Shown here piece after piece: positions 1 through 64,000 of a DNA stretch of 64,000 bases. The stretch is from an uncultured virus (IMG/VR IMGVR_UViG_2799112846_000001). Lineage: Duplodnaviria > Heunggongvirae > Uroviricota > Caudoviricetes. Every line of letters begins with the position of its first letter. The stretch's first letter is position 1. The stretch lies in IMG/VR virus record IMGVR_UViG_2799112846_000001, positions 1-64,000 of that record, one strand, 5' to 3'. The position numbers and the translations under genes are program-made. The notes under the pieces were generated by a model. That model worked only from the letters and a program-made list of their open reading frames with translations. It had not been told where the DNA came from and searched no databases.

Positions 1-1
1 G

Positions 2-337
2 ATAGGTGATGAACCTCTTGAGACAGAAGCGCAAGATTTATCAGGAGCTACAAATGAGCATGAAAATGATATTAGTGAGATAAAGCAGAGTTTATCTGAT
101 TTAGAACTTGATACCATAACACTAACTAACCAAACCACAACAGGACAAGGATTGATTATTACTAATCTAAATTATGATGGTCGTTGGATAAGTGCGGAAG
201 TGGCTGGCGGTCGTTATGCTTCTTTTAGACCATCGGGAGCGAATAAGCTAGTTATTAGATTGGTAGATGACAATGGAGATGCTGTAAGCAGTACGACAGT
301 TACGGTTAAATTATATCATCTCGGAGCTATAAGTTAG
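2..337 (+). CDS. 3' end of a tail fibre/receptor-binding protein (partial)
   Basis: The frame of ORF 152..337 is open back to the window start (IGDEPLETEAQDLSGATNEHENDISEIKQSL...). The L-x-T-x-A-xx-L-x-GA-x-NE motif is common in tail fibres, and the gene lies just before the lysis genes. Confidence 0.6.
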   Translation: MGDEPLETEAQDLSGATNEHENDISEIKQSLSDLELDTITLTNQTTTGQGLIITNLNYDGRWISAEVAGGRYASFRPSGANKLVIRLVDDNGDAVSSTTVTVKLYHLGAIS

Positions 338-376
338 TGAGATAAAAAAGCATTTTGTTGACTAACTAGATAGAAC

Positions 377-405
377 TTTACACTTGACAATTTTATATGT
401 ATAAT
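377..405 (+). promoter_or_regulatory. sigmaA-like promoter
   Basis: TTTACA(377-382)-17 nt-TATAAT(400-405), upstream of AAAGGAGG and ORF 438. Confidence 0.6.
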
Positions 406-437
406 TATTATGTAAACTATAAAGGAGGTATATTCCA

Positions 438-719
438 ATGCCAATGAAGTCTAAGTATGAAAAGAAAGATGAGAACTTTGTACCTGATGTAACTATAGAT
501 GAAGAGATGATTAAGGAAGATAAGGCACGACTTGAAAAAATGACTTATATGGTTTTAGTGTCGAATCTTGCACTGAGAATAGGACCCGGCTTTAACTATG
601 ATAAGATAGGTATAGCCCCATTCAGTGATGTAGTGGTTGATAAAGTTGAGAATAATTTTGGTAGACTTGCAGATGGTTCTGGTTGGATTTGTTTAGACTA
701 CGCAAAAAGGATAAGATAA
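438..719 (+). CDS. stand-alone SH3b-like cell-wall-binding domain protein
   Basis: C-terminal LRIGPGFNYDKIG...FGRLADGSGWICLDY matches the SH3b pattern; strong SD AAAGGAGG. Confidence 0.7.
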   Translation: MPMKSKYEKKDENFVPDVTIDEEMIKEDKARLEKMTYMVLVSNLALRIGPGFNYDKIGIAPFSDVVVDKVENNFGRLADGSGWICLDYAKRIR

Positions 720-1081
720 TGCACGATACTATTTCTTTTACACCGGCTCAATTATATACATTTTTAATTGCGCTGTGCGGCGCTATAGTTACTATATCTG
801 CCGCAGTTACGGTGATTATTAGAGTTATTCAAAAAGCTAAACAGCCAGAAGAGTCTCAAAACAAGAGGATTGAATCGTTGGAAAAGAAAGTGGAGAGATT
901 TGAACAACTTTTTGATAACGACAATAAAAGACTTATCGAATTAGAAAAGGGGAATAGAGTAATGCAACAATCTATGTTAGCATTATTATCTCATGCACTA
1001 AACGGAGATGATGTAGATAGTCTAAAGAAAGCCAAAGAAAATCTACAAAACTATCTTATAGATAAGGAGAATATACTATGA
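719..1081 (+). CDS. membrane protein, holin-associated (N-terminal TM helix plus coiled coil)
   Basis: ATG at 719 overlaps the upstream stop; hydrophobic LYTFLIALCGAIVTISAAVTVII followed by a coiled coil; adjacent to the holin. Confidence 0.6.
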   Translation: MHDTISFTPAQLYTFLIALCGAIVTISAAVTVIIRVIQKAKQPEESQNKRIESLEKKVERFEQLFDNDNKRLIELEKGNRVMQQSMLALLSHALNGDDVDSLKKAKENLQNYLIDKENIL

Positions 1082-1296
1082 AACTTCCTGACCGTGTGTA
1101 TAATTTTTTGAAATGGACTTGTCTTATAGCACTGCCCGCACTTTCAGTTGCGTATTTTGGGTTAGCTAAGATATGGGGACTACCATACGAAGCTGAGATA
1201 CCTGCTACATTAGATGTAATAGCAGTACTTATAGGTTCACTGATACGTGTATCACAGTACAATATAGACAAGGAAAACAAGGATGCAAGTGTATGA
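1078..1296 (+). CDS. holin, Dp-1 family-like
   Basis: MKLPDRVYNFLKW..IALPA....GLAKIWGLPY...IPAT motif; two TM segments. Confidence 0.8.
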   Translation: MKLPDRVYNFLKWTCLIALPALSVAYFGLAKIWGLPYEAEIPATLDVIAVLIGSLIRVSQYNIDKENKDASV

Positions 1297-1483
1297 TTTT
1301 ACAAATCCCGAATTAGCGTATTTTCGTGAACAGTGTAATTTTACTCAAGATGAATTAGAGTATTTCAATCTACGCTCAAGCGGTATGTCTAATGTGCAAA
1401 TATCACTAACTATGAATGTCAGTGAAAGTAAGGTTAGTAAACTTGCAAAGAAAGTAAAATCTAAAATATTGCGAGTACTCTAG
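1283..1483 (+). CDS. stand-alone LuxR/GerE-type HTH regulator
   Basis: FTQDELEYFNLRSSGMSNVQISLTMNVSESKVSK has the LuxR HTH pattern; 66 aa with no receiver domain. Confidence 0.7.
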   Translation: MQVYDFTNPELAYFREQCNFTQDELEYFNLRSSGMSNVQISLTMNVSESKVSKLAKKVKSKILRVL

Positions 1484-1507
1484 TACTATACATACCCTTT
1501 CTCACCG

Positions 1508-1540
1508 AGAGCACCTGGCGCCAAACAGGTGCTCTTTTTT
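1508..1540 (+). terminator. intrinsic terminator
   Basis: AGAGCACCTG/CAGGTGCTCT stem followed by a T-run. Confidence 0.75.
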
Positions 1541-1717
1541 CGTGCAATTTTTGTACAGTTTTTGAACAAGTTAGACAACTGAATATTACATATACTCTAA
1601 GTATAAATCTAAAAGGAGTACAGACTATGAGAGATATTAGTGAAGAACTGGTTAACATAATGTCACAGAATAATTGCTCATCTGTCTGTGCTCTTTTTGC
1701 GTTAAAGGAGAGTAACA

Positions 1718-2098
1718 ATGTTTGTACAGTACAATCCGAATCCCCAAGGAAATTATGTAGGGGATTGTGTAATAAGGGCAATAGCGAAAGTAACAGAGAA
1801 AGATTGGGATAGCACATATCTTGCTGTAGCTATGCAAGGATTTGCTATGAAAGATATGCCCTCAGCTAATCATATATGGGGAGCATATTTAAAGAGTCAA
1901 GGTTTTAAACAGTATGCACTGCCTAATACGTGTCCGGACTGTTATACAGTTCAAGACTTCTGCGAAGACTACCCAAGCGGAGTGTATTTGTTAGCTACAG
2001 GTAGTCATGTAATAGCTGTAGAAGACGGTAACTATTTTGACAGTTGGGATAGTGGTAGTGAGATACCTATTTACTATTGGAAAAGAGAGGAGAATTAA
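1718..2098 (+). CDS. phage hypothetical protein (GDCVIRAI...SHVIAV; possible Cys/His peptidase-like)
   Basis: SD AAGGAG; Cys and His motifs. Confidence 0.65.
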   Translation: MFVQYNPNPQGNYVGDCVIRAIAKVTEKDWDSTYLAVAMQGFAMKDMPSANHIWGAYLKSQGFKQYALPNTCPDCYTVQDFCEDYPSGVYLLATGSHVIAVEDGNYFDSWDSGSEIPIYYWKREEN

Positions 2099-2100
2099 AG

Positions 2101-2550
2101 ATGGCTATTTATAACTATGGTTTACCAATGCCAAACTATCAAGTACCGGCTACTTATCAACAGCAGTACCCAATTCAGCAGACAGTATCTAACACACCTA
2201 TCAATAACAATTCATCAGCTAGCATTATATGGGTGCAAGGTGAAGCTGGAGCTAAAGCATATCCAGTAGCACCTGGAAATAGTGTGCTGTTAATGGATAG
2301 TGAAAGTGAGTGCTTCTATATTAAATCGACTGATACTAGCGGAATACCAATGCCACTGAGAGCATTTACATATACAGAAATAGTACAAACTCAACAAGAA
2401 CCTGAAAGAGAATCTATAGATACTTCTCAATTTGTAACTAGAAGTGAGTTAGATGAAATAAGAGCTATGATAAATGATTTAAAACCTAAGACTATGAGTA
2501 AGAAGGAGAGCAAAGATGAACAAACTGTATCAAGAAACGCAAAGCAATAA
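2101..2550 (+). CDS. phage hypothetical protein (IIWVQGEAGAKAYPVAPG motif)
   Basis: SD GAGGAG before ATG 2101. Confidence 0.7.
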   Translation: MAIYNYGLPMPNYQVPATYQQQYPIQQTVSNTPINNNSSASIIWVQGEAGAKAYPVAPGNSVLLMDSESECFYIKSTDTSGIPMPLRAFTYTEIVQTQQEPERESIDTSQFVTRSELDEIRAMINDLKPKTMSKKESKDEQTVSRNAKQ

Positions 2551-2716
2551 CCTTATGAATAAAGCACAGCAGTTAGTACAGCAGTTGAATGTACCTCAGC
2601 AGATGCAGAACGACCCACATCAAATCGTAGACTTCTTAGTACAGAGTGGTCGTATAAATCAAGAAGCTGTTAATCGTGCTATGCAGATGGCTCAAAGGAT
2701 GGGCATTAAGTTATAG
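2516..2716 (+). CDS. small Gln-rich hypothetical protein
   Basis: SD AAGGAG; overlaps the previous gene. Confidence 0.7.
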   Translation: MNKLYQETQSNNLMNKAQQLVQQLNVPQQMQNDPHQIVDFLVQSGRINQEAVNRAMQMAQRMGIKL

Positions 2717-2763
2717 GTAATACTTGCAAGATTACATAAATAAATTAAAAGGAGGATAATACT

Positions 2764-3597
2764 ATGTCATTATCTAATGGTTCTAACGAACTTGTAATGC
2801 CAGTCGCTCCAATGTACGGTGGAGGCTACGGTGGTGGCTTCGGTGGATTTGGCGGAGACGGTTGGTGGATTATTCTACTTCTCTTATTTGCCGGTGGCGG
2901 ATGGGGAAATGGATTCGGTGGAGGTTACGGAAACATGCAGTTAGGTTATGATTTTCCTTGGCTTCTTAATGGACAGTCTGGAATTAACAACAACACAAAC
3001 ACCGGATTCCAGAACGCTATGCTCAATGATAACATCACTTCTATTAGAGATGGTATTGCTTCACTGAGTACTCAGCTTTGCAACTGCTGTGGAGATATGC
3101 AGATGTCACTTGCTAATGGCTTTGCAAATGTAGAGCAGGGAGCAAATGCAAGACAGATGGCTAATATGCAGACAGCATTTGGTATTCAGAGTCAGATAGC
3201 TCAGGCAAGTGCTGATAACAGACTTGGTATTGCAGGTATTGGTTCTGATATTGCAAGAGAAGCTTGCGCAACAAGAACAACAGATACACAGAATACTCAG
3301 GCAATTCTTAATACTATCAATGGTGGTATTCAGTCTATTAAAGACCAGCTCTGCCAGGATAAGATAGATTCTAAGAATGATGAGATAGCTAACCTTCGTC
3401 AGCAGGTAGCTATGAAAGACCTTGCCGCTTCACAGGTTGCACAGAACGCATTTATTGCACAAGGTTTCAGCAACGAAGTAGACCAGCTTTATAACAGACT
3501 TAATAGTTGTCCTGTTCCTACTACTCCTGTATATGGAAGAACACCTATTTTCACTTGCAACAATAATGGTTGCGGATGTGGTTGCGGACAGTTTTAG
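2764..3597 (+). CDS. Gly-rich/TM/coiled-coil protein with Cys-rich C-terminus
   Basis: GGFGGFGGDGWWIILLLLF N-terminus, CNCC, C-terminal CNNNGCGCGCG; SD AAAGGAGG. Confidence 0.75.
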   Translation: MSLSNGSNELVMPVAPMYGGGYGGGFGGFGGDGWWIILLLLFAGGGWGNGFGGGYGNMQLGYDFPWLLNGQSGINNNTNTGFQNAMLNDNITSIRDGIASLSTQLCNCCGDMQMSLANGFANVEQGANARQMANMQTAFGIQSQIAQASADNRLGIAGIGSDIAREACATRTTDTQNTQAILNTINGGIQSIKDQLCQDKIDSKNDEIANLRQQVAMKDLAASQVAQNAFIAQGFSNEVDQLYNRLNSCPVPTTPVYGRTPIFTCNNNGCGCGCGQF

Positions 3598-3730
3598 TTA
3601 GTAATTTACCTATAGAGCAAACATCTTTTCATTAAATTGAAATGTTTAGTATTTTACTAATATTGTTTACATCTCTAATATAATATGATAGACTGTTATA
3701 TAATCTATTACAATATGTTGGAGGTGTATT

Positions 3731-4381
3731 ATGTCAAAGTTAATTGATATTACGGGAAATAGATATAATAATTTAACTGTTATTGAACGTGTAGCAAATA
3801 ATATACGAGGTCAATCTCGTTGGAAATGCTTATGTGATTGCGGTAATTATACAGAAGTTACATCTAATAATTTAAAATCCGGTGCAGTTAAAAGTTGTGG
3901 ATGTTTACGACATATACCAAAATACAAACATAATTTATCACACACAAAATTATATCGTGTGTGGGCTGGAATGAAACGTAGATGTTATTATCGAAATGAT
4001 AAAAGCTACAAAAATTATGGTGGTAGAGGTATACATATCTGTGATGAATGGGTTAATGATTTTGTAAACTTCTATAATTGGGCTATACAAAACGGCTATG
4101 AAGAAGGATTAACTATTGAACGCATAAATAATGATGAAAATTATTCACCCAATAACTGTACCTGGATACCTAAATCAGAACAAGTAAATAACAGACGAAA
4201 TTGTATACTATATACATATAATAATAAAACTCAAAACTTAAAACAGTGGTGTGATGAACTTAACTTAGATTATGGTTTAATGCATGATAGAATACGCAGT
4301 AAAGGTTGGAGTTTTGAAAGGGCTATATCTACACCTTGTAATATCAAGAAACGCAATAATAAATCGAAACGAGGTAAATAA
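3731..4381 (+). CDS. free-standing HNH-type homing endonuclease
   Basis: WKCLCDCG...SCGC; KLYRVWAGMKRRC..YKNYGGRGI; LTIERINNDENYSPNNCTW..EQVNN; interrupts an otherwise contiguous cluster and has its own promoter. Confidence 0.8.
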   Translation: MSKLIDITGNRYNNLTVIERVANNIRGQSRWKCLCDCGNYTEVTSNNLKSGAVKSCGCLRHIPKYKHNLSHTKLYRVWAGMKRRCYYRNDKSYKNYGGRGIHICDEWVNDFVNFYNWAIQNGYEEGLTIERINNDENYSPNNCTWIPKSEQVNNRRNCILYTYNNKTQNLKQWCDELNLDYGLMHDRIRSKGWSFERAISTPCNIKKRNNKSKRGK

Positions 4382-4383
4382 AT

Positions 4384-4833
4384 ATGGCGGAATTTACAAA
4401 AAACGAAATTCAGCTTGTTCAGCCTAATCAAGTTGTAACACTTAATACAACAATAGGTTGTCCAAAAGGTTATGTCATTCATAGAAATGGCAGTGGAATT
4501 GTAACTCTACGTGGTATTACTAATAACTGCTTTGCACGTTATCAAGTCACTTTCAATGGCAATATAGCAGTGCCTGAGGGCGGAACAGTAGGTCCTATCA
4601 GTATTGCTATAGCCATTGACGGTGAACCAGTGCTTACTAGCAGAGCAATAGTAACACCGGCGGCAGTAGATAATTACTTTAATGTAACGTCTACAGCAAT
4701 AATAACAGTTCCAAAAGGATGTTGTTTCAATATAGCAGTAGAGAACACAAGTGAAAGTGCTACTCCAGGAACAACACCTGCACCAGCAATAAATGTACAG
4801 AACGCTAACCTAGTAGTTAGTCGTATCGCATAA
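4384..4833 (+). CDS. beta-rich protein, possibly BclA-C/C1q-like jelly roll
   Basis: All-beta pattern YQVTFNGNI...ISIAIAIDGE...QNANLVVSRIA; fold assignment is tentative. Confidence 0.55.
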   Translation: MAEFTKNEIQLVQPNQVVTLNTTIGCPKGYVIHRNGSGIVTLRGITNNCFARYQVTFNGNIAVPEGGTVGPISIAIAIDGEPVLTSRAIVTPAAVDNYFNVTSTAIITVPKGCCFNIAVENTSESATPGTTPAPAINVQNANLVVSRIA

Positions 4834-4847
4834 AGGAGGTAATCGTT

Positions 4848-5411
4848 ATGTCTAAGAGAATGTATGAAGATTTAAAAGAAATCCTTTGTCACGAACTTAA
4901 CGAGATAACTCGAAGAGGCGATATTGACAAGGAAAGTCTTGATGATGTCTATAAACTTTCATCAGCTATAACAATGGTAGAAAGTCTTATGAAGAAAGAC
5001 AAGCAGATGGAAGAAGGCACTTCTAATCATATGCCAATGTGGTCATATGAAGGAGGAAATAATAATGCTATGTCTAATACTTCTTATGAACGTGGTACTA
5101 CTGATGGTCGTGACGGTGGCAGAAGTCGTGCTTATAGAGGAGATAGCAACGATTATAGCCGAGACAATTATGAAGACAACGACAGCTATAGAAGAGGTCG
5201 TGGAGCAGACGGAAGATATGTAAGTCGTGATTCATATGACAGTTATGACAGAGGTTCTTATGATTCATATGATAGCTATGAACACGGCTATAGCAGACAT
5301 ACCGCAGAACAAAAGGTAGCAGAAAAGTTAGATGATATTCTCAAAACTACTGAAAGTCCTAAGGTAAGAGAAGCTATAGAACAAGCTATGAGAAAAATTA
5401 AACATCAGTAA
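4848..5411 (+). CDS. hypothetical protein with S-Y-D/R-G low-complexity repeats
   Basis: SD AAAGGAGG; RRGRGADGRYVSRDSYDSYD repeats. Confidence 0.75.
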   Translation: MSKRMYEDLKEILCHELNEITRRGDIDKESLDDVYKLSSAITMVESLMKKDKQMEEGTSNHMPMWSYEGGNNNAMSNTSYERGTTDGRDGGRSRAYRGDSNDYSRDNYEDNDSYRRGRGADGRYVSRDSYDSYDRGSYDSYDSYEHGYSRHTAEQKVAEKLDDILKTTESPKVREAIEQAMRKIKHQ

Positions 5412-5422
5412 GAGGTGATATT

Positions 5423-5797
5423 ATGTTAGATATGGAGTTAATAGAAGACAGCATAGCAGAACTTGAGCAAGACGCTACAAGCTACGAGAATTGTATTAGA
5501 CTTGCTAGCTTATATATTTGTCGTGAAATAAATAAAAATCGAAATATGAGTGCGCTAGACACGTCAAACAACGTGTCACACGATAGCAACGATTTGTTTT
5601 CTACATATAATAAGTATATAGATGCAAAAATGCGTTATCAACAATATGAAGTCGTGGATAAAATGCTTATATATGCTATGTCAAATCTATGTCACGAATT
5701 GACAGACTTCATATCTAACTTATATCATAATACAGAAACTACAGCAGAAAGAGCTTTAATAGTAGAAATGATAAATAATTTGAGAAGTGCTATATAA
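5423..5797 (+). CDS. hypothetical protein
   Basis: SD GAGGTG; last gene before the terminator. Confidence 0.7.
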   Translation: MLDMELIEDSIAELEQDATSYENCIRLASLYICREINKNRNMSALDTSNNVSHDSNDLFSTYNKYIDAKMRYQQYEVVDKMLIYAMSNLCHELTDFISNLYHNTETTAERALIVEMINNLRSAI

Positions 5798-5815
5798 TGT
5801 AGCACTTCTTTTTTT
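5783..5815 (+). terminator. intrinsic terminator
   Basis: AGAAGTGCTA/TAGCACTTCT stem followed by a T-run. Confidence 0.8.
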
Positions 5816-5820
5816 ATGTG

Positions 5821-5849
5821 TTGACAATGAAATAATGTCGTGATATAAT
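5821..5849 (+). promoter_or_regulatory. consensus sigmaA promoter (CGTGA class)
   Basis: TTGACA-17-TATAAT with extended TG. Confidence 0.85.
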
Positions 5850-5900
5850 GTTTACGTGTTGAAGAACAGCACGCAAACAAACTATGAAAAGGAGAAAACT

Positions 5901-7574
5901 ATGATAACTATTAGAGTAGATGAGAGCAATAGATGTGACGTAGAGTATTCTATGTATATCTCATTTGACTACAATCAAAAAGTGGTTGACATAATACGTC
6001 AGTTGCCTACACGTTATTGGAACCCAGATAACAAAGAATGGGAAGTACCGTTGAAAAAGCTACAATATCTATTAGAAGCATTTAGTGATTTTGATATTGA
6101 GTTAACAGGTAAGTATGTATCATTTGAACAGCCTAAAGTAGAACTGCCTAGTGACTTCTCATTTAAGACAAACCCATATGAGCATCAAATAGAGGGATTC
6201 AATTACGGATTACAGCATACTAGATGGCTTCTTGGTGATGAAATGGGACTCGGTAAGACTAAACAAGTTATAGATATAGCAGTTGCAAAGAAACTGATAT
6301 ATGGATATGAGCATTGTCTTATAGTTTGCGGAGTTAATGGTCTAAAGTGGAATTGGTATAATGAAGTTAAGACTCATTCAAATGAACAGCCTTTCATACT
6401 CGGTCAGCGCAGAAGAAAGAATGGCAATTTAGTCATTGGTAGTGCAAATGATAAAATGTCCGATGTATTTGATATAGATGAACTTCCATATTTCATTATC
6501 ACTAATATTGAGACTATGCGTAATCAAGACATTGTTTCAGAACTTGTAAAGTTATGTAAGTCTAAGAAGATAGGAATGATTGCATTTGATGAGTGTCATA
6601 AAGCTAAAGACCCTAACAGTCAGCAAGGCAAAGGAATGTTAAAGCTACGTGCAGAGACACAGATAGCTATGACTGGTACTCCTCTTATGAACACTCCGCT
6701 TGACTTATTCTTTATTCTCAAGTGGCTTGGTTATGAACAAAACTCTTTCTATAAGTTTAGAAATCATTATTGTGTGATGGGTGGATTCAATAATTATCAA
6801 ATAGTTGAGTACAGACATCTTGATGAATTACAGGAAAGACTTAATGAGATAATGCTTAGAAGACTTAAAGAAGAAGCATTAGACTTACCTGAGAAGACTT
6901 ATATTGATGAGTATGTTGAGCTAACTCCAAAGCAAGCTAAGATTTATAAAGAAGTGTCAGCAGAGATTAAAGATAATATAGATAAGATTAAGTCAGCACC
7001 TAATCCATTAGCAGAACTTATTAGAATGAGACAAGCTACTGGATATACGGGTATCTTATCTTCTACTATTCAAGAGTCAGCAAAGCTAGACAGAATGGAA
7101 GAACTTGTAGAAGAAGCTGTAGAGAGCGGTAAGAAAGTAGTTGTGTTTTCTAATTGGACTCAAATGACAGCACCTATAGCACAGAGATTAGCTAAATATA
7201 ACCCTGCTGTAATAACAGGTGAAATAAATGCTGATACAAGACAACAGATGATAGATAAGTTTCAAAAGAATAATTCATGCAAAGTAATACTAGGCACATC
7301 AGGAGCTATGGGTACAGGAATTACATTAACAGCGGGCACAGTAGAGATATTCTTAGATGAGCCTTGGAATATGGCACTTAAAGAACAGTGTGTAGATAGA
7401 TGTCACAGAATAGGACAGACACAGAATCTTACTATCTATACAATAATGGCTAAAGATACTATAGATGAACGTGTGCATGACATAGTTTTATCTAAGGGAG
7501 AGCTTAGTGACGCTATAGTAGACGGAGTAATTAAACAAAATAAAGAACAGATGCTTGACTTCTTATTAAGTTGA
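5901..7574 (+). CDS. SNF2-family helicase
   Basis: GDEMGLGKT, FDECH, MTGTP, QCVDRCHRIGQ motifs; SD AAAGGAG before ATG 5901. Confidence 0.9.
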   Translation: MITIRVDESNRCDVEYSMYISFDYNQKVVDIIRQLPTRYWNPDNKEWEVPLKKLQYLLEAFSDFDIELTGKYVSFEQPKVELPSDFSFKTNPYEHQIEGFNYGLQHTRWLLGDEMGLGKTKQVIDIAVAKKLIYGYEHCLIVCGVNGLKWNWYNEVKTHSNEQPFILGQRRRKNGNLVIGSANDKMSDVFDIDELPYFIITNIETMRNQDIVSELVKLCKSKKIGMIAFDECHKAKDPNSQQGKGMLKLRAETQIAMTGTPLMNTPLDLFFILKWLGYEQNSFYKFRNHYCVMGGFNNYQIVEYRHLDELQERLNEIMLRRLKEEALDLPEKTYIDEYVELTPKQAKIYKEVSAEIKDNIDKIKSAPNPLAELIRMRQATGYTGILSSTIQESAKLDRMEELVEEAVESGKKVVVFSNWTQMTAPIAQRLAKYNPAVITGEINADTRQQMIDKFQKNNSCKVILGTSGAMGTGITLTAGTVEIFLDEPWNMALKEQCVDRCHRIGQTQNLTIYTIMAKDTIDERVHDIVLSKGELSDAIVDGVIKQNKEQMLDFLLS

Positions 7575-7599
7575 CAATGTTTAAATAGCGTGATATAAT
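7571..7599 (+). promoter_or_regulatory. consensus sigmaA promoter (CGTGA class)
   Basis: TTGACA-17-TATAAT. Confidence 0.85.
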
Positions 7600-7635
7600 G
7601 TTTAATGTAAATGTTTAGAAGAAAGGAGTGATAAA

Positions 7636-7911
7636 ATGGCAGAGCGCATGTTAAAGGCTGTAGAAGTTGCACTATTATTAAATATAAGTGTACCTACATT
7701 AAGTAACTGGTACAAGTTTAAGCGACTTCACCCAGAAGATGAAATGTGTCAGTATCTTCCAGAACCTGAGCAGAAATCGACTCGACAGACACGTTACTGG
7801 AAAGAGTCAGATATTTCAAAGCTGTTAGTATTTAAGTCTCAAATAGTAATGGGACGTAACGGTTTTATGGGCAGTGTAACGCAGAAGTATTGCAAGAAAG
7901 GAAATAAATAA
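7636..7911 (+). CDS. HTH DNA-binding protein (excisionase/AlpA-like)
   Basis: MLKAVEVALLLNISVPTLSNW...TRYWKESDI. Confidence 0.65.
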   Translation: MAERMLKAVEVALLLNISVPTLSNWYKFKRLHPEDEMCQYLPEPEQKSTRQTRYWKESDISKLLVFKSQIVMGRNGFMGSVTQKYCKKGNK

Positions 7912-7912
7912 A

Positions 7913-8131
7913 ATGAAAAAACTCTTAACACTCTTAAAACGATATGACTGGAAAAACTACATAATATATTATAGTTTAGTGGGCTGTTCGTTAGCATTTA
8001 TCATTTGGGTATTATTAAGTTATGTTAACATAATAGCCCACAATACTTCCGGAGACGGTACATATGATTATTGGAAGTACAATGCTATAGTAATGTTAGT
8101 TAATCTTTTCAAAAGAATACTAGGCAAATAA
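7913..8131 (+). CDS. small membrane protein
   Basis: Hydrophobic segment YYSLVGCSLAFIIWVLLSYV. Confidence 0.6.
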   Translation: MKKLLTLLKRYDWKNYIIYYSLVGCSLAFIIWVLLSYVNIIAHNTSGDGTYDYWKYNAIVMLVNLFKRILGK

Positions 8132-8144
8132 GGAGAATAAAAAG

Positions 8145-8606
8145 ATGGCAAGAATAAAAATAGAATCTACAGACGTGGTGTCAACACATACACTAGACGA
8201 ACTTATACCAGCATATGCAGAAAATAAAGCTATGCTAGAAGATTATAAGAAACTATGTAGTGTTGAAAATGAAGAGATTAAAGCACTTATGACAGAAGAT
8301 ACGTATGAGACAGGTGGTTACAAAGCTACAAAATCAGTGTCAAGTAGAGACAGCTTAAATGAAGATAAGGTGTTAGCTACTGTTGATGATGAACTTAGGG
8401 AATATTTTAATAAGAATAATATAATCAAGACTAAAGAATATATAGATATAGATAATCTTGAGTCGCTTATATATGCATTAAATAATAAGCAAGATGATGA
8501 AAGCAAGCGCCTTAAAGATAATCTCATATCTTTATTAGATAAATGTACAGACAGAAAAGAAGTAGTAACCTTAAGAATAGGTAAGATAAAGAAGGAGACG
8601 AAATGA
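8145..8606 (+). CDS. hypothetical protein
   Basis: SD AAGGAG; lies within an operon. Confidence 0.7.
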   Translation: MARIKIESTDVVSTHTLDELIPAYAENKAMLEDYKKLCSVENEEIKALMTEDTYETGGYKATKSVSSRDSLNEDKVLATVDDELREYFNKNNIIKTKEYIDIDNLESLIYALNNKQDDESKRLKDNLISLLDKCTDRKEVVTLRIGKIKKETK

Positions 8607-8734
8607 GTATTATTTTAAGCATTGCTTGGTTTATATTTGGATTTATTATTGGAGCAATAACAATTATTGGAATTGCTTGTATAGTAACTGATATAAGAGA
8701 GGAGAAACGTAATGGCAAGAACAAAGAAAGCTGA
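8603..8734 (+). CDS. small membrane protein (43 aa, not in ORF track)
   Basis: SD AAGGAG; ATGA overlap with the previous stop; MSIILSIAWFIFGFIIGAITIIGIACIV. Confidence 0.55.
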   Translation: MSIILSIAWFIFGFIIGAITIIGIACIVTDIREEKRNGKNKES

Positions 8735-8954
8735 GTATGTCAGTAAAGCTACAACTACATTGATAAAAGCCTCATCACGTGCCAGTATAAAAATATCTGA
8801 AAGTTATTATACGGTAGAATATTGTGAGGAGCGAAGTATACCTGAAGACTGTGATATAGAGAAAGAACGTACATTCTTATGGGACACCGTTAACGGTGAA
8901 GTAGACTCACAGATAGAAGAAATATTACAAGCATACGGCAATAAAAGAAAGTAG
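8712..8954 (+). CDS. hypothetical protein
   Basis: SD GAGGAG. Confidence 0.7.
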   Translation: MARTKKAEYVSKATTTLIKASSRASIKISESYYTVEYCEERSIPEDCDIEKERTFLWDTVNGEVDSQIEEILQAYGNKRK

Positions 8955-9163
8955 TTGACAATATCGTTGTATCATGTTAATATACTATTGTCTAGTGTTC
9001 AAGTAAGCACTATCGGGTAGAATTACCCGAGCCCCACAAATAGGTTAGCTGAATTATGCCGGATTCAGCTATGAACCTCATAATTCAGCTAACCATAGCT
9101 TATGTGATTGAGTGCGGCATCACTCTTTTGCATGAGCTATTTTATTTTACAAAGGAGATTAAA

Positions 9164-10021
9164 ATGCGTTATTCAATTTTAGGATTTAATCAAGAAGAGT
9201 TAATTAAATATGATATAGATATGACAGACGTATTGCTAATGGACTATATACAGAACGCGGTGTCACAGCCAAGTATGATAAAGACCACTAAAGATGAACA
9301 GCCATATGTGTGGTTGAAACATTCTAAAATACTTGAAGATTTACCTATACTTAATATTAAGGAAAGTATGCTAAAAAAGAGACTAGCAAAATTAGTAGAG
9401 TTGGGACTAATAGACTGTATAAACACAGCAAGCGAACACAAAAGAGGCTCACGCTCATATTATACTATAACAGAACAATTTGAAGCACTACAAATGACCG
9501 AGTGTAAAAAATTATCTCTGGTCGAGCGACCAAGTGTAAAAAATTATACTTCTAATAATAAGTTAAATAATGATAATAAGTTAAATAAATCTATATCTAA
9601 AGATATAGATACAGATTTTGAATTCGGTTATAGTAAAAAATCTAAAACTAAAAAACCATCACTCTATGATAAATGTGTTAGTATGATAAATGATTTTACA
9701 ACAGATACTATCTTAGCAAAGAAATTAGTAGATGCTTTAAATCTATTCTTAGAAAATAGTAGAGAAGCAAATACACCATTATATAGTAATCATTTTAAAG
9801 GTAAGTTAAATGCTCTGAGTAAATTATCAGACGATACTATAACACAACGTAAGATAGTACAGCAGACATTAGATAATGGTTGGAATAATTTCTATGAGTT
9901 AAAGACAGATAAGAGAAAAAGTAATAATACCCACGATAGATTAAATGAGAGTGGTGACTTATATGTAGAGCATAGTGATAAACGAAAGGAGATAGAGAAG
10001 TTTGGAAACGAGAAATACTGA
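9164..10021 (+). CDS. replication initiator (N-terminal winged HTH)
   Basis: MRYSILGFNQ...YVWLKHSKILEDLPIL..LKKRLAKLVELGLI; SD AAAGGAG; precedes the DnaC-like loader; contains iteron-like repeats. Confidence 0.75.
   Translation: MRYSILGFNQEELIKYDIDMTDVLLMDYIQNAVSQPSMIKTTKDEQPYVWLKHSKILEDLPILNIKESMLKKRLAKLVELGLIDCINTASEHKRGSRSYYTITEQFEALQMTECKKLSLVERPSVKNYTSNNKLNNDNKLNKSISKDIDTDFEFGYSKKSKTKKPSLYDKCVSMINDFTTDTILAKKLVDALNLFLENSREANTPLYSNHFKGKLNALSKLSDDTITQRKIVQQTLDNGWNNFYELKTDKRKSNNTHDRLNESGDLYVEHSDKRKEIEKFGNEKY
9496..9610. repeat. putative replication origin inside the initiator gene
   Basis: GACCRAGTGTAAAAAATTAT twice (9496, 9528), ATAATAAGTTAAATAA twice (9555, 9573), inverted repeat ATCTATATCT-aa-AGATATAGAT (9589-9610). 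Confidence 0.55.
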
Positions 10022-10661
10022 ATGTTGGTATAAAGATACTTGTAAAGATGACTGTGATACATGTGCAGTATTCTTTCAAATGAAGTATCAAATGGAGCAT
10101 AGTGGTTTGCCTAAAGCAAAGCAGAAACCTATAGCTTTATATCTAACAGAAGATAACAGCGGAGATAAGAAAGCATTTAATCGACTAGCAGAGATACGAA
10201 AAGATATAGTAAACTTTGTAGAGCAAGGTAATAATCTGTATATCTGTAGTAATCGAACAGGTAACGGTAAGACAAGTTGGGCAATTAAAATGTTACATAC
10301 ATACTTTCATTACACAGCAATAGGTAACTATGATAATCTTAAAGGTATGTTTGTCAGCACAGCAGAGTTATTATTGCAGTTGAAAGACTTTAATAACCCA
10401 TTGCCTAAATCATATATAGAGAATCTAAAGAATGTAGACTTGGTTGTGTGGGACGATATTGCACTAACTAATATGTCCGCATATGACTATGCTCAATTCT
10501 ACAGTATAATTGATAGACGTATACTAGCCGAGAAATCTAATATCTTCACTACTAATTGTACAGATGTAAAGAAGTTAGCAGAATTGATAGGTGCAAAGAC
10601 AGCTAGTAGGATTTACTATACGAGTGAAGTAATAGAATTAAAGGGAAAGGATATGAGATAG
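10002..10661 (+). CDS. DnaC/IstB-like helicase loader ATPase
   Basis: Walker A RTGNGKT, Walker B LVVWDD, IFTTN, C-terminal GKDMR. Confidence 0.85.
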   Translation: METRNTECWYKDTCKDDCDTCAVFFQMKYQMEHSGLPKAKQKPIALYLTEDNSGDKKAFNRLAEIRKDIVNFVEQGNNLYICSNRTGNGKTSWAIKMLHTYFHYTAIGNYDNLKGMFVSTAELLLQLKDFNNPLPKSYIENLKNVDLVVWDDIALTNMSAYDYAQFYSIIDRRILAEKSNIFTTNCTDVKKLAELIGAKTASRIYYTSEVIELKGKDMR

Positions 10662-11930
10662 ATGGTTGCACTACAGATATTAAGTCAAGTTTTACAGACA
10701 AAAGATATATCTATCATAGAATCTAATCAGTTGACAGCAGATTATTTTCCGGAGTATAAAGAAGAATATGAGTTTATTGTTGAGCATTATAAAGAGTACG
10801 GTAATGTTCCAGATGTTGCTTCTTTCTTATCTCAGTTTAACAGCTTTGAGGTTGTTGAGGTTAATGAGAGTGAGCAGTATCTTATTGATACTATTAGAGA
10901 AGAATATCTCTATAGCCAGACAGTTCCGATTGTACAGAATGTAGCTAAACTCATGAAGACCAATAGCAATAATGCTGTCGAGTATCTTATGCAAGCTATG
11001 AAAGATTTACAGCCGGATTATAAATTAGGTGGAACAGATATTATTTCGCAAGCTACAGATAGATATAATGCTTTTATAGATAGACGTGATAATCAAGAGA
11101 ATTGGTTCTTTACAACAGGCTTCCCGGAGTTAGATGATATAATACACGGTATCAATAGAAAAGAGGAACTGTTTGTTATCTTTGCACGACTGAATCAAGG
11201 CAAATCATGGATACTTGAAAAGATAGTCACGCACATATGGGAGATAGGTTTTAATGTTGGTTATATCAGTCCTGAGATGGGCGAACTAAGTATAGGCTAC
11301 AGATTTGATACACTGCATAAGAACTTTAGTAATAATGGGCTTATGTGGGGTAAGAAAGATTTTGATGATAAGAGTTATAAGAAATATATTGATGAATTAA
11401 AAAATCGTACCAATAAGTTTATAGTTGCTACTCCATTAGATTTTAAGAATCATATCACTGTAACAAAGCTAAGGCACTTTATAAAGAAGCATAAGTTAGA
11501 TGTATTAGCAATAGATGGTATAACATATCTAAGTGATGAACGTGGTAAGAGAAATGACAATAAAACCACTTCCTTAACTAATATAAGTGAAGACTTGAAA
11601 ATGCTTAACATGGAATTAGGAGTACCTATCTTAGTCGTTCAGCAAGCTAATAGAAACGGAGCAGTTGATAAAGATAGTGATGATTTACCAGAGCTTGAGA
11701 GTATTCGAGACAGTGACGGCATTGGTCATAATGCTACAATCGTCTTAGCACTAAAGCAAGGTCCGGATGGAATTATGACACTGCAAGTAAAGAAGCAAAG
11801 AAACGGTAGAGTAGGTGACAAGATAAGTTATAGATGGAATCCAGATATAGGTGAGTTCATAAGTGAATCTAGCGGAAGTATTGAGCATAAGACAAAGAGA
11901 AAGATAGAGAAGAAGGAGGATGTGTTCTAG
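10662..11930 (+). CDS. dnaB: replicative DnaB-like helicase
   Basis: TGFPELD, ARLNQGKS, SPEM, AIDG, QQANR, KKQRNG. Confidence 0.85.
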   Translation: MVALQILSQVLQTKDISIIESNQLTADYFPEYKEEYEFIVEHYKEYGNVPDVASFLSQFNSFEVVEVNESEQYLIDTIREEYLYSQTVPIVQNVAKLMKTNSNNAVEYLMQAMKDLQPDYKLGGTDIISQATDRYNAFIDRRDNQENWFFTTGFPELDDIIHGINRKEELFVIFARLNQGKSWILEKIVTHIWEIGFNVGYISPEMGELSIGYRFDTLHKNFSNNGLMWGKKDFDDKSYKKYIDELKNRTNKFIVATPLDFKNHITVTKLRHFIKKHKLDVLAIDGITYLSDERGKRNDNKTTSLTNISEDLKMLNMELGVPILVVQQANRNGAVDKDSDDLPELESIRDSDGIGHNATIVLALKQGPDGIMTLQVKKQRNGRVGDKISYRWNPDIGEFISESSGSIEHKTKRKIEKKEDVF

Positions 11931-12121
11931 TGAGTGCGTATAAAGAGTTGTTGATTATGGAAGAAGATGATGGTTGTGATGAAGACGGAAAGCCAATTAT
12001 ACGAACCATAACACCACGCTGCCCGCAGTGTGATAGCAGATTTAATTGGATAACTAAGCGTGATGTGGGAATGAAAGTAGTATGCCCTAGATGCGGAAGT
12101 TTATTGATAGTGAGGTATTAA
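11930..12121 (+). CDS. zinc-ribbon protein
   Basis: CPQC...CPRC; SD AAGGAGG. Confidence 0.6.
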   Translation: MSAYKELLIMEEDDGCDEDGKPIIRTITPRCPQCDSRFNWITKRDVGMKVVCPRCGSLLIVRY

Positions 12122-12122
12122 A

Positions 12123-12359
12123 ATGGAGTCAGTGAGAAATCATAAATCAAAACATAATAAAGCTATGTGTCGTAAATGTGCATATCATAGAAACATGAGC
12201 AATAGCACATACTGTATATGTAATTATGCATGTGTTACTGGTCAAACGTGTCTTCATAAGACAAAAAACGGTGTTGAAGACAGACGTGGCGAAGATTATA
12301 ATGATTGTAAATTATTTGTAAAAGGAGCGCCGGTACGTAATGAAAGTGAAATGTGGTAA
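12123..12359 (+). CDS. Cys-rich hypothetical protein
   Basis: CRKCAY...CNY..TG...C pattern. Confidence 0.6.
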   Translation: MESVRNHKSKHNKAMCRKCAYHRNMSNSTYCICNYACVTGQTCLHKTKNGVEDRRGEDYNDCKLFVKGAPVRNESEMW

Positions 12360-12472
12360 GATAGTCGAAGCAACAGAGTATGAACTCTATGAGTTTTGGT
12401 TAAAACATTGGAGTGATTTTATGGGGTTTGATGATTATAAGAGAAGAATGATAACAAAGGGTGTGAAGATAA

Positions 12473-13465
12473 TTGAAGATAAATGATACTATCATAAATG
12501 CAGACTGTGAAGAAGTATTAACGGAGTTGCAGAGACAATTATCAATCAATCACATACCATACTTACAACGATTGCAAGACAGCGGTAAAGATATAATGGT
12601 TCAGTGTCCGTTTCATGGTAATGGGCAAGAGAATAGACCATCTGCCGGAATACGAAAGAGTGATGGTATGTTTCACTGCTTTGCGTGTAATGAAGTACAC
12701 ACACTGCCCGAAGTAATATCATACTGTTTTAACAAAGATGATATGTTTGGTAAGTGGGGTATGAAATGGTTAATACAGAACTTTGCAACGGTACAAATAG
12801 AGGAGAGACAAGATGTTGAAATTGATATGGAACGTAATAACACTACCAATAAAAATAATGTTTTGGGTAGGAGTATTTCTAGTGAATCTAATACTTTCGT
12901 GAGTGAGGAAGAATTAGACAGCTATAGATTTTATCATCAGTATTGGAAGACACGAGGAATAGTAGATGAGAATATCATAGACTTGTTTGACTTAGGATAT
13001 GATATTAAGACAAGATGTATAACTATGCCAGTGCGAGATGCTAATGGAAACTGTTTGTTTGTAGCAAGACGTAGTATAGACAGAAAATGGTTTAACTACC
13101 CAAAAAACGCTGAAAAACCTTTATATGGTCTATATGAGTTACGAAAAGCACACATTCAAACAAAAAAATTGTTTATAACTGAATCTATGATAGACGCAAT
13201 ATTATTATGGCAGTCGGGTAGATATGCAGTAGCTTTGAATGGTTTAGGCAGTGAAAAGCAATTTAAACAATTAAGACAGTTGCCTATACGACATTATGTA
13301 TTAGCTACTGATAATGACAGTGCAGGAGAAAAAGCAAGAGATAGATTGCGATTTAATGTGTGTGGTAAATTATTCACTGAAATAGATTTCCCAAAAGGCA
13401 TTAAAGATATAGGTGAATGTGATGAATGGCAACTTAATAATATAGAAAGGTGGGAGGTTTTCTGA
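12473..13465 (+). CDS. dnaG: DNA primase (CHC2 Zn finger plus Toprim)
   Basis: CPFH..ENRPS..FHCFAC; ITESMIDA; ATDNDSAG; KDIGE. Confidence 0.9.
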   Translation: MKINDTIINADCEEVLTELQRQLSINHIPYLQRLQDSGKDIMVQCPFHGNGQENRPSAGIRKSDGMFHCFACNEVHTLPEVISYCFNKDDMFGKWGMKWLIQNFATVQIEERQDVEIDMERNNTTNKNNVLGRSISSESNTFVSEEELDSYRFYHQYWKTRGIVDENIIDLFDLGYDIKTRCITMPVRDANGNCLFVARRSIDRKWFNYPKNAEKPLYGLYELRKAHIQTKKLFITESMIDAILLWQSGRYAVALNGLGSEKQFKQLRQLPIRHYVLATDNDSAGEKARDRLRFNVCGKLFTEIDFPKGIKDIGECDEWQLNNIERWEVF

Positions 13466-14157
13466 TGATATATACATTTTGGGAAGGTAAGATGCCAGCT
13501 TATATTAAATTATGTATGCAAACATGGAAACATGATTATACAATGCTAACATATGATAATCTAAATCAATATACAGATTTACCCATAAGTGAATTACGTA
13601 AACATTTTACATTACCACAAGTAGCAGATATAGTAAGAGTTCATGTACTTAGAGATAATGGTGGATATTGGTTAGATACAGATACCATTATGATTACAGA
13701 TGAGTTACCTACAGAAAACATGATGGGATATGTAGAAGAACGAACAAACACTATCGGATATTTATATACAGAACCTAATTCAGAAATGTTTAGAAAGTGG
13801 GCTAAATATCAAGATAACATAATTGATAGTGCAGATTTAGATATAACACCTTTATCTTGGGATATAGTAGGTAATAGATTTACTGACCCATACGTTTTAA
13901 ACCATAAAGAAATATCCATCTGTGATGTATCTAATAAGTGGGCTGAAACTTATATGATAGATGGAGATATATCAAGACCTGATAAGTATAAATATCTTTA
14001 TTTTGTAGAATCTTATCATCTTTCAGATTTAAAACCAACAAATATGCTTATGCTACATAATTCATGGACTCCGAATTGGTATAAGTTATTAAGTAAAGAG
14101 CAGATATTAGATAATACTTGTACTATGTCAAATATATTAAGGGAGGTTACAAAGTGA
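13465..14157 (+). CDS. DXD glycosyltransferase (GT32/capsular polysaccharide synthesis-like)
   Basis: IYTFWEG..P..IKLCMQTW; QVADIVRVHVL..NGGYWLDTD. Confidence 0.75.
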   Translation: MIYTFWEGKMPAYIKLCMQTWKHDYTMLTYDNLNQYTDLPISELRKHFTLPQVADIVRVHVLRDNGGYWLDTDTIMITDELPTENMMGYVEERTNTIGYLYTEPNSEMFRKWAKYQDNIIDSADLDITPLSWDIVGNRFTDPYVLNHKEISICDVSNKWAETYMIDGDISRPDKYKYLYFVESYHLSDLKPTNMLMLHNSWTPNWYKLLSKEQILDNTCTMSNILREVTK

Positions 14158-14813
14158 AATACATTATAATGTGTGGTGGTGAATATAAGAAATGGGAAAC
14201 ACCAAGACAGTTGTTAAAGATAAATGGAGAGACAATAGTAGAAAGAACAATACGAATGTTGAAAGAGCATGACATCGATGAGTATGACATAGCTATCAGT
14301 TCTAATAATGATATATTCTTACAGTTCGGTGTACAGCTATTAACTCACGAGAATAAATATGTAGCGTATGAATATAATAAATGTGACAGTTATTGGTGTG
14401 ATGCTTTTTATCCAACAGAAGAGCCAGCATGTTATTTGTTTGGAGATGTAATTTATTCTCAAGAAGCTATACAGAAGATTATAGATACACAAACAGATGA
14501 TATAGAGTTTTTTGCTAGTGCTCCACCATTTGATAAACGATTCTATAAAGAGTGGGCAGAACCATTTGCACTGAAAGTAGTTGACCAGAGACATCTAAGA
14601 CAGGCTATATCTTTAGTAAAGCTATATGACCAACAAGGTTTGTTTGCTAGAAAGCCTATCATGTGGGAGCTTTGGCAAGTAATAAAAAAGACACCGCTAA
14701 ACAAGATTGATTATACTAACTATACCGTGATAAATGATTATACTTGTGATGTGGATGAACCAAGTGACATAGATAAGATTTTAAAGATGGTAGGTTTGGA
14801 GTGGATAGAATGA
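14154..14813 (+). CDS. nucleotidyltransferase-like protein (NTP_transferase/LicC-like N-terminus)
   Basis: KYIIMCGG...PRQLLKINGETIVERTIRML; LFGDV; C-terminal DVDEPSD. Confidence 0.7.
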   Translation: MKYIIMCGGEYKKWETPRQLLKINGETIVERTIRMLKEHDIDEYDIAISSNNDIFLQFGVQLLTHENKYVAYEYNKCDSYWCDAFYPTEEPACYLFGDVIYSQEAIQKIIDTQTDDIEFFASAPPFDKRFYKEWAEPFALKVVDQRHLRQAISLVKLYDQQGLFARKPIMWELWQVIKKTPLNKIDYTNYTVINDYTCDVDEPSDIDKILKMVGLEWIE

Positions 14814-15490
14814 AGTATATGATACATAGCTGTGAAGCAAGACTGTGGTATGTTGATAATTATTTAATACCAAGTATGCTAGCACAAGGAATTAAAGAAG
14901 AAGATATTTATAATTATATAGATACTAAACATGAAGGTAATTTAGTGTCATGGGTAGTATCGTGTCATAAGTCATATGAGATGTGGGGAGAGCAGAATGT
15001 GTGGCATCTTCAAGATGATGTCATCATATGTAGAGATTTTAAGGAACGTACAGAACAGCTAGAATCTCAAGACGGAATAGTTTGTGCGTTTACATGTTGT
15101 TATGATGAAGGCAATATCGCACCAGGATTAGGTACACCAAAGAATCATATGTGGTGGAGTTTTCCATGTATACGAATACCTAATAAGATAGCAAAAGAAA
15201 TGGCTGTATGGGCAGACATCTATGTATGGCGAGATAATCAATATGGTTTTTGGGTACGCAGAAAAAAGGGTGATGATTTAGTATTTAAAGTATTTGTAGA
15301 GAGCTACTATCCTAATGAACCCGTATTAAATCTAGCTCCTAATTTAGTAGACCACATAGACTATCTGTTAGGTGGCTCAACAGTTAACAAACAACGTACT
15401 CAAGCTAATGTTAGAAGTTTGTATTTTGACGATACAGACTTAGTGAACGATTTAATGGAGGCTATAGCGAATGATACTTGTAATAGGTGA
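14810..15490 (+). CDS. GT-A fold glycosyltransferase-like protein
   Basis: YMIHS...R; WHLQDDVII; PNLVDHI. Confidence 0.6.
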   Translation: MKYMIHSCEARLWYVDNYLIPSMLAQGIKEEDIYNYIDTKHEGNLVSWVVSCHKSYEMWGEQNVWHLQDDVIICRDFKERTEQLESQDGIVCAFTCCYDEGNIAPGLGTPKNHMWWSFPCIRIPNKIAKEMAVWADIYVWRDNQYGFWVRRKKGDDLVFKVFVESYYPNEPVLNLAPNLVDHIDYLLGGSTVNKQRTQANVRSLYFDDTDLVNDLMEAIANDTCNR

Positions 15491-15770
15491 TAGAAATGAT
15501 TTAGATAATTTTATTAAAGCAAAGGAACATTTGATGGATACTGAAAAGCATCATCACATATACGGTACAAAGCATATAATAACTCTGCCCGAAATAGCAG
15601 AAATGTTTCCTTTTGAAGATAAGCAGTTTGTAGATTTGATATTACATATATTATCATACTGTAATATAATATACTGTTTAAAAAGTTGGGAAGTAGATAA
15701 TGATGCTAGACTATATCACGACTATTGTGACAGTAACGGCTACAAGATTATATATAGCAAAAAATATTAG
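15471..15770 (+). CDS. DUF4406-like / nucleoside deoxyribosyltransferase-like protein
   Basis: LSYCNIIYCLKSWE...ARLYH....GYKIIY resembles that family but is degenerate. Confidence 0.4.
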   Translation: MILVIGDRNDLDNFIKAKEHLMDTEKHHHIYGTKHIITLPEIAEMFPFEDKQFVDLILHILSYCNIIYCLKSWEVDNDARLYHDYCDSNGYKIIYSKKY

Positions 15771-15799
15771 TTGACATGTTTATTATATCGTGATATAAT
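15771..15799 (+). promoter_or_regulatory. consensus sigmaA promoter (CGTGA class)
   Basis: TTGACA-17-TATAAT. Confidence 0.85.
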
Positions 15800-15851
15800 C
15801 TTTAATGTAATTAAGTTTACACTCTAAAAACTATGAAAAGGAGAACGTACT

Positions 15852-16277
15852 ATGAAAACAAATGAATACTACAGACATAAGTGGAACAAATATGTTTCAA
15901 AGGTAACTAATGTAAAGCGTGACAAAGTAGAGTTAACTGTTGTTAATTCTGGAGTAGCTGAGGTAATAGCTAAGGATGATTTTGAATTGAACTATGAGCC
16001 GGTGCTTACTATCTATCAGTGGAGAAAAACAATCGAAGCATTATATCCGTTTGCTGAGATATTATTTGTCGGGGATACTATTCAAATAAATGTTGAGGAT
16101 AGTAGAATAGATTTTAGATTAACTAATAATCTATCTAACCAACGACTAATAGCACGTTTTACTGATGATTTAAAAGAAGCTATGGATTTATATACTAATA
16201 CATTAGAGTTTTTAGTAGAGGATGCTGAAGAAGCAATTAAGTTGTTTGCAGAGCTATTTGAGGATGACGAAGAATAG
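15852..16277 (+). CDS. hypothetical protein
   Basis: SD AAAGGAG. Confidence 0.7.
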   Translation: MKTNEYYRHKWNKYVSKVTNVKRDKVELTVVNSGVAEVIAKDDFELNYEPVLTIYQWRKTIEALYPFAEILFVGDTIQINVEDSRIDFRLTNNLSNQRLIARFTDDLKEAMDLYTNTLEFLVEDAEEAIKLFAELFEDDEE

Positions 16278-16325
16278 CTTTAGCATAAAGCCATAAACTA
16301 TAAAAACTATGAAAGGAGAAAAACT

Positions 16326-17006
16326 ATGGCACGATTTAACGCAGGAGATGCAGACAAGTATGGTGGTAATGGAGGGGGTGGATATTTCTCTCTCAAGAAT
16401 GACAAGGATGTAGCAACAGTAAGATTTCTGTATAACTCAGCAGATGATGTTGAAGGATATGCTGTACATGAAGTAGAGCTTGATGGTAAGAAACGCTACG
16501 TTAATTGTCTTAGAGAATACAATCAGCCTATTGATGATTGTCCATTCTGCAGGGCTAAGAAGTTTCAGGTAGCAAAGCTGTTCGTACCGCTCTATAACGA
16601 AGACGAGGATAAGGTACAAGTTTGGGAGAGAGGTAAGAAGTTCTTTAGTAAACTTTCCTCAGTACTTTCAAGATGGGGTGCAGACCCTATATGTTCGCAG
16701 ACTTTTGAGATTGAAAGAAATGGTAAACCAAAGGAGACTACAACTACATATGAGATTTATCCTACTAAAGACAAGCCTGATGACACTATACTTGATGACT
16801 TTGATATGCCTAATATTCTTGGTGGTATAGTGCTTGATAAGTCAGCAGAAGATATGGAGTTCTATCTTGAAAACGGATATTTTCCGCCAGAAGATGATGA
16901 GCCAGTAAGACGTAGAAGCTCAAGACGTGATGAAGAGGAAGAAGCTCCGACACGTAGAGAGTCTAGTCGTAGAAGTGGAAGACGTACACCAAGTGATTCA
17001 TTTTAA
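16326..17006 (+). CDS. single-stranded DNA-binding protein (gp32-like)
   Basis: YFSLK..ATVRFL..H...C...CPFC; charged tail ending in F; next to the polymerase. Confidence 0.7.
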   Translation: MARFNAGDADKYGGNGGGGYFSLKNDKDVATVRFLYNSADDVEGYAVHEVELDGKKRYVNCLREYNQPIDDCPFCRAKKFQVAKLFVPLYNEDEDKVQVWERGKKFFSKLSSVLSRWGADPICSQTFEIERNGKPKETTTTYEIYPTKDKPDDTILDDFDMPNILGGIVLDKSAEDMEFYLENGYFPPEDDEPVRRRSSRRDEEEEAPTRRESSRRSGRRTPSDSF

Positions 17007-17020
17007 TAAGGAGACTGTTT

Positions 17021-19321
17021 ATGGGAACTATTGATTTATTCGATATGCCTATGCGTAAGAATGATAAGTCAAAAGATATGAAAATTGCCAAGCAGTCTAA
17101 AGTAAACAAAGCTACCCCCACTGTAATACGTGGGGGTAGTAGTCTACTAGACAGAATTTCCTCAGCGCAGAAACTTGTTGAAAGTAAACTAGGTCATTTA
17201 AAAGATGATTTCATGCTTATTCAAGATAAGGTTACTTTGTGTGATTATCTTAACGAATGTAGGAAAAATAAAGTTATAAGTATAGATACAGAGACAACTG
17301 GACTTGACCCGTTGTTAGATATGATAGCCGGTATATGTATATATACACCAAATCAAAAAAGTGCATATATACCAATAAATCATATAAGCTATATAACTAA
17401 TATGAAAATACCAAATCAGTTAAGTCCAGATATTATAGTACCGCAGTTCACTAGATTGTTAGATACTAATGTTGATGTAATAATGTTTAATGCGGATTTT
17501 GATGTGCGAGTGCTGAGAAATCTAGGTGTGAATAATATCTATTGTACATGGGATTGTTATCTAGCGCAGAGACTACTTAATGAAAATGAACTGGTTAACA
17601 AATTGAAACCGCTTCACACAAAGTATGTGCTTAACGGAAAAGAAGATGAAGCATTTTCGTTTGGTGATTTATTTAAAGGAATACCATTTACAATGGTGCC
17701 ATTAAAGACAGCAGTGTTGTATGCCGCTAACGACCCTAAGATAACATATGAATTATATGATTATCAAAGACAGTTTCTTAGGGAAGATAACGAAAGAGAA
17801 GATATGCGCAGACTATATTGGGTTATGAAAAATATAGAGATGCCATGTGTAGATGCAACAACTAAGATGGAAGATAACGGAGTGTTGATTGATTTAGATT
17901 ATCAACAAGAGTTATCTGTAAAGTATAATAAGCTACTTGAAGACAAGCTAGAAGTGTTTTATAACGACTTAAAACAGTATGATGATAAAATAGCTAAGTA
18001 TAAAGCTAAAACGCAAAATAACAAGCTAGACGAGCGTATAAACATAGCAAGTCCAGTTCAATTAGCTATACTATTATATGACATTATAGGTGTAGATGTA
18101 GTAGATAAAAAGAATCCAAGGGGCACCGGTGAGGATATACTGAGTAAGATAGATTTACCTATTGCTAAAGATATACTAGAGTATAGAACATTATCAAAGC
18201 TAGTTGATACATATATTGATAAACTTCCTAATTGTATAAATCCTAATGATGGAAAGATACATTGTAAGTTCAATCAATATGGTGCAGATACAGGAAGATA
18301 TAGCAGTTCTAATCCTAATCTACAGAATATACCTAGTCATAATAAAGACATACGAAAGATGTTTGTAGCAAGTCCGGGCTATGTGTTGATGTCTAGTGAT
18401 TATTCACAGCAGGAGCCATCTTGTTTGGCAACCTTCTGTAAAGAAGCCGGTGCAGAGAAATTATTTAATGCAAGATTTAATGGAAATGATTTATATAGTG
18501 AAGTAGCAAGTGCCTGTTTTAATATACCGTATGAGCAGTGTTGTGAGTTTGATGAAAATGGACATAAAAATCCTGCTGAATATAAAGAACGTAGAAATCA
18601 AGCAAAGCCAATTCTATTAGGCATTTTGTATGGCAGAGGTGATGAGAGTGTTGCAGAACAGCTTAATTGTTCATTAGAAGAAGCACAACGACTTAAAGCT
18701 AATCTGTTTAAGAAGTTTCCTGAGATACGTCAGTTTGAGCAGGACTCATTATCTATGGGGCAAAAATTAGGCTATGTAACTACAGTATGTGGTAGAAAAC
18801 GTAGACTGCCCGATTTGCAGTTAGATGAATATGAGTTTAAATGGAAAAATGGAGTTGCACCAGATAATGATTTATTAGACTTCGAAGATAATGTAGACCA
18901 AGAGATACCAGAGCGTACTATACGAAAGTATCTTACAAGACTACATAATTGCAGATTTAAGGAGAAACGTAAAATCTTTGAACAAGCTAATGCTGAAGGT
19001 ATTTGGATAGTAGACAACGGAGCTAAAATATCTAAAGCAGTACGACAGACTGTTAATGCACGTATTCAAGGGTCAGCCGCAGACTTAACAAAGCTAGCTA
19101 TGATAGACTTAAATAAGAATGAGCGACTTAAAGAGTTAGGCTTTAGACTTCTTATTCAAGTGCATGATGAGATAATAGCTGAGTGCCCAGAAGAGAATAT
19201 GGAAGAGTGTTCTAAACTATTAGCAGATACTATGAGTAAAGCCGCAGAGAAGATATTAAAGATGCCATTTAGTTGTGACGTTGAAATTACAAAGAAGTGG
19301 TATGGAGAGGAGGTAGTATAA
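17021..19321 (+). CDS. polA: DNA polymerase family A with 3'-5' exonuclease
   Basis: IDTETTG, FNADFD, YAAND, TGRYSSSNPNLQNIP, DYSQQE, AKPILLGILYG, IQGSAAD, QVHDE. Confidence 0.95.
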   Translation: MGTIDLFDMPMRKNDKSKDMKIAKQSKVNKATPTVIRGGSSLLDRISSAQKLVESKLGHLKDDFMLIQDKVTLCDYLNECRKNKVISIDTETTGLDPLLDMIAGICIYTPNQKSAYIPINHISYITNMKIPNQLSPDIIVPQFTRLLDTNVDVIMFNADFDVRVLRNLGVNNIYCTWDCYLAQRLLNENELVNKLKPLHTKYVLNGKEDEAFSFGDLFKGIPFTMVPLKTAVLYAANDPKITYELYDYQRQFLREDNEREDMRRLYWVMKNIEMPCVDATTKMEDNGVLIDLDYQQELSVKYNKLLEDKLEVFYNDLKQYDDKIAKYKAKTQNNKLDERINIASPVQLAILLYDIIGVDVVDKKNPRGTGEDILSKIDLPIAKDILEYRTLSKLVDTYIDKLPNCINPNDGKIHCKFNQYGADTGRYSSSNPNLQNIPSHNKDIRKMFVASPGYVLMSSDYSQQEPSCLATFCKEAGAEKLFNARFNGNDLYSEVASACFNIPYEQCCEFDENGHKNPAEYKERRNQAKPILLGILYGRGDESVAEQLNCSLEEAQRLKANLFKKFPEIRQFEQDSLSMGQKLGYVTTVCGRKRRLPDLQLDEYEFKWKNGVAPDNDLLDFEDNVDQEIPERTIRKYLTRLHNCRFKEKRKIFEQANAEGIWIVDNGAKISKAVRQTVNARIQGSAADLTKLAMIDLNKNERLKELGFRLLIQVHDEIIAECPEENMEECSKLLADTMSKAAEKILKMPFSCDVEITKKWYGEEVV

Positions 19322-19726
19322 GTGAAACAAAGTGAATTATTTACTGTGGAAACTTCTAATGAAGATAAGAAATACAGTAAGAAGATTATGAAGCCTCAAT
19401 ATTTACCTAGTAATAAGATGCCAAAACTCGCTGAATTATATCAACCTAAAAAATATAGCAAACTTATTGCAACTATAAATAAATCAAATGTTACGGAAGA
19501 AGAAAAGAAGTTTCTAAGACTTGCCGCAACAAGACATATAATTTTCAACTATTCAAAGATAGCAGATTATTATGCTCATGCAAGTAAAGAGATGCAGGAA
19601 CTTATGGAGCAATCAGCATTAGTGATTATAGATATTGATGATGCAATCGCAAATGGATATGTAAAACTTTCAAAAGATATTAAACAGATACTTGAGGAGA
19701 GCGGGGATGATACAAATAAGAAATAA
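19322..19726 (+). CDS. phage protein partnered with the downstream glycosyltransferase
   Basis: FLRLAATRH..FNYSKIADYYAHA..EMQELME.SALVIID..AIANG. Confidence 0.65.
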   Translation: MKQSELFTVETSNEDKKYSKKIMKPQYLPSNKMPKLAELYQPKKYSKLIATINKSNVTEEEKKFLRLAATRHIIFNYSKIADYYAHASKEMQELMEQSALVIIDIDDAIANGYVKLSKDIKQILEESGDDTNKK

Positions 19727-20573
19727 TTTTGTAGCGTTTATATTAACGCACGGCAGACCTGACAAAGTATATACATATAATACTTTACGTAATAATGGTT
19801 ATACAGGACCTATAGTATTAGTACTTGATAATGAAGATGTGACTATTGATGAGTATAAACGTCTGTATGAAGCTAAGCCAAATACTGACATATATATATT
19901 TGATAAATTAGATATATCAAATCGTTATGACACTGTGGATAATAGTAGTGAAAGGCGGTCGATATTTTATGCTAGAAATGCGTGTTTTGAAATTGCTAAC
20001 GATTTGGGCTACGATTATTTTTTAGAATTGGATGACGATTACACATGTTTTAGAAGTCGTTTAGATAATAATGGTAAGTTTGCCACTAAATATCATAGAG
20101 ACCTAGATAGTCTGTTTGAGTGTGTATTACAATTTTTAGACACATCACAGGCTGACACTGTGGCATTATCGCAGACTGGAGATTTTATAGGAGGCATGGG
20201 CTCAAACGTATGGAAACAGCAGTTAGCAAGAAAAGCTATGAATTCATTTTTTTGCAATACACATAAGCCGTTTGCATTTATAGGCAGAGTTAATGAGGAT
20301 GTTAACACATATGTAAATCTAGGTGGTAAAGGTAAATTGTTTTTTACTATAGCGAACGCATCATTGGACCAGTTGCAAACGCAAGCTAATTCTGGAGGTA
20401 TGACGGAACTATATTTAAACTCAGGTACATACATCAAGTCATTTTTCACTATAATAACAAACCCGTCATGCACTAAAATATACACTATGGGAGATACACA
20501 CAAACGTATACATCATATAATAGATTGGGAACATGCTGTACCTAAAATAGTCAGCGGTGATTTTAAAAAGTAA
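19707..20573 (+). CDS. GT-A glycosyltransferase (TET-associated/GREB1-like DNA glycosyltransferase type)
   Basis: FILTHGRP; ARNACF; FLELDDDY; NEDV; QANSGGMT. Confidence 0.7.
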   Translation: MIQIRNNFVAFILTHGRPDKVYTYNTLRNNGYTGPIVLVLDNEDVTIDEYKRLYEAKPNTDIYIFDKLDISNRYDTVDNSSERRSIFYARNACFEIANDLGYDYFLELDDDYTCFRSRLDNNGKFATKYHRDLDSLFECVLQFLDTSQADTVALSQTGDFIGGMGSNVWKQQLARKAMNSFFCNTHKPFAFIGRVNEDVNTYVNLGGKGKLFFTIANASLDQLQTQANSGGMTELYLNSGTYIKSFFTIITNPSCTKIYTMGDTHKRIHHIIDWEHAVPKIVSGDFKK

Positions 20574-20585
20574 GGAGAATAAACT

Positions 20586-21677
20586 ATGAAAATAAAAACT
20601 CAAGTGTTAAAAGAAATGTTAAGCAAAGCTGTGCAGGGAGCAGGTAATGATAAGATGATTCCAATAACTCAGTTAATAGGAATAAACGTTAACAATAATA
20701 GTATTATGTTAACTACATGCACTGGAAATGATTATCTGTATGTTATTGAAAGTTTAGATGATGCAGACGTAGAGGGTGAGATTGATGTAACACCATATGT
20801 AGAACAGTTTGCCAAGCTAATCTCAAAAATGACAAGTGAATATATTTATCTTGCTGTAAAAGATAATGGGCTTGAGGTTAAGGGTAATGGAACATACATG
20901 TTAGAGCTACAGCCAGATGAAGATGGCGAACTTATTATATACCCAGACCCATATCATTCATATATTAGCAGTAATAAGATTAAGTTTGCCAAAGATAAGA
21001 TTAAGCTAGAAGATATAAAGCTAGCTATAGAATCTGTAAAACCATCACTTGCAAATACTGATGAGTTACCTGCAATTAAGAATTACTATGTTGGTGATAA
21101 GTTGTTAGCGACAGATAAGAAAAAGATAGCAAGCTATAACAAGCAAATTATTAACAGCAACGTCCTTATGTCATTAAAGTTAGTTGACTTATTAGGAATA
21201 ATGCAAGATGATATTCAATACTATATTGCAGATGATGTGATGATATTCAAGACTGATAACTGTATTATCTATAGCTCACGTGGAGATGATGTAGAGGATT
21301 ATCCTGTAGCAGTGTTAGATAAGTTAGTAACTCAAAAGTTTGCAAGCATATGTAAGGTAAATAAAAACAGCTTTATTGCACTTCTTGAAAGAATTACATT
21401 GTTTGTAGGTAAGTATGATGATAATGCAATACGTTTATATTTTGAGAAAGATGGTATAAGAGTTGCAAATAAGAGTAGAGATAGTAATGAGGTTATAGAG
21501 TATGTTAGCAGTACAAAATATAAATCTTATAACTGTGTTATAAATGCATCTATGTTGTTAGACCAGCTTAGAGCATATCGAGGAGATATTGTAGAGATAC
21601 ATTATAATAATGATAAAGCTATTAAGTTTGTAGATGAAGACTTAGTGCAGATAATAGCACTAATGATAGTATCATAA
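20586..21677 (+). CDS. dnaN: DNA sliding clamp (Pol III beta-like)
   Basis: 363 aa; MKI...L...L..A, ATD, YP, FIALLERITLF, INASMLLD pattern; clamp-loader subunits are also present. Confidence 0.75.
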   Translation: MKIKTQVLKEMLSKAVQGAGNDKMIPITQLIGINVNNNSIMLTTCTGNDYLYVIESLDDADVEGEIDVTPYVEQFAKLISKMTSEYIYLAVKDNGLEVKGNGTYMLELQPDEDGELIIYPDPYHSYISSNKIKFAKDKIKLEDIKLAIESVKPSLANTDELPAIKNYYVGDKLLATDKKKIASYNKQIINSNVLMSLKLVDLLGIMQDDIQYYIADDVMIFKTDNCIIYSSRGDDVEDYPVAVLDKLVTQKFASICKVNKNSFIALLERITLFVGKYDDNAIRLYFEKDGIRVANKSRDSNEVIEYVSSTKYKSYNCVINASMLLDQLRAYRGDIVEIHYNNDKAIKFVDEDLVQIIALMIVS

Positions 21678-21680
21678 ATC

Positions 21681-21720
21681 AAATTGCACTGATTAGAAAT
21701 AGTCAGTGCAATTTTTATTT
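21681..21720 (+). terminator. intrinsic terminator
   Basis: AAATTGCACTGA/TCAGTGCAATTT stem followed by a T-run. Confidence 0.75.
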
Positions 21721-21747
21721 GACATATATAGTATATCGTGATATAAT
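21719..21747 (+). promoter_or_regulatory. consensus sigmaA promoter (CGTGA class)
   Basis: TTGACA-17-TATAAT. Confidence 0.85.
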
Positions 21748-21798
21748 GTTTAATATCAAATAAAGTGTATTGTCGTAAGACAGAAAGGAGAAATAAAT

Positions 21799-22149
21799 AT
21801 GGCACTATATTGGAATTGGGAAGATAAGATAGGTGAAGCAGAGATATTTAATTATGATAAGGTAGTTACTTATCAACTATATCAAGGAAATGCTTTTCTA
21901 ATCATACTGTATGAATATACAGATGAAGAGGGAAAAGATATGTATCAAATGTCAGGTTTCTTTACTGATGAGACTCATGCAAAGAGATGTTTAGGATTAG
22001 TTAAAGATACTGATAATATCTATAATACGGAATATCATAAGCTACAGAAGATACGCCTAAATAAGACCAAGTACAGATATACTAAGAAGCTAGTGGATAT
22101 GTTAGTCAAGGCATTTGATAATATTACGATTGAATTGTATACAGAATAA
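21799..22149 (+). CDS. hypothetical protein
   Basis: SD AGAAAGGAG. Confidence 0.7.
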   Translation: MALYWNWEDKIGEAEIFNYDKVVTYQLYQGNAFLIILYEYTDEEGKDMYQMSGFFTDETHAKRCLGLVKDTDNIYNTEYHKLQKIRLNKTKYRYTKKLVDMLVKAFDNITIELYTE

Positions 22150-22162
22150 AGGAGTATAAATA

Positions 22163-22972
22163 ATGTCACGACAATCATTAAAAAATATAGTAAACCTGGT
22201 AGATGCACTCAAAGAAGATTTACCAGTAGAGCAATCATTCTTACACGACTTAACTAGGTCAATAGAGCTTACGGACGAGAAGAACTCTCGTCCAGGTTCT
22301 AAAGCATATAAGCCAAGCGGGATGAATTGTATTAGACAGAGTTATTATGTATTGACCGGAGCACAGGCTGATGAACATAGCTCTAATAGTACTATAGTAG
22401 GTATATGTGAGAGTGGTTCAGACAGACATGAAAGAATACAGCAAGCGGTAATAGATATGCAGTCTAATAATATGGACTGTGAATATATCAACGTAGCTGA
22501 TTTTGTAAGACAGCGTGGACTAGATGAGTACTTAGATATAGTAAAAGAGCCAAACTTTGAAGCTGGTGAGTATGAAACAAAGTTATATCATAAGACACTT
22601 AATATGAGTTTTCTGTGTGATGGAATAATAAAGTATCATAGTCACTACTACATATTAGAGATAAAGACAGAGGCTAGTTTTAAGTTTGCAAATAGAAATG
22701 GAGTTGACCCATCACATTATCATCAAGCTATTGCCTACAGTATAGCGTTTGGATTAGATGATGTTATCTTCTTATATGAGTGTAGAGATAACTGCACTAA
22801 GAAGGCATTTATGTATCATGTTACTGATGATATGAAACAAGATTTAATAGGATATATAGAGACTTGTGATGAATACATTAAGAAGTTAAAAGTACCACCA
22901 ATACCGAATGATGTACCTAAGAAGACATGCAGTTGGTGTGATTATAAAGAGAGGTGTAACATAGATGCATAA
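22163..22972 (+). CDS. Cas4-like PD-(D/E)XK exonuclease
   Basis: PS..NC.RQ.YY, G..RH, CDGII..ILEIKT, Q..AY, C-terminal CSWCDYKERC. Confidence 0.8.
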   Translation: MSRQSLKNIVNLVDALKEDLPVEQSFLHDLTRSIELTDEKNSRPGSKAYKPSGMNCIRQSYYVLTGAQADEHSSNSTIVGICESGSDRHERIQQAVIDMQSNNMDCEYINVADFVRQRGLDEYLDIVKEPNFEAGEYETKLYHKTLNMSFLCDGIIKYHSHYYILEIKTEASFKFANRNGVDPSHYHQAIAYSIAFGLDDVIFLYECRDNCTKKAFMYHVTDDMKQDLIGYIETCDEYIKKLKVPPIPNDVPKKTCSWCDYKERCNIDA

Positions 22973-23471
22973 TGAAAAAGGAATACAACGAGGAAAAGAT
23001 TTTGAAGAGATAATCAAAAAAGGATTTTTAGCAGTACCAGATACTACAGTTGAAAGACTGCCAGACCCTACAAGTGGTTATTTGGGATATAGAAATCCTT
23101 GTGATTTTATCGTCTATCATTATCCGTATCAGTTTTATATAGAATGTAAAACAGTACATTCTCACAGACTTCCATTTACTAATGTAACATTCAATCAACG
23201 AACGGGAATGTTAGATGCTAGTAAGATAAAGGGAGTAGTAGCAGGTATCATATGTTGGTTCATACCTTGTGATAAAACATATTTTATACCAATAGAGTTA
23301 TATGAGCGTTATAGACTAGACGGTGTAAAAAGTTTAAATGTAAATGCTCAAGATACAAGCGAGTGGGTAGAAATACATGGAACTAAAAAACGTATATTCT
23401 TTGATTATGATATGCAAAGATTTATAGAAACATGCATACTAGATGGTATGGGAGAAAGGAGATATTTATGA
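22965..23471 (+). CDS. recU: Holliday junction resolvase RecU-like
   Basis: RGKDFE, PCDFI, IECKT, NVTFNQ. Confidence 0.75.
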   Translation: MHNEKGIQRGKDFEEIIKKGFLAVPDTTVERLPDPTSGYLGYRNPCDFIVYHYPYQFYIECKTVHSHRLPFTNVTFNQRTGMLDASKIKGVVAGIICWFIPCDKTYFIPIELYERYRLDGVKSLNVNAQDTSEWVEIHGTKKRIFFDYDMQRFIETCILDGMGERRYL

Positions 23472-23728
23472 GAGTTGCAGAGATGCAGAAACTAGGATTG
23501 ACTAAAATAAAGCCGTGCCCATTCTGTGGTGGGTTTAGTACATTAGCAAAGAAGTCAAAGACAATAATAAAAGGAGAGTTAGCATATACTACTTATGTAT
23601 ATTGCACTGATTGTCAAAGCAGAGGCAGAAGAGTGTTGCTCGGTGAAGATGAAAGAGATGATACAGAGTCAAGAGAGTTAGCAATATCACATTGGAATAG
23701 GAGGACTATACCATATGAGAATAGATAA
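23468..23728 (+). CDS. Lar-family restriction alleviation-like Zn-finger protein
   Basis: IKPCPFCGG...VYCTDC...AISHWNRR. Confidence 0.7.
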   Translation: MRVAEMQKLGLTKIKPCPFCGGFSTLAKKSKTIIKGELAYTTYVYCTDCQSRGRRVLLGEDERDDTESRELAISHWNRRTIPYENR

Positions 23729-24230
23729 CATAGACTTACAGAAGATAGCCGATATTAAAGATAAAGTTGAGGAACATTCAAAGACTATAAATCAGTTGGT
23801 AGAAGATACTATAAAGCCTTATGTTAAGGACTTAGACAAGTATGTACAGTTCATAAGAGATTGCCTTAAAGATGGAGAGAATCCGCCTACTGATGCTGAG
23901 TTAGATGATTTTGTTCTTAATCTATCAACACTTATATATTGGGCAAGCGGTGCGTGTGAGCAGTTAGGAATACGTGATGATATAAGTAAAGCAGTATATA
24001 AGGAAATGTATCATAGCAAGCGTAATGAATTAAATAGCGGTACAGTAGCAGATAAAGACTCTATAGCAGAGTTAGAGAGCATACAAGAGCAGATAACTAA
24101 TATCGTATATAATAGAGCATATAAGACAATGAAAGCAAAGATAGAGAACGCTCAAGAGCTTTTAAGCAGTGCTAAGAAAGTATTAAGCCACAGAATCACC
24201 TCCATAGAATTAGATAGGATTTCACGTTAG
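23715..24230 (+). CDS. helical hypothetical protein (possible recombination mediator)
   Basis: Coiled coil with GTVADK; SD AGGAGG. Confidence 0.6.
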   Translation: MRIDNIDLQKIADIKDKVEEHSKTINQLVEDTIKPYVKDLDKYVQFIRDCLKDGENPPTDAELDDFVLNLSTLIYWASGACEQLGIRDDISKAVYKEMYHSKRNELNSGTVADKDSIAELESIQEQITNIVYNRAYKTMKAKIENAQELLSSAKKVLSHRITSIELDRISR

Positions 24231-24288
24231 TAGTTGACTAATAACTTTTTTAGATATATAATATCTAAAAAGGAGGTGTGCTATTATT

Positions 24289-24969
24289 ATGCAAGAAATA
24301 TGGAAAGATATTAGAGGTTACGAGGGCTATTATCAGGTGAGCAATTTTGGGAATGTTAGAAGTATGGATAGAGTTGACAGTCATTGTAGAAACTTGAAAG
24401 GTCGGATATTGAAGTTGTCAAACGGAATATATAAAAGTGTAACTTTATCCATAAATAATGTATGTAAGAATTATAATGTTCATCGACTTGTAGCCGAAGC
24501 CTTTATACCTAATCCAGATAATCTTCCTTGTATAAATCATAAAGATGAAGATAAACATAATAACAATGTAAACAATTTAGAATGGTGTACTTATGGATAC
24601 AATAATAATTATAGTGAGTTGTCAAAAAAGGCATCTCTAGCGAGAATGGGTAAACCACTTTCACAAGAACATAAACGACATATAAGTGACACATTAAAGA
24701 AAAATGCTCCCGAAAGAATTGCGAAAAAAAGAAAAACTATGCATGAGCGTTATCCCAACGGATTAAAGCAAACTGAGGAGTCTAATCGTAAGAGAAGTGA
24801 TGCACTGAAAGGTAAGCCCAAATCAGAGGAAACGAAACAAAAAATGCGAAAACCAAAATCACCTGAAACAGTAGAAAAAATGCGATTGGCTCAAAAGCGT
24901 AGTCACGAGGCACGAAAACTTGGTATTACATATCAAGAGTATTTAAAGCAACTAAATGGTCAAGAATAG
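24289..24969 (+). CDS. NUMOD4-HNH homing endonuclease with NUMOD3-like tail
   Basis: EIWKDIRGYEGYYQVSNFGNVRS; HRLVAEAFIPNP..INHKDEDKHNN..NLEWCT. Confidence 0.9.
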   Translation: MQEIWKDIRGYEGYYQVSNFGNVRSMDRVDSHCRNLKGRILKLSNGIYKSVTLSINNVCKNYNVHRLVAEAFIPNPDNLPCINHKDEDKHNNNVNNLEWCTYGYNNNYSELSKKASLARMGKPLSQEHKRHISDTLKKNAPERIAKKRKTMHERYPNGLKQTEESNRKRSDALKGKPKSEETKQKMRKPKSPETVEKMRLAQKRSHEARKLGITYQEYLKQLNGQE

Positions 24970-24982
24970 GAGGTCAATAGAA

Positions 24983-25357
24983 ATGTTTGAAACGCTAATA
25001 GTGATGGGGATGTGTTTAACAGCATATCCACCAACAGAAGTTCCACCTACGTTTTGGGTTCAGGAAGTAGAGGAAGGCGAATACATAGGAACATATGAAT
25101 TAACAGCTTATACACATACCGGAAATAACTGTGCAGATGGTGTGTATCCATGTGCCGGAGTAACAGTTGCTTGTAATGATACAAGATTATGGCACAAGAC
25201 TATACGAATAGAGGGCTACGGTGACTTCTATGTACATGACACAGGAAGTATGGCTGTTATGGGTACGACTACAATAGATATTTTTGTTGATAGTTATAAC
25301 GAAGCAATTCAGTTCGGTAGGAAGAAAGGTGTTAAGGTTTATATATTAGAGGAGTGA
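24983..25357 (+). CDS. 3D-domain (lytic transglycosylase-like) protein
   Basis: TAY..ADG..GVTVA..IEGYG..VHDTG..IDIFV..EAIQFGR. Confidence 0.8.
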   Translation: MFETLIVMGMCLTAYPPTEVPPTFWVQEVEEGEYIGTYELTAYTHTGNNCADGVYPCAGVTVACNDTRLWHKTIRIEGYGDFYVHDTGSMAVMGTTTIDIFVDSYNEAIQFGRKKGVKVYILEE

Positions 25358-25363
25358 TGAAGA

Positions 25364-25639
25364 GTGTCAATAGAAATACTGATAAAGTACATTAAAGCTT
25401 ATCTTGATAACGAAATGTACAAATATGAAGCGTGTTATCTCAATAAAGAGGACTTAGAAGTGATTCTCAAAGCCTTAGAGCAACAGCCGAAGAAAGGGCA
25501 TTGGATAAAGACAGGTGATTATTATACAGGAGCTTATGAATGTTTAGATTATTTTGAGTGTTCTTGTTGCCATGAAGAAAGTCTTGAAGAAGGTGATTAT
25601 TGTCCTAACTGCGGAGCAAAGATGGAGGTGGGAGAATGA
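25364..25639 (+). CDS. hypothetical protein with C-terminal Zn ribbon
   Basis: GHWI..ECSCC..YCPNCGAKM. Confidence 0.7.
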   Translation: MSIEILIKYIKAYLDNEMYKYEACYLNKEDLEVILKALEQQPKKGHWIKTGDYYTGAYECLDYFECSCCHEESLEEGDYCPNCGAKMEVGE

Positions 25640-25917
25640 CGACAAATGAAGAAGCAATAAATACATTAAAAGATATTTTAGAAGAAGTAACCGAAAATGA
25701 TGATTCTGTTTGTTATGTGACAGTTGATGATGTGGATACTCTTAAAATGGCAATCAAAGCGTTAGAGCAGACAGACAAAGTTGAGGAAAGTAATTTTAGT
25801 ACGGAACAATATAAAGCAGATTTACAAGGTGCTTATGATTGCGGTTACAACAGTGGATATGCGGATGCAATGAATGATATAGCAGAAAGTGAGGGTGAGT
25901 ATGAAACTGATAGTTGA
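25636..25917 (+). CDS. hypothetical protein
   Basis: ATGA overlap with the previous gene; MTTNEEAI..MAIKALE motif. Confidence 0.7.
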   Translation: MTTNEEAINTLKDILEEVTENDDSVCYVTVDDVDTLKMAIKALEQTDKVEESNFSTEQYKADLQGAYDCGYNSGYADAMNDIAESEGEYETDS

Positions 25918-26101
25918 TATTTCAGATGAAATCTATAAGAAGTATATGAATGAAAGAATAAGAACTACGGATGTACTTCACGCTGTTAGTCATGGCACAC
26001 CACTAAAAGAATGGCTAAAGACATTCAACACAGATTCAGCACCTATTTGTTTTAATAAGATTCAAGATTTAAAGAGGGAGTGTGAGAAAGATGAATCTTA
26101 A
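25901..26101 (+). CDS. hypothetical protein
   Basis: MKLIVDI...HGTPL motif. Confidence 0.6.
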   Translation: MKLIVDISDEIYKKYMNERIRTTDVLHAVSHGTPLKEWLKTFNTDSAPICFNKIQDLKRECEKDES

Positions 26102-26229
26102 TTATGGAAGAGAATTGTATACATTCTTTTTAATACCAACTATAAGAGTGTATTCAAGATATAAGAGACATACTGAAATTGAAATTGTATGGTTAAAGTG
26201 GTTTGTTGGAATACAGATTTGGAAGGAGA

Positions 26230-27291
26230 ATGAATAGAATGAGTACTTTAGACGAAGTGATGAAAGATGTTAATAAGAAGTTTAAGGCAGATTTACTACA
26301 TACAGGATTATCAGAGACCGAATATGCAAGAATACCATTCACAAGTCCTAGACTTACATATATGACATTTGGTGGATTGCCGATTGGTAAGTTAATAGAG
26401 TTTTATGGAGAAGAGCATGGAGGTAAGACAACTACAGCATTAGATATAGTAGCTAATTATCAAGTACTAGAAGATGCTAGAAAAGTAATGTGGGTAGACT
26501 GTGAGCATACATTTGATGCGGTGTGGGCTAATAAGTTAGAAGTAGACGTAGACAGTCTTATAATGTTTGAGCCGGAAAATCAGAGTGCAGAGGAGATATT
26601 TGATGTTGTACTAGATGCTATGGACACTGGTGAATTAGGTTTAGTTGTCATAGATAGTTTCGGTGTAATGGTCTCAGCACAAGCATTAGGTAAAGATTTG
26701 ACAGAAAAGACATACGCAGGAATATCTAAAGCATTAACTGACTTTGGTGGTAGAGCAGTAGGTATATGCAATAAACATAAATGTACTTGTATAGGTATAA
26801 ATCAGCTAAGAGATGATTTTAATAGTATGTTCGGTGGTACAAAGACTGTTGGTGGTAGAGGTTGGAAACACGACTGTTCAGTAAGACTTGAGTTTAGAAT
26901 GGGAGAGTACATAGACGATAATAATAAGAAGTTGACTAGGGGTGTCGAGAACCCAGCCGGAAATAAAGTAATGGTAACTATGAAAAAGAATAAGACTTGT
27001 CCCCCTACAAGAAGAACAGGATTCTATACTCTTAAATATCTTGAAGGAATAGACTATCTAGCAGACTTAATAGAAGTAGCTATGAAATATGGAATAGTAG
27101 ATAAGTCAGGTGCTTGGTTTAATATTGTAGACATAGATACCGGAGAGATAATAGAAAAGAAGATACACGGTCAAGATGCAGTGAAGCAGTATCTAGCAGA
27201 TACACCAGATATATTAGCACAGATAGAACAGATGATAGCGGACAGAATAGACAGTGATGAAATAAGTCTTGAAGAACCAGAAGAAGAGTGA
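26230..27291 (+). CDS. recA: RecA recombinase
   Basis: GGLPIGKLIEFYGEEHGGKTT, VDCEH, VVIDS, INQLR, KNKT. Confidence 0.95.
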   Translation: MNRMSTLDEVMKDVNKKFKADLLHTGLSETEYARIPFTSPRLTYMTFGGLPIGKLIEFYGEEHGGKTTTALDIVANYQVLEDARKVMWVDCEHTFDAVWANKLEVDVDSLIMFEPENQSAEEIFDVVLDAMDTGELGLVVIDSFGVMVSAQALGKDLTEKTYAGISKALTDFGGRAVGICNKHKCTCIGINQLRDDFNSMFGGTKTVGGRGWKHDCSVRLEFRMGEYIDDNNKKLTRGVENPAGNKVMVTMKKNKTCPPTRRTGFYTLKYLEGIDYLADLIEVAMKYGIVDKSGAWFNIVDIDTGEIIEKKIHGQDAVKQYLADTPDILAQIEQMIADRIDSDEISLEEPEEE

Positions 27292-27329
27292 TATATTATT
27301 AGCAATAACACTTATCCCAAACACATAGA

Positions 27330-27365
27330 AAAAGCGTACAGTTTGTCGAGACTGTGCGCTTTTTC
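27330..27365 (+). terminator. intrinsic (possibly bidirectional) terminator
   Basis: AAAAAGCGTACAGT...ACTGTGCGCTTTTT. Confidence 0.7.
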
Positions 27366-27479
27366 ATTTTTTAAAAATTATTGAAAACTTTTGTATTGAC
27401 AAACATTATATAACGATATATAATGTAAGAGTAGTAAACATTAGTATACGATATATTAAATAAGAAAGGAACAACAGTT

Positions 27480-27818
27480 ATGAAAACAAATGAAGAAGGA
27501 GTTACATCAATGTCACTTGATGACGTTATTTCAGTTTTAGGAGAACTTGGTAGACAGACAGATACTATGCAGTTCATACCGCTCATTATGATGTCAATAG
27601 AATCACATTGTACTACTCATAAAGTTGAGATACGTGAGCTATTGAATACAATGTCTTTTATGACAGATATGGATAGCGTTATTAGAAGTAAGCATAATAT
27701 TGATACTCTTACAAAAGACGGTGTTGATGAGATATTAGGTATGGATGAAGAAGAGAGACAGAAGTTGTTAGATGATGTATTTGAGGATGTATTTGGAAAG
27801 GATAATAAAGATGATTAG
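27480..27818 (+). CDS. hypothetical protein
   Basis: SD AAAGGA; TTGACA promoter near 27396. Confidence 0.6.
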   Translation: MKTNEEGVTSMSLDDVISVLGELGRQTDTMQFIPLIMMSIESHCTTHKVEIRELLNTMSFMTDMDSVIRSKHNIDTLTKDGVDEILGMDEEERQKLLDDVFEDVFGKDNKDD

Positions 27819-28380
27819 TATGTTGAAAACTTGGAAAGGTGCTGTCGAGATAGACGGCACTGAGTACAAATCAATTCAAGACGCTATGAGCGTTTTAAAG
27901 ACGATTAAAGACGATATACACATAAAACTACTATCTAATAATAAAGACGCAAATATGAGTGTCACAGACACGTCAAAAGATGTTTCTAGCGACACACTTG
28001 AGCGTGAGACTGAATATCAAATCACTGTAAAAAAGTATATGACTATGAAAGCAACACCTGATTTTGATTTTATGCTCAAGTGGAATAATGATAAGCCAAT
28101 GCCTATGCGAATAATGCAAGGTACAGTTGAGAAAGAAACTAAAGGTATGGTTTACATGAAGCTACATGGATTAGCAAAGCCTACTATAACTTGCTATTGC
28201 TGTGGTAAAGAGTTAACTAATCCAATCTCAAGACATTATGGAATCGGTCCTATCTGTCTCAGTAAACTTGGTATCATTAGAGATATTGAGGATGTAGAGA
28301 ACATAAGAGAAGACTTGGTTAACATAACTTGGGAAGGATGGATAATAAAAAGTTCAATAACAGAAAGAAAGGAAGTATAA
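27811..28380 (+). CDS. hypothetical protein with DUF6011-like Zn finger
   Basis: CYCCGKELTNPISRHYGIGPIC. Confidence 0.65.
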   Translation: MISMLKTWKGAVEIDGTEYKSIQDAMSVLKTIKDDIHIKLLSNNKDANMSVTDTSKDVSSDTLERETEYQITVKKYMTMKATPDFDFMLKWNNDKPMPMRIMQGTVEKETKGMVYMKLHGLAKPTITCYCCGKELTNPISRHYGIGPICLSKLGIIRDIEDVENIREDLVNITWEGWIIKSSITERKEV

Positions 28381-28384
28381 GATT

Positions 28385-28945
28385 ATGGGAAACATTTATG
28401 GAAAGACAAGTTACTTTGACACAACAGTTGTGGAGAACGCAATTAAGAATTGCGGAATCACAAGACAGAAGTTGTCAACAATGGTATTAGGTAAAGATGC
28501 TTCATATCTATCTAATGCTGTGAACAATGGAAAGATGAATACTGAGTTACTTAAAAAACTATGTGAGTTTTTATCACTTGAGTTTGATAAGACAGTAGTA
28601 GTTATGGAAGATAAGCAGACACCGCAAAAAGAGCAGAAACAGCCTGAAGTAACAGTGCAGAACATACCACAGTTAGATACTTTGATATTAGGGTTGAATC
28701 AGTTATATGAGATACAGAAATTGCAGAATGAGGGAGTAAATAATCTTCTTGAGCAGATAAAGATTACAAACACAAAAATCAATAGACTTGAAAATGCTTT
28801 AGGACAGATAATAAATCACTCAATCGCAATTAAGGATACTCTAACTAATCAGCATAATAGTATTAGGGACATCAAGTCTTCTACAGCAACTATTAACGGA
28901 CGAGTTAGAGATATATTAAATCAAGAACTAAAAGAAAAGAAGTAA
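28385..28945 (+). CDS. XRE-like HTH plus coiled-coil protein
   Basis: GITRQKLS..LGKDASYLS...LKKLCEFL. Confidence 0.55.
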   Translation: MGNIYGKTSYFDTTVVENAIKNCGITRQKLSTMVLGKDASYLSNAVNNGKMNTELLKKLCEFLSLEFDKTVVVMEDKQTPQKEQKQPEVTVQNIPQLDTLILGLNQLYEIQKLQNEGVNNLLEQIKITNTKINRLENALGQIINHSIAIKDTLTNQHNSIRDIKSSTATINGRVRDILNQELKEKK

Positions 28946-28958
28946 GGAGGACAACAAC

Positions 28959-29138
28959 ATGAAACCAACAAAGGAGCAGTTTATTGACTATGTGCGTATT
29001 CAGATTAGTGGTGTGACTAACATGTTTGATGTGACTCGAGTGTGTGCATTATCTCGTAAAGGTCTTACGGAGGACATATGTTTTTACATTATGAACCACT
29101 ATAGCGAATTAAAAGAAGAATACGGAGTAGGAAGATGA
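28959..29138 (+). CDS. small hypothetical protein (DUF5049-like; not in ORF track)
   Basis: SD AAGGAGG; IQISGVTNMFD motif. Confidence 0.6.
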   Translation: MKPTKEQFIDYVRIQISGVTNMFDVTRVCALSRKGLTEDICFYIMNHYSELKEEYGVGR

Positions 29139-29473
29139 AAGTACGACCAACTAGGTTCTACTCTAACAAGCAAGAAAAAGCAGTTGCAAAAGCTGTTGGT
29201 GGCAAGAAAGTTGCCAACAGCGGTGCAACAGCATTTAATAAGGGTGATGTTACCACAGATGATATGCTCATAGAGTGTAAGACTTGCGTGGAGAATAAAA
29301 AGTCATTCAGTATTAAGAAAGAGTGGTTAGAGAAGAACAAAGAAGAAGCATTTGAAATGGGTAAGAGTTATTCAGCACTAGCGTTTAATTTTGGACCTGA
29401 TACTGATAACTATTATGTTATTGATGAGAAACTATTTAAGATATTAAAGGAGGCATTAGAAAATGACGAATGA
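29135..29473 (+). CDS. PD-(D/E)XK nuclease / Holliday junction resolvase-like
   Basis: QEKAVAK..NSGA..KGDV..LIECKT. Confidence 0.7.
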   Translation: MKVRPTRFYSNKQEKAVAKAVGGKKVANSGATAFNKGDVTTDDMLIECKTCVENKKSFSIKKEWLEKNKEEAFEMGKSYSALAFNFGPDTDNYYVIDEKLFKILKEALENDE

Positions 29474-29627
29474 GGTATTAGACTTTGGTTCAGAAGCACC
29501 AAATAAGATGACAGGAAGAGATATAACTTTTATAAAAAGACTTGTTGAATGGATTACATTACATGCTGATTATGGAGATATAACAGAGTTGTGTGAAGAA
29601 CTAAATGTTGATGAAATGTGGTTTGGT
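29463..29627 (+). CDS. hypothetical protein, 3' end lost in the assembly gap
   Basis: SD AAGGAGG; runs into the N-run. Confidence 0.5.
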
Positions 29628-29649
29628 NNNNNNNNNNNNNNNNNNNNNN
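29628..29649. other. assembly gap (N run)
   Basis: 22 N characters. Confidence 1.
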
Positions 29650-29661
29650 AGATAAAAAGAA

Positions 29662-29889
29662 ATGTTAAAAGCAGACGTAAACAAAGGTTATGTAAATATT
29701 GATATAGAGGGAAGTGTACCTGAGATAGGAGCAGATTTATGTGTTCTTATTAAGCATATTCATAGTAGTATCTTTGAAAAGAATACTATGGCGGCAGTAG
29801 CATTTAGACAAGCACTTACAAGAATGATAATGGATGAATCATTAGAACTATTCAAGATTGAATCAAAGGAGGGTAATAACAATGAGTAA
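29662..29889 (+). CDS. hypothetical protein
   Basis: ORF within an operon. Confidence 0.55.
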   Translation: MLKADVNKGYVNIDIEGSVPEIGADLCVLIKHIHSSIFEKNTMAAVAFRQALTRMIMDESLELFKIESKEGNNNE

Positions 29890-30112
29890 GACTAATAAGA
29901 CAAATGAGGTATTAAAACATCTACAGAAAAAGGAAACGATTACAAGTATGGAAGCATATGATTTATATGGAGCCACTAGATTATCAGCTATCATATTTAA
30001 TCTACGTAAGCAGTATAACATAGATACACTTGATATGGAGTGTACTGATAGATATGGTCATACATGTCACTTTGCTAAGTATAGATATAGAGGGGAGATA
30101 AACAATGACTAA
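29882..30112 (+). CDS. winged HTH protein
   Basis: VLKHL...ITSMEA..YGATRLSAIIFNLR. Confidence 0.7.
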   Translation: MSKTNKTNEVLKHLQKKETITSMEAYDLYGATRLSAIIFNLRKQYNIDTLDMECTDRYGHTCHFAKYRYRGEINND

Positions 30113-30731
30113 GCCCTTTAAGATTTGGATAGAGGATGGAGCAACATTGAACAAAGTGTTGGCGAAAATGGAAAAAGAGGGCATTACCTGGGTGACTGGT
30201 GCAAAACCATTAGATAATGATATATATCCTATACCAATTGGTCTTTTTGTACCCACTACTAATTCGTTAACATACACCAGTGATGCTGAATATTATAGTG
30301 ATAAAAAACTTTACAGCGAAATAACACCTGAAAAATATTTAAAGGAGAATAAAACAATGACTAAAGCAGATTTGAAAGATTGGATGATAGTAACTGACAA
30401 TGAAGGTAAGAAATATATTGTAGACCGAGTTCATGAAGTTCTTTTAGAGTATGGTGCTGTCGATAAGGTCAATCGGGTATTAGTTTTAGATAATATTACC
30501 GATGATTTACATTCAATAGATGATGACTTTTATATTACTAGAGTATTTGAGCCCTCAGAGATGCAGCTATCTCATATATTTGATGGAGACGCTTGTTTAT
30601 CTAGTATGGACCTCATATGGATACGACCGACACCACCTGCAGTAGAAATGACTGTAGCAGAGATTGAAGAGAAGTTAGGTATTAAAAACTTGAAGATAGT
30701 TAAGGAGAACGAAGATGGCTCGCATGATTAG
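30105..30731 (+). CDS. hypothetical protein
   Basis: C-terminal EMTVAEIEEKLG motif. Confidence 0.65.
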   Translation: MTKPFKIWIEDGATLNKVLAKMEKEGITWVTGAKPLDNDIYPIPIGLFVPTTNSLTYTSDAEYYSDKKLYSEITPEKYLKENKTMTKADLKDWMIVTDNEGKKYIVDRVHEVLLEYGAVDKVNRVLVLDNITDDLHSIDDDFYITRVFEPSEMQLSHIFDGDACLSSMDLIWIRPTPPAVEMTVAEIEEKLGIKNLKIVKENEDGSHD

Positions 30732-30993
30732 AAATGGTAAGGAGTTTGCATCTGTGCCACGTAGAAATATTGAATGTTCAAATAAACAATATTTAGATAT
30801 ACCATCTGATTTTGTACATAATTCTGACATAGTATTTTGGATACTAGATGATATAACAATGGAAGAAAAGTATGGTAAAGACGGACGCAGTCCTGAATAT
30901 GAATGTCTTATGAGAGAGTTGGAACAGAATCGTAATGAAGAGAATGAATCAATGAAAGGAAGACCAGAATGGCTAAAGAAACTTTGGCAGTAA
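30715..30993 (+). CDS. hypothetical protein
   Basis: SD AAGGAG. Confidence 0.55.
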   Translation: MARMIRNGKEFASVPRRNIECSNKQYLDIPSDFVHNSDIVFWILDDITMEEKYGKDGRSPEYECLMRELEQNRNEENESMKGRPEWLKKLWQ

Positions 30994-33062
30994 AGTATAG
31001 ACCGCATACATTTGAAGATGTAGTAGAGCAAGACAGCACAAAGATTATATTACAACAGCAGTTAGACTCCGCAGAGTTTAGAAATGCATATCTGTTTGTA
31101 GGTGGAGCTGGGACAGGAAAAACTACTTGCGCTAGAATATTTGCTAATGAGATAAATAAGAATCAAGGTGCTCCAATAGAACTTGATGCGGCTAGCAATA
31201 GCGGTGTAGAAGATGTAAGAAACATAATACAGCAGGCAAAGACTAAGAGTTTGGATAGTGAATATAAGATATTCATTATAGATGAGTGCTTTCCAGCAAG
31301 TACTTGGATTAAAGTAGAGAAAGGAAAAGGTTATAAACGTATTGAAGATATAAAAGTAGGTGACGTTGTTCAAAGTATGTCAGGTTATAATAAAGTGACA
31401 CACATTTTTAAATCGAGCGTGTTGACCTCAAGATTATGCTGTGTTATCATAAACAATAGAAAGCACATAACAACAGCAGAGCATTTATTCTTTACTAATA
31501 ATGGTTGGATAAAAGCTTGTGATTTGCAAAAAGGAGATATTGTTTATGATACAGAAAGTTTGTCAAAATTGTGGAAAGAGTTTTCAGAATCGTCACAAGG
31601 GCGTGAAGTTTTGTTGTCATCAATGTTCGGTGGAGTATCGAAAGAAAACTTATCAGCCGAAGATGAAAACAGTAAAATGTCAAATATGTGGAAAAGAATT
31701 TCAGATACGGAATTGTTACAAAACAAAGACTTGTTCTGTGGAGTGCAAGAACAAACTGATTACGAAGTCGAATATACAACTGGCGAATACAGAATATGGC
31801 AAGGAACTACGGAAACAATCATCCGAGCGTATGAAGAAGAACAATCCGATGAAGAGCGAAAAGAATATACAAACGATGCTGAATACAAAAGAGAAGAATG
31901 GTACACTACACCAATGGAAAAGTCAACGGGGTGGCAACGGGAAGTATACCATAGCACAGATACACTTGTACGAAGCATTAGGAGATGGTTGGATTTTAGA
32001 GTATGCAATCAGCACAAAGAGTCTAAATTGGCAAGAGCGTCAACTTCCTTGGTGTTACAAAGTAGACCTTGGTTATCCAACAATGAAAATTGCAATAGAG
32101 GTAGATGGCAAAAGCCACAGATGGAAAAATGGGTTATTGAAAGACTCAAAGAAAGAGGAATGTCTGAAAGACTTAGGGTGGACAGTGTTGAGATTTACAA
32201 ACGAGGAGATAATGACGAATTGTTCCTTAGTCGTTTCACAGATACAGAATTATCTCAAAGAGAAGTTATAATGTATGATTTAGAAGTTGAAAACGACCAT
32301 ACATATTTCGCAGATGATATATTAGTACATAATTGTCACTCACTTAGTAATACAGCATGGCAAGCATTTCTAAAACTCATAGAAGAACCACCTGCAAAGT
32401 CAATATTTATATTCTGCACTACTAATCCGGAAAAGATACCTAAGACAATTCTTAGTAGGGTACAACGTTATGACTTTAAAAGAATAAGTCAGCAAGGTAT
32501 TGTAGATAGACTAGATTATATATGTGCTAATGAATGGGGTGTTGCTAAAGATGATAGATGTTTGCCACATAGAGAAGCTCTGGAATACCTTGCAAAGTTA
32601 GCAGATGGTGGGATGCGTGATGCTATAACTCTTATGGATAAATGTTTATCATACAGCAAAGACTTGACTATAGAAAATATAGTTAAAGCATTAGGTGTAG
32701 CAGACTATGATACTATGATGGAATTAACAGATGTTATTATACACAAAGATGAGGAAGCAATAATTAGAATCATAGAAGAAATACATAGTGCTGGAAAGGA
32801 TTTAAAACAGTTCGTAAGACAATACCTTACTTTTGTGCTTGAAGTTAAGAAGTATATAATATTAGGTGATTTTAAATATCTAAATATTCCGCAGACTAAT
32901 GACAATGAAAGATTTTTGGATAATATGTTTCACGAATATGGTAAGATAAGTGATTTATTAGACTTACTTATTAAGATAAATACAGAAGTCAAGTATGACA
33001 GTTCACCTAAATATCTTATTGAAGCATATATGCTGGGAGGTTTAAATGATAGGACAGAGTAA
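30969..33062 (+). CDS. dnaX: DNA Pol III gamma/tau clamp-loader subunit containing an intein
   Basis: LAVKYRP..FEDVV, G.AGTGKTT.ARIFA, ELDAAS, IIDE|intein|CHSLS..AFLKLIEEPP, TILSR, GGMRDA. Confidence 0.95.
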   Translation: MAKETLAVKYRPHTFEDVVEQDSTKIILQQQLDSAEFRNAYLFVGGAGTGKTTCARIFANEINKNQGAPIELDAASNSGVEDVRNIIQQAKTKSLDSEYKIFIIDECFPASTWIKVEKGKGYKRIEDIKVGDVVQSMSGYNKVTHIFKSSVLTSRLCCVIINNRKHITTAEHLFFTNNGWIKACDLQKGDIVYDTESLSKLWKEFSESSQGREVLLSSMFGGVSKENLSAEDENSKMSNMWKRISDTELLQNKDLFCGVQEQTDYEVEYTTGEYRIWQGTTETIIRAYEEEQSDEERKEYTNDAEYKREEWYTTPMEKSTGWQREVYHSTDTLVRSIRRWLDFRVCNQHKESKLARASTSLVLQSRPWLSNNENCNRGRWQKPQMEKWVIERLKERGMSERLRVDSVEIYKRGDNDELFLSRFTDTELSQREVIMYDLEVENDHTYFADDILVHNCHSLSNTAWQAFLKLIEEPPAKSIFIFCTTNPEKIPKTILSRVQRYDFKRISQQGIVDRLDYICANEWGVAKDDRCLPHREALEYLAKLADGGMRDAITLMDKCLSYSKDLTIENIVKALGVADYDTMMELTDVIIHKDEEAIIRIIEEIHSAGKDLKQFVRQYLTFVLEVKKYIILGDFKYLNIPQTNDNERFLDNMFHEYGKISDLLDLLIKINTEVKYDSSPKYLIEAYMLGGLNDRTE
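31287..32333 (+). mobile_element. intein (349 aa) in the DnaX Walker B motif
   Basis: Starts CFPAST; block B TTAEHLFFT; W..A.DL.KGD; block F/G YDLEVENDHTYFADDILVHN followed by +1 Cys; removal restores IIDECHSL. Confidence 0.95.
31546..32271 (+). CDS. nested +1-frame endonuclease inside the intein: two Zn fingers plus a DUF559/Vsr-like domain (241 aa)
   Basis: SD AAGGAG at 31531-36, ATG 31546; CQNCGK..FCCHQC and CQICGK..TCSVEC; KVDL..IAIEVDGKSH...KD..K...L..LGWTVLRFTNEE. Confidence 0.85.
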   Translation: MIQKVCQNCGKSFQNRHKGVKFCCHQCSVEYRKKTYQPKMKTVKCQICGKEFQIRNCYKTKTCSVECKNKLITKSNIQLANTEYGKELRKQSSERMKKNNPMKSEKNIQTMLNTKEKNGTLHQWKSQRGGNGKYTIAQIHLYEALGDGWILEYAISTKSLNWQERQLPWCYKVDLGYPTMKIAIEVDGKSHRWKNGLLKDSKKEECLKDLGWTVLRFTNEEIMTNCSLVVSQIQNYLKEKL

Positions 33063-33888
33063 TTTATTAACAATAATAGATGAACAGATAATGATGGATG
33101 AGTTTCCTAGATTCAGCATAATAATAGGTCCTGAGGGCAGTGGTAAAAAGACACTTGCAAAAGCTATGGCATTTGCACTAGAAAGCAGATGTAACTTTAT
33201 AGAACCTAAGATAGATGCTGTTAGGGAAATGATAAAAGAGTGCTACACTATAAATGACACTATGGTATATGTGATAGCAGATGCAGACAGTATGTCCATA
33301 TCAGCAAAAAATGCTATGCTCAAGATATGTGAAGAAACACCTAAGAAAGCATATATCATAATGACTGTATGTGATGAGTCTAGTTTATTAGATACTATTA
33401 AGAGTCGAGCTAGTATATATCACATGTCACCATACACACCTGCAGAACTATTAGACTACGCAAGACTAAGTAAAGGTAATCTCAGTAATGCTGGTGAGTT
33501 GATAGTGCAGGATTTATGTGAGACTCCAGGAGATGTAAATAAACTGTATGCAGTAGGTGTAGAAGCATTTTATAAGTTTGTGGAAAAAGTAGTAGATAAT
33601 ATAGCTGAGGTGTCAACAGCAAACGCACTAAAGATTCTTGACTCTATAGACACTAAAGGAAATGATGAAGATAAATATGATATGGTATTATTTCTAAGAG
33701 CATTTAAAGCTGTGTGTGGTAAAGAGATGCGAAAAGCAGTTGCACAAGATGATGTAGAAGGACAGATGTATTTTTCAGCCGGCATCAAAGTAGCATCAAA
33801 CACACTAAGTAAGATGAGTATAACGGGAATAAATAAAGGTGCGCTGTTTGACATGTTTATATTAGACTGCCGTAGAGTTTGGAGTTAG
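33046..33888 (+). CDS. holB: clamp-loader delta' subunit-like
   Basis: MIGQ, GPEGSGKKTLA, ADSMS..AKNAMLKICEETP, LLDTIKSR. Confidence 0.85.
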   Translation: MIGQSNLLTIIDEQIMMDEFPRFSIIIGPEGSGKKTLAKAMAFALESRCNFIEPKIDAVREMIKECYTINDTMVYVIADADSMSISAKNAMLKICEETPKKAYIIMTVCDESSLLDTIKSRASIYHMSPYTPAELLDYARLSKGNLSNAGELIVQDLCETPGDVNKLYAVGVEAFYKFVEKVVDNIAEVSTANALKILDSIDTKGNDEDKYDMVLFLRAFKAVCGKEMRKAVAQDDVEGQMYFSAGIKVASNTLSKMSITGINKGALFDMFILDCRRVWS

Positions 33889-33965
33889 TAGTATAAATAA
33901 GCACTTGTATTTTAATAACATTCATATTATAATAATTGTATTAAAATATGAGGAGGTTTTACGTA

Positions 33966-34961
33966 ATGAGTACATTTACATTATATGTGCATATAACACC
34001 TGCTAATAAACTATATATAGGCATAACGAGTCAAACAGTTAATGAACGATGGGAGAATGGTAAGGGGTATTCAGGTAGTCCACATTTTTATAGTGCCATA
34101 CAAAAATACGGCTGGGATAATATTAAGCATATAGTTTTACTTGAAAACCTATCAAAAGAAGTGGCTTGTGAATGTGAGAAATATCTCATAGCTAAATACA
34201 AAACTACAAATCGAGAGTATGGGTATAATATTTCATTAGGGGGCGATGTAACTCAATTAGGATTAAAACGTACTCCTGAACAAATAAAACGATTAAGTGA
34301 TGCACATAAAGAGCTACCTGTTAATGAGTTTGCTATACAACGTATGGCGGAAACTAATCGAGGAAGAAAACGACCTCCAGAAGTTATAGAGAAAATGAGA
34401 AAAGCAAAAACAGAATGGCACAAAAGACCTGAATCAAAAGAGATTATGCGTAATATAAATAAAGGTAAAACATTTTCGGATGAACATAAGCGTAAATTAT
34501 CTGAAAGTCACAAAGGTAATGTTTCAGGTATGAAAGGTAAACGGCATACTGAGGAATCTCGTAAAAAAATGAGCGAATCTCAGAAAAAAGCTGTTAAGGT
34601 ATATTCAGAGGATGGACTTAAACGTATATCAGAAGCCTCAAAAAATCGAATTGTTACGGATGAAACTCGTGAAAAATTAAGACAATCTCGTTTAGGTAAA
34701 AAAGCTTCCGAAGAAACTCGACTTAAACAAAGTCTTGCTAAAAAAGGCAAACCATCTCCTAAAAAAGGTAAAAAATTGAGTGAAGAAACAAAGAAAAAAA
34801 TAAGTGAAAGTGTTAAAAAATCACAAAAGCCTTTAACTGATGAACAGCGTAAAAAAATAAGTGAAGCCAGTAAACGTAGATGGGCACGATACAGAGAGGA
34901 AATGAGCATATATGGAAGTACAAGAGTTAAAGAAGTTAATAAAAGAGAACAACATACCTAA
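33966..34961 (+). CDS. GIY-YIG homing endonuclease with multiple NUMOD3 repeats
   Basis: LYVH..KLYIGIT..RW..G; AIQKYGW; E..LI..Y..GYN; repeated SEET(R/K)xK(L/I)S; SD GAGGAGG before ATG 33966. Confidence 0.9.
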   Translation: MSTFTLYVHITPANKLYIGITSQTVNERWENGKGYSGSPHFYSAIQKYGWDNIKHIVLLENLSKEVACECEKYLIAKYKTTNREYGYNISLGGDVTQLGLKRTPEQIKRLSDAHKELPVNEFAIQRMAETNRGRKRPPEVIEKMRKAKTEWHKRPESKEIMRNINKGKTFSDEHKRKLSESHKGNVSGMKGKRHTEESRKKMSESQKKAVKVYSEDGLKRISEASKNRIVTDETREKLRQSRLGKKASEETRLKQSLAKKGKPSPKKGKKLSEETKKKISESVKKSQKPLTDEQRKKISEASKRRWARYREEMSIYGSTRVKEVNKREQHT

Positions 34962-35871
34962 CTTCCTAATATTCACAGGAGAAGAGTATGAGGTTCAACG
35001 ACAGTACATTCAGCAGATAGCAAAGGTAAAAAAGCTGTCAGTGTATTATGCAGATAATATAGATGAGATATGGAGTAGTTTAAATAGCACGTCTTTATTT
35101 GATACTAACGGACTATATGTTCTATATGATGATAGACAGCTTTTAACAAATGAAAAGATATATTCTCAGTTAGCTAATATACAGCGTGATAATATGCTCA
35201 TTTTAACGCTCTCAAGCGTTGATAAACGCTTGAAAATGCTAAAGACGTATAAAGATAGCATAGTTGAGTTTAATGCGCTTAAAAGCGACATATTGAAGCG
35301 TTATATTCAAAAAGAGATTGACTTGAATGATAGAAACTGTGAGATACTGATGGAGATATGTGATTATAATTATGGGCACTGTCTTTTAGAGATTGATAAG
35401 ATACTGCATTATGTTGATGGTTGTGTAAGAGAATATGGAAAACCTTGTGATGTAGATATAGATGGTGTGTTTAAATCTTTGTTAGAAGATGGAACATTAT
35501 ATGTACCGCCAAGAGATACGTTGTGGGATTTTATAAAAGCATTTTTACAAGATAAACCTAAATTAGCTTATGAATTATATCAAGATTTGAAAGAGTTAAA
35601 AGTTCCTACATTCTCTATACTTTCAAACTTGTATAACAATACTAGACAAGTATTACAAGTACAGATATGCACAAGTAACGATATAGCTAAGACTACAGGA
35701 CTTAATCAGTGGCAGATAAGAAATGCTAAAGAGTGTGTTAACAGATTTACACCAGGAGATTTAACATATCTTATGAGACTGATTCAAAAAGTAGAAGTCA
35801 GCATAAAGCAGGGTAATATAGATGAGTCTATTGCGATAGATTATGTATTTACTAACTTTTATTCGTACTAA
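34912..35871 (+). CDS. holA: clamp-loader delta subunit-like
   Basis: LIFTGEE, VDKRLK, EIDK, C-terminal IKQG; located with dnaX and holB. Confidence 0.75.
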   Translation: MEVQELKKLIKENNIPNFLIFTGEEYEVQRQYIQQIAKVKKLSVYYADNIDEIWSSLNSTSLFDTNGLYVLYDDRQLLTNEKIYSQLANIQRDNMLILTLSSVDKRLKMLKTYKDSIVEFNALKSDILKRYIQKEIDLNDRNCEILMEICDYNYGHCLLEIDKILHYVDGCVREYGKPCDVDIDGVFKSLLEDGTLYVPPRDTLWDFIKAFLQDKPKLAYELYQDLKELKVPTFSILSNLYNNTRQVLQVQICTSNDIAKTTGLNQWQIRNAKECVNRFTPGDLTYLMRLIQKVEVSIKQGNIDESIAIDYVFTNFYSY

Positions 35872-35892
35872 AGAAGAAGTCATTATAGTTCG

Positions 35893-35921
35893 TTGACAGA
35901 TGTAGTATATCGTAGTATAAT
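35893..35921 (+). promoter_or_regulatory. consensus sigmaA promoter for the tRNA locus
   Basis: TTGACA-17-TATAAT. Confidence 0.85.
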
Positions 35922-35946
35922 GTTACTATAGATTTATTTCTTTAGT

Positions 35947-36016
35947 TGCTATGCGTGTAGTGTACATTCAAGAAGGCAATAATCTTGGAGAATAGGTGCA
36001 ATTCCTATCATAGCAA
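35947..36016 (+). ncRNA. tRNA-like element with non-canonical D and anticodon arms
   Basis: Acceptor TGCTATG/CATAGCA; T-arm ATAGG-TGCAATT-CCTAT; mini D-arm TGTA-GTG-TACA; stem TTCAAGA/TCTTGGA with 9-nt loop. Confidence 0.55.
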
Positions 36017-36020
36017 ATGT

Positions 36021-36093
36021 AGGGGTATAGCCAAACGGTCAAGGCATGTGATTTTGGCTCACAGATGTGCAGGTTCGAGTCCTGCTACCCTTG
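36021..36093 (+). tRNA. tRNA-Gln(TTG), CCA not encoded
   Basis: Acceptor AGGGGTA/TACCCTT; D-arm GCC..GGC; anticodon arm TGTGA-TTTTGGC-TCACA; T-arm GCAGG-TTCGAGT-CCTGC. Confidence 0.9.
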
Positions 36094-36107
36094 TTAAGGA
36101 GAATAAA

Positions 36108-36269
36108 ATGAAACAACTATATGACAGATGCTTGCGGTGTAATCGTAAGTTAAAGAAGGAAGAATATAGAAGAATCGGGTATGGAAAGACCTGCTTAGAG
36201 AAAACTAAGAAATCAAGAGTAATAGATTTATTAGAGGCGGAGAATGAAAAGAGGAAAGAAACTAACTAG
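36108..36269 (+). CDS. DUF6011-like Zn-finger protein
   Basis: SD AAGGAG; CLRCNRKL....RIGYGKTC. Confidence 0.65.
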   Translation: MKQLYDRCLRCNRKLKKEEYRRIGYGKTCLEKTKKSRVIDLLEAENEKRKETN

Positions 36270-36420
36270 AGAGCAGAAAGCAATAGTAGCCGGAAATGGA
36301 TTAGACCCTAAAGAATATCAATATGCTTATGATGTAAATGCAGACTATATAAAAGTAGTTAACATAATATCCGGCATAGAGAAGATGGTGAATGTTCACA
36401 AGAAGAAAAAGAGAGTGTAA
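36244..36420 (+). CDS. small hypothetical protein (not in ORF track)
   Basis: MKRGKKLTREQK...GLDPKEY; SD GAGG. Confidence 0.6.
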   Translation: MKRGKKLTREQKAIVAGNGLDPKEYQYAYDVNADYIKVVNIISGIEKMVNVHKKKKRV

Positions 36421-36421
36421 A

Positions 36422-36892
36422 ATGAACAAATATTTTGCTACACAAAAGAAGATACATTGTCAAGATACAGGTGAAATCTGTATAGGATATAATGAATATT
36501 TAAACAGTAAACATTGGGCATTATTAAGACAGCAATATATTCCTAAAGATATGAAATGTAGTATGTGTCATAATAAATGTGACAGTTTACAATTACACCA
36601 CTTAACTTATATGCACATTGGAAACGAGAAAGCAGATGATTTACTTCCATTATGTGAAAATTGTCATAAGCTGATACACAAAGTGCCAAAAGAAAATATA
36701 AAAAGTGAGTTATATGTTAATACTAAAAAATCACGAAGAAAGAAGAAACGACCTGTAAGAAAATGTAGTAATTGTAAAAGCTTTATTTATATAAAGATAA
36801 AAGGAAAAGAGCCTACATACGAGCCATATTGTAGATATAGTGCCAAGTTTAATCCGAAACAAGTGTGTGAGCATTTTAGACCTAAAAAATAA
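36422..36892 (+). CDS. HNH endonuclease
   Basis: YNEYL.S.HW..LR; CSMC..LQLHHLTY..GNE...DL..LCENCH..IH. Confidence 0.8.
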   Translation: MNKYFATQKKIHCQDTGEICIGYNEYLNSKHWALLRQQYIPKDMKCSMCHNKCDSLQLHHLTYMHIGNEKADDLLPLCENCHKLIHKVPKENIKSELYVNTKKSRRKKKRPVRKCSNCKSFIYIKIKGKEPTYEPYCRYSAKFNPKQVCEHFRPKK

Positions 36893-36946
36893 ATGACATT
36901 GTTTTAGTTTACATAATATGTTAAACTAATAGAAAGGAGATAGTGT

Positions 36947-37189
36947 ATGGATAACGAAACCTTAGCAACCGAGATGATACGTGAAATAAGAGCGACTAGC
37001 AAAAGATGGTTCATAGCTTTTATAGTAACATTGTGTTTGTGGTTTGCTACAATAGCAGGATTCATTCTGTATGAATACTATACAATACCTATCGAAGAGG
37101 TCACAGTCGAGAATGATGATGGAAATGCAAACTACATTGGTAATGATATGAATGGAGATTTGTATAATGGCGAAAGTACGGAAGACTAA
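36947..37189 (+). CDS. single-TM membrane protein
   Basis: KRWFIAFIVTLCLWFATIAGFILY; SD AGAAAGGAG. Confidence 0.7.
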   Translation: MDNETLATEMIREIRATSKRWFIAFIVTLCLWFATIAGFILYEYYTIPIEEVTVENDDGNANYIGNDMNGDLYNGESTED

Positions 37190-37220
37190 AAGAGGTCGTA
37201 AGAAAAGCAGGAGAAAGTAA
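37167..37220 (+). CDS. 17-aa highly basic peptide MAKVRKTKRGRKKSRRK
   Basis: GGAG 9 nt upstream; bridges the gap to ORF 37221. Confidence 0.45.
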   Translation: MAKVRKTKRGRKKSRRK

Positions 37221-37550
37221 ATGGCTAGTAATATCAAAACAATCAAAAAGTTACAGCTTGCTATTAACATGAATTGTCCGTTTAGAATACTCTATACGAC
37301 AAATCAATTCTATTCTGTGGATAAACAGATGCCTGTAACTAAGTATTGTTTAAGAAAAGCCGAACTAGATTATGATGCTCATAGAAGCAGTAGTGAGGAG
37401 ATTTTTAGTACCTATTCTCAGTTACAGATTATTCTGTATCTAAGAGATTTATGGTACACATGGTTGGGTAAGGAATTGCCAACTGATAATAAACTGTGGG
37501 AGAATATAAAGAAGCGAGACAACATAAATTATAAGGATGTGATTAAATGA
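37221..37550 (+). CDS. hypothetical protein upstream of terS
   Basis: SD AGGAG. Confidence 0.7.
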   Translation: MASNIKTIKKLQLAINMNCPFRILYTTNQFYSVDKQMPVTKYCLRKAELDYDAHRSSSEEIFSTYSQLQIILYLRDLWYTWLGKELPTDNKLWENIKKRDNINYKDVIK

Positions 37551-38134
37551 ATGACAATGAGATTATGCGTCTATCTAAGGATATAGTATCTAAGTATGAA
37601 TTAGGCAAAACACCTAAGATTAACAGATACAAGACAGACGCTAAGCCAATCACACAGACAGAAACATATAAAAAGCAGTATGTAACACATACCAGACACC
37701 CACTGACTTTTAGAGAAGCACGATTCATAGATACTTATATGGTTAACTATGATGGTCCAGAAGCAGTTGAGAAAGCAGGCTTTAAAGTCAAAGATAAAGG
37801 TAAGAAAGCTAGAGAGCTATTAAAGAAAGATTATATAGCAGATGAGATAGCATATAGAACGGAGTTATATGCTAGTGAATGTATAGCAGATAGACAGGAA
37901 GTACTTGAATACTTTACAGCAGTAATGCGTGGCGAAGTTAAAGACCAGTTTGACTTAGATGCTCCGTTAAGTGAACGTACTGCCGCCGCTAGAGAGTTAA
38001 AGAAAGTATTGATAGATGATGTAGAGCGTGGAAAGCAAGTACAGGCTCAACAAGTAGTAGTTAATATAGATATGAATAGAACAGAAGATACAGAAGACAA
38101 CCAGACAGTATCTATAGAACAAATATCCGACTGA
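37547..38134 (+). CDS. terS: terminase small subunit
   Basis: LT.RE.RF..Y...EAV.KAGF..ARELL...IADRQEVLEYFTAVMRGE..ERTAAAREL. Confidence 0.85.
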   Translation: MNDNEIMRLSKDIVSKYELGKTPKINRYKTDAKPITQTETYKKQYVTHTRHPLTFREARFIDTYMVNYDGPEAVEKAGFKVKDKGKKARELLKKDYIADEIAYRTELYASECIADRQEVLEYFTAVMRGEVKDQFDLDAPLSERTAAARELKKVLIDDVERGKQVQAQQVVVNIDMNRTEDTEDNQTVSIEQISD

Positions 38135-38167
38135 TTCATGCCGCCGTGATGTTTTTCCTTCTTATAA

Positions 38168-38213
38168 AGGGATAGCACTTACATTTATATATGTGGGTGC
38201 TATCTTCTTTTTA
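38168..38213 (+). terminator. intrinsic terminator
   Basis: GATAGCAC(T)TACAT/ATGTGGGTGCTATC stem followed by a T-run. Confidence 0.7.
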
Positions 38214-38530
38214 TGCTTAAAAATATTTCTACTGTAGGTCGAAGTCATTATAGTTCGTTGCACAGATGCGCAAGCGCACGTATATATAAAAGAGGACTTA
38301 ATTATAATAAATTAACATATGCACAAATATTCATATGATACTGTTGGTAGAAAAATCTGGATAAAAAGCATGGATAAACTGATTTTTTGCATATGTGAAA
38401 ACGTGCAAAAAGCTAGTATTTTAGCGTGTTTACAAGCGTTTTAACGTGTCTTTTTTGCACGTTTTCTACTATTATATAGCAAATCATAAAAACAGCTTTA
38501 AAACGCTTTAAAACGTGTTGGATAAATCAA

Positions 38531-38596
38531 TGACAGAATATTGATATAAGATGACAGATATTTGATATTTACAAACTTTTTTATCCACACTATACT
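38531..38596 (+). promoter_or_regulatory. cassette promoter with tandem ACAGA boxes (copy 1; others near 39147, 40946, 41858, 44553, and inverted at 44476-44540)
   Basis: Two ACAG boxes 20-21 nt apart, then TTTACA-17-TATACT. Confidence 0.7.
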
Positions 38597-38720
38597 TTAC
38601 TTAAAGAATATATCACGACATTGATAGGTTGTAGGATACAACTTCGATACAGAAGGACTTCCAAAGGAAGCCAACTACTACAGTTTATTAAAATAAAAGT
38701 GATAAGGAAAGGAGAATATT

Positions 38721-39146
38721 ATGAAACTATTAACAGAGAGAACAGAAATTGCCACGGCTATGAACTTTGGAAAGTATCCAGTATTAACACTTAATATGGA
38801 AGACCATGATGGATTTGAAGATACTACATATTGTATAGGATGTAATGTGCGTGTAGCTTTTGATACTAAGAATCATGGACAGCTACATACAGAAGGACAT
38901 ATCTATCTTGAAGGTGGAAAGGTGTGCATTTCTAATAATGCAGTATGCATACATAGCGACTTTGGATATAGTGATGTGATGGAAATGGCTAAGTGGGCAA
39001 ATACACCAATGCTTCACGCTGGACAGGAAGTAGTTGTAGTATTCGATTGGCCAACTGAGAGAGGTTGTGTAGTTAGAATGATGAAAGTTGGAGAAAGAAT
39101 TGACCCACATTGTATGACAGTTACTACTTTGGAAGATATTGACTGA
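38721..39146 (+). CDS. hypothetical protein
   Basis: SD GAAAGGAG. Confidence 0.75.
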   Translation: MKLLTERTEIATAMNFGKYPVLTLNMEDHDGFEDTTYCIGCNVRVAFDTKNHGQLHTEGHIYLEGGKVCISNNAVCIHSDFGYSDVMEMAKWANTPMLHAGQEVVVVFDWPTERGCVVRMMKVGERIDPHCMTVTTLEDID

Positions 39147-39262
39147 TGACAGAAAATTGATATAAAAGACAGAAATTGCTTATATACAACAATATTTTAC
39201 CACTATATACTTTAAGTATAAAGAAAAGCACAGAACAAGTGTAAAGAAAGGAGATTAAGGAT

Positions 39263-39601
39263 ATGAGAACAAACATGAACTATACAAATGAGATACTTGG
39301 AGGTTATCTTATGGATAACAATGAAGTAAATGAGGAGTATCTTGCAGAGGAGATTATAGACTATGGAGATGGAAAGGAGCATCTATATAATGACTGCTTC
39401 AATACTAGGAGAAAGACTAGAAATGTAGCAATTAACTGGATGATGGATTTCATCAATGACAAGCTACAGGATTGGGGCTATCGTGGATACTACGCTACAA
39501 ATAAGCAGGTAATGAAGTTCGATAAGGAACATGGAAATAGCTTAGAGCGTATGCTGGATATTGTTGAAGCACATATTAAGGAAGAAAGAGAGGAGGCATA
39601 G
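39263..39601 (+). CDS. hypothetical protein
   Basis: SD AGAAAGGAG. Confidence 0.7.
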   Translation: MRTNMNYTNEILGGYLMDNNEVNEEYLAEEIIDYGDGKEHLYNDCFNTRRKTRNVAINWMMDFINDKLQDWGYRGYYATNKQVMKFDKEHGNSLERMLDIVEAHIKEEREEA

Positions 39602-39605
39602 CATT

Positions 39606-39875
39606 ATGACAAAGGCAGAAAAGCAGAAGTATTTGGAAAAGAAATATATTGGGTATTATTCAGGATGGTCAGGAATCGAGATAAAGGATATTCAGTATGG
39701 AATAGATGATTATATCATCTTTGTAGCTGGAGCTTGGTACGGTAAGAAGTCTGTACATAAGAGCAAAGTATATTATACAGTTGGAATGAAGCCACCTTAT
39801 GGAGACAGTAGAGCGTATTTTAGATATAATGGAAATCGTATATATCTGGATGAATGTATTAGAGCAGGAATATAA
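39606..39875 (+). CDS. hypothetical protein
   Basis: SD GAGGAGG. Confidence 0.7.
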   Translation: MTKAEKQKYLEKKYIGYYSGWSGIEIKDIQYGIDDYIIFVAGAWYGKKSVHKSKVYYTVGMKPPYGDSRAYFRYNGNRIYLDECIRAGI

Positions 39876-39887
39876 GGGGGTGATAAC

Positions 39888-40331
39888 GTGGTAGAATATC
39901 TTACTCCAGAGATGCTGACTGCACTCATTGGAATAACTATACAAGAACGTAGTGATATGGAAGAATATAAGAAAAGAGGAAAAGGTCGTGTCATTCCGGA
40001 AATAAACAAACGTGGATACATCACTATGAATTATGCAGAATGGCTATGTAAGTATCTAAGACGTAAAATGAAAAATGGAGGACTGCTTAATCTACGAGCT
40101 ACAATAAATGCTTTGGAAAACACTGATTGGGCATATCACAGTTACAATCACTTGGCATATGCAACTAATGAGGATTTGAGTCGTATGCTTTTAAAGAACA
40201 AGTTTAAATATATGGACCCGGAAAATGCAAAGACTAGACTGGAAATGCTAGATGAGCAGGCAGAGTATTTAAGTAGAGCTACAACATGGTTAATAGGAGA
40301 ATTAGAAGGAATATTAGAAGGAGATAAATAA
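39888..40331 (+). CDS. hypothetical protein
   Basis: SD AAGGGGGTG; GTG start. Confidence 0.65.
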   Translation: MVEYLTPEMLTALIGITIQERSDMEEYKKRGKGRVIPEINKRGYITMNYAEWLCKYLRRKMKNGGLLNLRATINALENTDWAYHSYNHLAYATNEDLSRMLLKNKFKYMDPENAKTRLEMLDEQAEYLSRATTWLIGELEGILEGDK

Positions 40332-40332
40332 T

Positions 40333-40617
40333 ATGGCATATGGATTTAAGACGTTAGAAAATAAATATGGAATAACAGTAGTTGATGAGGGTGAGTTTTA
40401 TCACCCTCTCAAGAAATATTGGATAAAGACGTATAAGATTATATCAGCGGACGGATGTGTTTGGGAGAGAGGCTTACATGGTAGAGATGCTGTAAAAAGG
40501 GAAATATTAGCATGGGCAGACCATCTGTTAGCAATTAAAAATGGAACAGCTAAAGTACATAATATATCCGAAGCATATGCAGAGATATTAGGAAAAGATT
40601 ATATTAAGGAGGATTAG
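40333..40617 (+). CDS. hypothetical protein
   Basis: SD AAGGAG. Confidence 0.7.
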   Translation: MAYGFKTLENKYGITVVDEGEFYHPLKKYWIKTYKIISADGCVWERGLHGRDAVKREILAWADHLLAIKNGTAKVHNISEAYAEILGKDYIKED

Positions 40618-40621
40618 AACT

Positions 40622-40942
40622 ATGACAGCATATGGAAGAGAGTTAGACCGGGCAGTAAATATTCAGTTAATGATAGATAGAATTAAGCAAGAAGCAGAGG
40701 ACATGGAACAACTTGCAACTATGATAGGAGCGGAAGTACTAGCTCTGGCAGATTTATATATGGATAAGTATTATGAGATAACAATGTATCCTAAAGTGTT
40801 AGAGTTTCCGAATAAGGATTATGTAGCAGTGGGACAGATTGCAGTAACGGAAGAGGATTTTGATAATGATAATTATAAGTATATCATTCCATATTCAACT
40901 ATAGAGGATGGGGAATATGCAGTACATTATAAAGTTATGTAA
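40622..40942 (+). CDS. hypothetical protein
   Basis: SD AAGGAGG. Confidence 0.7.
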   Translation: MTAYGRELDRAVNIQLMIDRIKQEAEDMEQLATMIGAEVLALADLYMDKYYEITMYPKVLEFPNKDYVAVGQIAVTEEDFDNDNYKYIIPYSTIEDGEYAVHYKVM

Positions 40943-41058
40943 ACAACAGATATTTGATATAAAAGACAGTATGTTATGATTTACATACTGTCTTTTCCAC
41001 TATATAATATAATTAAGATAAACAATATGTAACGACATATTAAGAAAGGAGAACTAAT

Positions 41059-41517
41059 ATGAGAGGACATTATGAAACAACAAATAAGTGGGAAGTTTAT
41101 GAAGCAGGATTAGTTGAGACTGAGGACAGCTATCGAGTAAAAGTTGCTGAGAAGGAAATAGAAGTAGGAGATTTGATTACTACAATTCGTATTCCTGAAG
41201 AGCTAGAAGGAAAAGAGTTTGATGAGTATGTTATGGAACGTCTTATTGACAATACGTATATGCTTGTGGATGAAGCTCGTGGACATATCTATGTAGAGGG
41301 AGAAGACGGAGTAGTTATTGTTAGGGAAATAGAGACTGACAATCCAATATATGTTTTATTCCGACAGATAACATATAAAAAGCTAGATAAACAGACTGAG
41401 TTGAACCATAAGGTATATAATGCTTTAGGAGATATAGCATTTAAGACTGGATGCACTAAAGAGGAACTGGATACAGCCATTGCAAGTTTTAATAGAAAGT
41501 TTTATGAGGAGGTATAA
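41059..41517 (+). CDS. hypothetical protein
   Basis: SD AGAAAGGAG. Confidence 0.7.
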   Translation: MRGHYETTNKWEVYEAGLVETEDSYRVKVAEKEIEVGDLITTIRIPEELEGKEFDEYVMERLIDNTYMLVDEARGHIYVEGEDGVVIVREIETDNPIYVLFRQITYKKLDKQTELNHKVYNALGDIAFKTGCTKEELDTAIASFNRKFYEEV

Positions 41518-41521
41518 TATT

Positions 41522-41788
41522 ATGAAATATACGGAAGAATATAAAGCAATAAAAGATGGAAAGGATGTCACTGCGTTTGTAGAAAAGTATGGACTGATAG
41601 CTTTTCTTGATGAGTTTATGGAAGATGTAGAAGGCAGAAAAAAGCGTTATGAACAATGGAGAAAAGAAAATAAATGTTGCGAAAACTGCAAATGGAGAGA
41701 TGATGACGGTGTATGTGAGTATTGGGGAGATATAGTAGACACTGATTCTGTAGATGATGGCAAAGGAATATGTTCTGCTTGGAAATAA
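41522..41788 (+). CDS. hypothetical Cys-rich protein
   Basis: SD GAGGAGG; CCENCKW..C...C. Confidence 0.65.
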   Translation: MKYTEEYKAIKDGKDVTAFVEKYGLIAFLDEFMEDVEGRKKRYEQWRKENKCCENCKWRDDDGVCEYWGDIVDTDSVDDGKGICSAWK

Positions 41789-41801
41789 GCTGTTGTATAA
41801 A

Positions 41802-41851
41802 TTGCACAAAAGCACTGGAAAATGAAAAATCTGGTGCTTTTGTGCATTTTT
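41802..41851 (+). terminator. intrinsic terminator
   Basis: TGCACAAAAGCAC/GTGCTTTTGTGCA stem followed by a T-run. Confidence 0.7.
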
Positions 41852-41980
41852 ACTATATGACAGAAAATTGATACAATTCGCAGAAATTCGCTATATACAA
41901 GTACAAATGTCCACTGTATAATATAATTAGAAATAAAGAATAGATAACGATATAAGTTATCACAGAAAGGAGAAGTAGTT

Positions 41981-42184
41981 ATGAAGTACATAATGCTTGG
42001 AGAGTTTTCAATAATAAAAAATTATCAGGATGATATGGAAGTTAAAGTGTTGGCAGAAGTTGAAGCTGACAATGCAAAAGAAGCTAGGAAAATAGCTATG
42101 GAATTGGATGCTGTGAAAGAAGCAAGAAAGCAGGATAATCTTGAAGGACTTTATATTGAGTTAGCAGATTATAAGGAAGTGTAA
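41981..42184 (+). CDS. hypothetical protein
   Basis: SD AGAAAGGAG. Confidence 0.7.
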   Translation: MKYIMLGEFSIIKNYQDDMEVKVLAEVEADNAKEARKIAMELDAVKEARKQDNLEGLYIELADYKEV

Positions 42185-42324
42185 GAAAGGAGAATTAGTT
42201 ATGACTTTTAGAGATTGGTTAAATAAAACATTTTATGAGGATTTTGATGCAAGCGGACTTACTGATGAGGAATATTATGAACTGGAAGATTTATATTATG
42301 CAGAGATGGAAAAGGAGAACAGCT

Positions 42325-42678
42325 ATGACGAATAAGGAAATTATTGCAAATGAGCAGGAAAGATTAGTGGCTGAAGGAGTATTGAAATATACAGGAAGAG
42401 TTTTACAGCTAGAAATGGATGATGGTGAGATTCTTGAGATTAAAGAGATTCAGCCTATTCATACATACAATGCTTGGAAGTCTTTAGGCTACCAGGTAAA
42501 GAAAGGAGAAAAATGTGTGGCAAAGTTTCCTATTTGGAAGTATTCAACTAAGAAACGTAAGAATGAGGATACTGGAGAAAATGAAGAGGTTGTTGACGCA
42601 CTGCATGGACACTGCTTTATGAAGGTATCTGCCTTCTTTACAAATGAGCAGGTAGAAAAGATAGAGGAGGCTGAGTAG
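42325..42678 (+). CDS. ArdC-like ssDNA-binding domain protein (putative anti-restriction)
   Basis: HTYNAWKSLGYQVKKGEK...IW...FMK..AFF..EQV; SD AAAGGAG. Confidence 0.65.
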   Translation: MTNKEIIANEQERLVAEGVLKYTGRVLQLEMDDGEILEIKEIQPIHTYNAWKSLGYQVKKGEKCVAKFPIWKYSTKKRKNEDTGENEEVVDALHGHCFMKVSAFFTNEQVEKIEEAE

Positions 42679-42783
42679 ATGGCAAACATAGGATGGTTCA
42701 TAATAGCATTTATAATATATCTAATAAAGCGTGAGAATGGATTTAATATCATGTTAGAAAAATGTAGAAAGGAGATATAGATT

Positions 42784-43002
42784 ATGTATTTAGATGAGAA
42801 GGAAAAATGGTATAAAAGAATGATGGATGAAAGAGAAGAGCAGGACGGGGTTCTTCATCTTGAATATGAAATAAGTAATGGAAATAGATGCAATATCTAT
42901 AATACAAATGGACAAGCAATTCTTATGGGATTAACTTTAGAGCAAGCATATTGGGTAGTAATGGGAATCGAAAACTTTTGGTCAAAGATAGAAAGGAGAT
43001 AA
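42784..43002 (+). CDS. hypothetical protein
   Basis: SD AGAAAGGAG. Confidence 0.7.
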   Translation: MYLDEKEKWYKRMMDEREEQDGVLHLEYEISNGNRCNIYNTNGQAILMGLTLEQAYWVVMGIENFWSKIERR

Positions 43003-43006
43003 TACT

Positions 43007-43210
43007 ATGAGTTATGAAAGGAAAACATATGATGTCTATGAGATAATCACAGACTATGGATATGGAGAAGAAGTTGAAGCAACCTACGCAAGTGCGGCGG
43101 AGATGAGAGCAGACTATAAGATATATTTGGAAGAAAGAAGAAAAGGGTATTTGCCAAATCTAATATCTATTAGGGCAAGAAAACGTAGAGTAAGAAAGGA
43201 GATAGCATAA
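43007..43210 (+). CDS. hypothetical protein
   Basis: SD AGAAAGGAG. Confidence 0.7.
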   Translation: MSYERKTYDVYEIITDYGYGEEVEATYASAAEMRADYKIYLEERRKGYLPNLISIRARKRRVRKEIA

Positions 43211-43368
43211 TGGAGATTATTGTATTAAAAGATGGAACAAAGATTCCAGGAACACTGATTCATCAGTATGGCGCATATGAAGGCGGGATGAGATATATAT
43301 TTAAGACAACTATTGGAGAAATAAGATGTATTAAAAAAGATGGTAAGTATATAGAGTATGTAGCATAA
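43210..43368 (+). CDS. hypothetical protein (52 aa, not in ORF track)
   Basis: SD AGAAAGGAG; TAATG overlap. Confidence 0.6.
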   Translation: MEIIVLKDGTKIPGTLIHQYGAYEGGMRYIFKTTIGEIRCIKKDGKYIEYVA

Positions 43369-43389
43369 AAAGAAAGGAGAATTAAGATT

Positions 43390-43911
43390 ATGGAATTATC
43401 AGTAGCAAAATTAAATCGAGCATTGGAGTATTTTATAATCGGGGAGAATTATAAATATAGTCCATCACAGTTTATGTTTGATTATAAATCAGACAAGGAT
43501 TATGCCTATATTATTATAGATACTCACTATATAATCCGGGCCCCTAAAAAAGATTTGGAGTTAAATAAAGTATTAGAAGCAGATACACTATATCCTGCAA
43601 TAAAAAGGGATATAAATATAGAGCGTATGATAACATCAATAATGGAAGATAAAACTCACGTAGATTTTAAGTATAATGGACTAAAAGAAGTGGGTGCAGA
43701 TAATAAGGAGTTAGTAGAGTTTATTTCAGGTGATAATAAGAAATATATAAATCCTAAGTTCTTTAAACAATATTATAACCATAATATAATAGCAAATAAA
43801 ATACCAGATAATATAACATTCTCAGGTATGGCTTCATATAGACAGCCACTAATTATGTGGGAGAATGATGAAGCAATAGCAGTATTTATGCCAATAGATA
43901 TAGCTCAATAA
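43390..43911 (+). CDS. hypothetical protein
   Basis: SD AGAAAGGAG. Confidence 0.7.
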   Translation: MELSVAKLNRALEYFIIGENYKYSPSQFMFDYKSDKDYAYIIIDTHYIIRAPKKDLELNKVLEADTLYPAIKRDINIERMITSIMEDKTHVDFKYNGLKEVGADNKELVEFISGDNKKYINPKFFKQYYNHNIIANKIPDNITFSGMASYRQPLIMWENDEAIAVFMPIDIAQ

Positions 43912-44142
43912 AAAAAAATCGGCGGGATAATAAAGATAAGCAATAAGTAGGATAGATAGTTAGTATATATAAAAACTAATATATCTATCCTATTACAATA
44001 TACTGATATAATAAATAAAGTAAATAATAACAATTCACCATTAAGTATATAAAGTATATATAATATAGATAAATATTGCTTATATGGAATTTACACACTA
44101 GGAAACAGGAAATTCCCGTACAGACAGCAAGCGAAATATGAA

Positions 44143-44158
44143 TGTTCCACGTGAAACA
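44143..44158. promoter_or_regulatory. parS site 1 (ParB/Spo0J binding)
   Basis: TGTTCCACGTGAAACA matches the consensus TGTTNCACGTGAAACA. Confidence 0.9.
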
Positions 44159-44184
44159 TTTCAAGCTAAATATTGTTAGCAGGA

Positions 44185-44200
44185 TGTTCCACGTGAAACA
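44185..44200. promoter_or_regulatory. parS site 2
   Basis: Identical TGTTCCACGTGAAACA 42 nt downstream of site 1. Confidence 0.9.
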
Positions 44201-44264
44201 TTTTCTTCTATTATATATAGGTATTTTTATATAGTGAAAATAAATATGGTAAAGGACGAAGTCA

Positions 44265-44426
44265 TTAAAGTTCGTTGCGTGTGCGTGTAATATAAAAGGA
44301 GCGGGACTCTACCCCGCTCCCATTACATATGTGATGCTGTACATATGTATGTCTATGCATATATAGCAAGTTTACATAATATCCCGGGCAGTCGCCCAGG
44401 GGTTGGAGTTTCCATAATGTGTTCAT
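44265..44426 (-). CDS. small minus-strand ORF (53 aa)
   Basis: Minus-strand SD AGAAAGGAG (44433-41) and an inverted ACAG-box promoter; coding status uncertain. Confidence 0.4.
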   Translation of the reverse strand: MNTLWKLQPLGDCPGYYVNLLYMHRHTYVQHHICNGSGVESRSFYITRTRNEL

Positions 44427-44669
44427 ACTTTTCTCCTTTCTCATGTTCGTGAACATGCATATATTTCTACTATATATTATAACTTGGAGTTTACATAATT
44501 GATATATTAAAAAACTGTCATTTATATAAAGATTCTGTCATTTGAAAAGTTCACAGATATTCGATATAAATGACAGAATTATTGTATACTTATATAATTT
44601 TCCTTGATATAATAAAGTCAGAAAATAAATAAAAAAGTTTACAGCGCACAGCGCGGAAAGGAGTCTATT

Positions 44670-45077
44670 ATGACAAATAATATTTTTACAAAGGAAGTTT
44701 TAGCAAGATGCGAAGCAAATACAGTTAAGCTCACAACAGCACAGAAACTTGAATTACATCATGATTTAGTGCTTGACGTTTTAGCACAGTATGACAACAT
44801 TACTTATAAAGATGAGTATCAGCTTAATCCGAACACTAAAAAACATAAGTTCACAGTACAGGCGGAAGATTCAAATGCAAATATATTTGAAGTGTTCTAT
44901 ACTTCAAAAGATAAGTATCATGTATGCACTAGAATAAATCTTAGCAAATACAGCGAAGATGCACAGTATCACGAAAAATGGGATATGTTCTGGGATTTAT
45001 ATGTAGATACTAGCGACAGACTTTCAAAAGTACTAGATTTCATTTTTGAAGCGAACAACGCACAGCTAGAGGCATAA
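44670..45077 (+). CDS. hypothetical protein
   Basis: SD GAAAGGAG; own promoter and terminator. Confidence 0.7.
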   Translation: MTNNIFTKEVLARCEANTVKLTTAQKLELHHDLVLDVLAQYDNITYKDEYQLNPNTKKHKFTVQAEDSNANIFEVFYTSKDKYHVCTRINLSKYSEDAQYHEKWDMFWDLYVDTSDRLSKVLDFIFEANNAQLEA

Positions 45078-45090
45078 GTTTACATAATCA

Positions 45091-45126
45091 GCCCCCACTC
45101 GGGAAAAACGAGTGGGGGGATTTTTA
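45091..45126 (+). terminator. intrinsic terminator
   Basis: CCCCCACTCG/CGAGTGGGGG stem followed by a T-run. Confidence 0.8.
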
Positions 45127-45353
45127 TGTCTGGCTCCCTGTCGTTCTCAAAAAATACTGAGTAAAAACTTCAATGTATTGGGGCTCGATTTTCTACACAA
45201 TTAAGGGTCTTGTATTGTCTCGCAAAAAATACTGAGCAGTTCTATGATTGTATTGTCGCAAGAACTTCCATGATGCATCTGTATCATGGTCTTTTTTGCT
45301 TGTGAAAGTTTACATAACGTGATATATTGTTTTCATAGGGAGAATAAGAAGAT

Positions 45354-46655
45354 ATGATAAATATAAAGATGCAAGATTTAATAATACCTGCTTATGATGA
45401 AGTATTTAAAGATATTATGAATCATGGTCATACTCATTACTGTCTTAAAGGGGGTAGAGGTTCTACTAAGAGTTCATTTATCGGAGGTATTTCTATTCCG
45501 TTAGTTATTATGAATAACCCACTTGTTAATGCAGTGTGCTTTCGTAAAGTAGGCAATACTGTGCAGAATAGTATATATTCTCAGGTTACATGGGGAATAT
45601 ATCAAATGGGTTTGCAGGACTTGTTTCATATACCTAAGACTTACTCTAACCCTATTGTGTATAAGCCAACCGGGCAGAAGATATTCTTCATGGGTATGGA
45701 TGACCCTAATAAAGTAAAGTCTATCAAGGTTGAGAAGGGATATATAGGAATTACTTGGTGGGAAGAGCTAGACCAGTTTGCTGGCGAAGCGGAATTGCGT
45801 AAAGTATTGCAGTCTACCATGAGAGGTGGAGAGTTATTTTGGGACTTTCGTACTTTCAATCCACCTATTTCTATTGATAATTGGGCTAATGAGTATGCAG
45901 AAGAAAGTCTTGACAGAGAAAATACTCTTGTAGTGTCAAACACTTATTTGGATGTGCCTAAGTCGTGGCTAGGTCAGCCGTTCATAGAGGAAGCTGAGGA
46001 CCTCAAACGCATTAACGAGAAAGCATATCAGCATGAGTATTTAGGTATGCCGGTTGGAACTGGTGGTGGAGTATTTCCTAATGCTTGCGACCTCGATATG
46101 CGTCAGCAAGTACCTGTATATGACTTTGACGGAAATATACTTGAGTATACAGAGATGTGGAAGACTTTCGATAAGATTTATAACGGCATAGATTGGGGCT
46201 TTGCTAAGGACCCATTTAGATTTGTGCGTATGCATTATGACCCTAAGAAGCTGGATTTATATATCTTTAGAGAATACAGCACTGTGCAGACACGAAACCA
46301 GGTAGTTTTTGATACTCTGTATAATGAAAAGAAGATGATAGATAGAGCAGAGTTAGTTACTGCTGATAGCGCAGAGATGAAATCAGTAGCGGACTTTAAA
46401 GCATATGGAGCATATATACGAGGAGCAGTCAAAGGACCAGATTCTGTTAGATATGGTATAAAGTGGTTACAAGGTCTTAATCATATCTATATAGACAGAC
46501 GAATGTGCCCTAAGACTTACAAAGAGTTTACTCACTATGAGTATCTCCAAGACAGAGAAGGTAACTGGATTAGTGATTATCCAGATGAAAATAACCACAG
46601 CATAGACGCTACAAGGTACGCATTGGAAAGATATTGCAATAGACGAGGTAATTAA
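45354..46655 (+). CDS. terL: terminase large subunit (PBSX/SPP1-like)
   Basis: KGGRGSTKSS, WWEE, FNPP, GIDWGF, DSAE, NHSIDATRY. Confidence 0.95.
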   Translation: MINIKMQDLIIPAYDEVFKDIMNHGHTHYCLKGGRGSTKSSFIGGISIPLVIMNNPLVNAVCFRKVGNTVQNSIYSQVTWGIYQMGLQDLFHIPKTYSNPIVYKPTGQKIFFMGMDDPNKVKSIKVEKGYIGITWWEELDQFAGEAELRKVLQSTMRGGELFWDFRTFNPPISIDNWANEYAEESLDRENTLVVSNTYLDVPKSWLGQPFIEEAEDLKRINEKAYQHEYLGMPVGTGGGVFPNACDLDMRQQVPVYDFDGNILEYTEMWKTFDKIYNGIDWGFAKDPFRFVRMHYDPKKLDLYIFREYSTVQTRNQVVFDTLYNEKKMIDRAELVTADSAEMKSVADFKAYGAYIRGAVKGPDSVRYGIKWLQGLNHIYIDRRMCPKTYKEFTHYEYLQDREGNWISDYPDENNHSIDATRYALERYCNRRGN

Positions 46656-46658
46656 GAT

Positions 46659-46910
46659 ATGGCAAATAAAGCAACTGGAATCAAATCACGACGCAACAAG
46701 TCGTGGAAAGGACAAGACACATCAGGTGTCTACGGTGCGAATAAGCGAGGTAGCAGTAATCGAGGTAAGAATTATAATACCGGCGATAATACTCTAAAGA
46801 AAACAAAGGGTATTGATGATTTGCAGGGCGAGACTAAAGAGAAGCGTGGACGCACTAAAAGTAATGCACCTAGAGGTAAGAAGAAAGGTACAGGAAAGGG
46901 ACATAACTAA
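46659..46910 (+). CDS. small basic Gly/Lys/Arg-rich protein
   Basis: Composition; SD GAGG. Confidence 0.6.
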   Translation: MANKATGIKSRRNKSWKGQDTSGVYGANKRGSSNRGKNYNTGDNTLKKTKGIDDLQGETKEKRGRTKSNAPRGKKKGTGKGHN

Positions 46911-47557
46911 TGCCGCAGTTATTAAATACATCTGTAAGAGAATATATTGGTGTTGGTGAATATGACATACCAGCTATTCAGCCCGTATATGAGATGCCTA
47001 AGATAAATGATTGGTTAGAGTTTGAGAAAGCAAAGCGAGCCAGACATAAATCTAAAGCATCCGGAGTGCATTTCTTTGAGTATGATTTTAAGTTTGAGTG
47101 TGTATGGAATTTTCCAGATAGATATGTTGATGTATTGTCACAATATGGGGCTGTCATAACACCCGATTTTTCTTATTATATAGATTTTCCAAAAGCGTTA
47201 AGAGTCTTTAATAAATATCGTATGCATTGGATTACAGCATATTGGCAGGAGCGGGGCATTACAGTGATACCACTCATACGATACGGTTTGGAAGAAGATT
47301 GGGATTGGTGTTTCGACGGATACCCTATAGACAGTATTGTAGCAGTATCAGCAGTAGGTGGTGGAAAATCAGCAGAACACATAGAAGCCGGTATGCGTGG
47401 ATATGAAGAGATGCTGAAACGACTCCAACCAAGAGAGATACTTGTATATACTAATACATTTGATTATCTACCGGGTAATGTAACATACATAAAGTATGAT
47501 ATAGATAAGCACATAAAAGGTATTGACGATACAAATAAGGAGGAAGATGATGATTAG
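46910..47557 (+). CDS. DUF4417-like protein
   Basis: GEYDIP, GVHFF.YDFKFE.VWN.P, ITPDFSYY.D.P, WQERGITVIP, CFDG. Confidence 0.75.
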   Translation: MPQLLNTSVREYIGVGEYDIPAIQPVYEMPKINDWLEFEKAKRARHKSKASGVHFFEYDFKFECVWNFPDRYVDVLSQYGAVITPDFSYYIDFPKALRVFNKYRMHWITAYWQERGITVIPLIRYGLEEDWDWCFDGYPIDSIVAVSAVGGGKSAEHIEAGMRGYEEMLKRLQPREILVYTNTFDYLPGNVTYIKYDIDKHIKGIDDTNKEEDDD

Positions 47558-49400
47558 TTTTTCTCAAATCTTAGAAAAATTAAAGGAGGTATTTGCTAAG
47601 ATGATAGGCACCAAATCAATAGAAAACGTACTACATGTAGCACCTGTTATGTCGAGCGCAATGCAGAATCAAATACAGCTATGGGAAGCTATGTACACAG
47701 GACATTCTCCGTGGTTAAAGTCAGCAACCTTTGATGACCCTAGTGTTATAGTTGGGCTTGGACTTCCACAGCAGATAGCAAACGAGAAAGCACGTACAGC
47801 ACTGCTTGAGTTTAAGAGTGAAGTAACTACTCCAATGAAGGAAGTTGAGACACCTAGAGAGAACGCAGGCGAGAACATTTTAGAGCGTTTTAAACAGGAT
47901 AATCAAGCAGATACGACAAATAATACAACTAACGCTACAGAAAGCAAAGAAAACGCTTCTAGCAATGCTACAGACGCTAATACAAATCAGTTTAGCAGAT
48001 ATAATACATCACAGTTTCATCCACAAGCTACAGTTAAAGAATTAGTGCCAAAAGGTCCAACACAAAGGGCTGAGTATCTTAACAAGACATATCAAAAGAA
48101 GGTACTTAGAAAACTAAGAACACAAATGGAATGTGGTATCGCATTAGGTGGACTTGTAATAAAGCCATATGTAATAATGAATGATACAGACGATAACGAC
48201 ACTAATGAAAATGCACTGACACTAAACACTAAGTTAGATAAAGCTGATATGGAGTTTGACTTTGTATATGCCAATAACTTTTATCCATTAGCATTTAATG
48301 GTAGCGGAGATATTACAGAAGCGGCATTTATTGAGCGTAAAGTTGATAAAGATATAACATACAGTAGATTAGAGCATCATAAGTACGCTAATCACAAAGT
48401 TACTATAACAAATATGGCTTTTAAATCTACAGCAAAGACACAGAACAGCAACAATGATTTAGGACAGCAGATACCGCTTAAATCAGTACCTGAGTGGCAG
48501 AATATAGAAGAAACTACTATTATAAAGAATGTAGACAGACTTTTGTTTGCATATTTCAAAATGCCAGAAGCTAATACAGTAGATATTCATAGTCCACTAG
48601 GTGTTAGTGGTTTTGATAAAGCTATTCACCTTATCGAAGAAGCCGACAAGCAATTCAGCAGACTTCTTTGGGAGTACGAAGGTGGTGAACTAGCTATTGA
48701 TATAGACAGAGATGCTTTACGTGATACTGAGGTTAGAAATGATAAGGGTGAACTTATCATTACGTCTAAGATGGGACATTTACAGCAGAGACTTTATAGA
48801 CCAGTAGATATTGGAGCAGACGGAGATACATATAATCAATATGCACCAGTTCTACGTGATGCGAGCTATATTAGTGGACTTAATACTATACTGATGCATA
48901 TAGAAGATGTAACAGGACTTTCACGAGGAACACTTTCTCAGGTAGATACAGCAGAAGCAAGAACAGCTACCGAGCTTAGAATATTGAAGCAGAGAAGTTA
49001 CCAGACAAATGCTGAGATTCAAAAAGCTATGCAGATATGTCTTGAAGACCTAGTATATGTAATGAATGTACTTTGTGAGTTATATGACATCACACCTGCC
49101 GGGGAGTATGAAGTATCTTTCGAGTGGGATGACAGTATCTTAGTTGACGTAGAAGAAGAACTTGGAAAGAGAATGACGCTTCTACAGAATGGTCTTATGA
49201 GTAAGAAAGAACTACGTATGTGGTACATGGGCGAGACTGAGAGACAAGCTAGAGAAGCACTGTTAGAAGTACAGGAAGAGAATAGAGTAGCAGTTGAAGA
49301 TAATATAATGACGCAGATGGATATGGGACAACTCGGATTAGATGATACACTTCAAAGAAGTCCTGATAGTTTTAAGCAGGGAATGAACAATGCTCAATGA
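47547..49400 (+). CDS. portal protein
   Basis: Position after terL; YSRLEHH, SPLGVS, ARTATE, FEWDDSI. Confidence 0.85.
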   Translation: MMISFSQILEKLKEVFAKMIGTKSIENVLHVAPVMSSAMQNQIQLWEAMYTGHSPWLKSATFDDPSVIVGLGLPQQIANEKARTALLEFKSEVTTPMKEVETPRENAGENILERFKQDNQADTTNNTTNATESKENASSNATDANTNQFSRYNTSQFHPQATVKELVPKGPTQRAEYLNKTYQKKVLRKLRTQMECGIALGGLVIKPYVIMNDTDDNDTNENALTLNTKLDKADMEFDFVYANNFYPLAFNGSGDITEAAFIERKVDKDITYSRLEHHKYANHKVTITNMAFKSTAKTQNSNNDLGQQIPLKSVPEWQNIEETTIIKNVDRLLFAYFKMPEANTVDIHSPLGVSGFDKAIHLIEEADKQFSRLLWEYEGGELAIDIDRDALRDTEVRNDKGELIITSKMGHLQQRLYRPVDIGADGDTYNQYAPVLRDASYISGLNTILMHIEDVTGLSRGTLSQVDTAEARTATELRILKQRSYQTNAEIQKAMQICLEDLVYVMNVLCELYDITPAGEYEVSFEWDDSILVDVEEELGKRMTLLQNGLMSKKELRMWYMGETERQAREALLEVQEENRVAVEDNIMTQMDMGQLGLDDTLQRSPDSFKQGMNNAQ

Positions 49401-50595
49401 TGTAGATATTGACAACTTAATACAGCCCTTTATTGATAGACAGATACAGTTAGAAAGCTATGTCATTAACACTATTGCAACACGAGTAAAAGAAGTTGGT
49501 ACATTGTCTAAGACAGACGTGTACCGACTTCAACAATTACTTAAAATAGGTAGTGATGTTAGAAGTATCAATAAACAGATAGCTACAGTGTTAAATATCC
49601 AAGAGACACAAGTTAAGAAAATGATAAAGGACGTAGCAGTAGATACTTATAAAGGAGCACGTCCGTTCTATGATTATAGACGAACTGCACAAGTACCTTA
49701 TGAAACTAATAAACGACTACAGCAAAGTGTTAATGCTATAGGAAAACAGACCGCAGATACGTTTAAGAATCTGTCTAACTCTAAAGCAACTGGATTTTAT
49801 ATTCGTGATGCCAAGAATCGAACTACATTAAAGTTTCAGTCTGTAACTGACACCTATCAAAGCGTTATAGATGAGGCAGTTCAATCTGTACAGACCGGAG
49901 TTTTGGATTTTGATAGTGCTATGAGAAGAACACTAAAGCAGTTAAACGACAGTGGGCTACGTAGAGTTTATTGGGATAGCGGACATACAAGACGCTTAGA
50001 TAGCACAGTTCGTATGAATATATTAGGTGGAGTACGTCAAATCAATCAAAAGGTGCAACAGCAGATAGCAGATGAAATAAACGCAGATGGAATAGAATTA
50101 TCAGCACATAGTTTTTCAGCACCTGACCATGAGCCAATACAAGGACATATATTCACGCTAGAAAACTTTGATAAGCTCCAAAATGAAAGAGCTTTTGAAG
50201 ATACATATGGTCATAAGTTTAGTGCGATAAGACGTCCTATAGGTGAGTGGAACTGTAAGCATTTAACTCAGGCTGTTGTTATAGATGCACATACACCTAT
50301 ATGGAGTTTAGCTGAATTAGAAGAACTGAAAAAAGCTAATCATGACGGTTATACTACTAAAGACGGAAAGCATTTAACTATGTATGAATGTACTCAAGTA
50401 CAGCGTAGCTATGAGACATCTATTCGATATGCTAAAGAGGGATATATAATGGCTAAAAATGCGGGTAATGAAAAGCTCATGGACGAGTATGAAGCAAAGA
50501 TTAGCCAGCTCAATAATGAGTATAGACAGTTCAGTAAAGACTGTGGTTTATCTATGCAGAAGAAACGTGCTTCTGTCAGTGGTTTTTATAAATAG
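49390..50595 (+). CDS. minor capsid (head morphogenesis) protein
   Basis: ELSAH..APDHEPIQG, WNCKH. Confidence 0.8.
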   Translation: MLNDVDIDNLIQPFIDRQIQLESYVINTIATRVKEVGTLSKTDVYRLQQLLKIGSDVRSINKQIATVLNIQETQVKKMIKDVAVDTYKGARPFYDYRRTAQVPYETNKRLQQSVNAIGKQTADTFKNLSNSKATGFYIRDAKNRTTLKFQSVTDTYQSVIDEAVQSVQTGVLDFDSAMRRTLKQLNDSGLRRVYWDSGHTRRLDSTVRMNILGGVRQINQKVQQQIADEINADGIELSAHSFSAPDHEPIQGHIFTLENFDKLQNERAFEDTYGHKFSAIRRPIGEWNCKHLTQAVVIDAHTPIWSLAELEELKKANHDGYTTKDGKHLTMYECTQVQRSYETSIRYAKEGYIMAKNAGNEKLMDEYEAKISQLNNEYRQFSKDCGLSMQKKRASVSGFYK

Positions 50596-50609
50596 CATGG
50601 ATAAAAAAT

Positions 50610-50640
50610 AGTTTACATAATAATTATTATGTCGTATAAT
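50610..50640. promoter_or_regulatory. dif-like 11-6-11 site overlapping a sigmaA promoter
   Basis: Reverse complement reads ATACGACATAA-TAATTA-TTATGTAAACT; TTTACA(50612)-17-TATAAT(50635). Confidence 0.55.
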
Positions 50641-50838
50641 ATTTATGTAAAAGATTGTTGTTTTGACAATTCTTTTTATTCTCCAATAACTACGTGATGG
50701 TTGTAGGGGGCACTCCTCTCCTATTACGTAGTTTGAGAGCTAATGTCGAGCATAAAGACGTTAAAACAAATGCCATTCAGTCCACACTGTAATGGACGAT
50801 TAAATAAAACAGATATAAATGAATGAGGAGGACGCACA

Positions 50839-51507
50839 ATGACAATTAAAGAGATTTTTGAGAAGTCTACAGAACCGCTTACTTATGAGAGTTTTGAAAA
50901 GCTGATGAAAGAAAGCGGAGCAAAGTTTGCAGATTTATCTGAGGGTAACTATGTTAGCAAAGATAAGTTTGACAACGAAGTAGCCGGTAAGGAGGGTCAA
51001 ATCAATCAGCTTAATGATACACTCAAAGCTAGAGATAAGGATTTGAAAGACTTGAAAGCACAGCTTAAGGAAGCTGGCACTGATGCAGATAAACTAACTG
51101 AGCTAGAGACACAGTTGGGTAATCTACAAACACAGTATAAGCAGGATACAGATAACTATAAAGCACAGTTATCAAAACAGGCTTATGAGTTTGCAGTAAA
51201 AGAGTTTGCAAGCGGAAAGAAGTTTTCAAGTAATGCGGCTAAACGAGATTTTATCAACTCTATGCTTGCCAAAGAATTGAAGATGGAAGGCGATAAGATT
51301 TTAGGAGCAGAGGATTTTGTTACAACTTATTCGGCAGATAATGCAGATGCATTTGTAGTTGAACAAGTAGAGAAGAAAGAACCAGAAGCACCAAAGCCAC
51401 AATTCTCTAATTCAGTGAGTCCGGATACAAACAATCAACCGACAAACGATAATCCGTTCGGATTCCATTTTAATGCTATCCGACAAAATCCAAATCAAAA
51501 TAAGTAA
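50839..51507 (+). CDS. capsid scaffolding protein
   Basis: YVSKDKF, coiled coil, immediately before the major capsid gene. Confidence 0.85.
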   Translation: MTIKEIFEKSTEPLTYESFEKLMKESGAKFADLSEGNYVSKDKFDNEVAGKEGQINQLNDTLKARDKDLKDLKAQLKEAGTDADKLTELETQLGNLQTQYKQDTDNYKAQLSKQAYEFAVKEFASGKKFSSNAAKRDFINSMLAKELKMEGDKILGAEDFVTTYSADNADAFVVEQVEKKEPEAPKPQFSNSVSPDTNNQPTNDNPFGFHFNAIRQNPNQNK

Positions 51508-51521
51508 AGGAGATTAAAATT

Positions 51522-52526
51522 ATGCCAACAAGTTATGTAGCACCAGCAAATAATGGTACAGCGGGAACTTATGATGGTTCAACAGCTATGGGTTCACTCA
51601 ACTATGCTGACGATTATCAAAGAGCACTTGAGCAGAACTTCCCTTATGTTCTTAATTATGGAGCACTTTATTCAACTCCAAATAACGGAAGATTTAAGTG
51701 GATTAACTCTAAGACAATCGAGATTCCATCAATCAGTACAACAGGACGTGTAGATGCAGATAGAGACACTATTGCATTTGCACAGAGAAACTTTAGTAAC
51801 AAGTGGGTTCCAAAGACACTTGAGAATCAGAGAAAGTGGTCTACACTTGTTCATCCTAGAGATATTGATGAGACAAATATGGTAGCAACTATCGGAAACA
51901 TTACTCAGGTATTTAATGATGAGCATAAGTTCCCAGAGATGGATGCTTACTGCATTTCAAAGATTTATGCAGATTGGACATCTATGAAGAATCCTGATAC
52001 AGGAGAAACACATGTAGCAGACACAACAGTTCTTACTACAGCAAACATCCTTTCAGTATTCGATTCACTGATGCTCAATATGGATAATGGTAGAGTTCCT
52101 GCAAACGGACGTATTCTCTATGCTCCATTTGAGATTCTTACTATTCTTAAAGAAGCTGAGAAGATTTCACGTTCTATGGATATTACAAGCGGTCCTAACG
52201 CTATTGATAGACGTGTTAATAGACTTGACCAGGTACAGGTTATCGGTGTTCCTTCAACACTTATGAAGACTCTTTATGAGTTCACAACAGATTATGCGAT
52301 AGCTGATGATGCACAGCAGATTAGCATGTTCCTTGTTCATCCACTCGCAGTTATCACACCTGTTAGCTACTCATTCAGTAAGCTTGATGCTCCATCAGCT
52401 ATGTCTGAAGGTAAGTGGGTTTACTATGAAGAGTCATTCGAGGATGTATTCGTACTTGAGAATAAGTCAAATGCTATTCAGTTCAATGTATCAAATAGTG
52501 GTGGAACTGGTACAGGTACAAACTAA
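51522..52526 (+). CDS. major capsid protein
   Basis: NYA..Y..L, KTIEIP, DIDETN, FPEMDAY. Confidence 0.85.
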   Translation: MPTSYVAPANNGTAGTYDGSTAMGSLNYADDYQRALEQNFPYVLNYGALYSTPNNGRFKWINSKTIEIPSISTTGRVDADRDTIAFAQRNFSNKWVPKTLENQRKWSTLVHPRDIDETNMVATIGNITQVFNDEHKFPEMDAYCISKIYADWTSMKNPDTGETHVADTTVLTTANILSVFDSLMLNMDNGRVPANGRILYAPFEILTILKEAEKISRSMDITSGPNAIDRRVNRLDQVQVIGVPSTLMKTLYEFTTDYAIADDAQQISMFLVHPLAVITPVSYSFSKLDAPSAMSEGKWVYYEESFEDVFVLENKSNAIQFNVSNSGGTGTGTN

Positions 52527-52540
52527 AGAGGAGTTTTATT

Positions 52541-52765
52541 ATGACAGTTGTTCGTAAGGCAAATAGAATAATAAGAGTTACCGATAATGAGTTACCTAGA
52601 TATTTAGCTAACGGATATGTACAGGTAGACGTGGAGCGTAAAGCTCCACGCACACCTGATGCAGAGCCTAAGTTAGAATCAAAGGAAACTGAATCTCAAA
52701 TCTTTGAGTCAGCTTTTAAAGAAGAAGCTACCTCAAAGCCAAGAACAAGACGTAATAAAAAGTAA
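52541..52765 (+). CDS. small head-associated hypothetical protein
   Basis: SD GAGGAG; follows the capsid gene. Confidence 0.65.
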   Translation: MTVVRKANRIIRVTDNELPRYLANGYVQVDVERKAPRTPDAEPKLESKETESQIFESAFKEEATSKPRTRRNKK

Positions 52766-52772
52766 TTGAAAG

Positions 52773-53249
52773 GTGGTGGAGTCAATGTACCTAACTTATG
52801 CTGATTATCAAAATATGGGTGGGACGTTAGATGAAACCACTTTTAATACTTTTGAGTATGAAGCAGAGACTATAGTAAACTGGTATACATTTAATCGACT
52901 CAAAGACGAGACTGAATATCCAGAAGAGTTAGCTAGATGTATGTTTAGACTTATCTACTTAGCTAAATTAGAAGCTGACGCATTATTACTTGGTAAACAA
53001 GTAACAGTTACTAGAGATGCAGAGGGAGAAGTTATAAATACAGCAGAAACTAGCGCAAATATAAAGTCACAGTCTAATGATGGTGTATCAGTTAGCTATA
53101 ACTCAGTTGATGCTAGTGACATCTTTGGAGCGTTATCGAAGAACAGTAAAGATAATCCGCTTATGAATACAGTATTTAGATACTTACAAGGTGTAAGAAA
53201 TAGTAAAGGCTACAGACTCACATATAGAGGTTTATATCCAGATGAATAA
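52773..53249 (+). CDS. head-tail connector
   Basis: YLTYADY..MGG, SQSNDGVSVSY, LTYRG. Confidence 0.8.
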   Translation: MVESMYLTYADYQNMGGTLDETTFNTFEYEAETIVNWYTFNRLKDETEYPEELARCMFRLIYLAKLEADALLLGKQVTVTRDAEGEVINTAETSANIKSQSNDGVSVSYNSVDASDIFGALSKNSKDNPLMNTVFRYLQGVRNSKGYRLTYRGLYPDE

Positions 53250-53925
53250 TATATATGGTTATATCTATTTGACAACTAACCTAAGAAATGCTAAAAAGTA
53301 TATAGGACAACATAAAGGTAGTAAGCTAGATGCAAACTATTTTGGCAGTGGTACTTTAATAGCAAAAGCACTACACAAATATGGTAAAACAAATTTTAAG
53401 TGCGAGATAATAGATATAGCGTATTCAAAGGAAGAACTTGACACTAAGGAGATTTATTGGATAGGTTATTATGACGCTGTGCAATCAACAGATTATTATA
53501 ATCTTGCAAAAGGCGGAACAATAACGGGCAGAGAAGTTGGACATTCAGTAAGCGAAGAAACTAGAGAGAAAATTCGTAAAGCAAACATAGGTAAAAAAGC
53601 TTCAAAAGAAACAAGAGCAAAGTTAAGCAGAATACAAAAAGGTAAAAAGTGTGGTGATAAAAATCCTGCAAAGCGTCCTGATGTAAGAGAAAAGCTTAAA
53701 CTTGCTAATAAAGGAAGTAATAATCCTGCTTACGGAAAACATTGGTTTACTAACGGTGTAGATACTGTATATGCGTATGAGTGTCCAGATGGGTATGTTC
53801 CCGGAAGAGGTACACATAAATCTAATAAATCTAAAATTGTGGGTAGACATTGGTATAACAACGGTGTAATGGAAATTATGGCGTATGAATGCCCCGAAGG
53901 ATATAGTGAAGGGAGATTATACTAA
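53242..53925 (+). CDS. GIY-YIG (Seg-like) homing endonuclease with NUMOD3
   Basis: YGYIYLTTNL.N.KKYIGQH..YFGSG..ALHKYG..YYNL..GG; SEETREKI. Confidence 0.9.
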   Translation: MNNIYGYIYLTTNLRNAKKYIGQHKGSKLDANYFGSGTLIAKALHKYGKTNFKCEIIDIAYSKEELDTKEIYWIGYYDAVQSTDYYNLAKGGTITGREVGHSVSEETREKIRKANIGKKASKETRAKLSRIQKGKKCGDKNPAKRPDVREKLKLANKGSNNPAYGKHWFTNGVDTVYAYECPDGYVPGRGTHKSNKSKIVGRHWYNNGVMEIMAYECPEGYSEGRLY

Positions 53926-54377
53926 TGAATAATTCAAACTTCCCAGCATGGTGGGAAACCACAATAACTGTATATAACAAGTTTACAGACCCGCAGACTA
54001 AAGTTGTGCGTTGGTATAAAACTGTAATCACAGGTGCTTTTTGGAAAGATATTCACGAAAAAGTAAAGATAGGACAAACAGTGTTAGAAACTAATAGCAT
54101 TATTTGTCGTATACGAAAAGATGATAGATTTCTTGAAAAGTATCTATGGGTACAAAAACCTAATGATGAGATGGCAAACTACTTTACATTAGGTAAGGGA
54201 GATATTATCATAAGAGGAGAAGTAGAAGATACTATAGACGAGTATCAATCAGGCAGACGTTCTACTGACCTGATAGCAAAATACAAAGAGCTTCAAGGTT
54301 GTATGAGTGTAGAAGAATCAACTATAAATGTAGGAGCAGGTAGATGTAATGAACATTATTTAGCAAGAGGTATTTAA
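53925..54377 (+). CDS. head closure/minor structural protein
   Basis: TITVYNK...W, FTL.KGD.I; position. Confidence 0.65.
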   Translation: MNNSNFPAWWETTITVYNKFTDPQTKVVRWYKTVITGAFWKDIHEKVKIGQTVLETNSIICRIRKDDRFLEKYLWVQKPNDEMANYFTLGKGDIIIRGEVEDTIDEYQSGRRSTDLIAKYKELQGCMSVEESTINVGAGRCNEHYLARGI

Positions 54378-54380
54378 TGT

Positions 54381-54833
54381 ATGGCATGGATGAGACTACA
54401 AGTAGTGAATGAAGATTATATTGACCAAGTTACATCTTGGTTATTATCCCTTGTAGATAGTCCTAAAGTGCGTAGAGGTATGAATGAGATTATTGCTGAA
54501 TTATGTACTCCGTATGTACCAGTTAAAACGGGAGCATTACGAGACTCAGTTGCAATAGGTCCTAAAGAGATACAATGGCGAACTGATTATGCACGTTATC
54601 AGTACTACGGATTTGTATATCGACCAAACTACTTTATAGGATATGACGCTATGGGAGAAGCTATGTTTCGTTCTCCAGCTGGTAAGAAGAAATACCCTAC
54701 AAGCATACCTCTTACATATCATAGAGGTGGTGGAGCATTTTGGTTTGAAACTATGCTTGCTCAAAAGAGTAGTGAAATGGATTCAAAGCTCACAGCATAC
54801 TTAGAAGCAGAATGTAAAAGGAGAGGATTATGA
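54381..54833 (+). CDS. minor capsid/neck protein
   Basis: PYVP.KTG.LR.S, YARYQYYG, GAFWFE. Confidence 0.75.
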   Translation: MAWMRLQVVNEDYIDQVTSWLLSLVDSPKVRRGMNEIIAELCTPYVPVKTGALRDSVAIGPKEIQWRTDYARYQYYGFVYRPNYFIGYDAMGEAMFRSPAGKKKYPTSIPLTYHRGGGAFWFETMLAQKSSEMDSKLTAYLEAECKRRGL

Positions 54834-55315
54834 TAGATAAGAACCAAGCAGTTATAGATTATCTTATAACTTGTGAAGACATACTCAATAGTCCTCTGTA
54901 CTTCAATCTTATAGATGCTAAAGATAACACTATACAGATACTCACAACAGCAGAAGACAAGGCTTTATCAAAACCATTTATTGACGGTAGTGTACAAAAG
55001 AGATACACATTTAATCTTATTACATTTAAGTCAATATCGGATATGGAAATAATTAAATCGTCGGACTATTCAAATGAGAATGTAGATGAACTGCAAGATG
55101 TTCAAAAACTTCTCGATTGGGTGATAGCACAAGACGATTTAGGGAACTATCCAGATTTTGGAGAAGAGTGTACTATAGACAGTATAGACACTACTACAGA
55201 TGTTCCTAGATTTGACGGAATAAATACTGAGATAACACCACCACTTGCTATGTACACAATATCAATAGTTATCGAGTATTTAGATAGAAGTAGAGTAATT
55301 TATAATAACGAGTAA
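54830..55315 (+). CDS. tail terminator-like protein
   Basis: Position; FIDGS..K, W...Q...NYP. Confidence 0.6.
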   Translation: MIDKNQAVIDYLITCEDILNSPLYFNLIDAKDNTIQILTTAEDKALSKPFIDGSVQKRYTFNLITFKSISDMEIIKSSDYSNENVDELQDVQKLLDWVIAQDDLGNYPDFGEECTIDSIDTTTDVPRFDGINTEITPPLAMYTISIVIEYLDRSRVIYNNE

Positions 55316-55329
55316 AGGAGATAAAAGTT

Positions 55330-55881
55330 ATGGCAATTAAACAGTTTAACTTAGCTGACAGGCAAAGAGCCGCACGTAAACTTCTTATCACTGTTGCAGA
55401 GTGGAAGGAAGGAACTAATACTGTTAGAGAGATTCTTGGTACACGTACTGAGGATTCATCTATCGAGTATAATGCAGATATTGAGACTATGACAGATATT
55501 CGTGGTATCAATTATACAGATGTCAACAGAACACAGCCACAGCAGACTTTCGACCCATTTCTTATTCTTGGTGGAAGTAAACTTGGTGCATTTCTTAATG
55601 ACATTAGACGTAGAAACGCAACTACAGAACTTAACAACTTCACTATCTATGTCATTACAGCTTTCATAGGTACTGCGGGAGCTTATGATGCAGAGAAGCA
55701 TGATGGTTGTACAATAGCTTATACTGCTATTGGTGGAGATTCAAATGTCAATATGCCAATCGACGTTTATTATTCAAATGATGGACTTGATGCAAACGGC
55801 AAGAGCACAGGTGCTCCAGTAGTAGGTACTGTTGATAAGCTCAGTGATGATTTCGTATTCACACCAGAGTCAGTAGGCTAA
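55330..55881 (+). CDS. major tail (tube) protein
   Basis: Position and size; highly-expressed codon style; SD AAAGGAG. Confidence 0.7.
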   Translation: MAIKQFNLADRQRAARKLLITVAEWKEGTNTVREILGTRTEDSSIEYNADIETMTDIRGINYTDVNRTQPQQTFDPFLILGGSKLGAFLNDIRRRNATTELNNFTIYVITAFIGTAGAYDAEKHDGCTIAYTAIGGDSNVNMPIDVYYSNDGLDANGKSTGAPVVGTVDKLSDDFVFTPESVG

Positions 55882-55908
55882 TGATTTTTATTTGGGAGGA
55901 TAAAAAGA

Positions 55909-56394
55909 ATGTCAAAAACAACAATAAATAATATAGACCTTAATATTGGTCTAAAAACTGAATACACTATCAATGGAAATAAAGATTTAGTTATAAAGCT
56001 AAACACAAGTGATATGGGTATCATAGCAAGATTAGATGAAACAATACCCAAACTTAACGAACTAGAGTCACAGTATGCAGAACTCTTTGAAGATAATAAT
56101 GATAACGCAGAAGAAGCATTAGGTGTGTTTACTACCAAGTTTAAAGAACTTGATAAAGAAGCACGAGACATAGTTAACTATCTGTTTGATTATGACATAT
56201 GTTCAGTATGTGCTAGTGGTGGTACAATGTTTGATTTGCAGGATGGTGAATATAGATTTGCAGTCATACTAGAAACATTGTTAAATCTGTATACCGATAC
56301 TATTCAGTCAGAGTTAAATAAGCGTTTAGCTAAGATGAAGAAAAGAACTGAGAAGTATGTAAATAAAGACCATAAGAGAAAAGGAAGTAAATAA
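55909..56394 (+). CDS. tail assembly chaperone
   Basis: Between the tail tube gene and the Gp15-like gene. Confidence 0.65.
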   Translation: MSKTTINNIDLNIGLKTEYTINGNKDLVIKLNTSDMGIIARLDETIPKLNELESQYAELFEDNNDNAEEALGVFTTKFKELDKEARDIVNYLFDYDICSVCASGGTMFDLQDGEYRFAVILETLLNLYTDTIQSELNKRLAKMKKRTEKYVNKDHKRKGSK

Positions 56395-56981
56395 TGTTTG
56401 AACTACCAACTACTCTTACAATAGATGATAAAGAGTTTGGTATTCGGGATGATGGAGATTATAGAATGGTGCTAGATTGCTTTGATGCACTCCAGGACCC
56501 AGATTTACCAAAGCGAGAAAGACTGATAACCGCCGTAGTGATATTCTACGACGGTTTTTCATTAGATAACGTATTTGAGTATCTTGATACAGAGGATAAA
56601 GTTAGTGAAGCTGTAGCGCAGATGTTTGACTTCTTTAACTGCGGTCAAGCTGAGATTGGCAGTAAATCATCACATAAATTAGTTGATTGGCATCAAGACA
56701 ATCACTTAATAGCAAGCGCAATAAATAATACAGCTAATATGGAAGTACGAAGTGTAGAGTACATGCATTGGTGGACATTTATGGGACACTATATTTCAGT
56801 CGGAGAAAGTGTGTTAGCTACAGTAGTTAATATACGAAGTAAAATGGTAGACGGAAAGAAACTAGAAAAACATGAACAAGAGTTCAAACGTAAGAATCCA
56901 GGTTACTTTGTTTGGAATAGACAGACAGTCGAACAGCAAGAAGCAGACCAGCTTATTAGACAGATTTGGAATAGTCAGTAG
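56394..56981 (+). CDS. A118 Gp15-like tail chaperone
   Basis: ELPT.L.I..I..DYR, DWHQD..LI, YMHWWTF, VVNIR.K. Confidence 0.8.
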   Translation: MFELPTTLTIDDKEFGIRDDGDYRMVLDCFDALQDPDLPKRERLITAVVIFYDGFSLDNVFEYLDTEDKVSEAVAQMFDFFNCGQAEIGSKSSHKLVDWHQDNHLIASAINNTANMEVRSVEYMHWWTFMGHYISVGESVLATVVNIRSKMVDGKKLEKHEQEFKRKNPGYFVWNRQTVEQQEADQLIRQIWNSQ

Positions 56982-56996
56982 AAAGGAGGTTAAGAT

Positions 56997-59900
56997 ATGG
57001 CAAACAATATTACATTAAATGTTGGTGTAGATGCAAGTGACGCTAAGTCAGAAATGCAACGATTTGGAGATGTAGCACAGAAAGCTATTCAAGCCTCCGA
57101 CGCTAAAATACAAAAGATGGGATTAAACTTGCAGAACAGCGTCAATAAGATGGAAAAGCTAAACGGTCAAATGACTGAGTTAGCAAGTAAACGTGTTCCA
57201 ACTACAGAATATACAGCACTGCAAACTAAGATAAAAGAAGTATCGTCTAGTTTAAAACAAGCTAAAGACAGTCTAAGCGCATTAGAAGCTACTTCACTGC
57301 ATACAGAACAGTATGACTACATAACACAGAAAATACAAGACATAAATAAAGAGTTACAAGACGCTCGACAAAATCTTGGTAAATCTATTGCAACTTCTGG
57401 ATATTCTGCTGAAACGGAAGCGTGGACTAACAAAGTTGCTGACCTTGAAGCTAAGTTGATTGAAGCTCAACAGTATCAACAAGAGTTAACAGAAGCTGGT
57501 CAAAAGTATGCAAATGCTGATGAGTTTACTCCTAAGATAGAGCAGGTTCAATCATTAGAACAAGAGCTGGCGCAGTTGCGTACTCAAGAAGAAGCTATGA
57601 AGGCTGCCGGTACAGATACTATGTCTGGAGCAAACACAGCTAGATATCAAGATTTAGAAAATCAAATGGCATTAGCTCGTCAACAGTCAATATATATGGC
57701 TAATAATTTAGACACCGCCGCAAACTCAGCATCTAAGATGAGTTCTAATTTATCTAAAGGTAAGTCTTGGATGCAACGTGTTAAAGAATCATGTTCATCT
57801 CTTATAAGTAGTTTAAAGCGTGTCGGCAAGCAGTCTACAGAAACCGGAAAAACACACAATACCTCATTCAAGAAAATGCTTACAACTGTATTAAAATATG
57901 GTTTTGGTATTAGAAGTATTTTCTTATTATACAAAAAATTACGTACTGTTATATCTACTGGATTAAGTGAGATGTCTAAGCAATTCAGTGATGTGGCAGA
58001 TGATGTATACACACTAAAGAATAGTTGGAGTGGATTTAAGGCAAGTTTAGTTAGTGCTTTTCAGCCTATCTTCTCATATGTAGTGCCAGCACTTACTACA
58101 CTTATCAATTATTTAACTACAGCTATGAATGCCTTAGCTAATTTCTTTGCACTGCTTACCGGACAAAGTTATTATTATAAGGCAAAGAAAGGTAATGAGA
58201 GCGTTGCAAAGAGTATAGGAGGAACTGGTTCCGCCGCCGCAGAAGCTAATGAGGAGTTAGCTGAATATGATGACTTGATTGTTATTGAACAAGACAACAG
58301 TTCCGGTGGTGGTAGTGGAGGCAGTGGCTCCTCTGATAGTGATGCTTGGAATTGGGAGAAAGTTGATGTAGAAGCCAATTCCTGGGTAGACAAAATAAAA
58401 AGCGCATTTAGTAATTGGGATTTCACTGAGTTAGGAGCTGAGTTAAGTGCTAAACTTACAGATGTGCTAAAGAATATACCTTGGGATACGATTTATTCAT
58501 ATGCGTCTAATTTTGGTAAAGGATTAGCAACTTTTCTTAATGGACTTATAACTGAGGATTTATTTAGTGCGTTGGGAACAACTATAGGAAACGCAATAAA
58601 AACAGCATTAACATTTTTAAATACGTTCGGAACAACTTTTGATTGGACTAACTTTGGTAGTTCTATAGCATCTGGAATCAACGCTTTCGTACAGACAAAC
58701 CCACTGTCTTTAGCTGTAGATACATTTAACACATGGGCTAATGGTATATTAGATACTCTTAATACTGCTGTAGAAGGAGTAGGTTGGTCTACAATTGGAC
58801 AGCATATAGCTGATGGTATAGGTAAAGTTGATGCTTGGAATATTGGATGGAAATTGGGCACACTTGTTGACAATTTAGTTAATGGTGTGTATGACCTAGT
58901 ATCAATTAAAGATACATGGACAAATCTGGGCACAAAAGTAGCTGACGGCATAAATGGTTTCTTTGAAGGCTTTAGTGGTAAGGACTTAATAGATACTATG
59001 AACGCTATAAAAGACGGTCTGTTTGAAGCTATATCTACCGCTATTAGAAAGATAAAATGGGATGAGGTTGGTAAAGATATAACTGACTTCTTAAATGGTG
59101 TAGATTTAGGAACAGTGTTATTAACAATAACTTCGGTAGCTTTAGCCGCCGCCACTAAGACATTACTCGCAACAAAGCTTCCAGCATTACTTAAATCTGA
59201 ATGTAAAGGTATTATTGGCTTTAATGGAAAAGCAGTATCAGTGGGCACAGTAACACTGTCAGTTATAGCGTCATTAGTTATAGGCTGGGAAATAGGAACT
59301 AAACTTTATGAGTCACTAACAGGTGAAGAAGTTGAACAGTCTATGTTAGAAGAATGTTGGGATATTCTTGATTTTATAGGTGGTGATAGTGGTACTATAC
59401 AAAGTAGATTAACTGGTTATGCTAAACAAGTACTTAGTCCGTTAACATTTCCAGTCAGTGTTGGATGGAATCTGTTTGAAGAAACCTCTTTGTATGATAC
59501 ACTAAAGACATATTTGCAGAGCGGTGTTGACGAATTAAAGGCAAACTTAGATAATCTAATAAATAATTCATCTATATCACAAACAGTAAGTTCATTATGG
59601 TCAAAGATTAAAAATGTGTTCACGTCATTCTTTAGCGGAAATGGAACATATGGACATGGTTATAATGGCATGCCATCCGAGGTTGCGTCAGCGTATGAGT
59701 CTTCTCAAGCTAGTAGCTTTTGGAATGATATGGGTAAAAATATAGTTGATGGTATTGTAGAGGGCATAAAACTGTCACTGCAAACAAATCCATTCACTGC
59801 CCCAATAGTAGCTCTTTATGATGCAATTAAAAATGCACTAGCAGATAAGTTTGATTCACACTCACCAGCTAAAGCCATGTACGAAGATGGAGAGAATATA

Positions 59901-61469
59901 CTAAATGGTATTATTCAAGGATTTAAGAATGCCATAACATCTATTCCTACTGCCATTGCTGAGTTTTATAATAACTTTAAAACTAAGGTTAAAGAGAAAT
60001 TCCAGAACTTTAGTATAACTGAGTTATTAAGTAATGCGGGAAATATAGCAATCACACTGACAACTACACTTGCAGGCGGACTTACAAAGCTAGCTGACTT
60101 TACAGGACTCAGCACATTCTTTAGTAATGTGAAGACAAAGTGGAATAATCTTAAATCTACGTTGAAGACTACTCTTAGTGGAGCATTTAGCTCAATCACA
60201 GGTAGCAACAGTTTAACATCACTGTCTAGTTTGTGGAGCGGTTTGAAAGAGAAGTGGGTAGATAAATCAGCGACACTTAAAACATTCTTAGGTGGTCAAA
60301 TGTCTTATGTATCCGACTTAACTACGTGGACTAACGCATTTAGTACATTAAGAAGTACTTGGGCAGATAAGACAGCTACTATGAAGGCATATGTGGGTGG
60401 TGCAGTTAGTAGTATTGAAGATATTGTAAGTAACAGTGCTAACAGCTGGAAAACAAAGTTCACCACATTCGTTAACACTATTTGGCAAGACCATACAGCT
60501 ACTATGAAGGCTACAGCTAATATAGGTGGTCAGGCTGATAATACATTATCAAACTTTAAATACGGCGGTGGTTGGTATAGTACTGTAACAAACTTCACTA
60601 GCAAGATTTGGAAGGACACGCCAGCATTATTTAGCACTACTGCAAAAGTAGGTGATACAACTAATAACTCTCTGTCGGAAATGACTTCTAGTGGTTCATC
60701 AAATGGCTGGTATAAGAGATTTACAAGTTTTGTAAATACTTGGAAACAAGGTGCAACTGCTTTATTCACAAGTAAGTTCACTAACTCGGATACCAACTCA
60801 CAAGGCTATAAAAACCTGACTGCATTACGTAGTGCATGGAGTCAAACAGCGACAGCACAGTTTACAAGCACTTATACTAACTCGGATATGAACTCTGCCG
60901 GTTATCAAAACTTTAATGCTTTGTGGCAGAATTGGTATGGAAGAAATGCAGACTTTACACTAAGTTTTTCAGGTAATACAGCAGACATTAAATCATTAGC
61001 AAATAATGTTCTTGATAAGGCATATGATGCACTTGATAGGTCTGGTATTAAAGTTAAAAATAAAGTGTGGATGGCACGAGGTGGTGTCGTTGCAGGACTT
61101 ACAAATCTTACAGATATTATGGTTGGTGAAGCAGGTGCCGAAGCTATAGTACCACTTGAAAGAAACTTAGGTTGGCTTGATAAGATAGCTACTATGCTTT
61201 CCGACAAGTTATTAGCTACTGATTTACCTGATATAGTAACTGGTAAAACTCTTCCATCTACACAAGAGTTTATTTCAACATTCAACGCAGGTACTAAGAA
61301 TATCGAATACCTGTTAGAAGAAGTAATAAATAGACTGTCAGCACTTGAAGATGAGCGCAGTGATATGCAACCAATTCAAATACAAGTTGACGGTAGAACA
61401 GTCGCACAGGTTGTATGGGATGAAACTGAGAAGCGTTATAAGCAGACCGGCGTAAGATATGGATATTAG
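56997..61469 (+). CDS. tape measure protein
   Basis: 1490 aa; coiled coils; Trp-periodic repeats; C-terminal MARGG..VGEAGAEAIVPL. Confidence 0.9.
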   Translation: MANNITLNVGVDASDAKSEMQRFGDVAQKAIQASDAKIQKMGLNLQNSVNKMEKLNGQMTELASKRVPTTEYTALQTKIKEVSSSLKQAKDSLSALEATSLHTEQYDYITQKIQDINKELQDARQNLGKSIATSGYSAETEAWTNKVADLEAKLIEAQQYQQELTEAGQKYANADEFTPKIEQVQSLEQELAQLRTQEEAMKAAGTDTMSGANTARYQDLENQMALARQQSIYMANNLDTAANSASKMSSNLSKGKSWMQRVKESCSSLISSLKRVGKQSTETGKTHNTSFKKMLTTVLKYGFGIRSIFLLYKKLRTVISTGLSEMSKQFSDVADDVYTLKNSWSGFKASLVSAFQPIFSYVVPALTTLINYLTTAMNALANFFALLTGQSYYYKAKKGNESVAKSIGGTGSAAAEANEELAEYDDLIVIEQDNSSGGGSGGSGSSDSDAWNWEKVDVEANSWVDKIKSAFSNWDFTELGAELSAKLTDVLKNIPWDTIYSYASNFGKGLATFLNGLITEDLFSALGTTIGNAIKTALTFLNTFGTTFDWTNFGSSIASGINAFVQTNPLSLAVDTFNTWANGILDTLNTAVEGVGWSTIGQHIADGIGKVDAWNIGWKLGTLVDNLVNGVYDLVSIKDTWTNLGTKVADGINGFFEGFSGKDLIDTMNAIKDGLFEAISTAIRKIKWDEVGKDITDFLNGVDLGTVLLTITSVALAAATKTLLATKLPALLKSECKGIIGFNGKAVSVGTVTLSVIASLVIGWEIGTKLYESLTGEEVEQSMLEECWDILDFIGGDSGTIQSRLTGYAKQVLSPLTFPVSVGWNLFEETSLYDTLKTYLQSGVDELKANLDNLINNSSISQTVSSLWSKIKNVFTSFFSGNGTYGHGYNGMPSEVASAYESSQASSFWNDMGKNIVDGIVEGIKLSLQTNPFTAPIVALYDAIKNALADKFDSHSPAKAMYEDGENILNGIIQGFKNAITSIPTAIAEFYNNFKTKVKEKFQNFSITELLSNAGNIAITLTTTLAGGLTKLADFTGLSTFFSNVKTKWNNLKSTLKTTLSGAFSSITGSNSLTSLSSLWSGLKEKWVDKSATLKTFLGGQMSYVSDLTTWTNAFSTLRSTWADKTATMKAYVGGAVSSIEDIVSNSANSWKTKFTTFVNTIWQDHTATMKATANIGGQADNTLSNFKYGGGWYSTVTNFTSKIWKDTPALFSTTAKVGDTTNNSLSEMTSSGSSNGWYKRFTSFVNTWKQGATALFTSKFTNSDTNSQGYKNLTALRSAWSQTATAQFTSTYTNSDMNSAGYQNFNALWQNWYGRNADFTLSFSGNTADIKSLANNVLDKAYDALDRSGIKVKNKVWMARGGVVAGLTNLTDIMVGEAGAEAIVPLERNLGWLDKIATMLSDKLLATDLPDIVTGKTLPSTQEFISTFNAGTKNIEYLLEEVINRLSALEDERSDMQPIQIQVDGRTVAQVVWDETEKRYKQTGVRYGY

Positions 61470-61483
61470 AAAGGAGTGGTAAT

Positions 61484-61918
61484 ATGTCAGCACCAACATT
61501 TAGAGGATATTTAATAAAAGCAGTTAAGACAGATGCTATATTACCACTCAAGTTCATTCAGTGGGACTCCTATAAGATAACTCCTAATCAACGTGAAGAG
61601 ATAAAGGCTTATCGTGATGATAATACTAGAAACTTAACTAGAGTTACAGCAAGCGGTAAGAAAACAGCTATTGAGTTCAAACTCAGAGCTATGTGGTTAG
61701 AAGATATGATGGAGTTCCAAGGATGGCTTGGGGATGGTATAGAAGATACGCAAGAAGCGCATGAGCAAAGAAAGATACAACTTGAAATATACGACACAGA
61801 AGAGAACGTATATAAAACAGGTTATTTCTATGTTCCTAATATGGACTATACAATCTTGCGTATTACAGATGATAGCATTAAGTACAAAGAGCAGACAATT
61901 AAGTTTATCGAATATTAA
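61484..61918 (+). CDS. distal tail protein-like
   Basis: Follows the tape measure gene; YKTGYFYVP, C-terminal FIEY. Confidence 0.65.
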   Translation: MSAPTFRGYLIKAVKTDAILPLKFIQWDSYKITPNQREEIKAYRDDNTRNLTRVTASGKKTAIEFKLRAMWLEDMMEFQGWLGDGIEDTQEAHEQRKIQLEIYDTEENVYKTGYFYVPNMDYTILRITDDSIKYKEQTIKFIEY

Positions 61919-61929
61919 GGGGTGTTTAT

Positions 61930-63888
61930 ATGGCACAATTTTTACGAATACAAATATATAATAGTGCAGGCACTGAGATTGAATATGATAATAAACACGA
62001 CACTGATTGGGGCATTACAACAGGTACAGCTAAACTTGAATCAATTATTATGCTTGAGGAATTAAAGTATGGTACTGTTAATGCTAGCATGTTTGAAGTG
62101 CAGATATTCGGACTCAACATAGATTTGTCTAAGCGAAAAATAAGGGTTCGTATGGAGTATGATACTATTGATGATGACAGTGTTATCATAACAGATGAGG
62201 ATAAAAAGCTCATTACAGATAGCGGTAAGCATTTTAAGTTTGTACATGTTCGTGCAAAAACATTATTCACAGGCACTATTCAATCAGCTAAAAAGAATAA
62301 TGCAAACTCTCAAAGAGATATAGTTGCATATGATAGACTGTATGATGATAAGCAAGTTAATATAGCTCCGTTTTGGGAATCATTTTGGTCGGGGCATGAG
62401 ACGGCTACAATAGCACAATTTAGAACAGCACTATTAAATTATATGGGTATAGACTATGTAGCTAAAACGCTACCTAATGATTCTGTTCAAATAACTAATA
62501 CTTTTGCATATGAGGTAACAGAATTAAGTTTTGATACACTGCTACGTATGATAGGTGAGTTACAAGCATTTTGTCCTCACATCAATGGAGTAGGTAAGCT
62601 AGAGTTTATTCAGTTGAATGATGACGCTCCGTTAGACATTACTAATAACTCAGAGGGTGAAAGATGTTATTGGGAAGAATATACAACACAGACGATAACT
62701 GGTGTAGCTGTCTATGCATCAAGTGTTGAGCTATCACAAGTTGTAGGTAATGAAGGAAATCTGTATAACATAGTTGGTAATGTGTTATTACTTAATATGA
62801 CAGGTGCAGAAATCACAACAATATGTAATAATCTGTTAACCCATTTATCAACAATAAATTATACTCCATTTTATGCATCATTGATTATATCTCAACCCGA
62901 ATCTAATCTTGGTGATAAGGTTATAACTAAATACGGTGATGGATATATAATGCACTCTATATTATCAGGACCCTTACTTATAGATGAGTACGTAGATTGC
63001 AAAGCGCAAGGACCATATTTAAACACGACAGCAACACAAATAAATGATAGAATAATAGAAGCAAATAAACGTGCAGTTATAGAAAAAACCGTAGATGAGT
63101 TTTATAGTGAATATACTGACTATACTGAGGATACGACATCTACAATCAGTCAAATGTCCGATAGAGTCGTAGTTAAGGTGGACAGCAATGGAAATATAGG
63201 TTTAGCAGAATTAGGTGCTGACCCAGATACCGGAGTAACTCACATTCAATTAAATGCTAACAGTGTTGATATAAACAGTGATACCATACAATTTAATAAT
63301 GAGGGTTATCGTGTAACTGGTCCGATATTTACGTCTAACATACAACCAGATAAACATGAAACAATTTGTGATTATTCAGAAATTACAGACAAATCATATT
63401 TTCCGCATATAGATTTTAGTAGCACAAAAGCGTTTGAACAGTTATGCTCTTATGTACATCTTAAATCTACTGCAACTTCACAGGAGCGTATATTTGGATA
63501 TAATTGTTTTGTTATAAGTAATTTTACTTTTACAAGTCAATTTATTTCGGGAGACTTTAACGATAGGGTGATACCGAACCGCACAGTTATAGGTGTGCAT
63601 CTTACTATGTCACGAACATCCTACACTCAATTTATATCGGATGGAGGGCGTATTTTAGATAGTGGCTATCTAGTATTACCATCTAATAAGAGATATACAG
63701 ATTATCTTGGCACAGCATACCTATCACGATTGACGGAATATACTATTGGTCCGGGTGGTCCTAATATGGCTATTATTGCATATTTATCTCCAGAGGATAT
63801 GATTGACCCTATTGAACAAGGTATGTGGGACATAGTAGAGGGTACCGGAGCAATAGTATGTGTTAACCCAGAGTCTACGTTAACATAA
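61930..63888 (+). CDS. tail tip/baseplate hub-like protein
   Basis: Position; LFTG.I, IVAYD.L, I.GN.L. Confidence 0.65.
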   Translation: MAQFLRIQIYNSAGTEIEYDNKHDTDWGITTGTAKLESIIMLEELKYGTVNASMFEVQIFGLNIDLSKRKIRVRMEYDTIDDDSVIITDEDKKLITDSGKHFKFVHVRAKTLFTGTIQSAKKNNANSQRDIVAYDRLYDDKQVNIAPFWESFWSGHETATIAQFRTALLNYMGIDYVAKTLPNDSVQITNTFAYEVTELSFDTLLRMIGELQAFCPHINGVGKLEFIQLNDDAPLDITNNSEGERCYWEEYTTQTITGVAVYASSVELSQVVGNEGNLYNIVGNVLLLNMTGAEITTICNNLLTHLSTINYTPFYASLIISQPESNLGDKVITKYGDGYIMHSILSGPLLIDEYVDCKAQGPYLNTTATQINDRIIEANKRAVIEKTVDEFYSEYTDYTEDTTSTISQMSDRVVVKVDSNGNIGLAELGADPDTGVTHIQLNANSVDINSDTIQFNNEGYRVTGPIFTSNIQPDKHETICDYSEITDKSYFPHIDFSSTKAFEQLCSYVHLKSTATSQERIFGYNCFVISNFTFTSQFISGDFNDRVIPNRTVIGVHLTMSRTSYTQFISDGGRILDSGYLVLPSNKRYTDYLGTAYLSRLTEYTIGPGGPNMAIIAYLSPEDMIDPIEQGMWDIVEGTGAIVCVNPESTLT

Positions 63889-63936
63889 TATTATAGTAAA
63901 CTAACATTAAAAAGAGTGAAAGTGAGGTGCAAGATA

Positions 63937-64000
63937 ATGGATGAAGATATTAGAATAAAAGACTTACCCTTAGTAGAAGACGGAATACAGTCAACTGATT
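63937..64000 (+). CDS. 5' end of a structural/tail-fibre gene (partial)
   Basis: SD GAGGTG; MDEDIRIKDLP runs off the window. Confidence 0.5.
   Translation, partial: MDEDIRIKDLPLVEDGIQSTD

Follow-up and report, generated by a model that had tools for sequence, protein, structure and literature searches.

Host-type parS sites and XerD-arm words at predicted late promoters of an integrase-free Lachnospiraceae-type siphophage: a possible late-gene operator

The parS/Spo0J and 0A box/Spo0A sites of phage phi29 were reportedly described by Meijer et al. in 2005, and the XDS of Bacillus subtilis, with XerD keeping Smc-ScpAB off the terminus, are said to have been described by Karaboja et al. in 2021. 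XDS are half-sites. In phi29 and Nf, parS is read by host Spo0J and the 0A boxes are read by host Spo0A (PMC2731898); in B. subtilis, XerD with XDS keeps Smc-ScpAB off the terminus (PMC11894783). The present report is focused on the window, i.e., the whole analyzed stretch of 64,000 nucleotides (positions 1 to 64,000 of IMG/VR record IMGVR_UViG_2799112846_000001), which belongs to phage contig C29. A preliminary description had combined a parS pair, XerD arms, and a dif-like site into one cis-only system of extrachromosomal persistence; its first observation is partly confirmed, and its integrated hypothesis mostly fails, with support for some parts. Our main reading, held tentatively at a probability of roughly 0.4 and drawn from sequence comparison, is that parS loads host ParB and that the arms constitute a late-gene operator most likely bound by host XerD.

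C29 is a Lachnospiraceae-type gut siphophage without an integrase. The contig is circular and 66,480 bp long, with overlapping ends and no bacterial flank, in agreement with the earlier claim of a near-complete genome. The reported lack of an integrase was borne out as well: eight PF00589 and two PF00239 matches are found in G000, the genome of the evidenced host, and none on C29. Profile searches detected neither integrase nor ParAB on C29 or in five clade records, the search for serine recombinases covering G000 and four clade records, and within a limited sampling neither an integrated clade member nor integrated copies at the host dif were found. The replication set, comprising polymerase, primase, helicase, clamp, and loader, is complete as in lytic phages, and an Rfam scan returned a single tRNA and no other match. 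Regarding partition proteins, the only label, "ParB-like" on a 134-aa open reading frame (ORF), is weak and has no Pfam, NCBIfam, or PDB match, and this ORF also occurs in the parS-free relatives G434, G432, and G442; it was not accepted as a partition protein. The statement that the phage carries no repressor is not safe, since C29 encodes several HTH proteins and ORF 44670 is modeled with a fold similar to MotA-C/YjbR. Contig depth in run X1, which may be the source sample, was 9.9–11.2 for the phage and 11.6–11.9 for the host; as binning favors equal depth and depth gives no copy number, these values were given no weight. The features discussed below are collected in Table 1.

Table 1. Positions of sites and genes on C29 (predicted promoters are given as -35 and -10 hexamers with spacer length).
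Feature	Position	Strand	Remark
Lysis operon predicted promoter TTTACA-17-TATAAT (377-405), with minus-strand arm 408-418 over the start region	377..418	+	arm exact
Arm with one mismatch, 34 bp upstream of ORF 2764	2729..2739	+	part of a palindrome; no consensus promoter; exact in four relatives
134-aa ORF, weak PHROG label "ParB-like"	19322..19726	+	E 4e-9, residues 52-118 only
XerD-arm word, 40 bp upstream of operon ORF 36947 - ORF 37221 - terminase small subunit	36906..36916	+	exact
Terminase small subunit	37547..38134	+	gene annotation
Arm in early region, upstream of promoter at 40980	40935..40945	-	10-base core exact
parS copy 1, exact host-type	44143..44158	+	consensus equals host parS on C14
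parS copy 2, exact host-type	44185..44200	+	consensus match
XerD-arm word beside G+C hairpin	44369..44379	+	exact; one-mismatch copy next at 44407
XerD-arm word upstream of ORF 44670 promoter region	44488..44498	+	exact
135-aa ORF 44670, candidate regulator	44670..45077	+	model resembles T4 MotA C-terminal/YjbR double-wing fold
XerD-arm word at ORF 44670 stop, just 5' of terminator-like hairpin	45077..45087	+	exact
terL-portal operon predicted sigma-A promoter TTGTGA-17-TG-TATATT, arm 45307-45317 in spacer	45300..45328	+	arm inverted in part of clade
Terminase large subunit (terL)	45354..46655	+	gene annotation
"Dif-like site" (50610-50637), a predicted scaffold-capsid-tail promoter TTTACA-17-TATAAT (50612-50640)	50610..50640	+	arm over -35
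Head scaffolding protein, first gene of head-tail operon	50839..51507	+	gene annotation

The parS pair noted previously is present as two exact copies, and their 16-bp consensus is identical to that of two parS located beside parAB on host contig C14. parS is kept in nine of the ten clade loci having at least 3 kb upstream of terL, and the binned host encodes both ParB and SMC. The proposed borrowing of host ParB and SMC is thus supported by conserved parS without phage ParAB, by the presence of both proteins in the host, and by the phi29 precedent. The two copies would load host ParB, which, we infer, would position or segregate phage DNA in a phi29-like manner; taken alone, the parS part is an already known trick. 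Spore entrapment in a sporulating host is not supported for the evidenced host genus, no spo0A above the cut-off having been found in G000 or five congeners.

The second element is the word AGTTTACATAA, which, when reverse-complemented, gives the right arm of B. subtilis dif (PMC3025954). Seven exact copies occur on C29, compared with 0.18–0.30 expected under Markov models, and 13 matches occur at up to one mismatch, compared with a shuffle mean of 4.45 and a maximum of 11. The four exact copies described downstream of parS (44369, 44488, 45077, and 45307) are indeed no more than 1.12 kb from the second parS, but arms are not confined there: the word recurs exactly at 408 (minus strand) and 36906, and imperfectly at 2729, 40935, and 44407. 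The consensus over 51 sites, AGTTTACATAAT(AT), equals the XerD arm of B. subtilis followed by the first bases of the spacer, and the lone XerD half-site is present on C29. WalR/PhoP repeats, cre, TnrA, Rex, and the DnaA box were set aside as candidate motifs, the C29 sites being unpaired. Some C29 arms are found beside terminators or within the non-coding DNA around parS; the arm of ORF 2764 belongs to a palindrome, with no promoter seen there; and the TTTACA core is also a common -35 in C29 promoters.

Throughout the clade of 16 members, arms upstream of late-type operons mostly overlie predicted sigma-A promoters. For five late-type operons, 25 of 26 genome-by-operon cases have an exact arm in the 260 bp upstream (26 of 26 at one mismatch), as opposed to 0 of 56 cases for replication and recombination genes (4 of 56 at one mismatch), in a count over six kin genomes for which the late set was picked after the motif had been seen and some control windows are promoter-less. 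In the replication region of C29, all seven consensus promoters are free of the arm. Each clade record contains 6–11 arm copies and no copy of the reversed control word, and, of the 15 clade rows with upstream DNA, 14 have an arm no more than 130 bp from terL vs 0 of 81 rows outside, the clade being delimited by a quick tree without bootstrap. The arm of the lysis promoter is located at the -35 in G042 and G044, in the spacer in G045, and reversed over the start in C29 and G043; at terL, one subclade has the arm in forward and the other in reverse orientation, and G046 has both. G461 has eight arms, none of which was found upstream of terL or ORF 36947. The same word thus recurs over the promoters of the late-type operons and, as an exact copy, is absent upstream of the control genes, within a set chosen post hoc, and its position and orientation shift independently of promoter geometry, as those of an operator would. 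From this placement, we infer that a protein would occupy the half-site as a monomer, without recombining it, and block sigma-A RNA polymerase, thereby holding the late genes down, and that this protein would be host XerD, acting as an off-switch for the packaging, head-tail, and lysis operons.

The site previously regarded as dif-like illustrates this arrangement. Its 11-6-11 shape and XerD arm (11/11 with B. subtilis) stand, but its other arm matches only 4/11 (B. subtilis) or 5/11 (E. coli), and the site coincides with a predicted promoter. As a promoter, it is conserved in 13 of 13 rows; the second arm is not, being separated by a 6-bp spacer in seven rows and an 8-bp spacer in three and absent in three. 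The host genus has a single XerS-like recombinase with a different adjacent palindrome, the XerS-type dif candidate, which matches the phage site at 8 of 28 positions and has no copy on C29, and arm-N6-TTAT occurs in 0 of 24 family genomes. XerCD dimer resolution was thus not borne out, and the site is best explained, on sequence grounds, as the head-operon promoter with its operator, not as a resolution site. A dif-like hit on host contig C27 was rejected because it falls in what looks like coding sequence and is not at the skew switch.

The association of the word with XerD is drawn from bacterial chromosomes. XerD, whose gene sits behind a spoIIM-like gene in Lachnospiraceae, is present in 57 of the 120 genomes sampled from this family. 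These 57 genomes contain 613 copies of RGTTTACATAAY (control 232), and the 63 genomes without XerD contain 90 (control 222); at least six copies are found in 33 of 57 and 1 of 63, respectively, the control word being alike in both groups and the relatedness of the genomes being ignored in this correlation. The arm word thus tracks XerD in Lachnospiraceae chromosomes. Fourteen of 19 examined copies on XerD-bearing chromosomes are inside ORFs by a crude call, suggesting that promoter binding is not the general role of XerD in these chromosomes, and terminus clustering was not seen in two complete Lachnospiraceae chromosomes, in which copies are dispersed. A Xer-family gene lies inside the locus in 14 of 121 chromosomal tandem-arm loci. 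A virome-wide excess of tandem arms was rejected, approximately 130 stretches being found vs approximately 150 for the reversed word.

Against the host-XerD operator, the only evidenced host is without the proposed reader. G000 (100% complete) is tied to the phage clade by its bin and by a CRISPR spacer with one mismatch to G042 and L155 and three to C29. XerD above the TIGR02225 cut-off was found in none of nine genus genomes (G000 and eight congeners), and the spoIIM-like neighbor of xerD had no match in G000. The genus carries a single XerS-like recombinase of 353 aa, which is encoded at the skew switch next to a palindrome and scores 187 bits against an XerS cut-off of 267. This protein is unlikely to read the arm, given that its palindrome and its predicted recognition helix, which we take to be the site-recognizing element, are unlike those of XerD. 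The 305-aa Xer-like gene of G000 was rejected as a reader, being located in a variable island and absent from eight congeners; nine family genomes having only this type of Xer contain three word copies vs 38 of the control. No arm regulon was detected in the intergenic DNA of G000 (0 exact copies; 26 at one mismatch vs a control mean of 21). Outside the genus, 0 of 27 loci from 26 family genomes lay in a CRISPR array, two candidates per genome being scored. Bins are weak host evidence, with family members sitting in Bacteroidota bins too. In a XerD-less host, such as the evidenced one, the operator would stand unoccupied, leaving the late promoters open. The broader proposal, which we consider unlikely, is that this tailed-phage clade uses host XerD as a late-gene repressor, which, given the spoIIM-like gene ahead of xerD, would report host state: with late operons shut, parS-bound ParB would bring the phage DNA into the daughter cell or forespore, and in hosts that have lost XerD these operons would be open and the phage fully lytic.

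Alternatively, the arm may be a late-gene operator read by a phage-encoded regulator or another host protein, its identity with the XerD arm being accidental; we regard this as unlikely. A phage-encoded reader would work in the evidenced XerD-less host, and C29 carries two further repeated promoter words, pointing to a phage that runs several regulons. Sister phages also have Xer-family genes, beside the lysis cassette in G002:C3 and as PF00589 matches in G430 and G438; these two are the only ones among 32 further records, and the anti-correlation between arms and phage-encoded Xer that G002:C3 had suggested was rejected. Nevertheless, no DNA-binding gene common to arm-bearing genomes and missing from arm-free ones was found, HTH proteins with similar recognition helices occur in both groups, and the 12–14-base match to a XerD-tracking word would be a coincidence. 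The model of ORF 44670 (pLDDT 71, four sequences) aligns with the MotA-C/YjbR fold at Z 9.6 and rmsd 2.6 over 99 residues, and an atlas search gave a best score of 0.83, a lead only; among 16 records, this ORF was found only in G043, and most arm-bearing relatives have no match.

A distinctly unlikely reading takes the arms as non-regulatory, XDS-like docking sites where XerD would coat the incoming phage genome and so unload or exclude SMC loaded at parS or shield DNA, the promoters providing free space only. The dispersed chromosomal copies, mostly in ORFs, the four arms within 1.12 kb of parS, an arm 4–5 kb from parS in two of five XerD-bearing or complete chromosomes (G463 and G129), and the exclusion of Smc-ScpAB from the B. 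subtilis terminus by XerD/XDS (PMC11894783) are consistent with docking. However, the free space at replication promoters is never used (0/56), arms occur without parS (L151, L805, and G461), 5 of 81 outgroup rows have parS but no arm, and in the evidenced host, without canonical XerD, the XerD-mediated SMC unloading proposed earlier is not supported.

The preliminary description itself, in which parS, XerD arms, and dif provide plasmid-like prophage persistence through host ParB/SMC, XerD unloading, and XerCD resolution, is now very improbable. All three words are in the sequence, integrase and ParAB are absent from C29 and five clade records, and the contig is circular with no integrated clade member found; against this, the dif part fails and the phage has a full replication set. 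The suggested co-occurrence check, run on listed loci, revealed no general co-occurrence: an arm accompanies 1 of 150 viral parS-pair loci listed, and parS accompanies 1 of 131 tandem-arm loci listed (full flanks for 80 in each case). As parS and arms also occur separately within the family, a single three-part module is not supported, and the two are best explained, from their distribution, as separate acquisitions gained and lost independently. Furthermore, tyrosine integrase and parS are both missing, and arms number two at most, in 12 of 14 near-complete wider relatives, which argues against these sites as a substitute for integration. There is also very little probability that the word is a strong-promoter element (extended -35) spread by duplication without a separate protein reader: it does contain TTTACA and form the scaffold -35 in 13 of 13 rows and some lysis -35s, but it is kept when reversed, in the spacer, or downstream of the -10, and arm-free relatives use TTTACA/TTTACT promoters without it.

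In the literature searched, which missed most subscription papers, neither an operator role of XerD arms in phages nor a phage carrying both parS and XerD arms was found to have been described. If the host-XerD operator is real, a phage would employ a host site-specific recombinase as a transcription factor, and DNA sites alone would give a phage lacking an integrase its lysis-or-wait control. In approximately half of the sampled Lachnospiraceae, XerD is kept alongside an XerS-like recombinase to which dif seems to belong, and lone arms accumulate in XerD-bearing genomes only; the phage arms would then be a clean test system for the role of XerD in XerS-bearing Lachnospiraceae.

Among known systems, XerS/difSL of streptococci (PMC5357621) resembles the host side, in which a single 353-aa recombinase is encoded at the skew switch next to a palindrome, whereas phage C29 lacks this palindrome and the host protein remains below the XerS cut-off (187 of 267 bits). 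With dif/XerCD and IMEX attP (PMC5357621, PMC3025954), the 50610 site shares one B. subtilis-identical dif arm and the 11-6-11 outline; it differs in having no conserved XerC arm, the host genus has neither a XerC/XerD pair nor such a dif, and an integrated copy was not found within the limited sampling. The arms of C29 are, like XDS, lone XerD-type half-sites without a recombination partner. XDS are chromosomal and act at the terminus, whereas the C29 arms are on phage promoters, and a canonical host-encoded XerD is found in 0 of 9 genus genomes. Phage phi29 is small and protein-primed, with Spo0A boxes at early and late promoters (PMC2731898), whereas C29 has the XerD arm at late-type operons and its evidenced host is without Spo0A. 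As in phi29, C29 has cis-only host parS without phage ParAB, and its promoters bear sites for host proteins through which the lytic programme would be suppressed (PMC2731898). Under the broader, unlikely proposal in which XerD reports host state, the clade would have a dormancy switch like that of phi29 but made up solely of chromosome-maintenance proteins.

Reverse-complementing the right arm of B. subtilis dif (PMC3025954) gives the 11-base word AGTTTACATAA, which occurs in seven exact copies in the window against 0.18–0.30 expected, and in one exact copy in the other 2.38 Mb of the binned Lachnospiraceae host genome G000 against 1.7–2.4 expected. Four of these XerD arms lie within 1.12 kb of the parS pair, as the preliminary description had stated, and further exact copies elsewhere (table) mean that the arms are not confined to parS. 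Both parS copies are likewise exact, and identical to the host consensus adjoining parAB. The window makes up bases 1–64,000 of C29, a contig of assembly G000. This contig is circular, since its last 107 bases match 334–440 and bases 1–99 recur near the end; it has no bacterial flank, its genes lie on a single strand throughout, and its circle junction reads as an alternative cassette. The reported lack of a recognisable integrase holds for all 66,480 bp, where none of the eight PF00589 and two PF00239 profile matches of G000 fall.

A quick terminase tree of 97 rows, with SH-aLRT support only, places the window within a 16-row clade (support 100). Of the 15 clade rows with upstream DNA, 14 have an arm no farther than 130 bp from terL, versus none of the remaining 81 rows. 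Arm copies number 6–11 in each of five clade records (the reversed control word gives 0), of which two are complete with terminal repeats; none of the five has a tyrosine recombinase. Five late-type operons (lysis, ORF 2764, terS, terL and scaffold) were compared across C29 and these records, the operons having been picked after the motif was seen and the six genomes being kin; an exact arm stands no more than 260 bp upstream in 25/26 testable cases. Upstream of eleven replication or recombination genes the count is 0/56. At the lysis promoter the arm occupies the -35, the spacer or, reversed, the start, and the two subclades carry it in opposite orientations at terL; such shifts in place and orientation relative to the promoter are the behaviour of an operator, unlike that of a promoter hexamer. 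The consensus of 51 arm sites is AGTTTACATAAT(AT), and a second arm is not general. We give a probability of about 0.65 to the reading that a protein bound at the arm, of whatever identity, blocks sigma-A polymerase at the late promoters. ParB would load at the phage parS and position or segregate the genome.

The dif-like site at 50610 fares differently. Its XerD arm is perfect, the other arm matches at only 4/11 or 5/11, and the site doubles as a predicted sigma-A promoter (11/12 consensus match). The -35/17/-10 layout of this scaffold promoter is kept in 13/13 rows, whereas the second TTATG is 6 bases off in seven, 8 in three and missing in three, so a conserved dif here is not possible; some clade members could carry a two-armed Xer-type binding site. 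The pattern arm-N6-TTAT occurs in 0/24 family genomes.

As to the reader of the word, 120 Lachnospiraceae genomes were divided by a canonical XerD call (best TIGR02225 E ≤1e-90) into 57 with and 63 without XerD. The word RGTTTACATAAY has 613 copies in the former (control 232) and 90 in the latter (control 222), and at least six copies in 33/57 versus 1/63 genomes, as raw counts over related genomes; the control word shows no such difference. The one XerD-less genome with at least six copies is 90% complete and has spo0A. Chromosomal tandem arms lie near a Xer-family gene at 14/121 loci, mainly upstream of spoIIM-xerD, and XerD-bearing G023 has a perfect arm-arm palindrome 3′ of its XerS-like gene. 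Together, these observations show that the word goes with XerD in Lachnospiraceae. Chromosomal arms do not cluster at the terminus in two complete genomes, and 14 of 19 examined lie inside ORFs by a crude ORF call. Lone XerD arms number 29–82 in the XerD-bearing chromosomes G114, G088, G082, G140 and G149, and in the complete genome G463 seven of the eight are no farther than 0.85 Mb from dnaA. G000 shows no regulon for the word, and no phage DNA-binding gene was found to track arm distribution; ORF 44670, modelled with a fold like those of MotA-C and YjbR (99 aligned at Z 9.6 and rmsd 2.6), recurs in only 1/16 other records. XerD is a tentative candidate for the reader: it fits the arm sequence and agrees with the family-wide counts, yet the one evidenced host lacks it. 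As the blocker of the late promoters, XerD is put overall at somewhat under even odds. A wider host range among XerD-bearing Lachnospiraceae, if true, would reconcile the two.

The host genome G000, 100% complete, encodes ParAB and SMC and holds two parS sites. One of the 19 spacers of its CRISPR array matches the clade capsid gene, with one mismatch in G042 and L155, two in G044 and L152, and three in C29 and G043. Canonical XerD was not found in G000 or eight congeners, nor Spo0A above cut-off in G000 or five congeners, nor in G000 a match to the spoIIM-like gene located ahead of xerD elsewhere in the family. Its single 353-aa recombinase is nearest XerS but below the XerS cut-off, lies at the GC-skew maximum and recurs in 39/41 genomes searched; in roughly half of the family XerD is present beside it as well. 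Upstream lies a 12-6-12 palindrome, unique in G000 and kept in 8/9 loci of the genus (the other locus is truncated), with similar palindromes near the gene at about 9/21 other loci; this is a candidate host dif. No such site is present in 16 phage records; C29 has one loose match, inside a gene, and site 50610 agrees with the palindrome at 8/28 positions. With no XerD and a different dif candidate, the XerCD dimer resolution and XerD-mediated SMC unloading once proposed for the phage are unavailable in its sole evidenced host.

The proposal of parS, arms and dif as one persistence module also fails on co-occurrence: across viral loci, an arm is found at 1/150 parS-pair loci (permuted controls, mean 1.7) and parS at 1/131 tandem-arm loci, both among the matches listed, and tandem arms are no commoner than the reversed word in the viral collection. 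Within the clade, parS is present in 9/10 rows having at least 3 kb upstream; L151 (94% terL identity) and L805 have arms with no parS within reach. Outside the clade, 5/81 rows have parS without an arm, and G461 has eight arms and no parS. The syntenic circular sister phage of the same host genus, G002:C3, lacks parS and promoter arms and has its own Xer-family gene adjoining the holin. Of the near-complete wider relatives, 12/14 carry neither a PF00589 gene nor parS, and two arms at most; absence of an integrase is thus usual in the family, and the sites do not compensate for it. No integrated clade member was found in limited sampling. The preliminary observation is thus confirmed in part, and the integrated hypothesis has partial support: the parS part stands and the dif and the single module do not. 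Many 11–12-kb viral contigs (L003–L080) carry a parS pair about 200–300 bases from both ends, their size and symmetry suggesting small linear phages.

Two further promoter words recur in the phage. The word ATGACAGAA..TTGATAT is found at early-region promoters, often as pairs with a spacing of about 21 bases, and possibly defines an early regulon. Its copies are most concentrated upstream of ORF 44670, the ORF with a model similar to the DNA-binding domain of T4 MotA. A third class precedes replication genes, its -10 and following bases (TATAATGTTTAAT) being common to the window phage and G002:C3. The ORF with a weak 'ParB-like' PHROG label is present in parS-free relatives too and gains no support from Pfam, NCBIfam or PDB.

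Positions and contents of features in the window and related genomes
Feature	Position	Remark
Exact XerD arms away from parS	408, 36906, 50610	
Second word	38530, 38551, 39146, 41857, 44534 (-), 44570	also G042, G043, G044
Third promoter class	5821, 7571, 15771, 21719, 27396, 35893	about ten copies in G002:C3
Glycosyltransferase-like, nucleotidyltransferase-like and TET-associated glycosyltransferase genes	13450-15490, 19322-20573	amid replication genes; DNA sugar modification possible
'ParB-like' ORF	19322-19726	
tRNA-Gln(TTG)	36020-36094	immediately 3′ of replication-class promoter
HNH-like gene	36392-36892	none in 16/16 relatives; a variant contig from run X14 lacks it, with the joint at 36407-36904
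Terminase small to large subunit gene	37547-45354	the two genes about 7 kb apart, with variable early genes between; gap about 0.6 kb in G002:C3
Short repeats	45140-45240	may be packaging start
Genes of C29		SNF2 helicase, initiator, DnaC, DnaB, primase, SSB, PolA, clamp, loader, RecA
Further genes of C29		split terminase, portal, head, tail, amidase, holin
XerA-like tyrosine recombinase	G002:C3:17289-18299	between tail fibre and holin; ORF 438 there in window
Candidate Lachnospirales dif	G000:C23:89,790; loci L191-L220	6-base-centred palindrome by lone XerS-like recombinase, skew switch

XerD arms as phage operators were not found described in the literature searched. Known systems for comparison are the XDS sites of B. 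subtilis, where XerD keeps Smc-ScpAB off the terminus (PMC11894783), and IMEX and XerS/difSL (PMC5357621). In phi29, five parS are read by Spo0J and Spo0A boxes repress phage promoters (PMC2731898). The window phage would resemble phi29 in outline, combining parS with promoter sites for a host protein, the XerD arm here replacing the 0A box.
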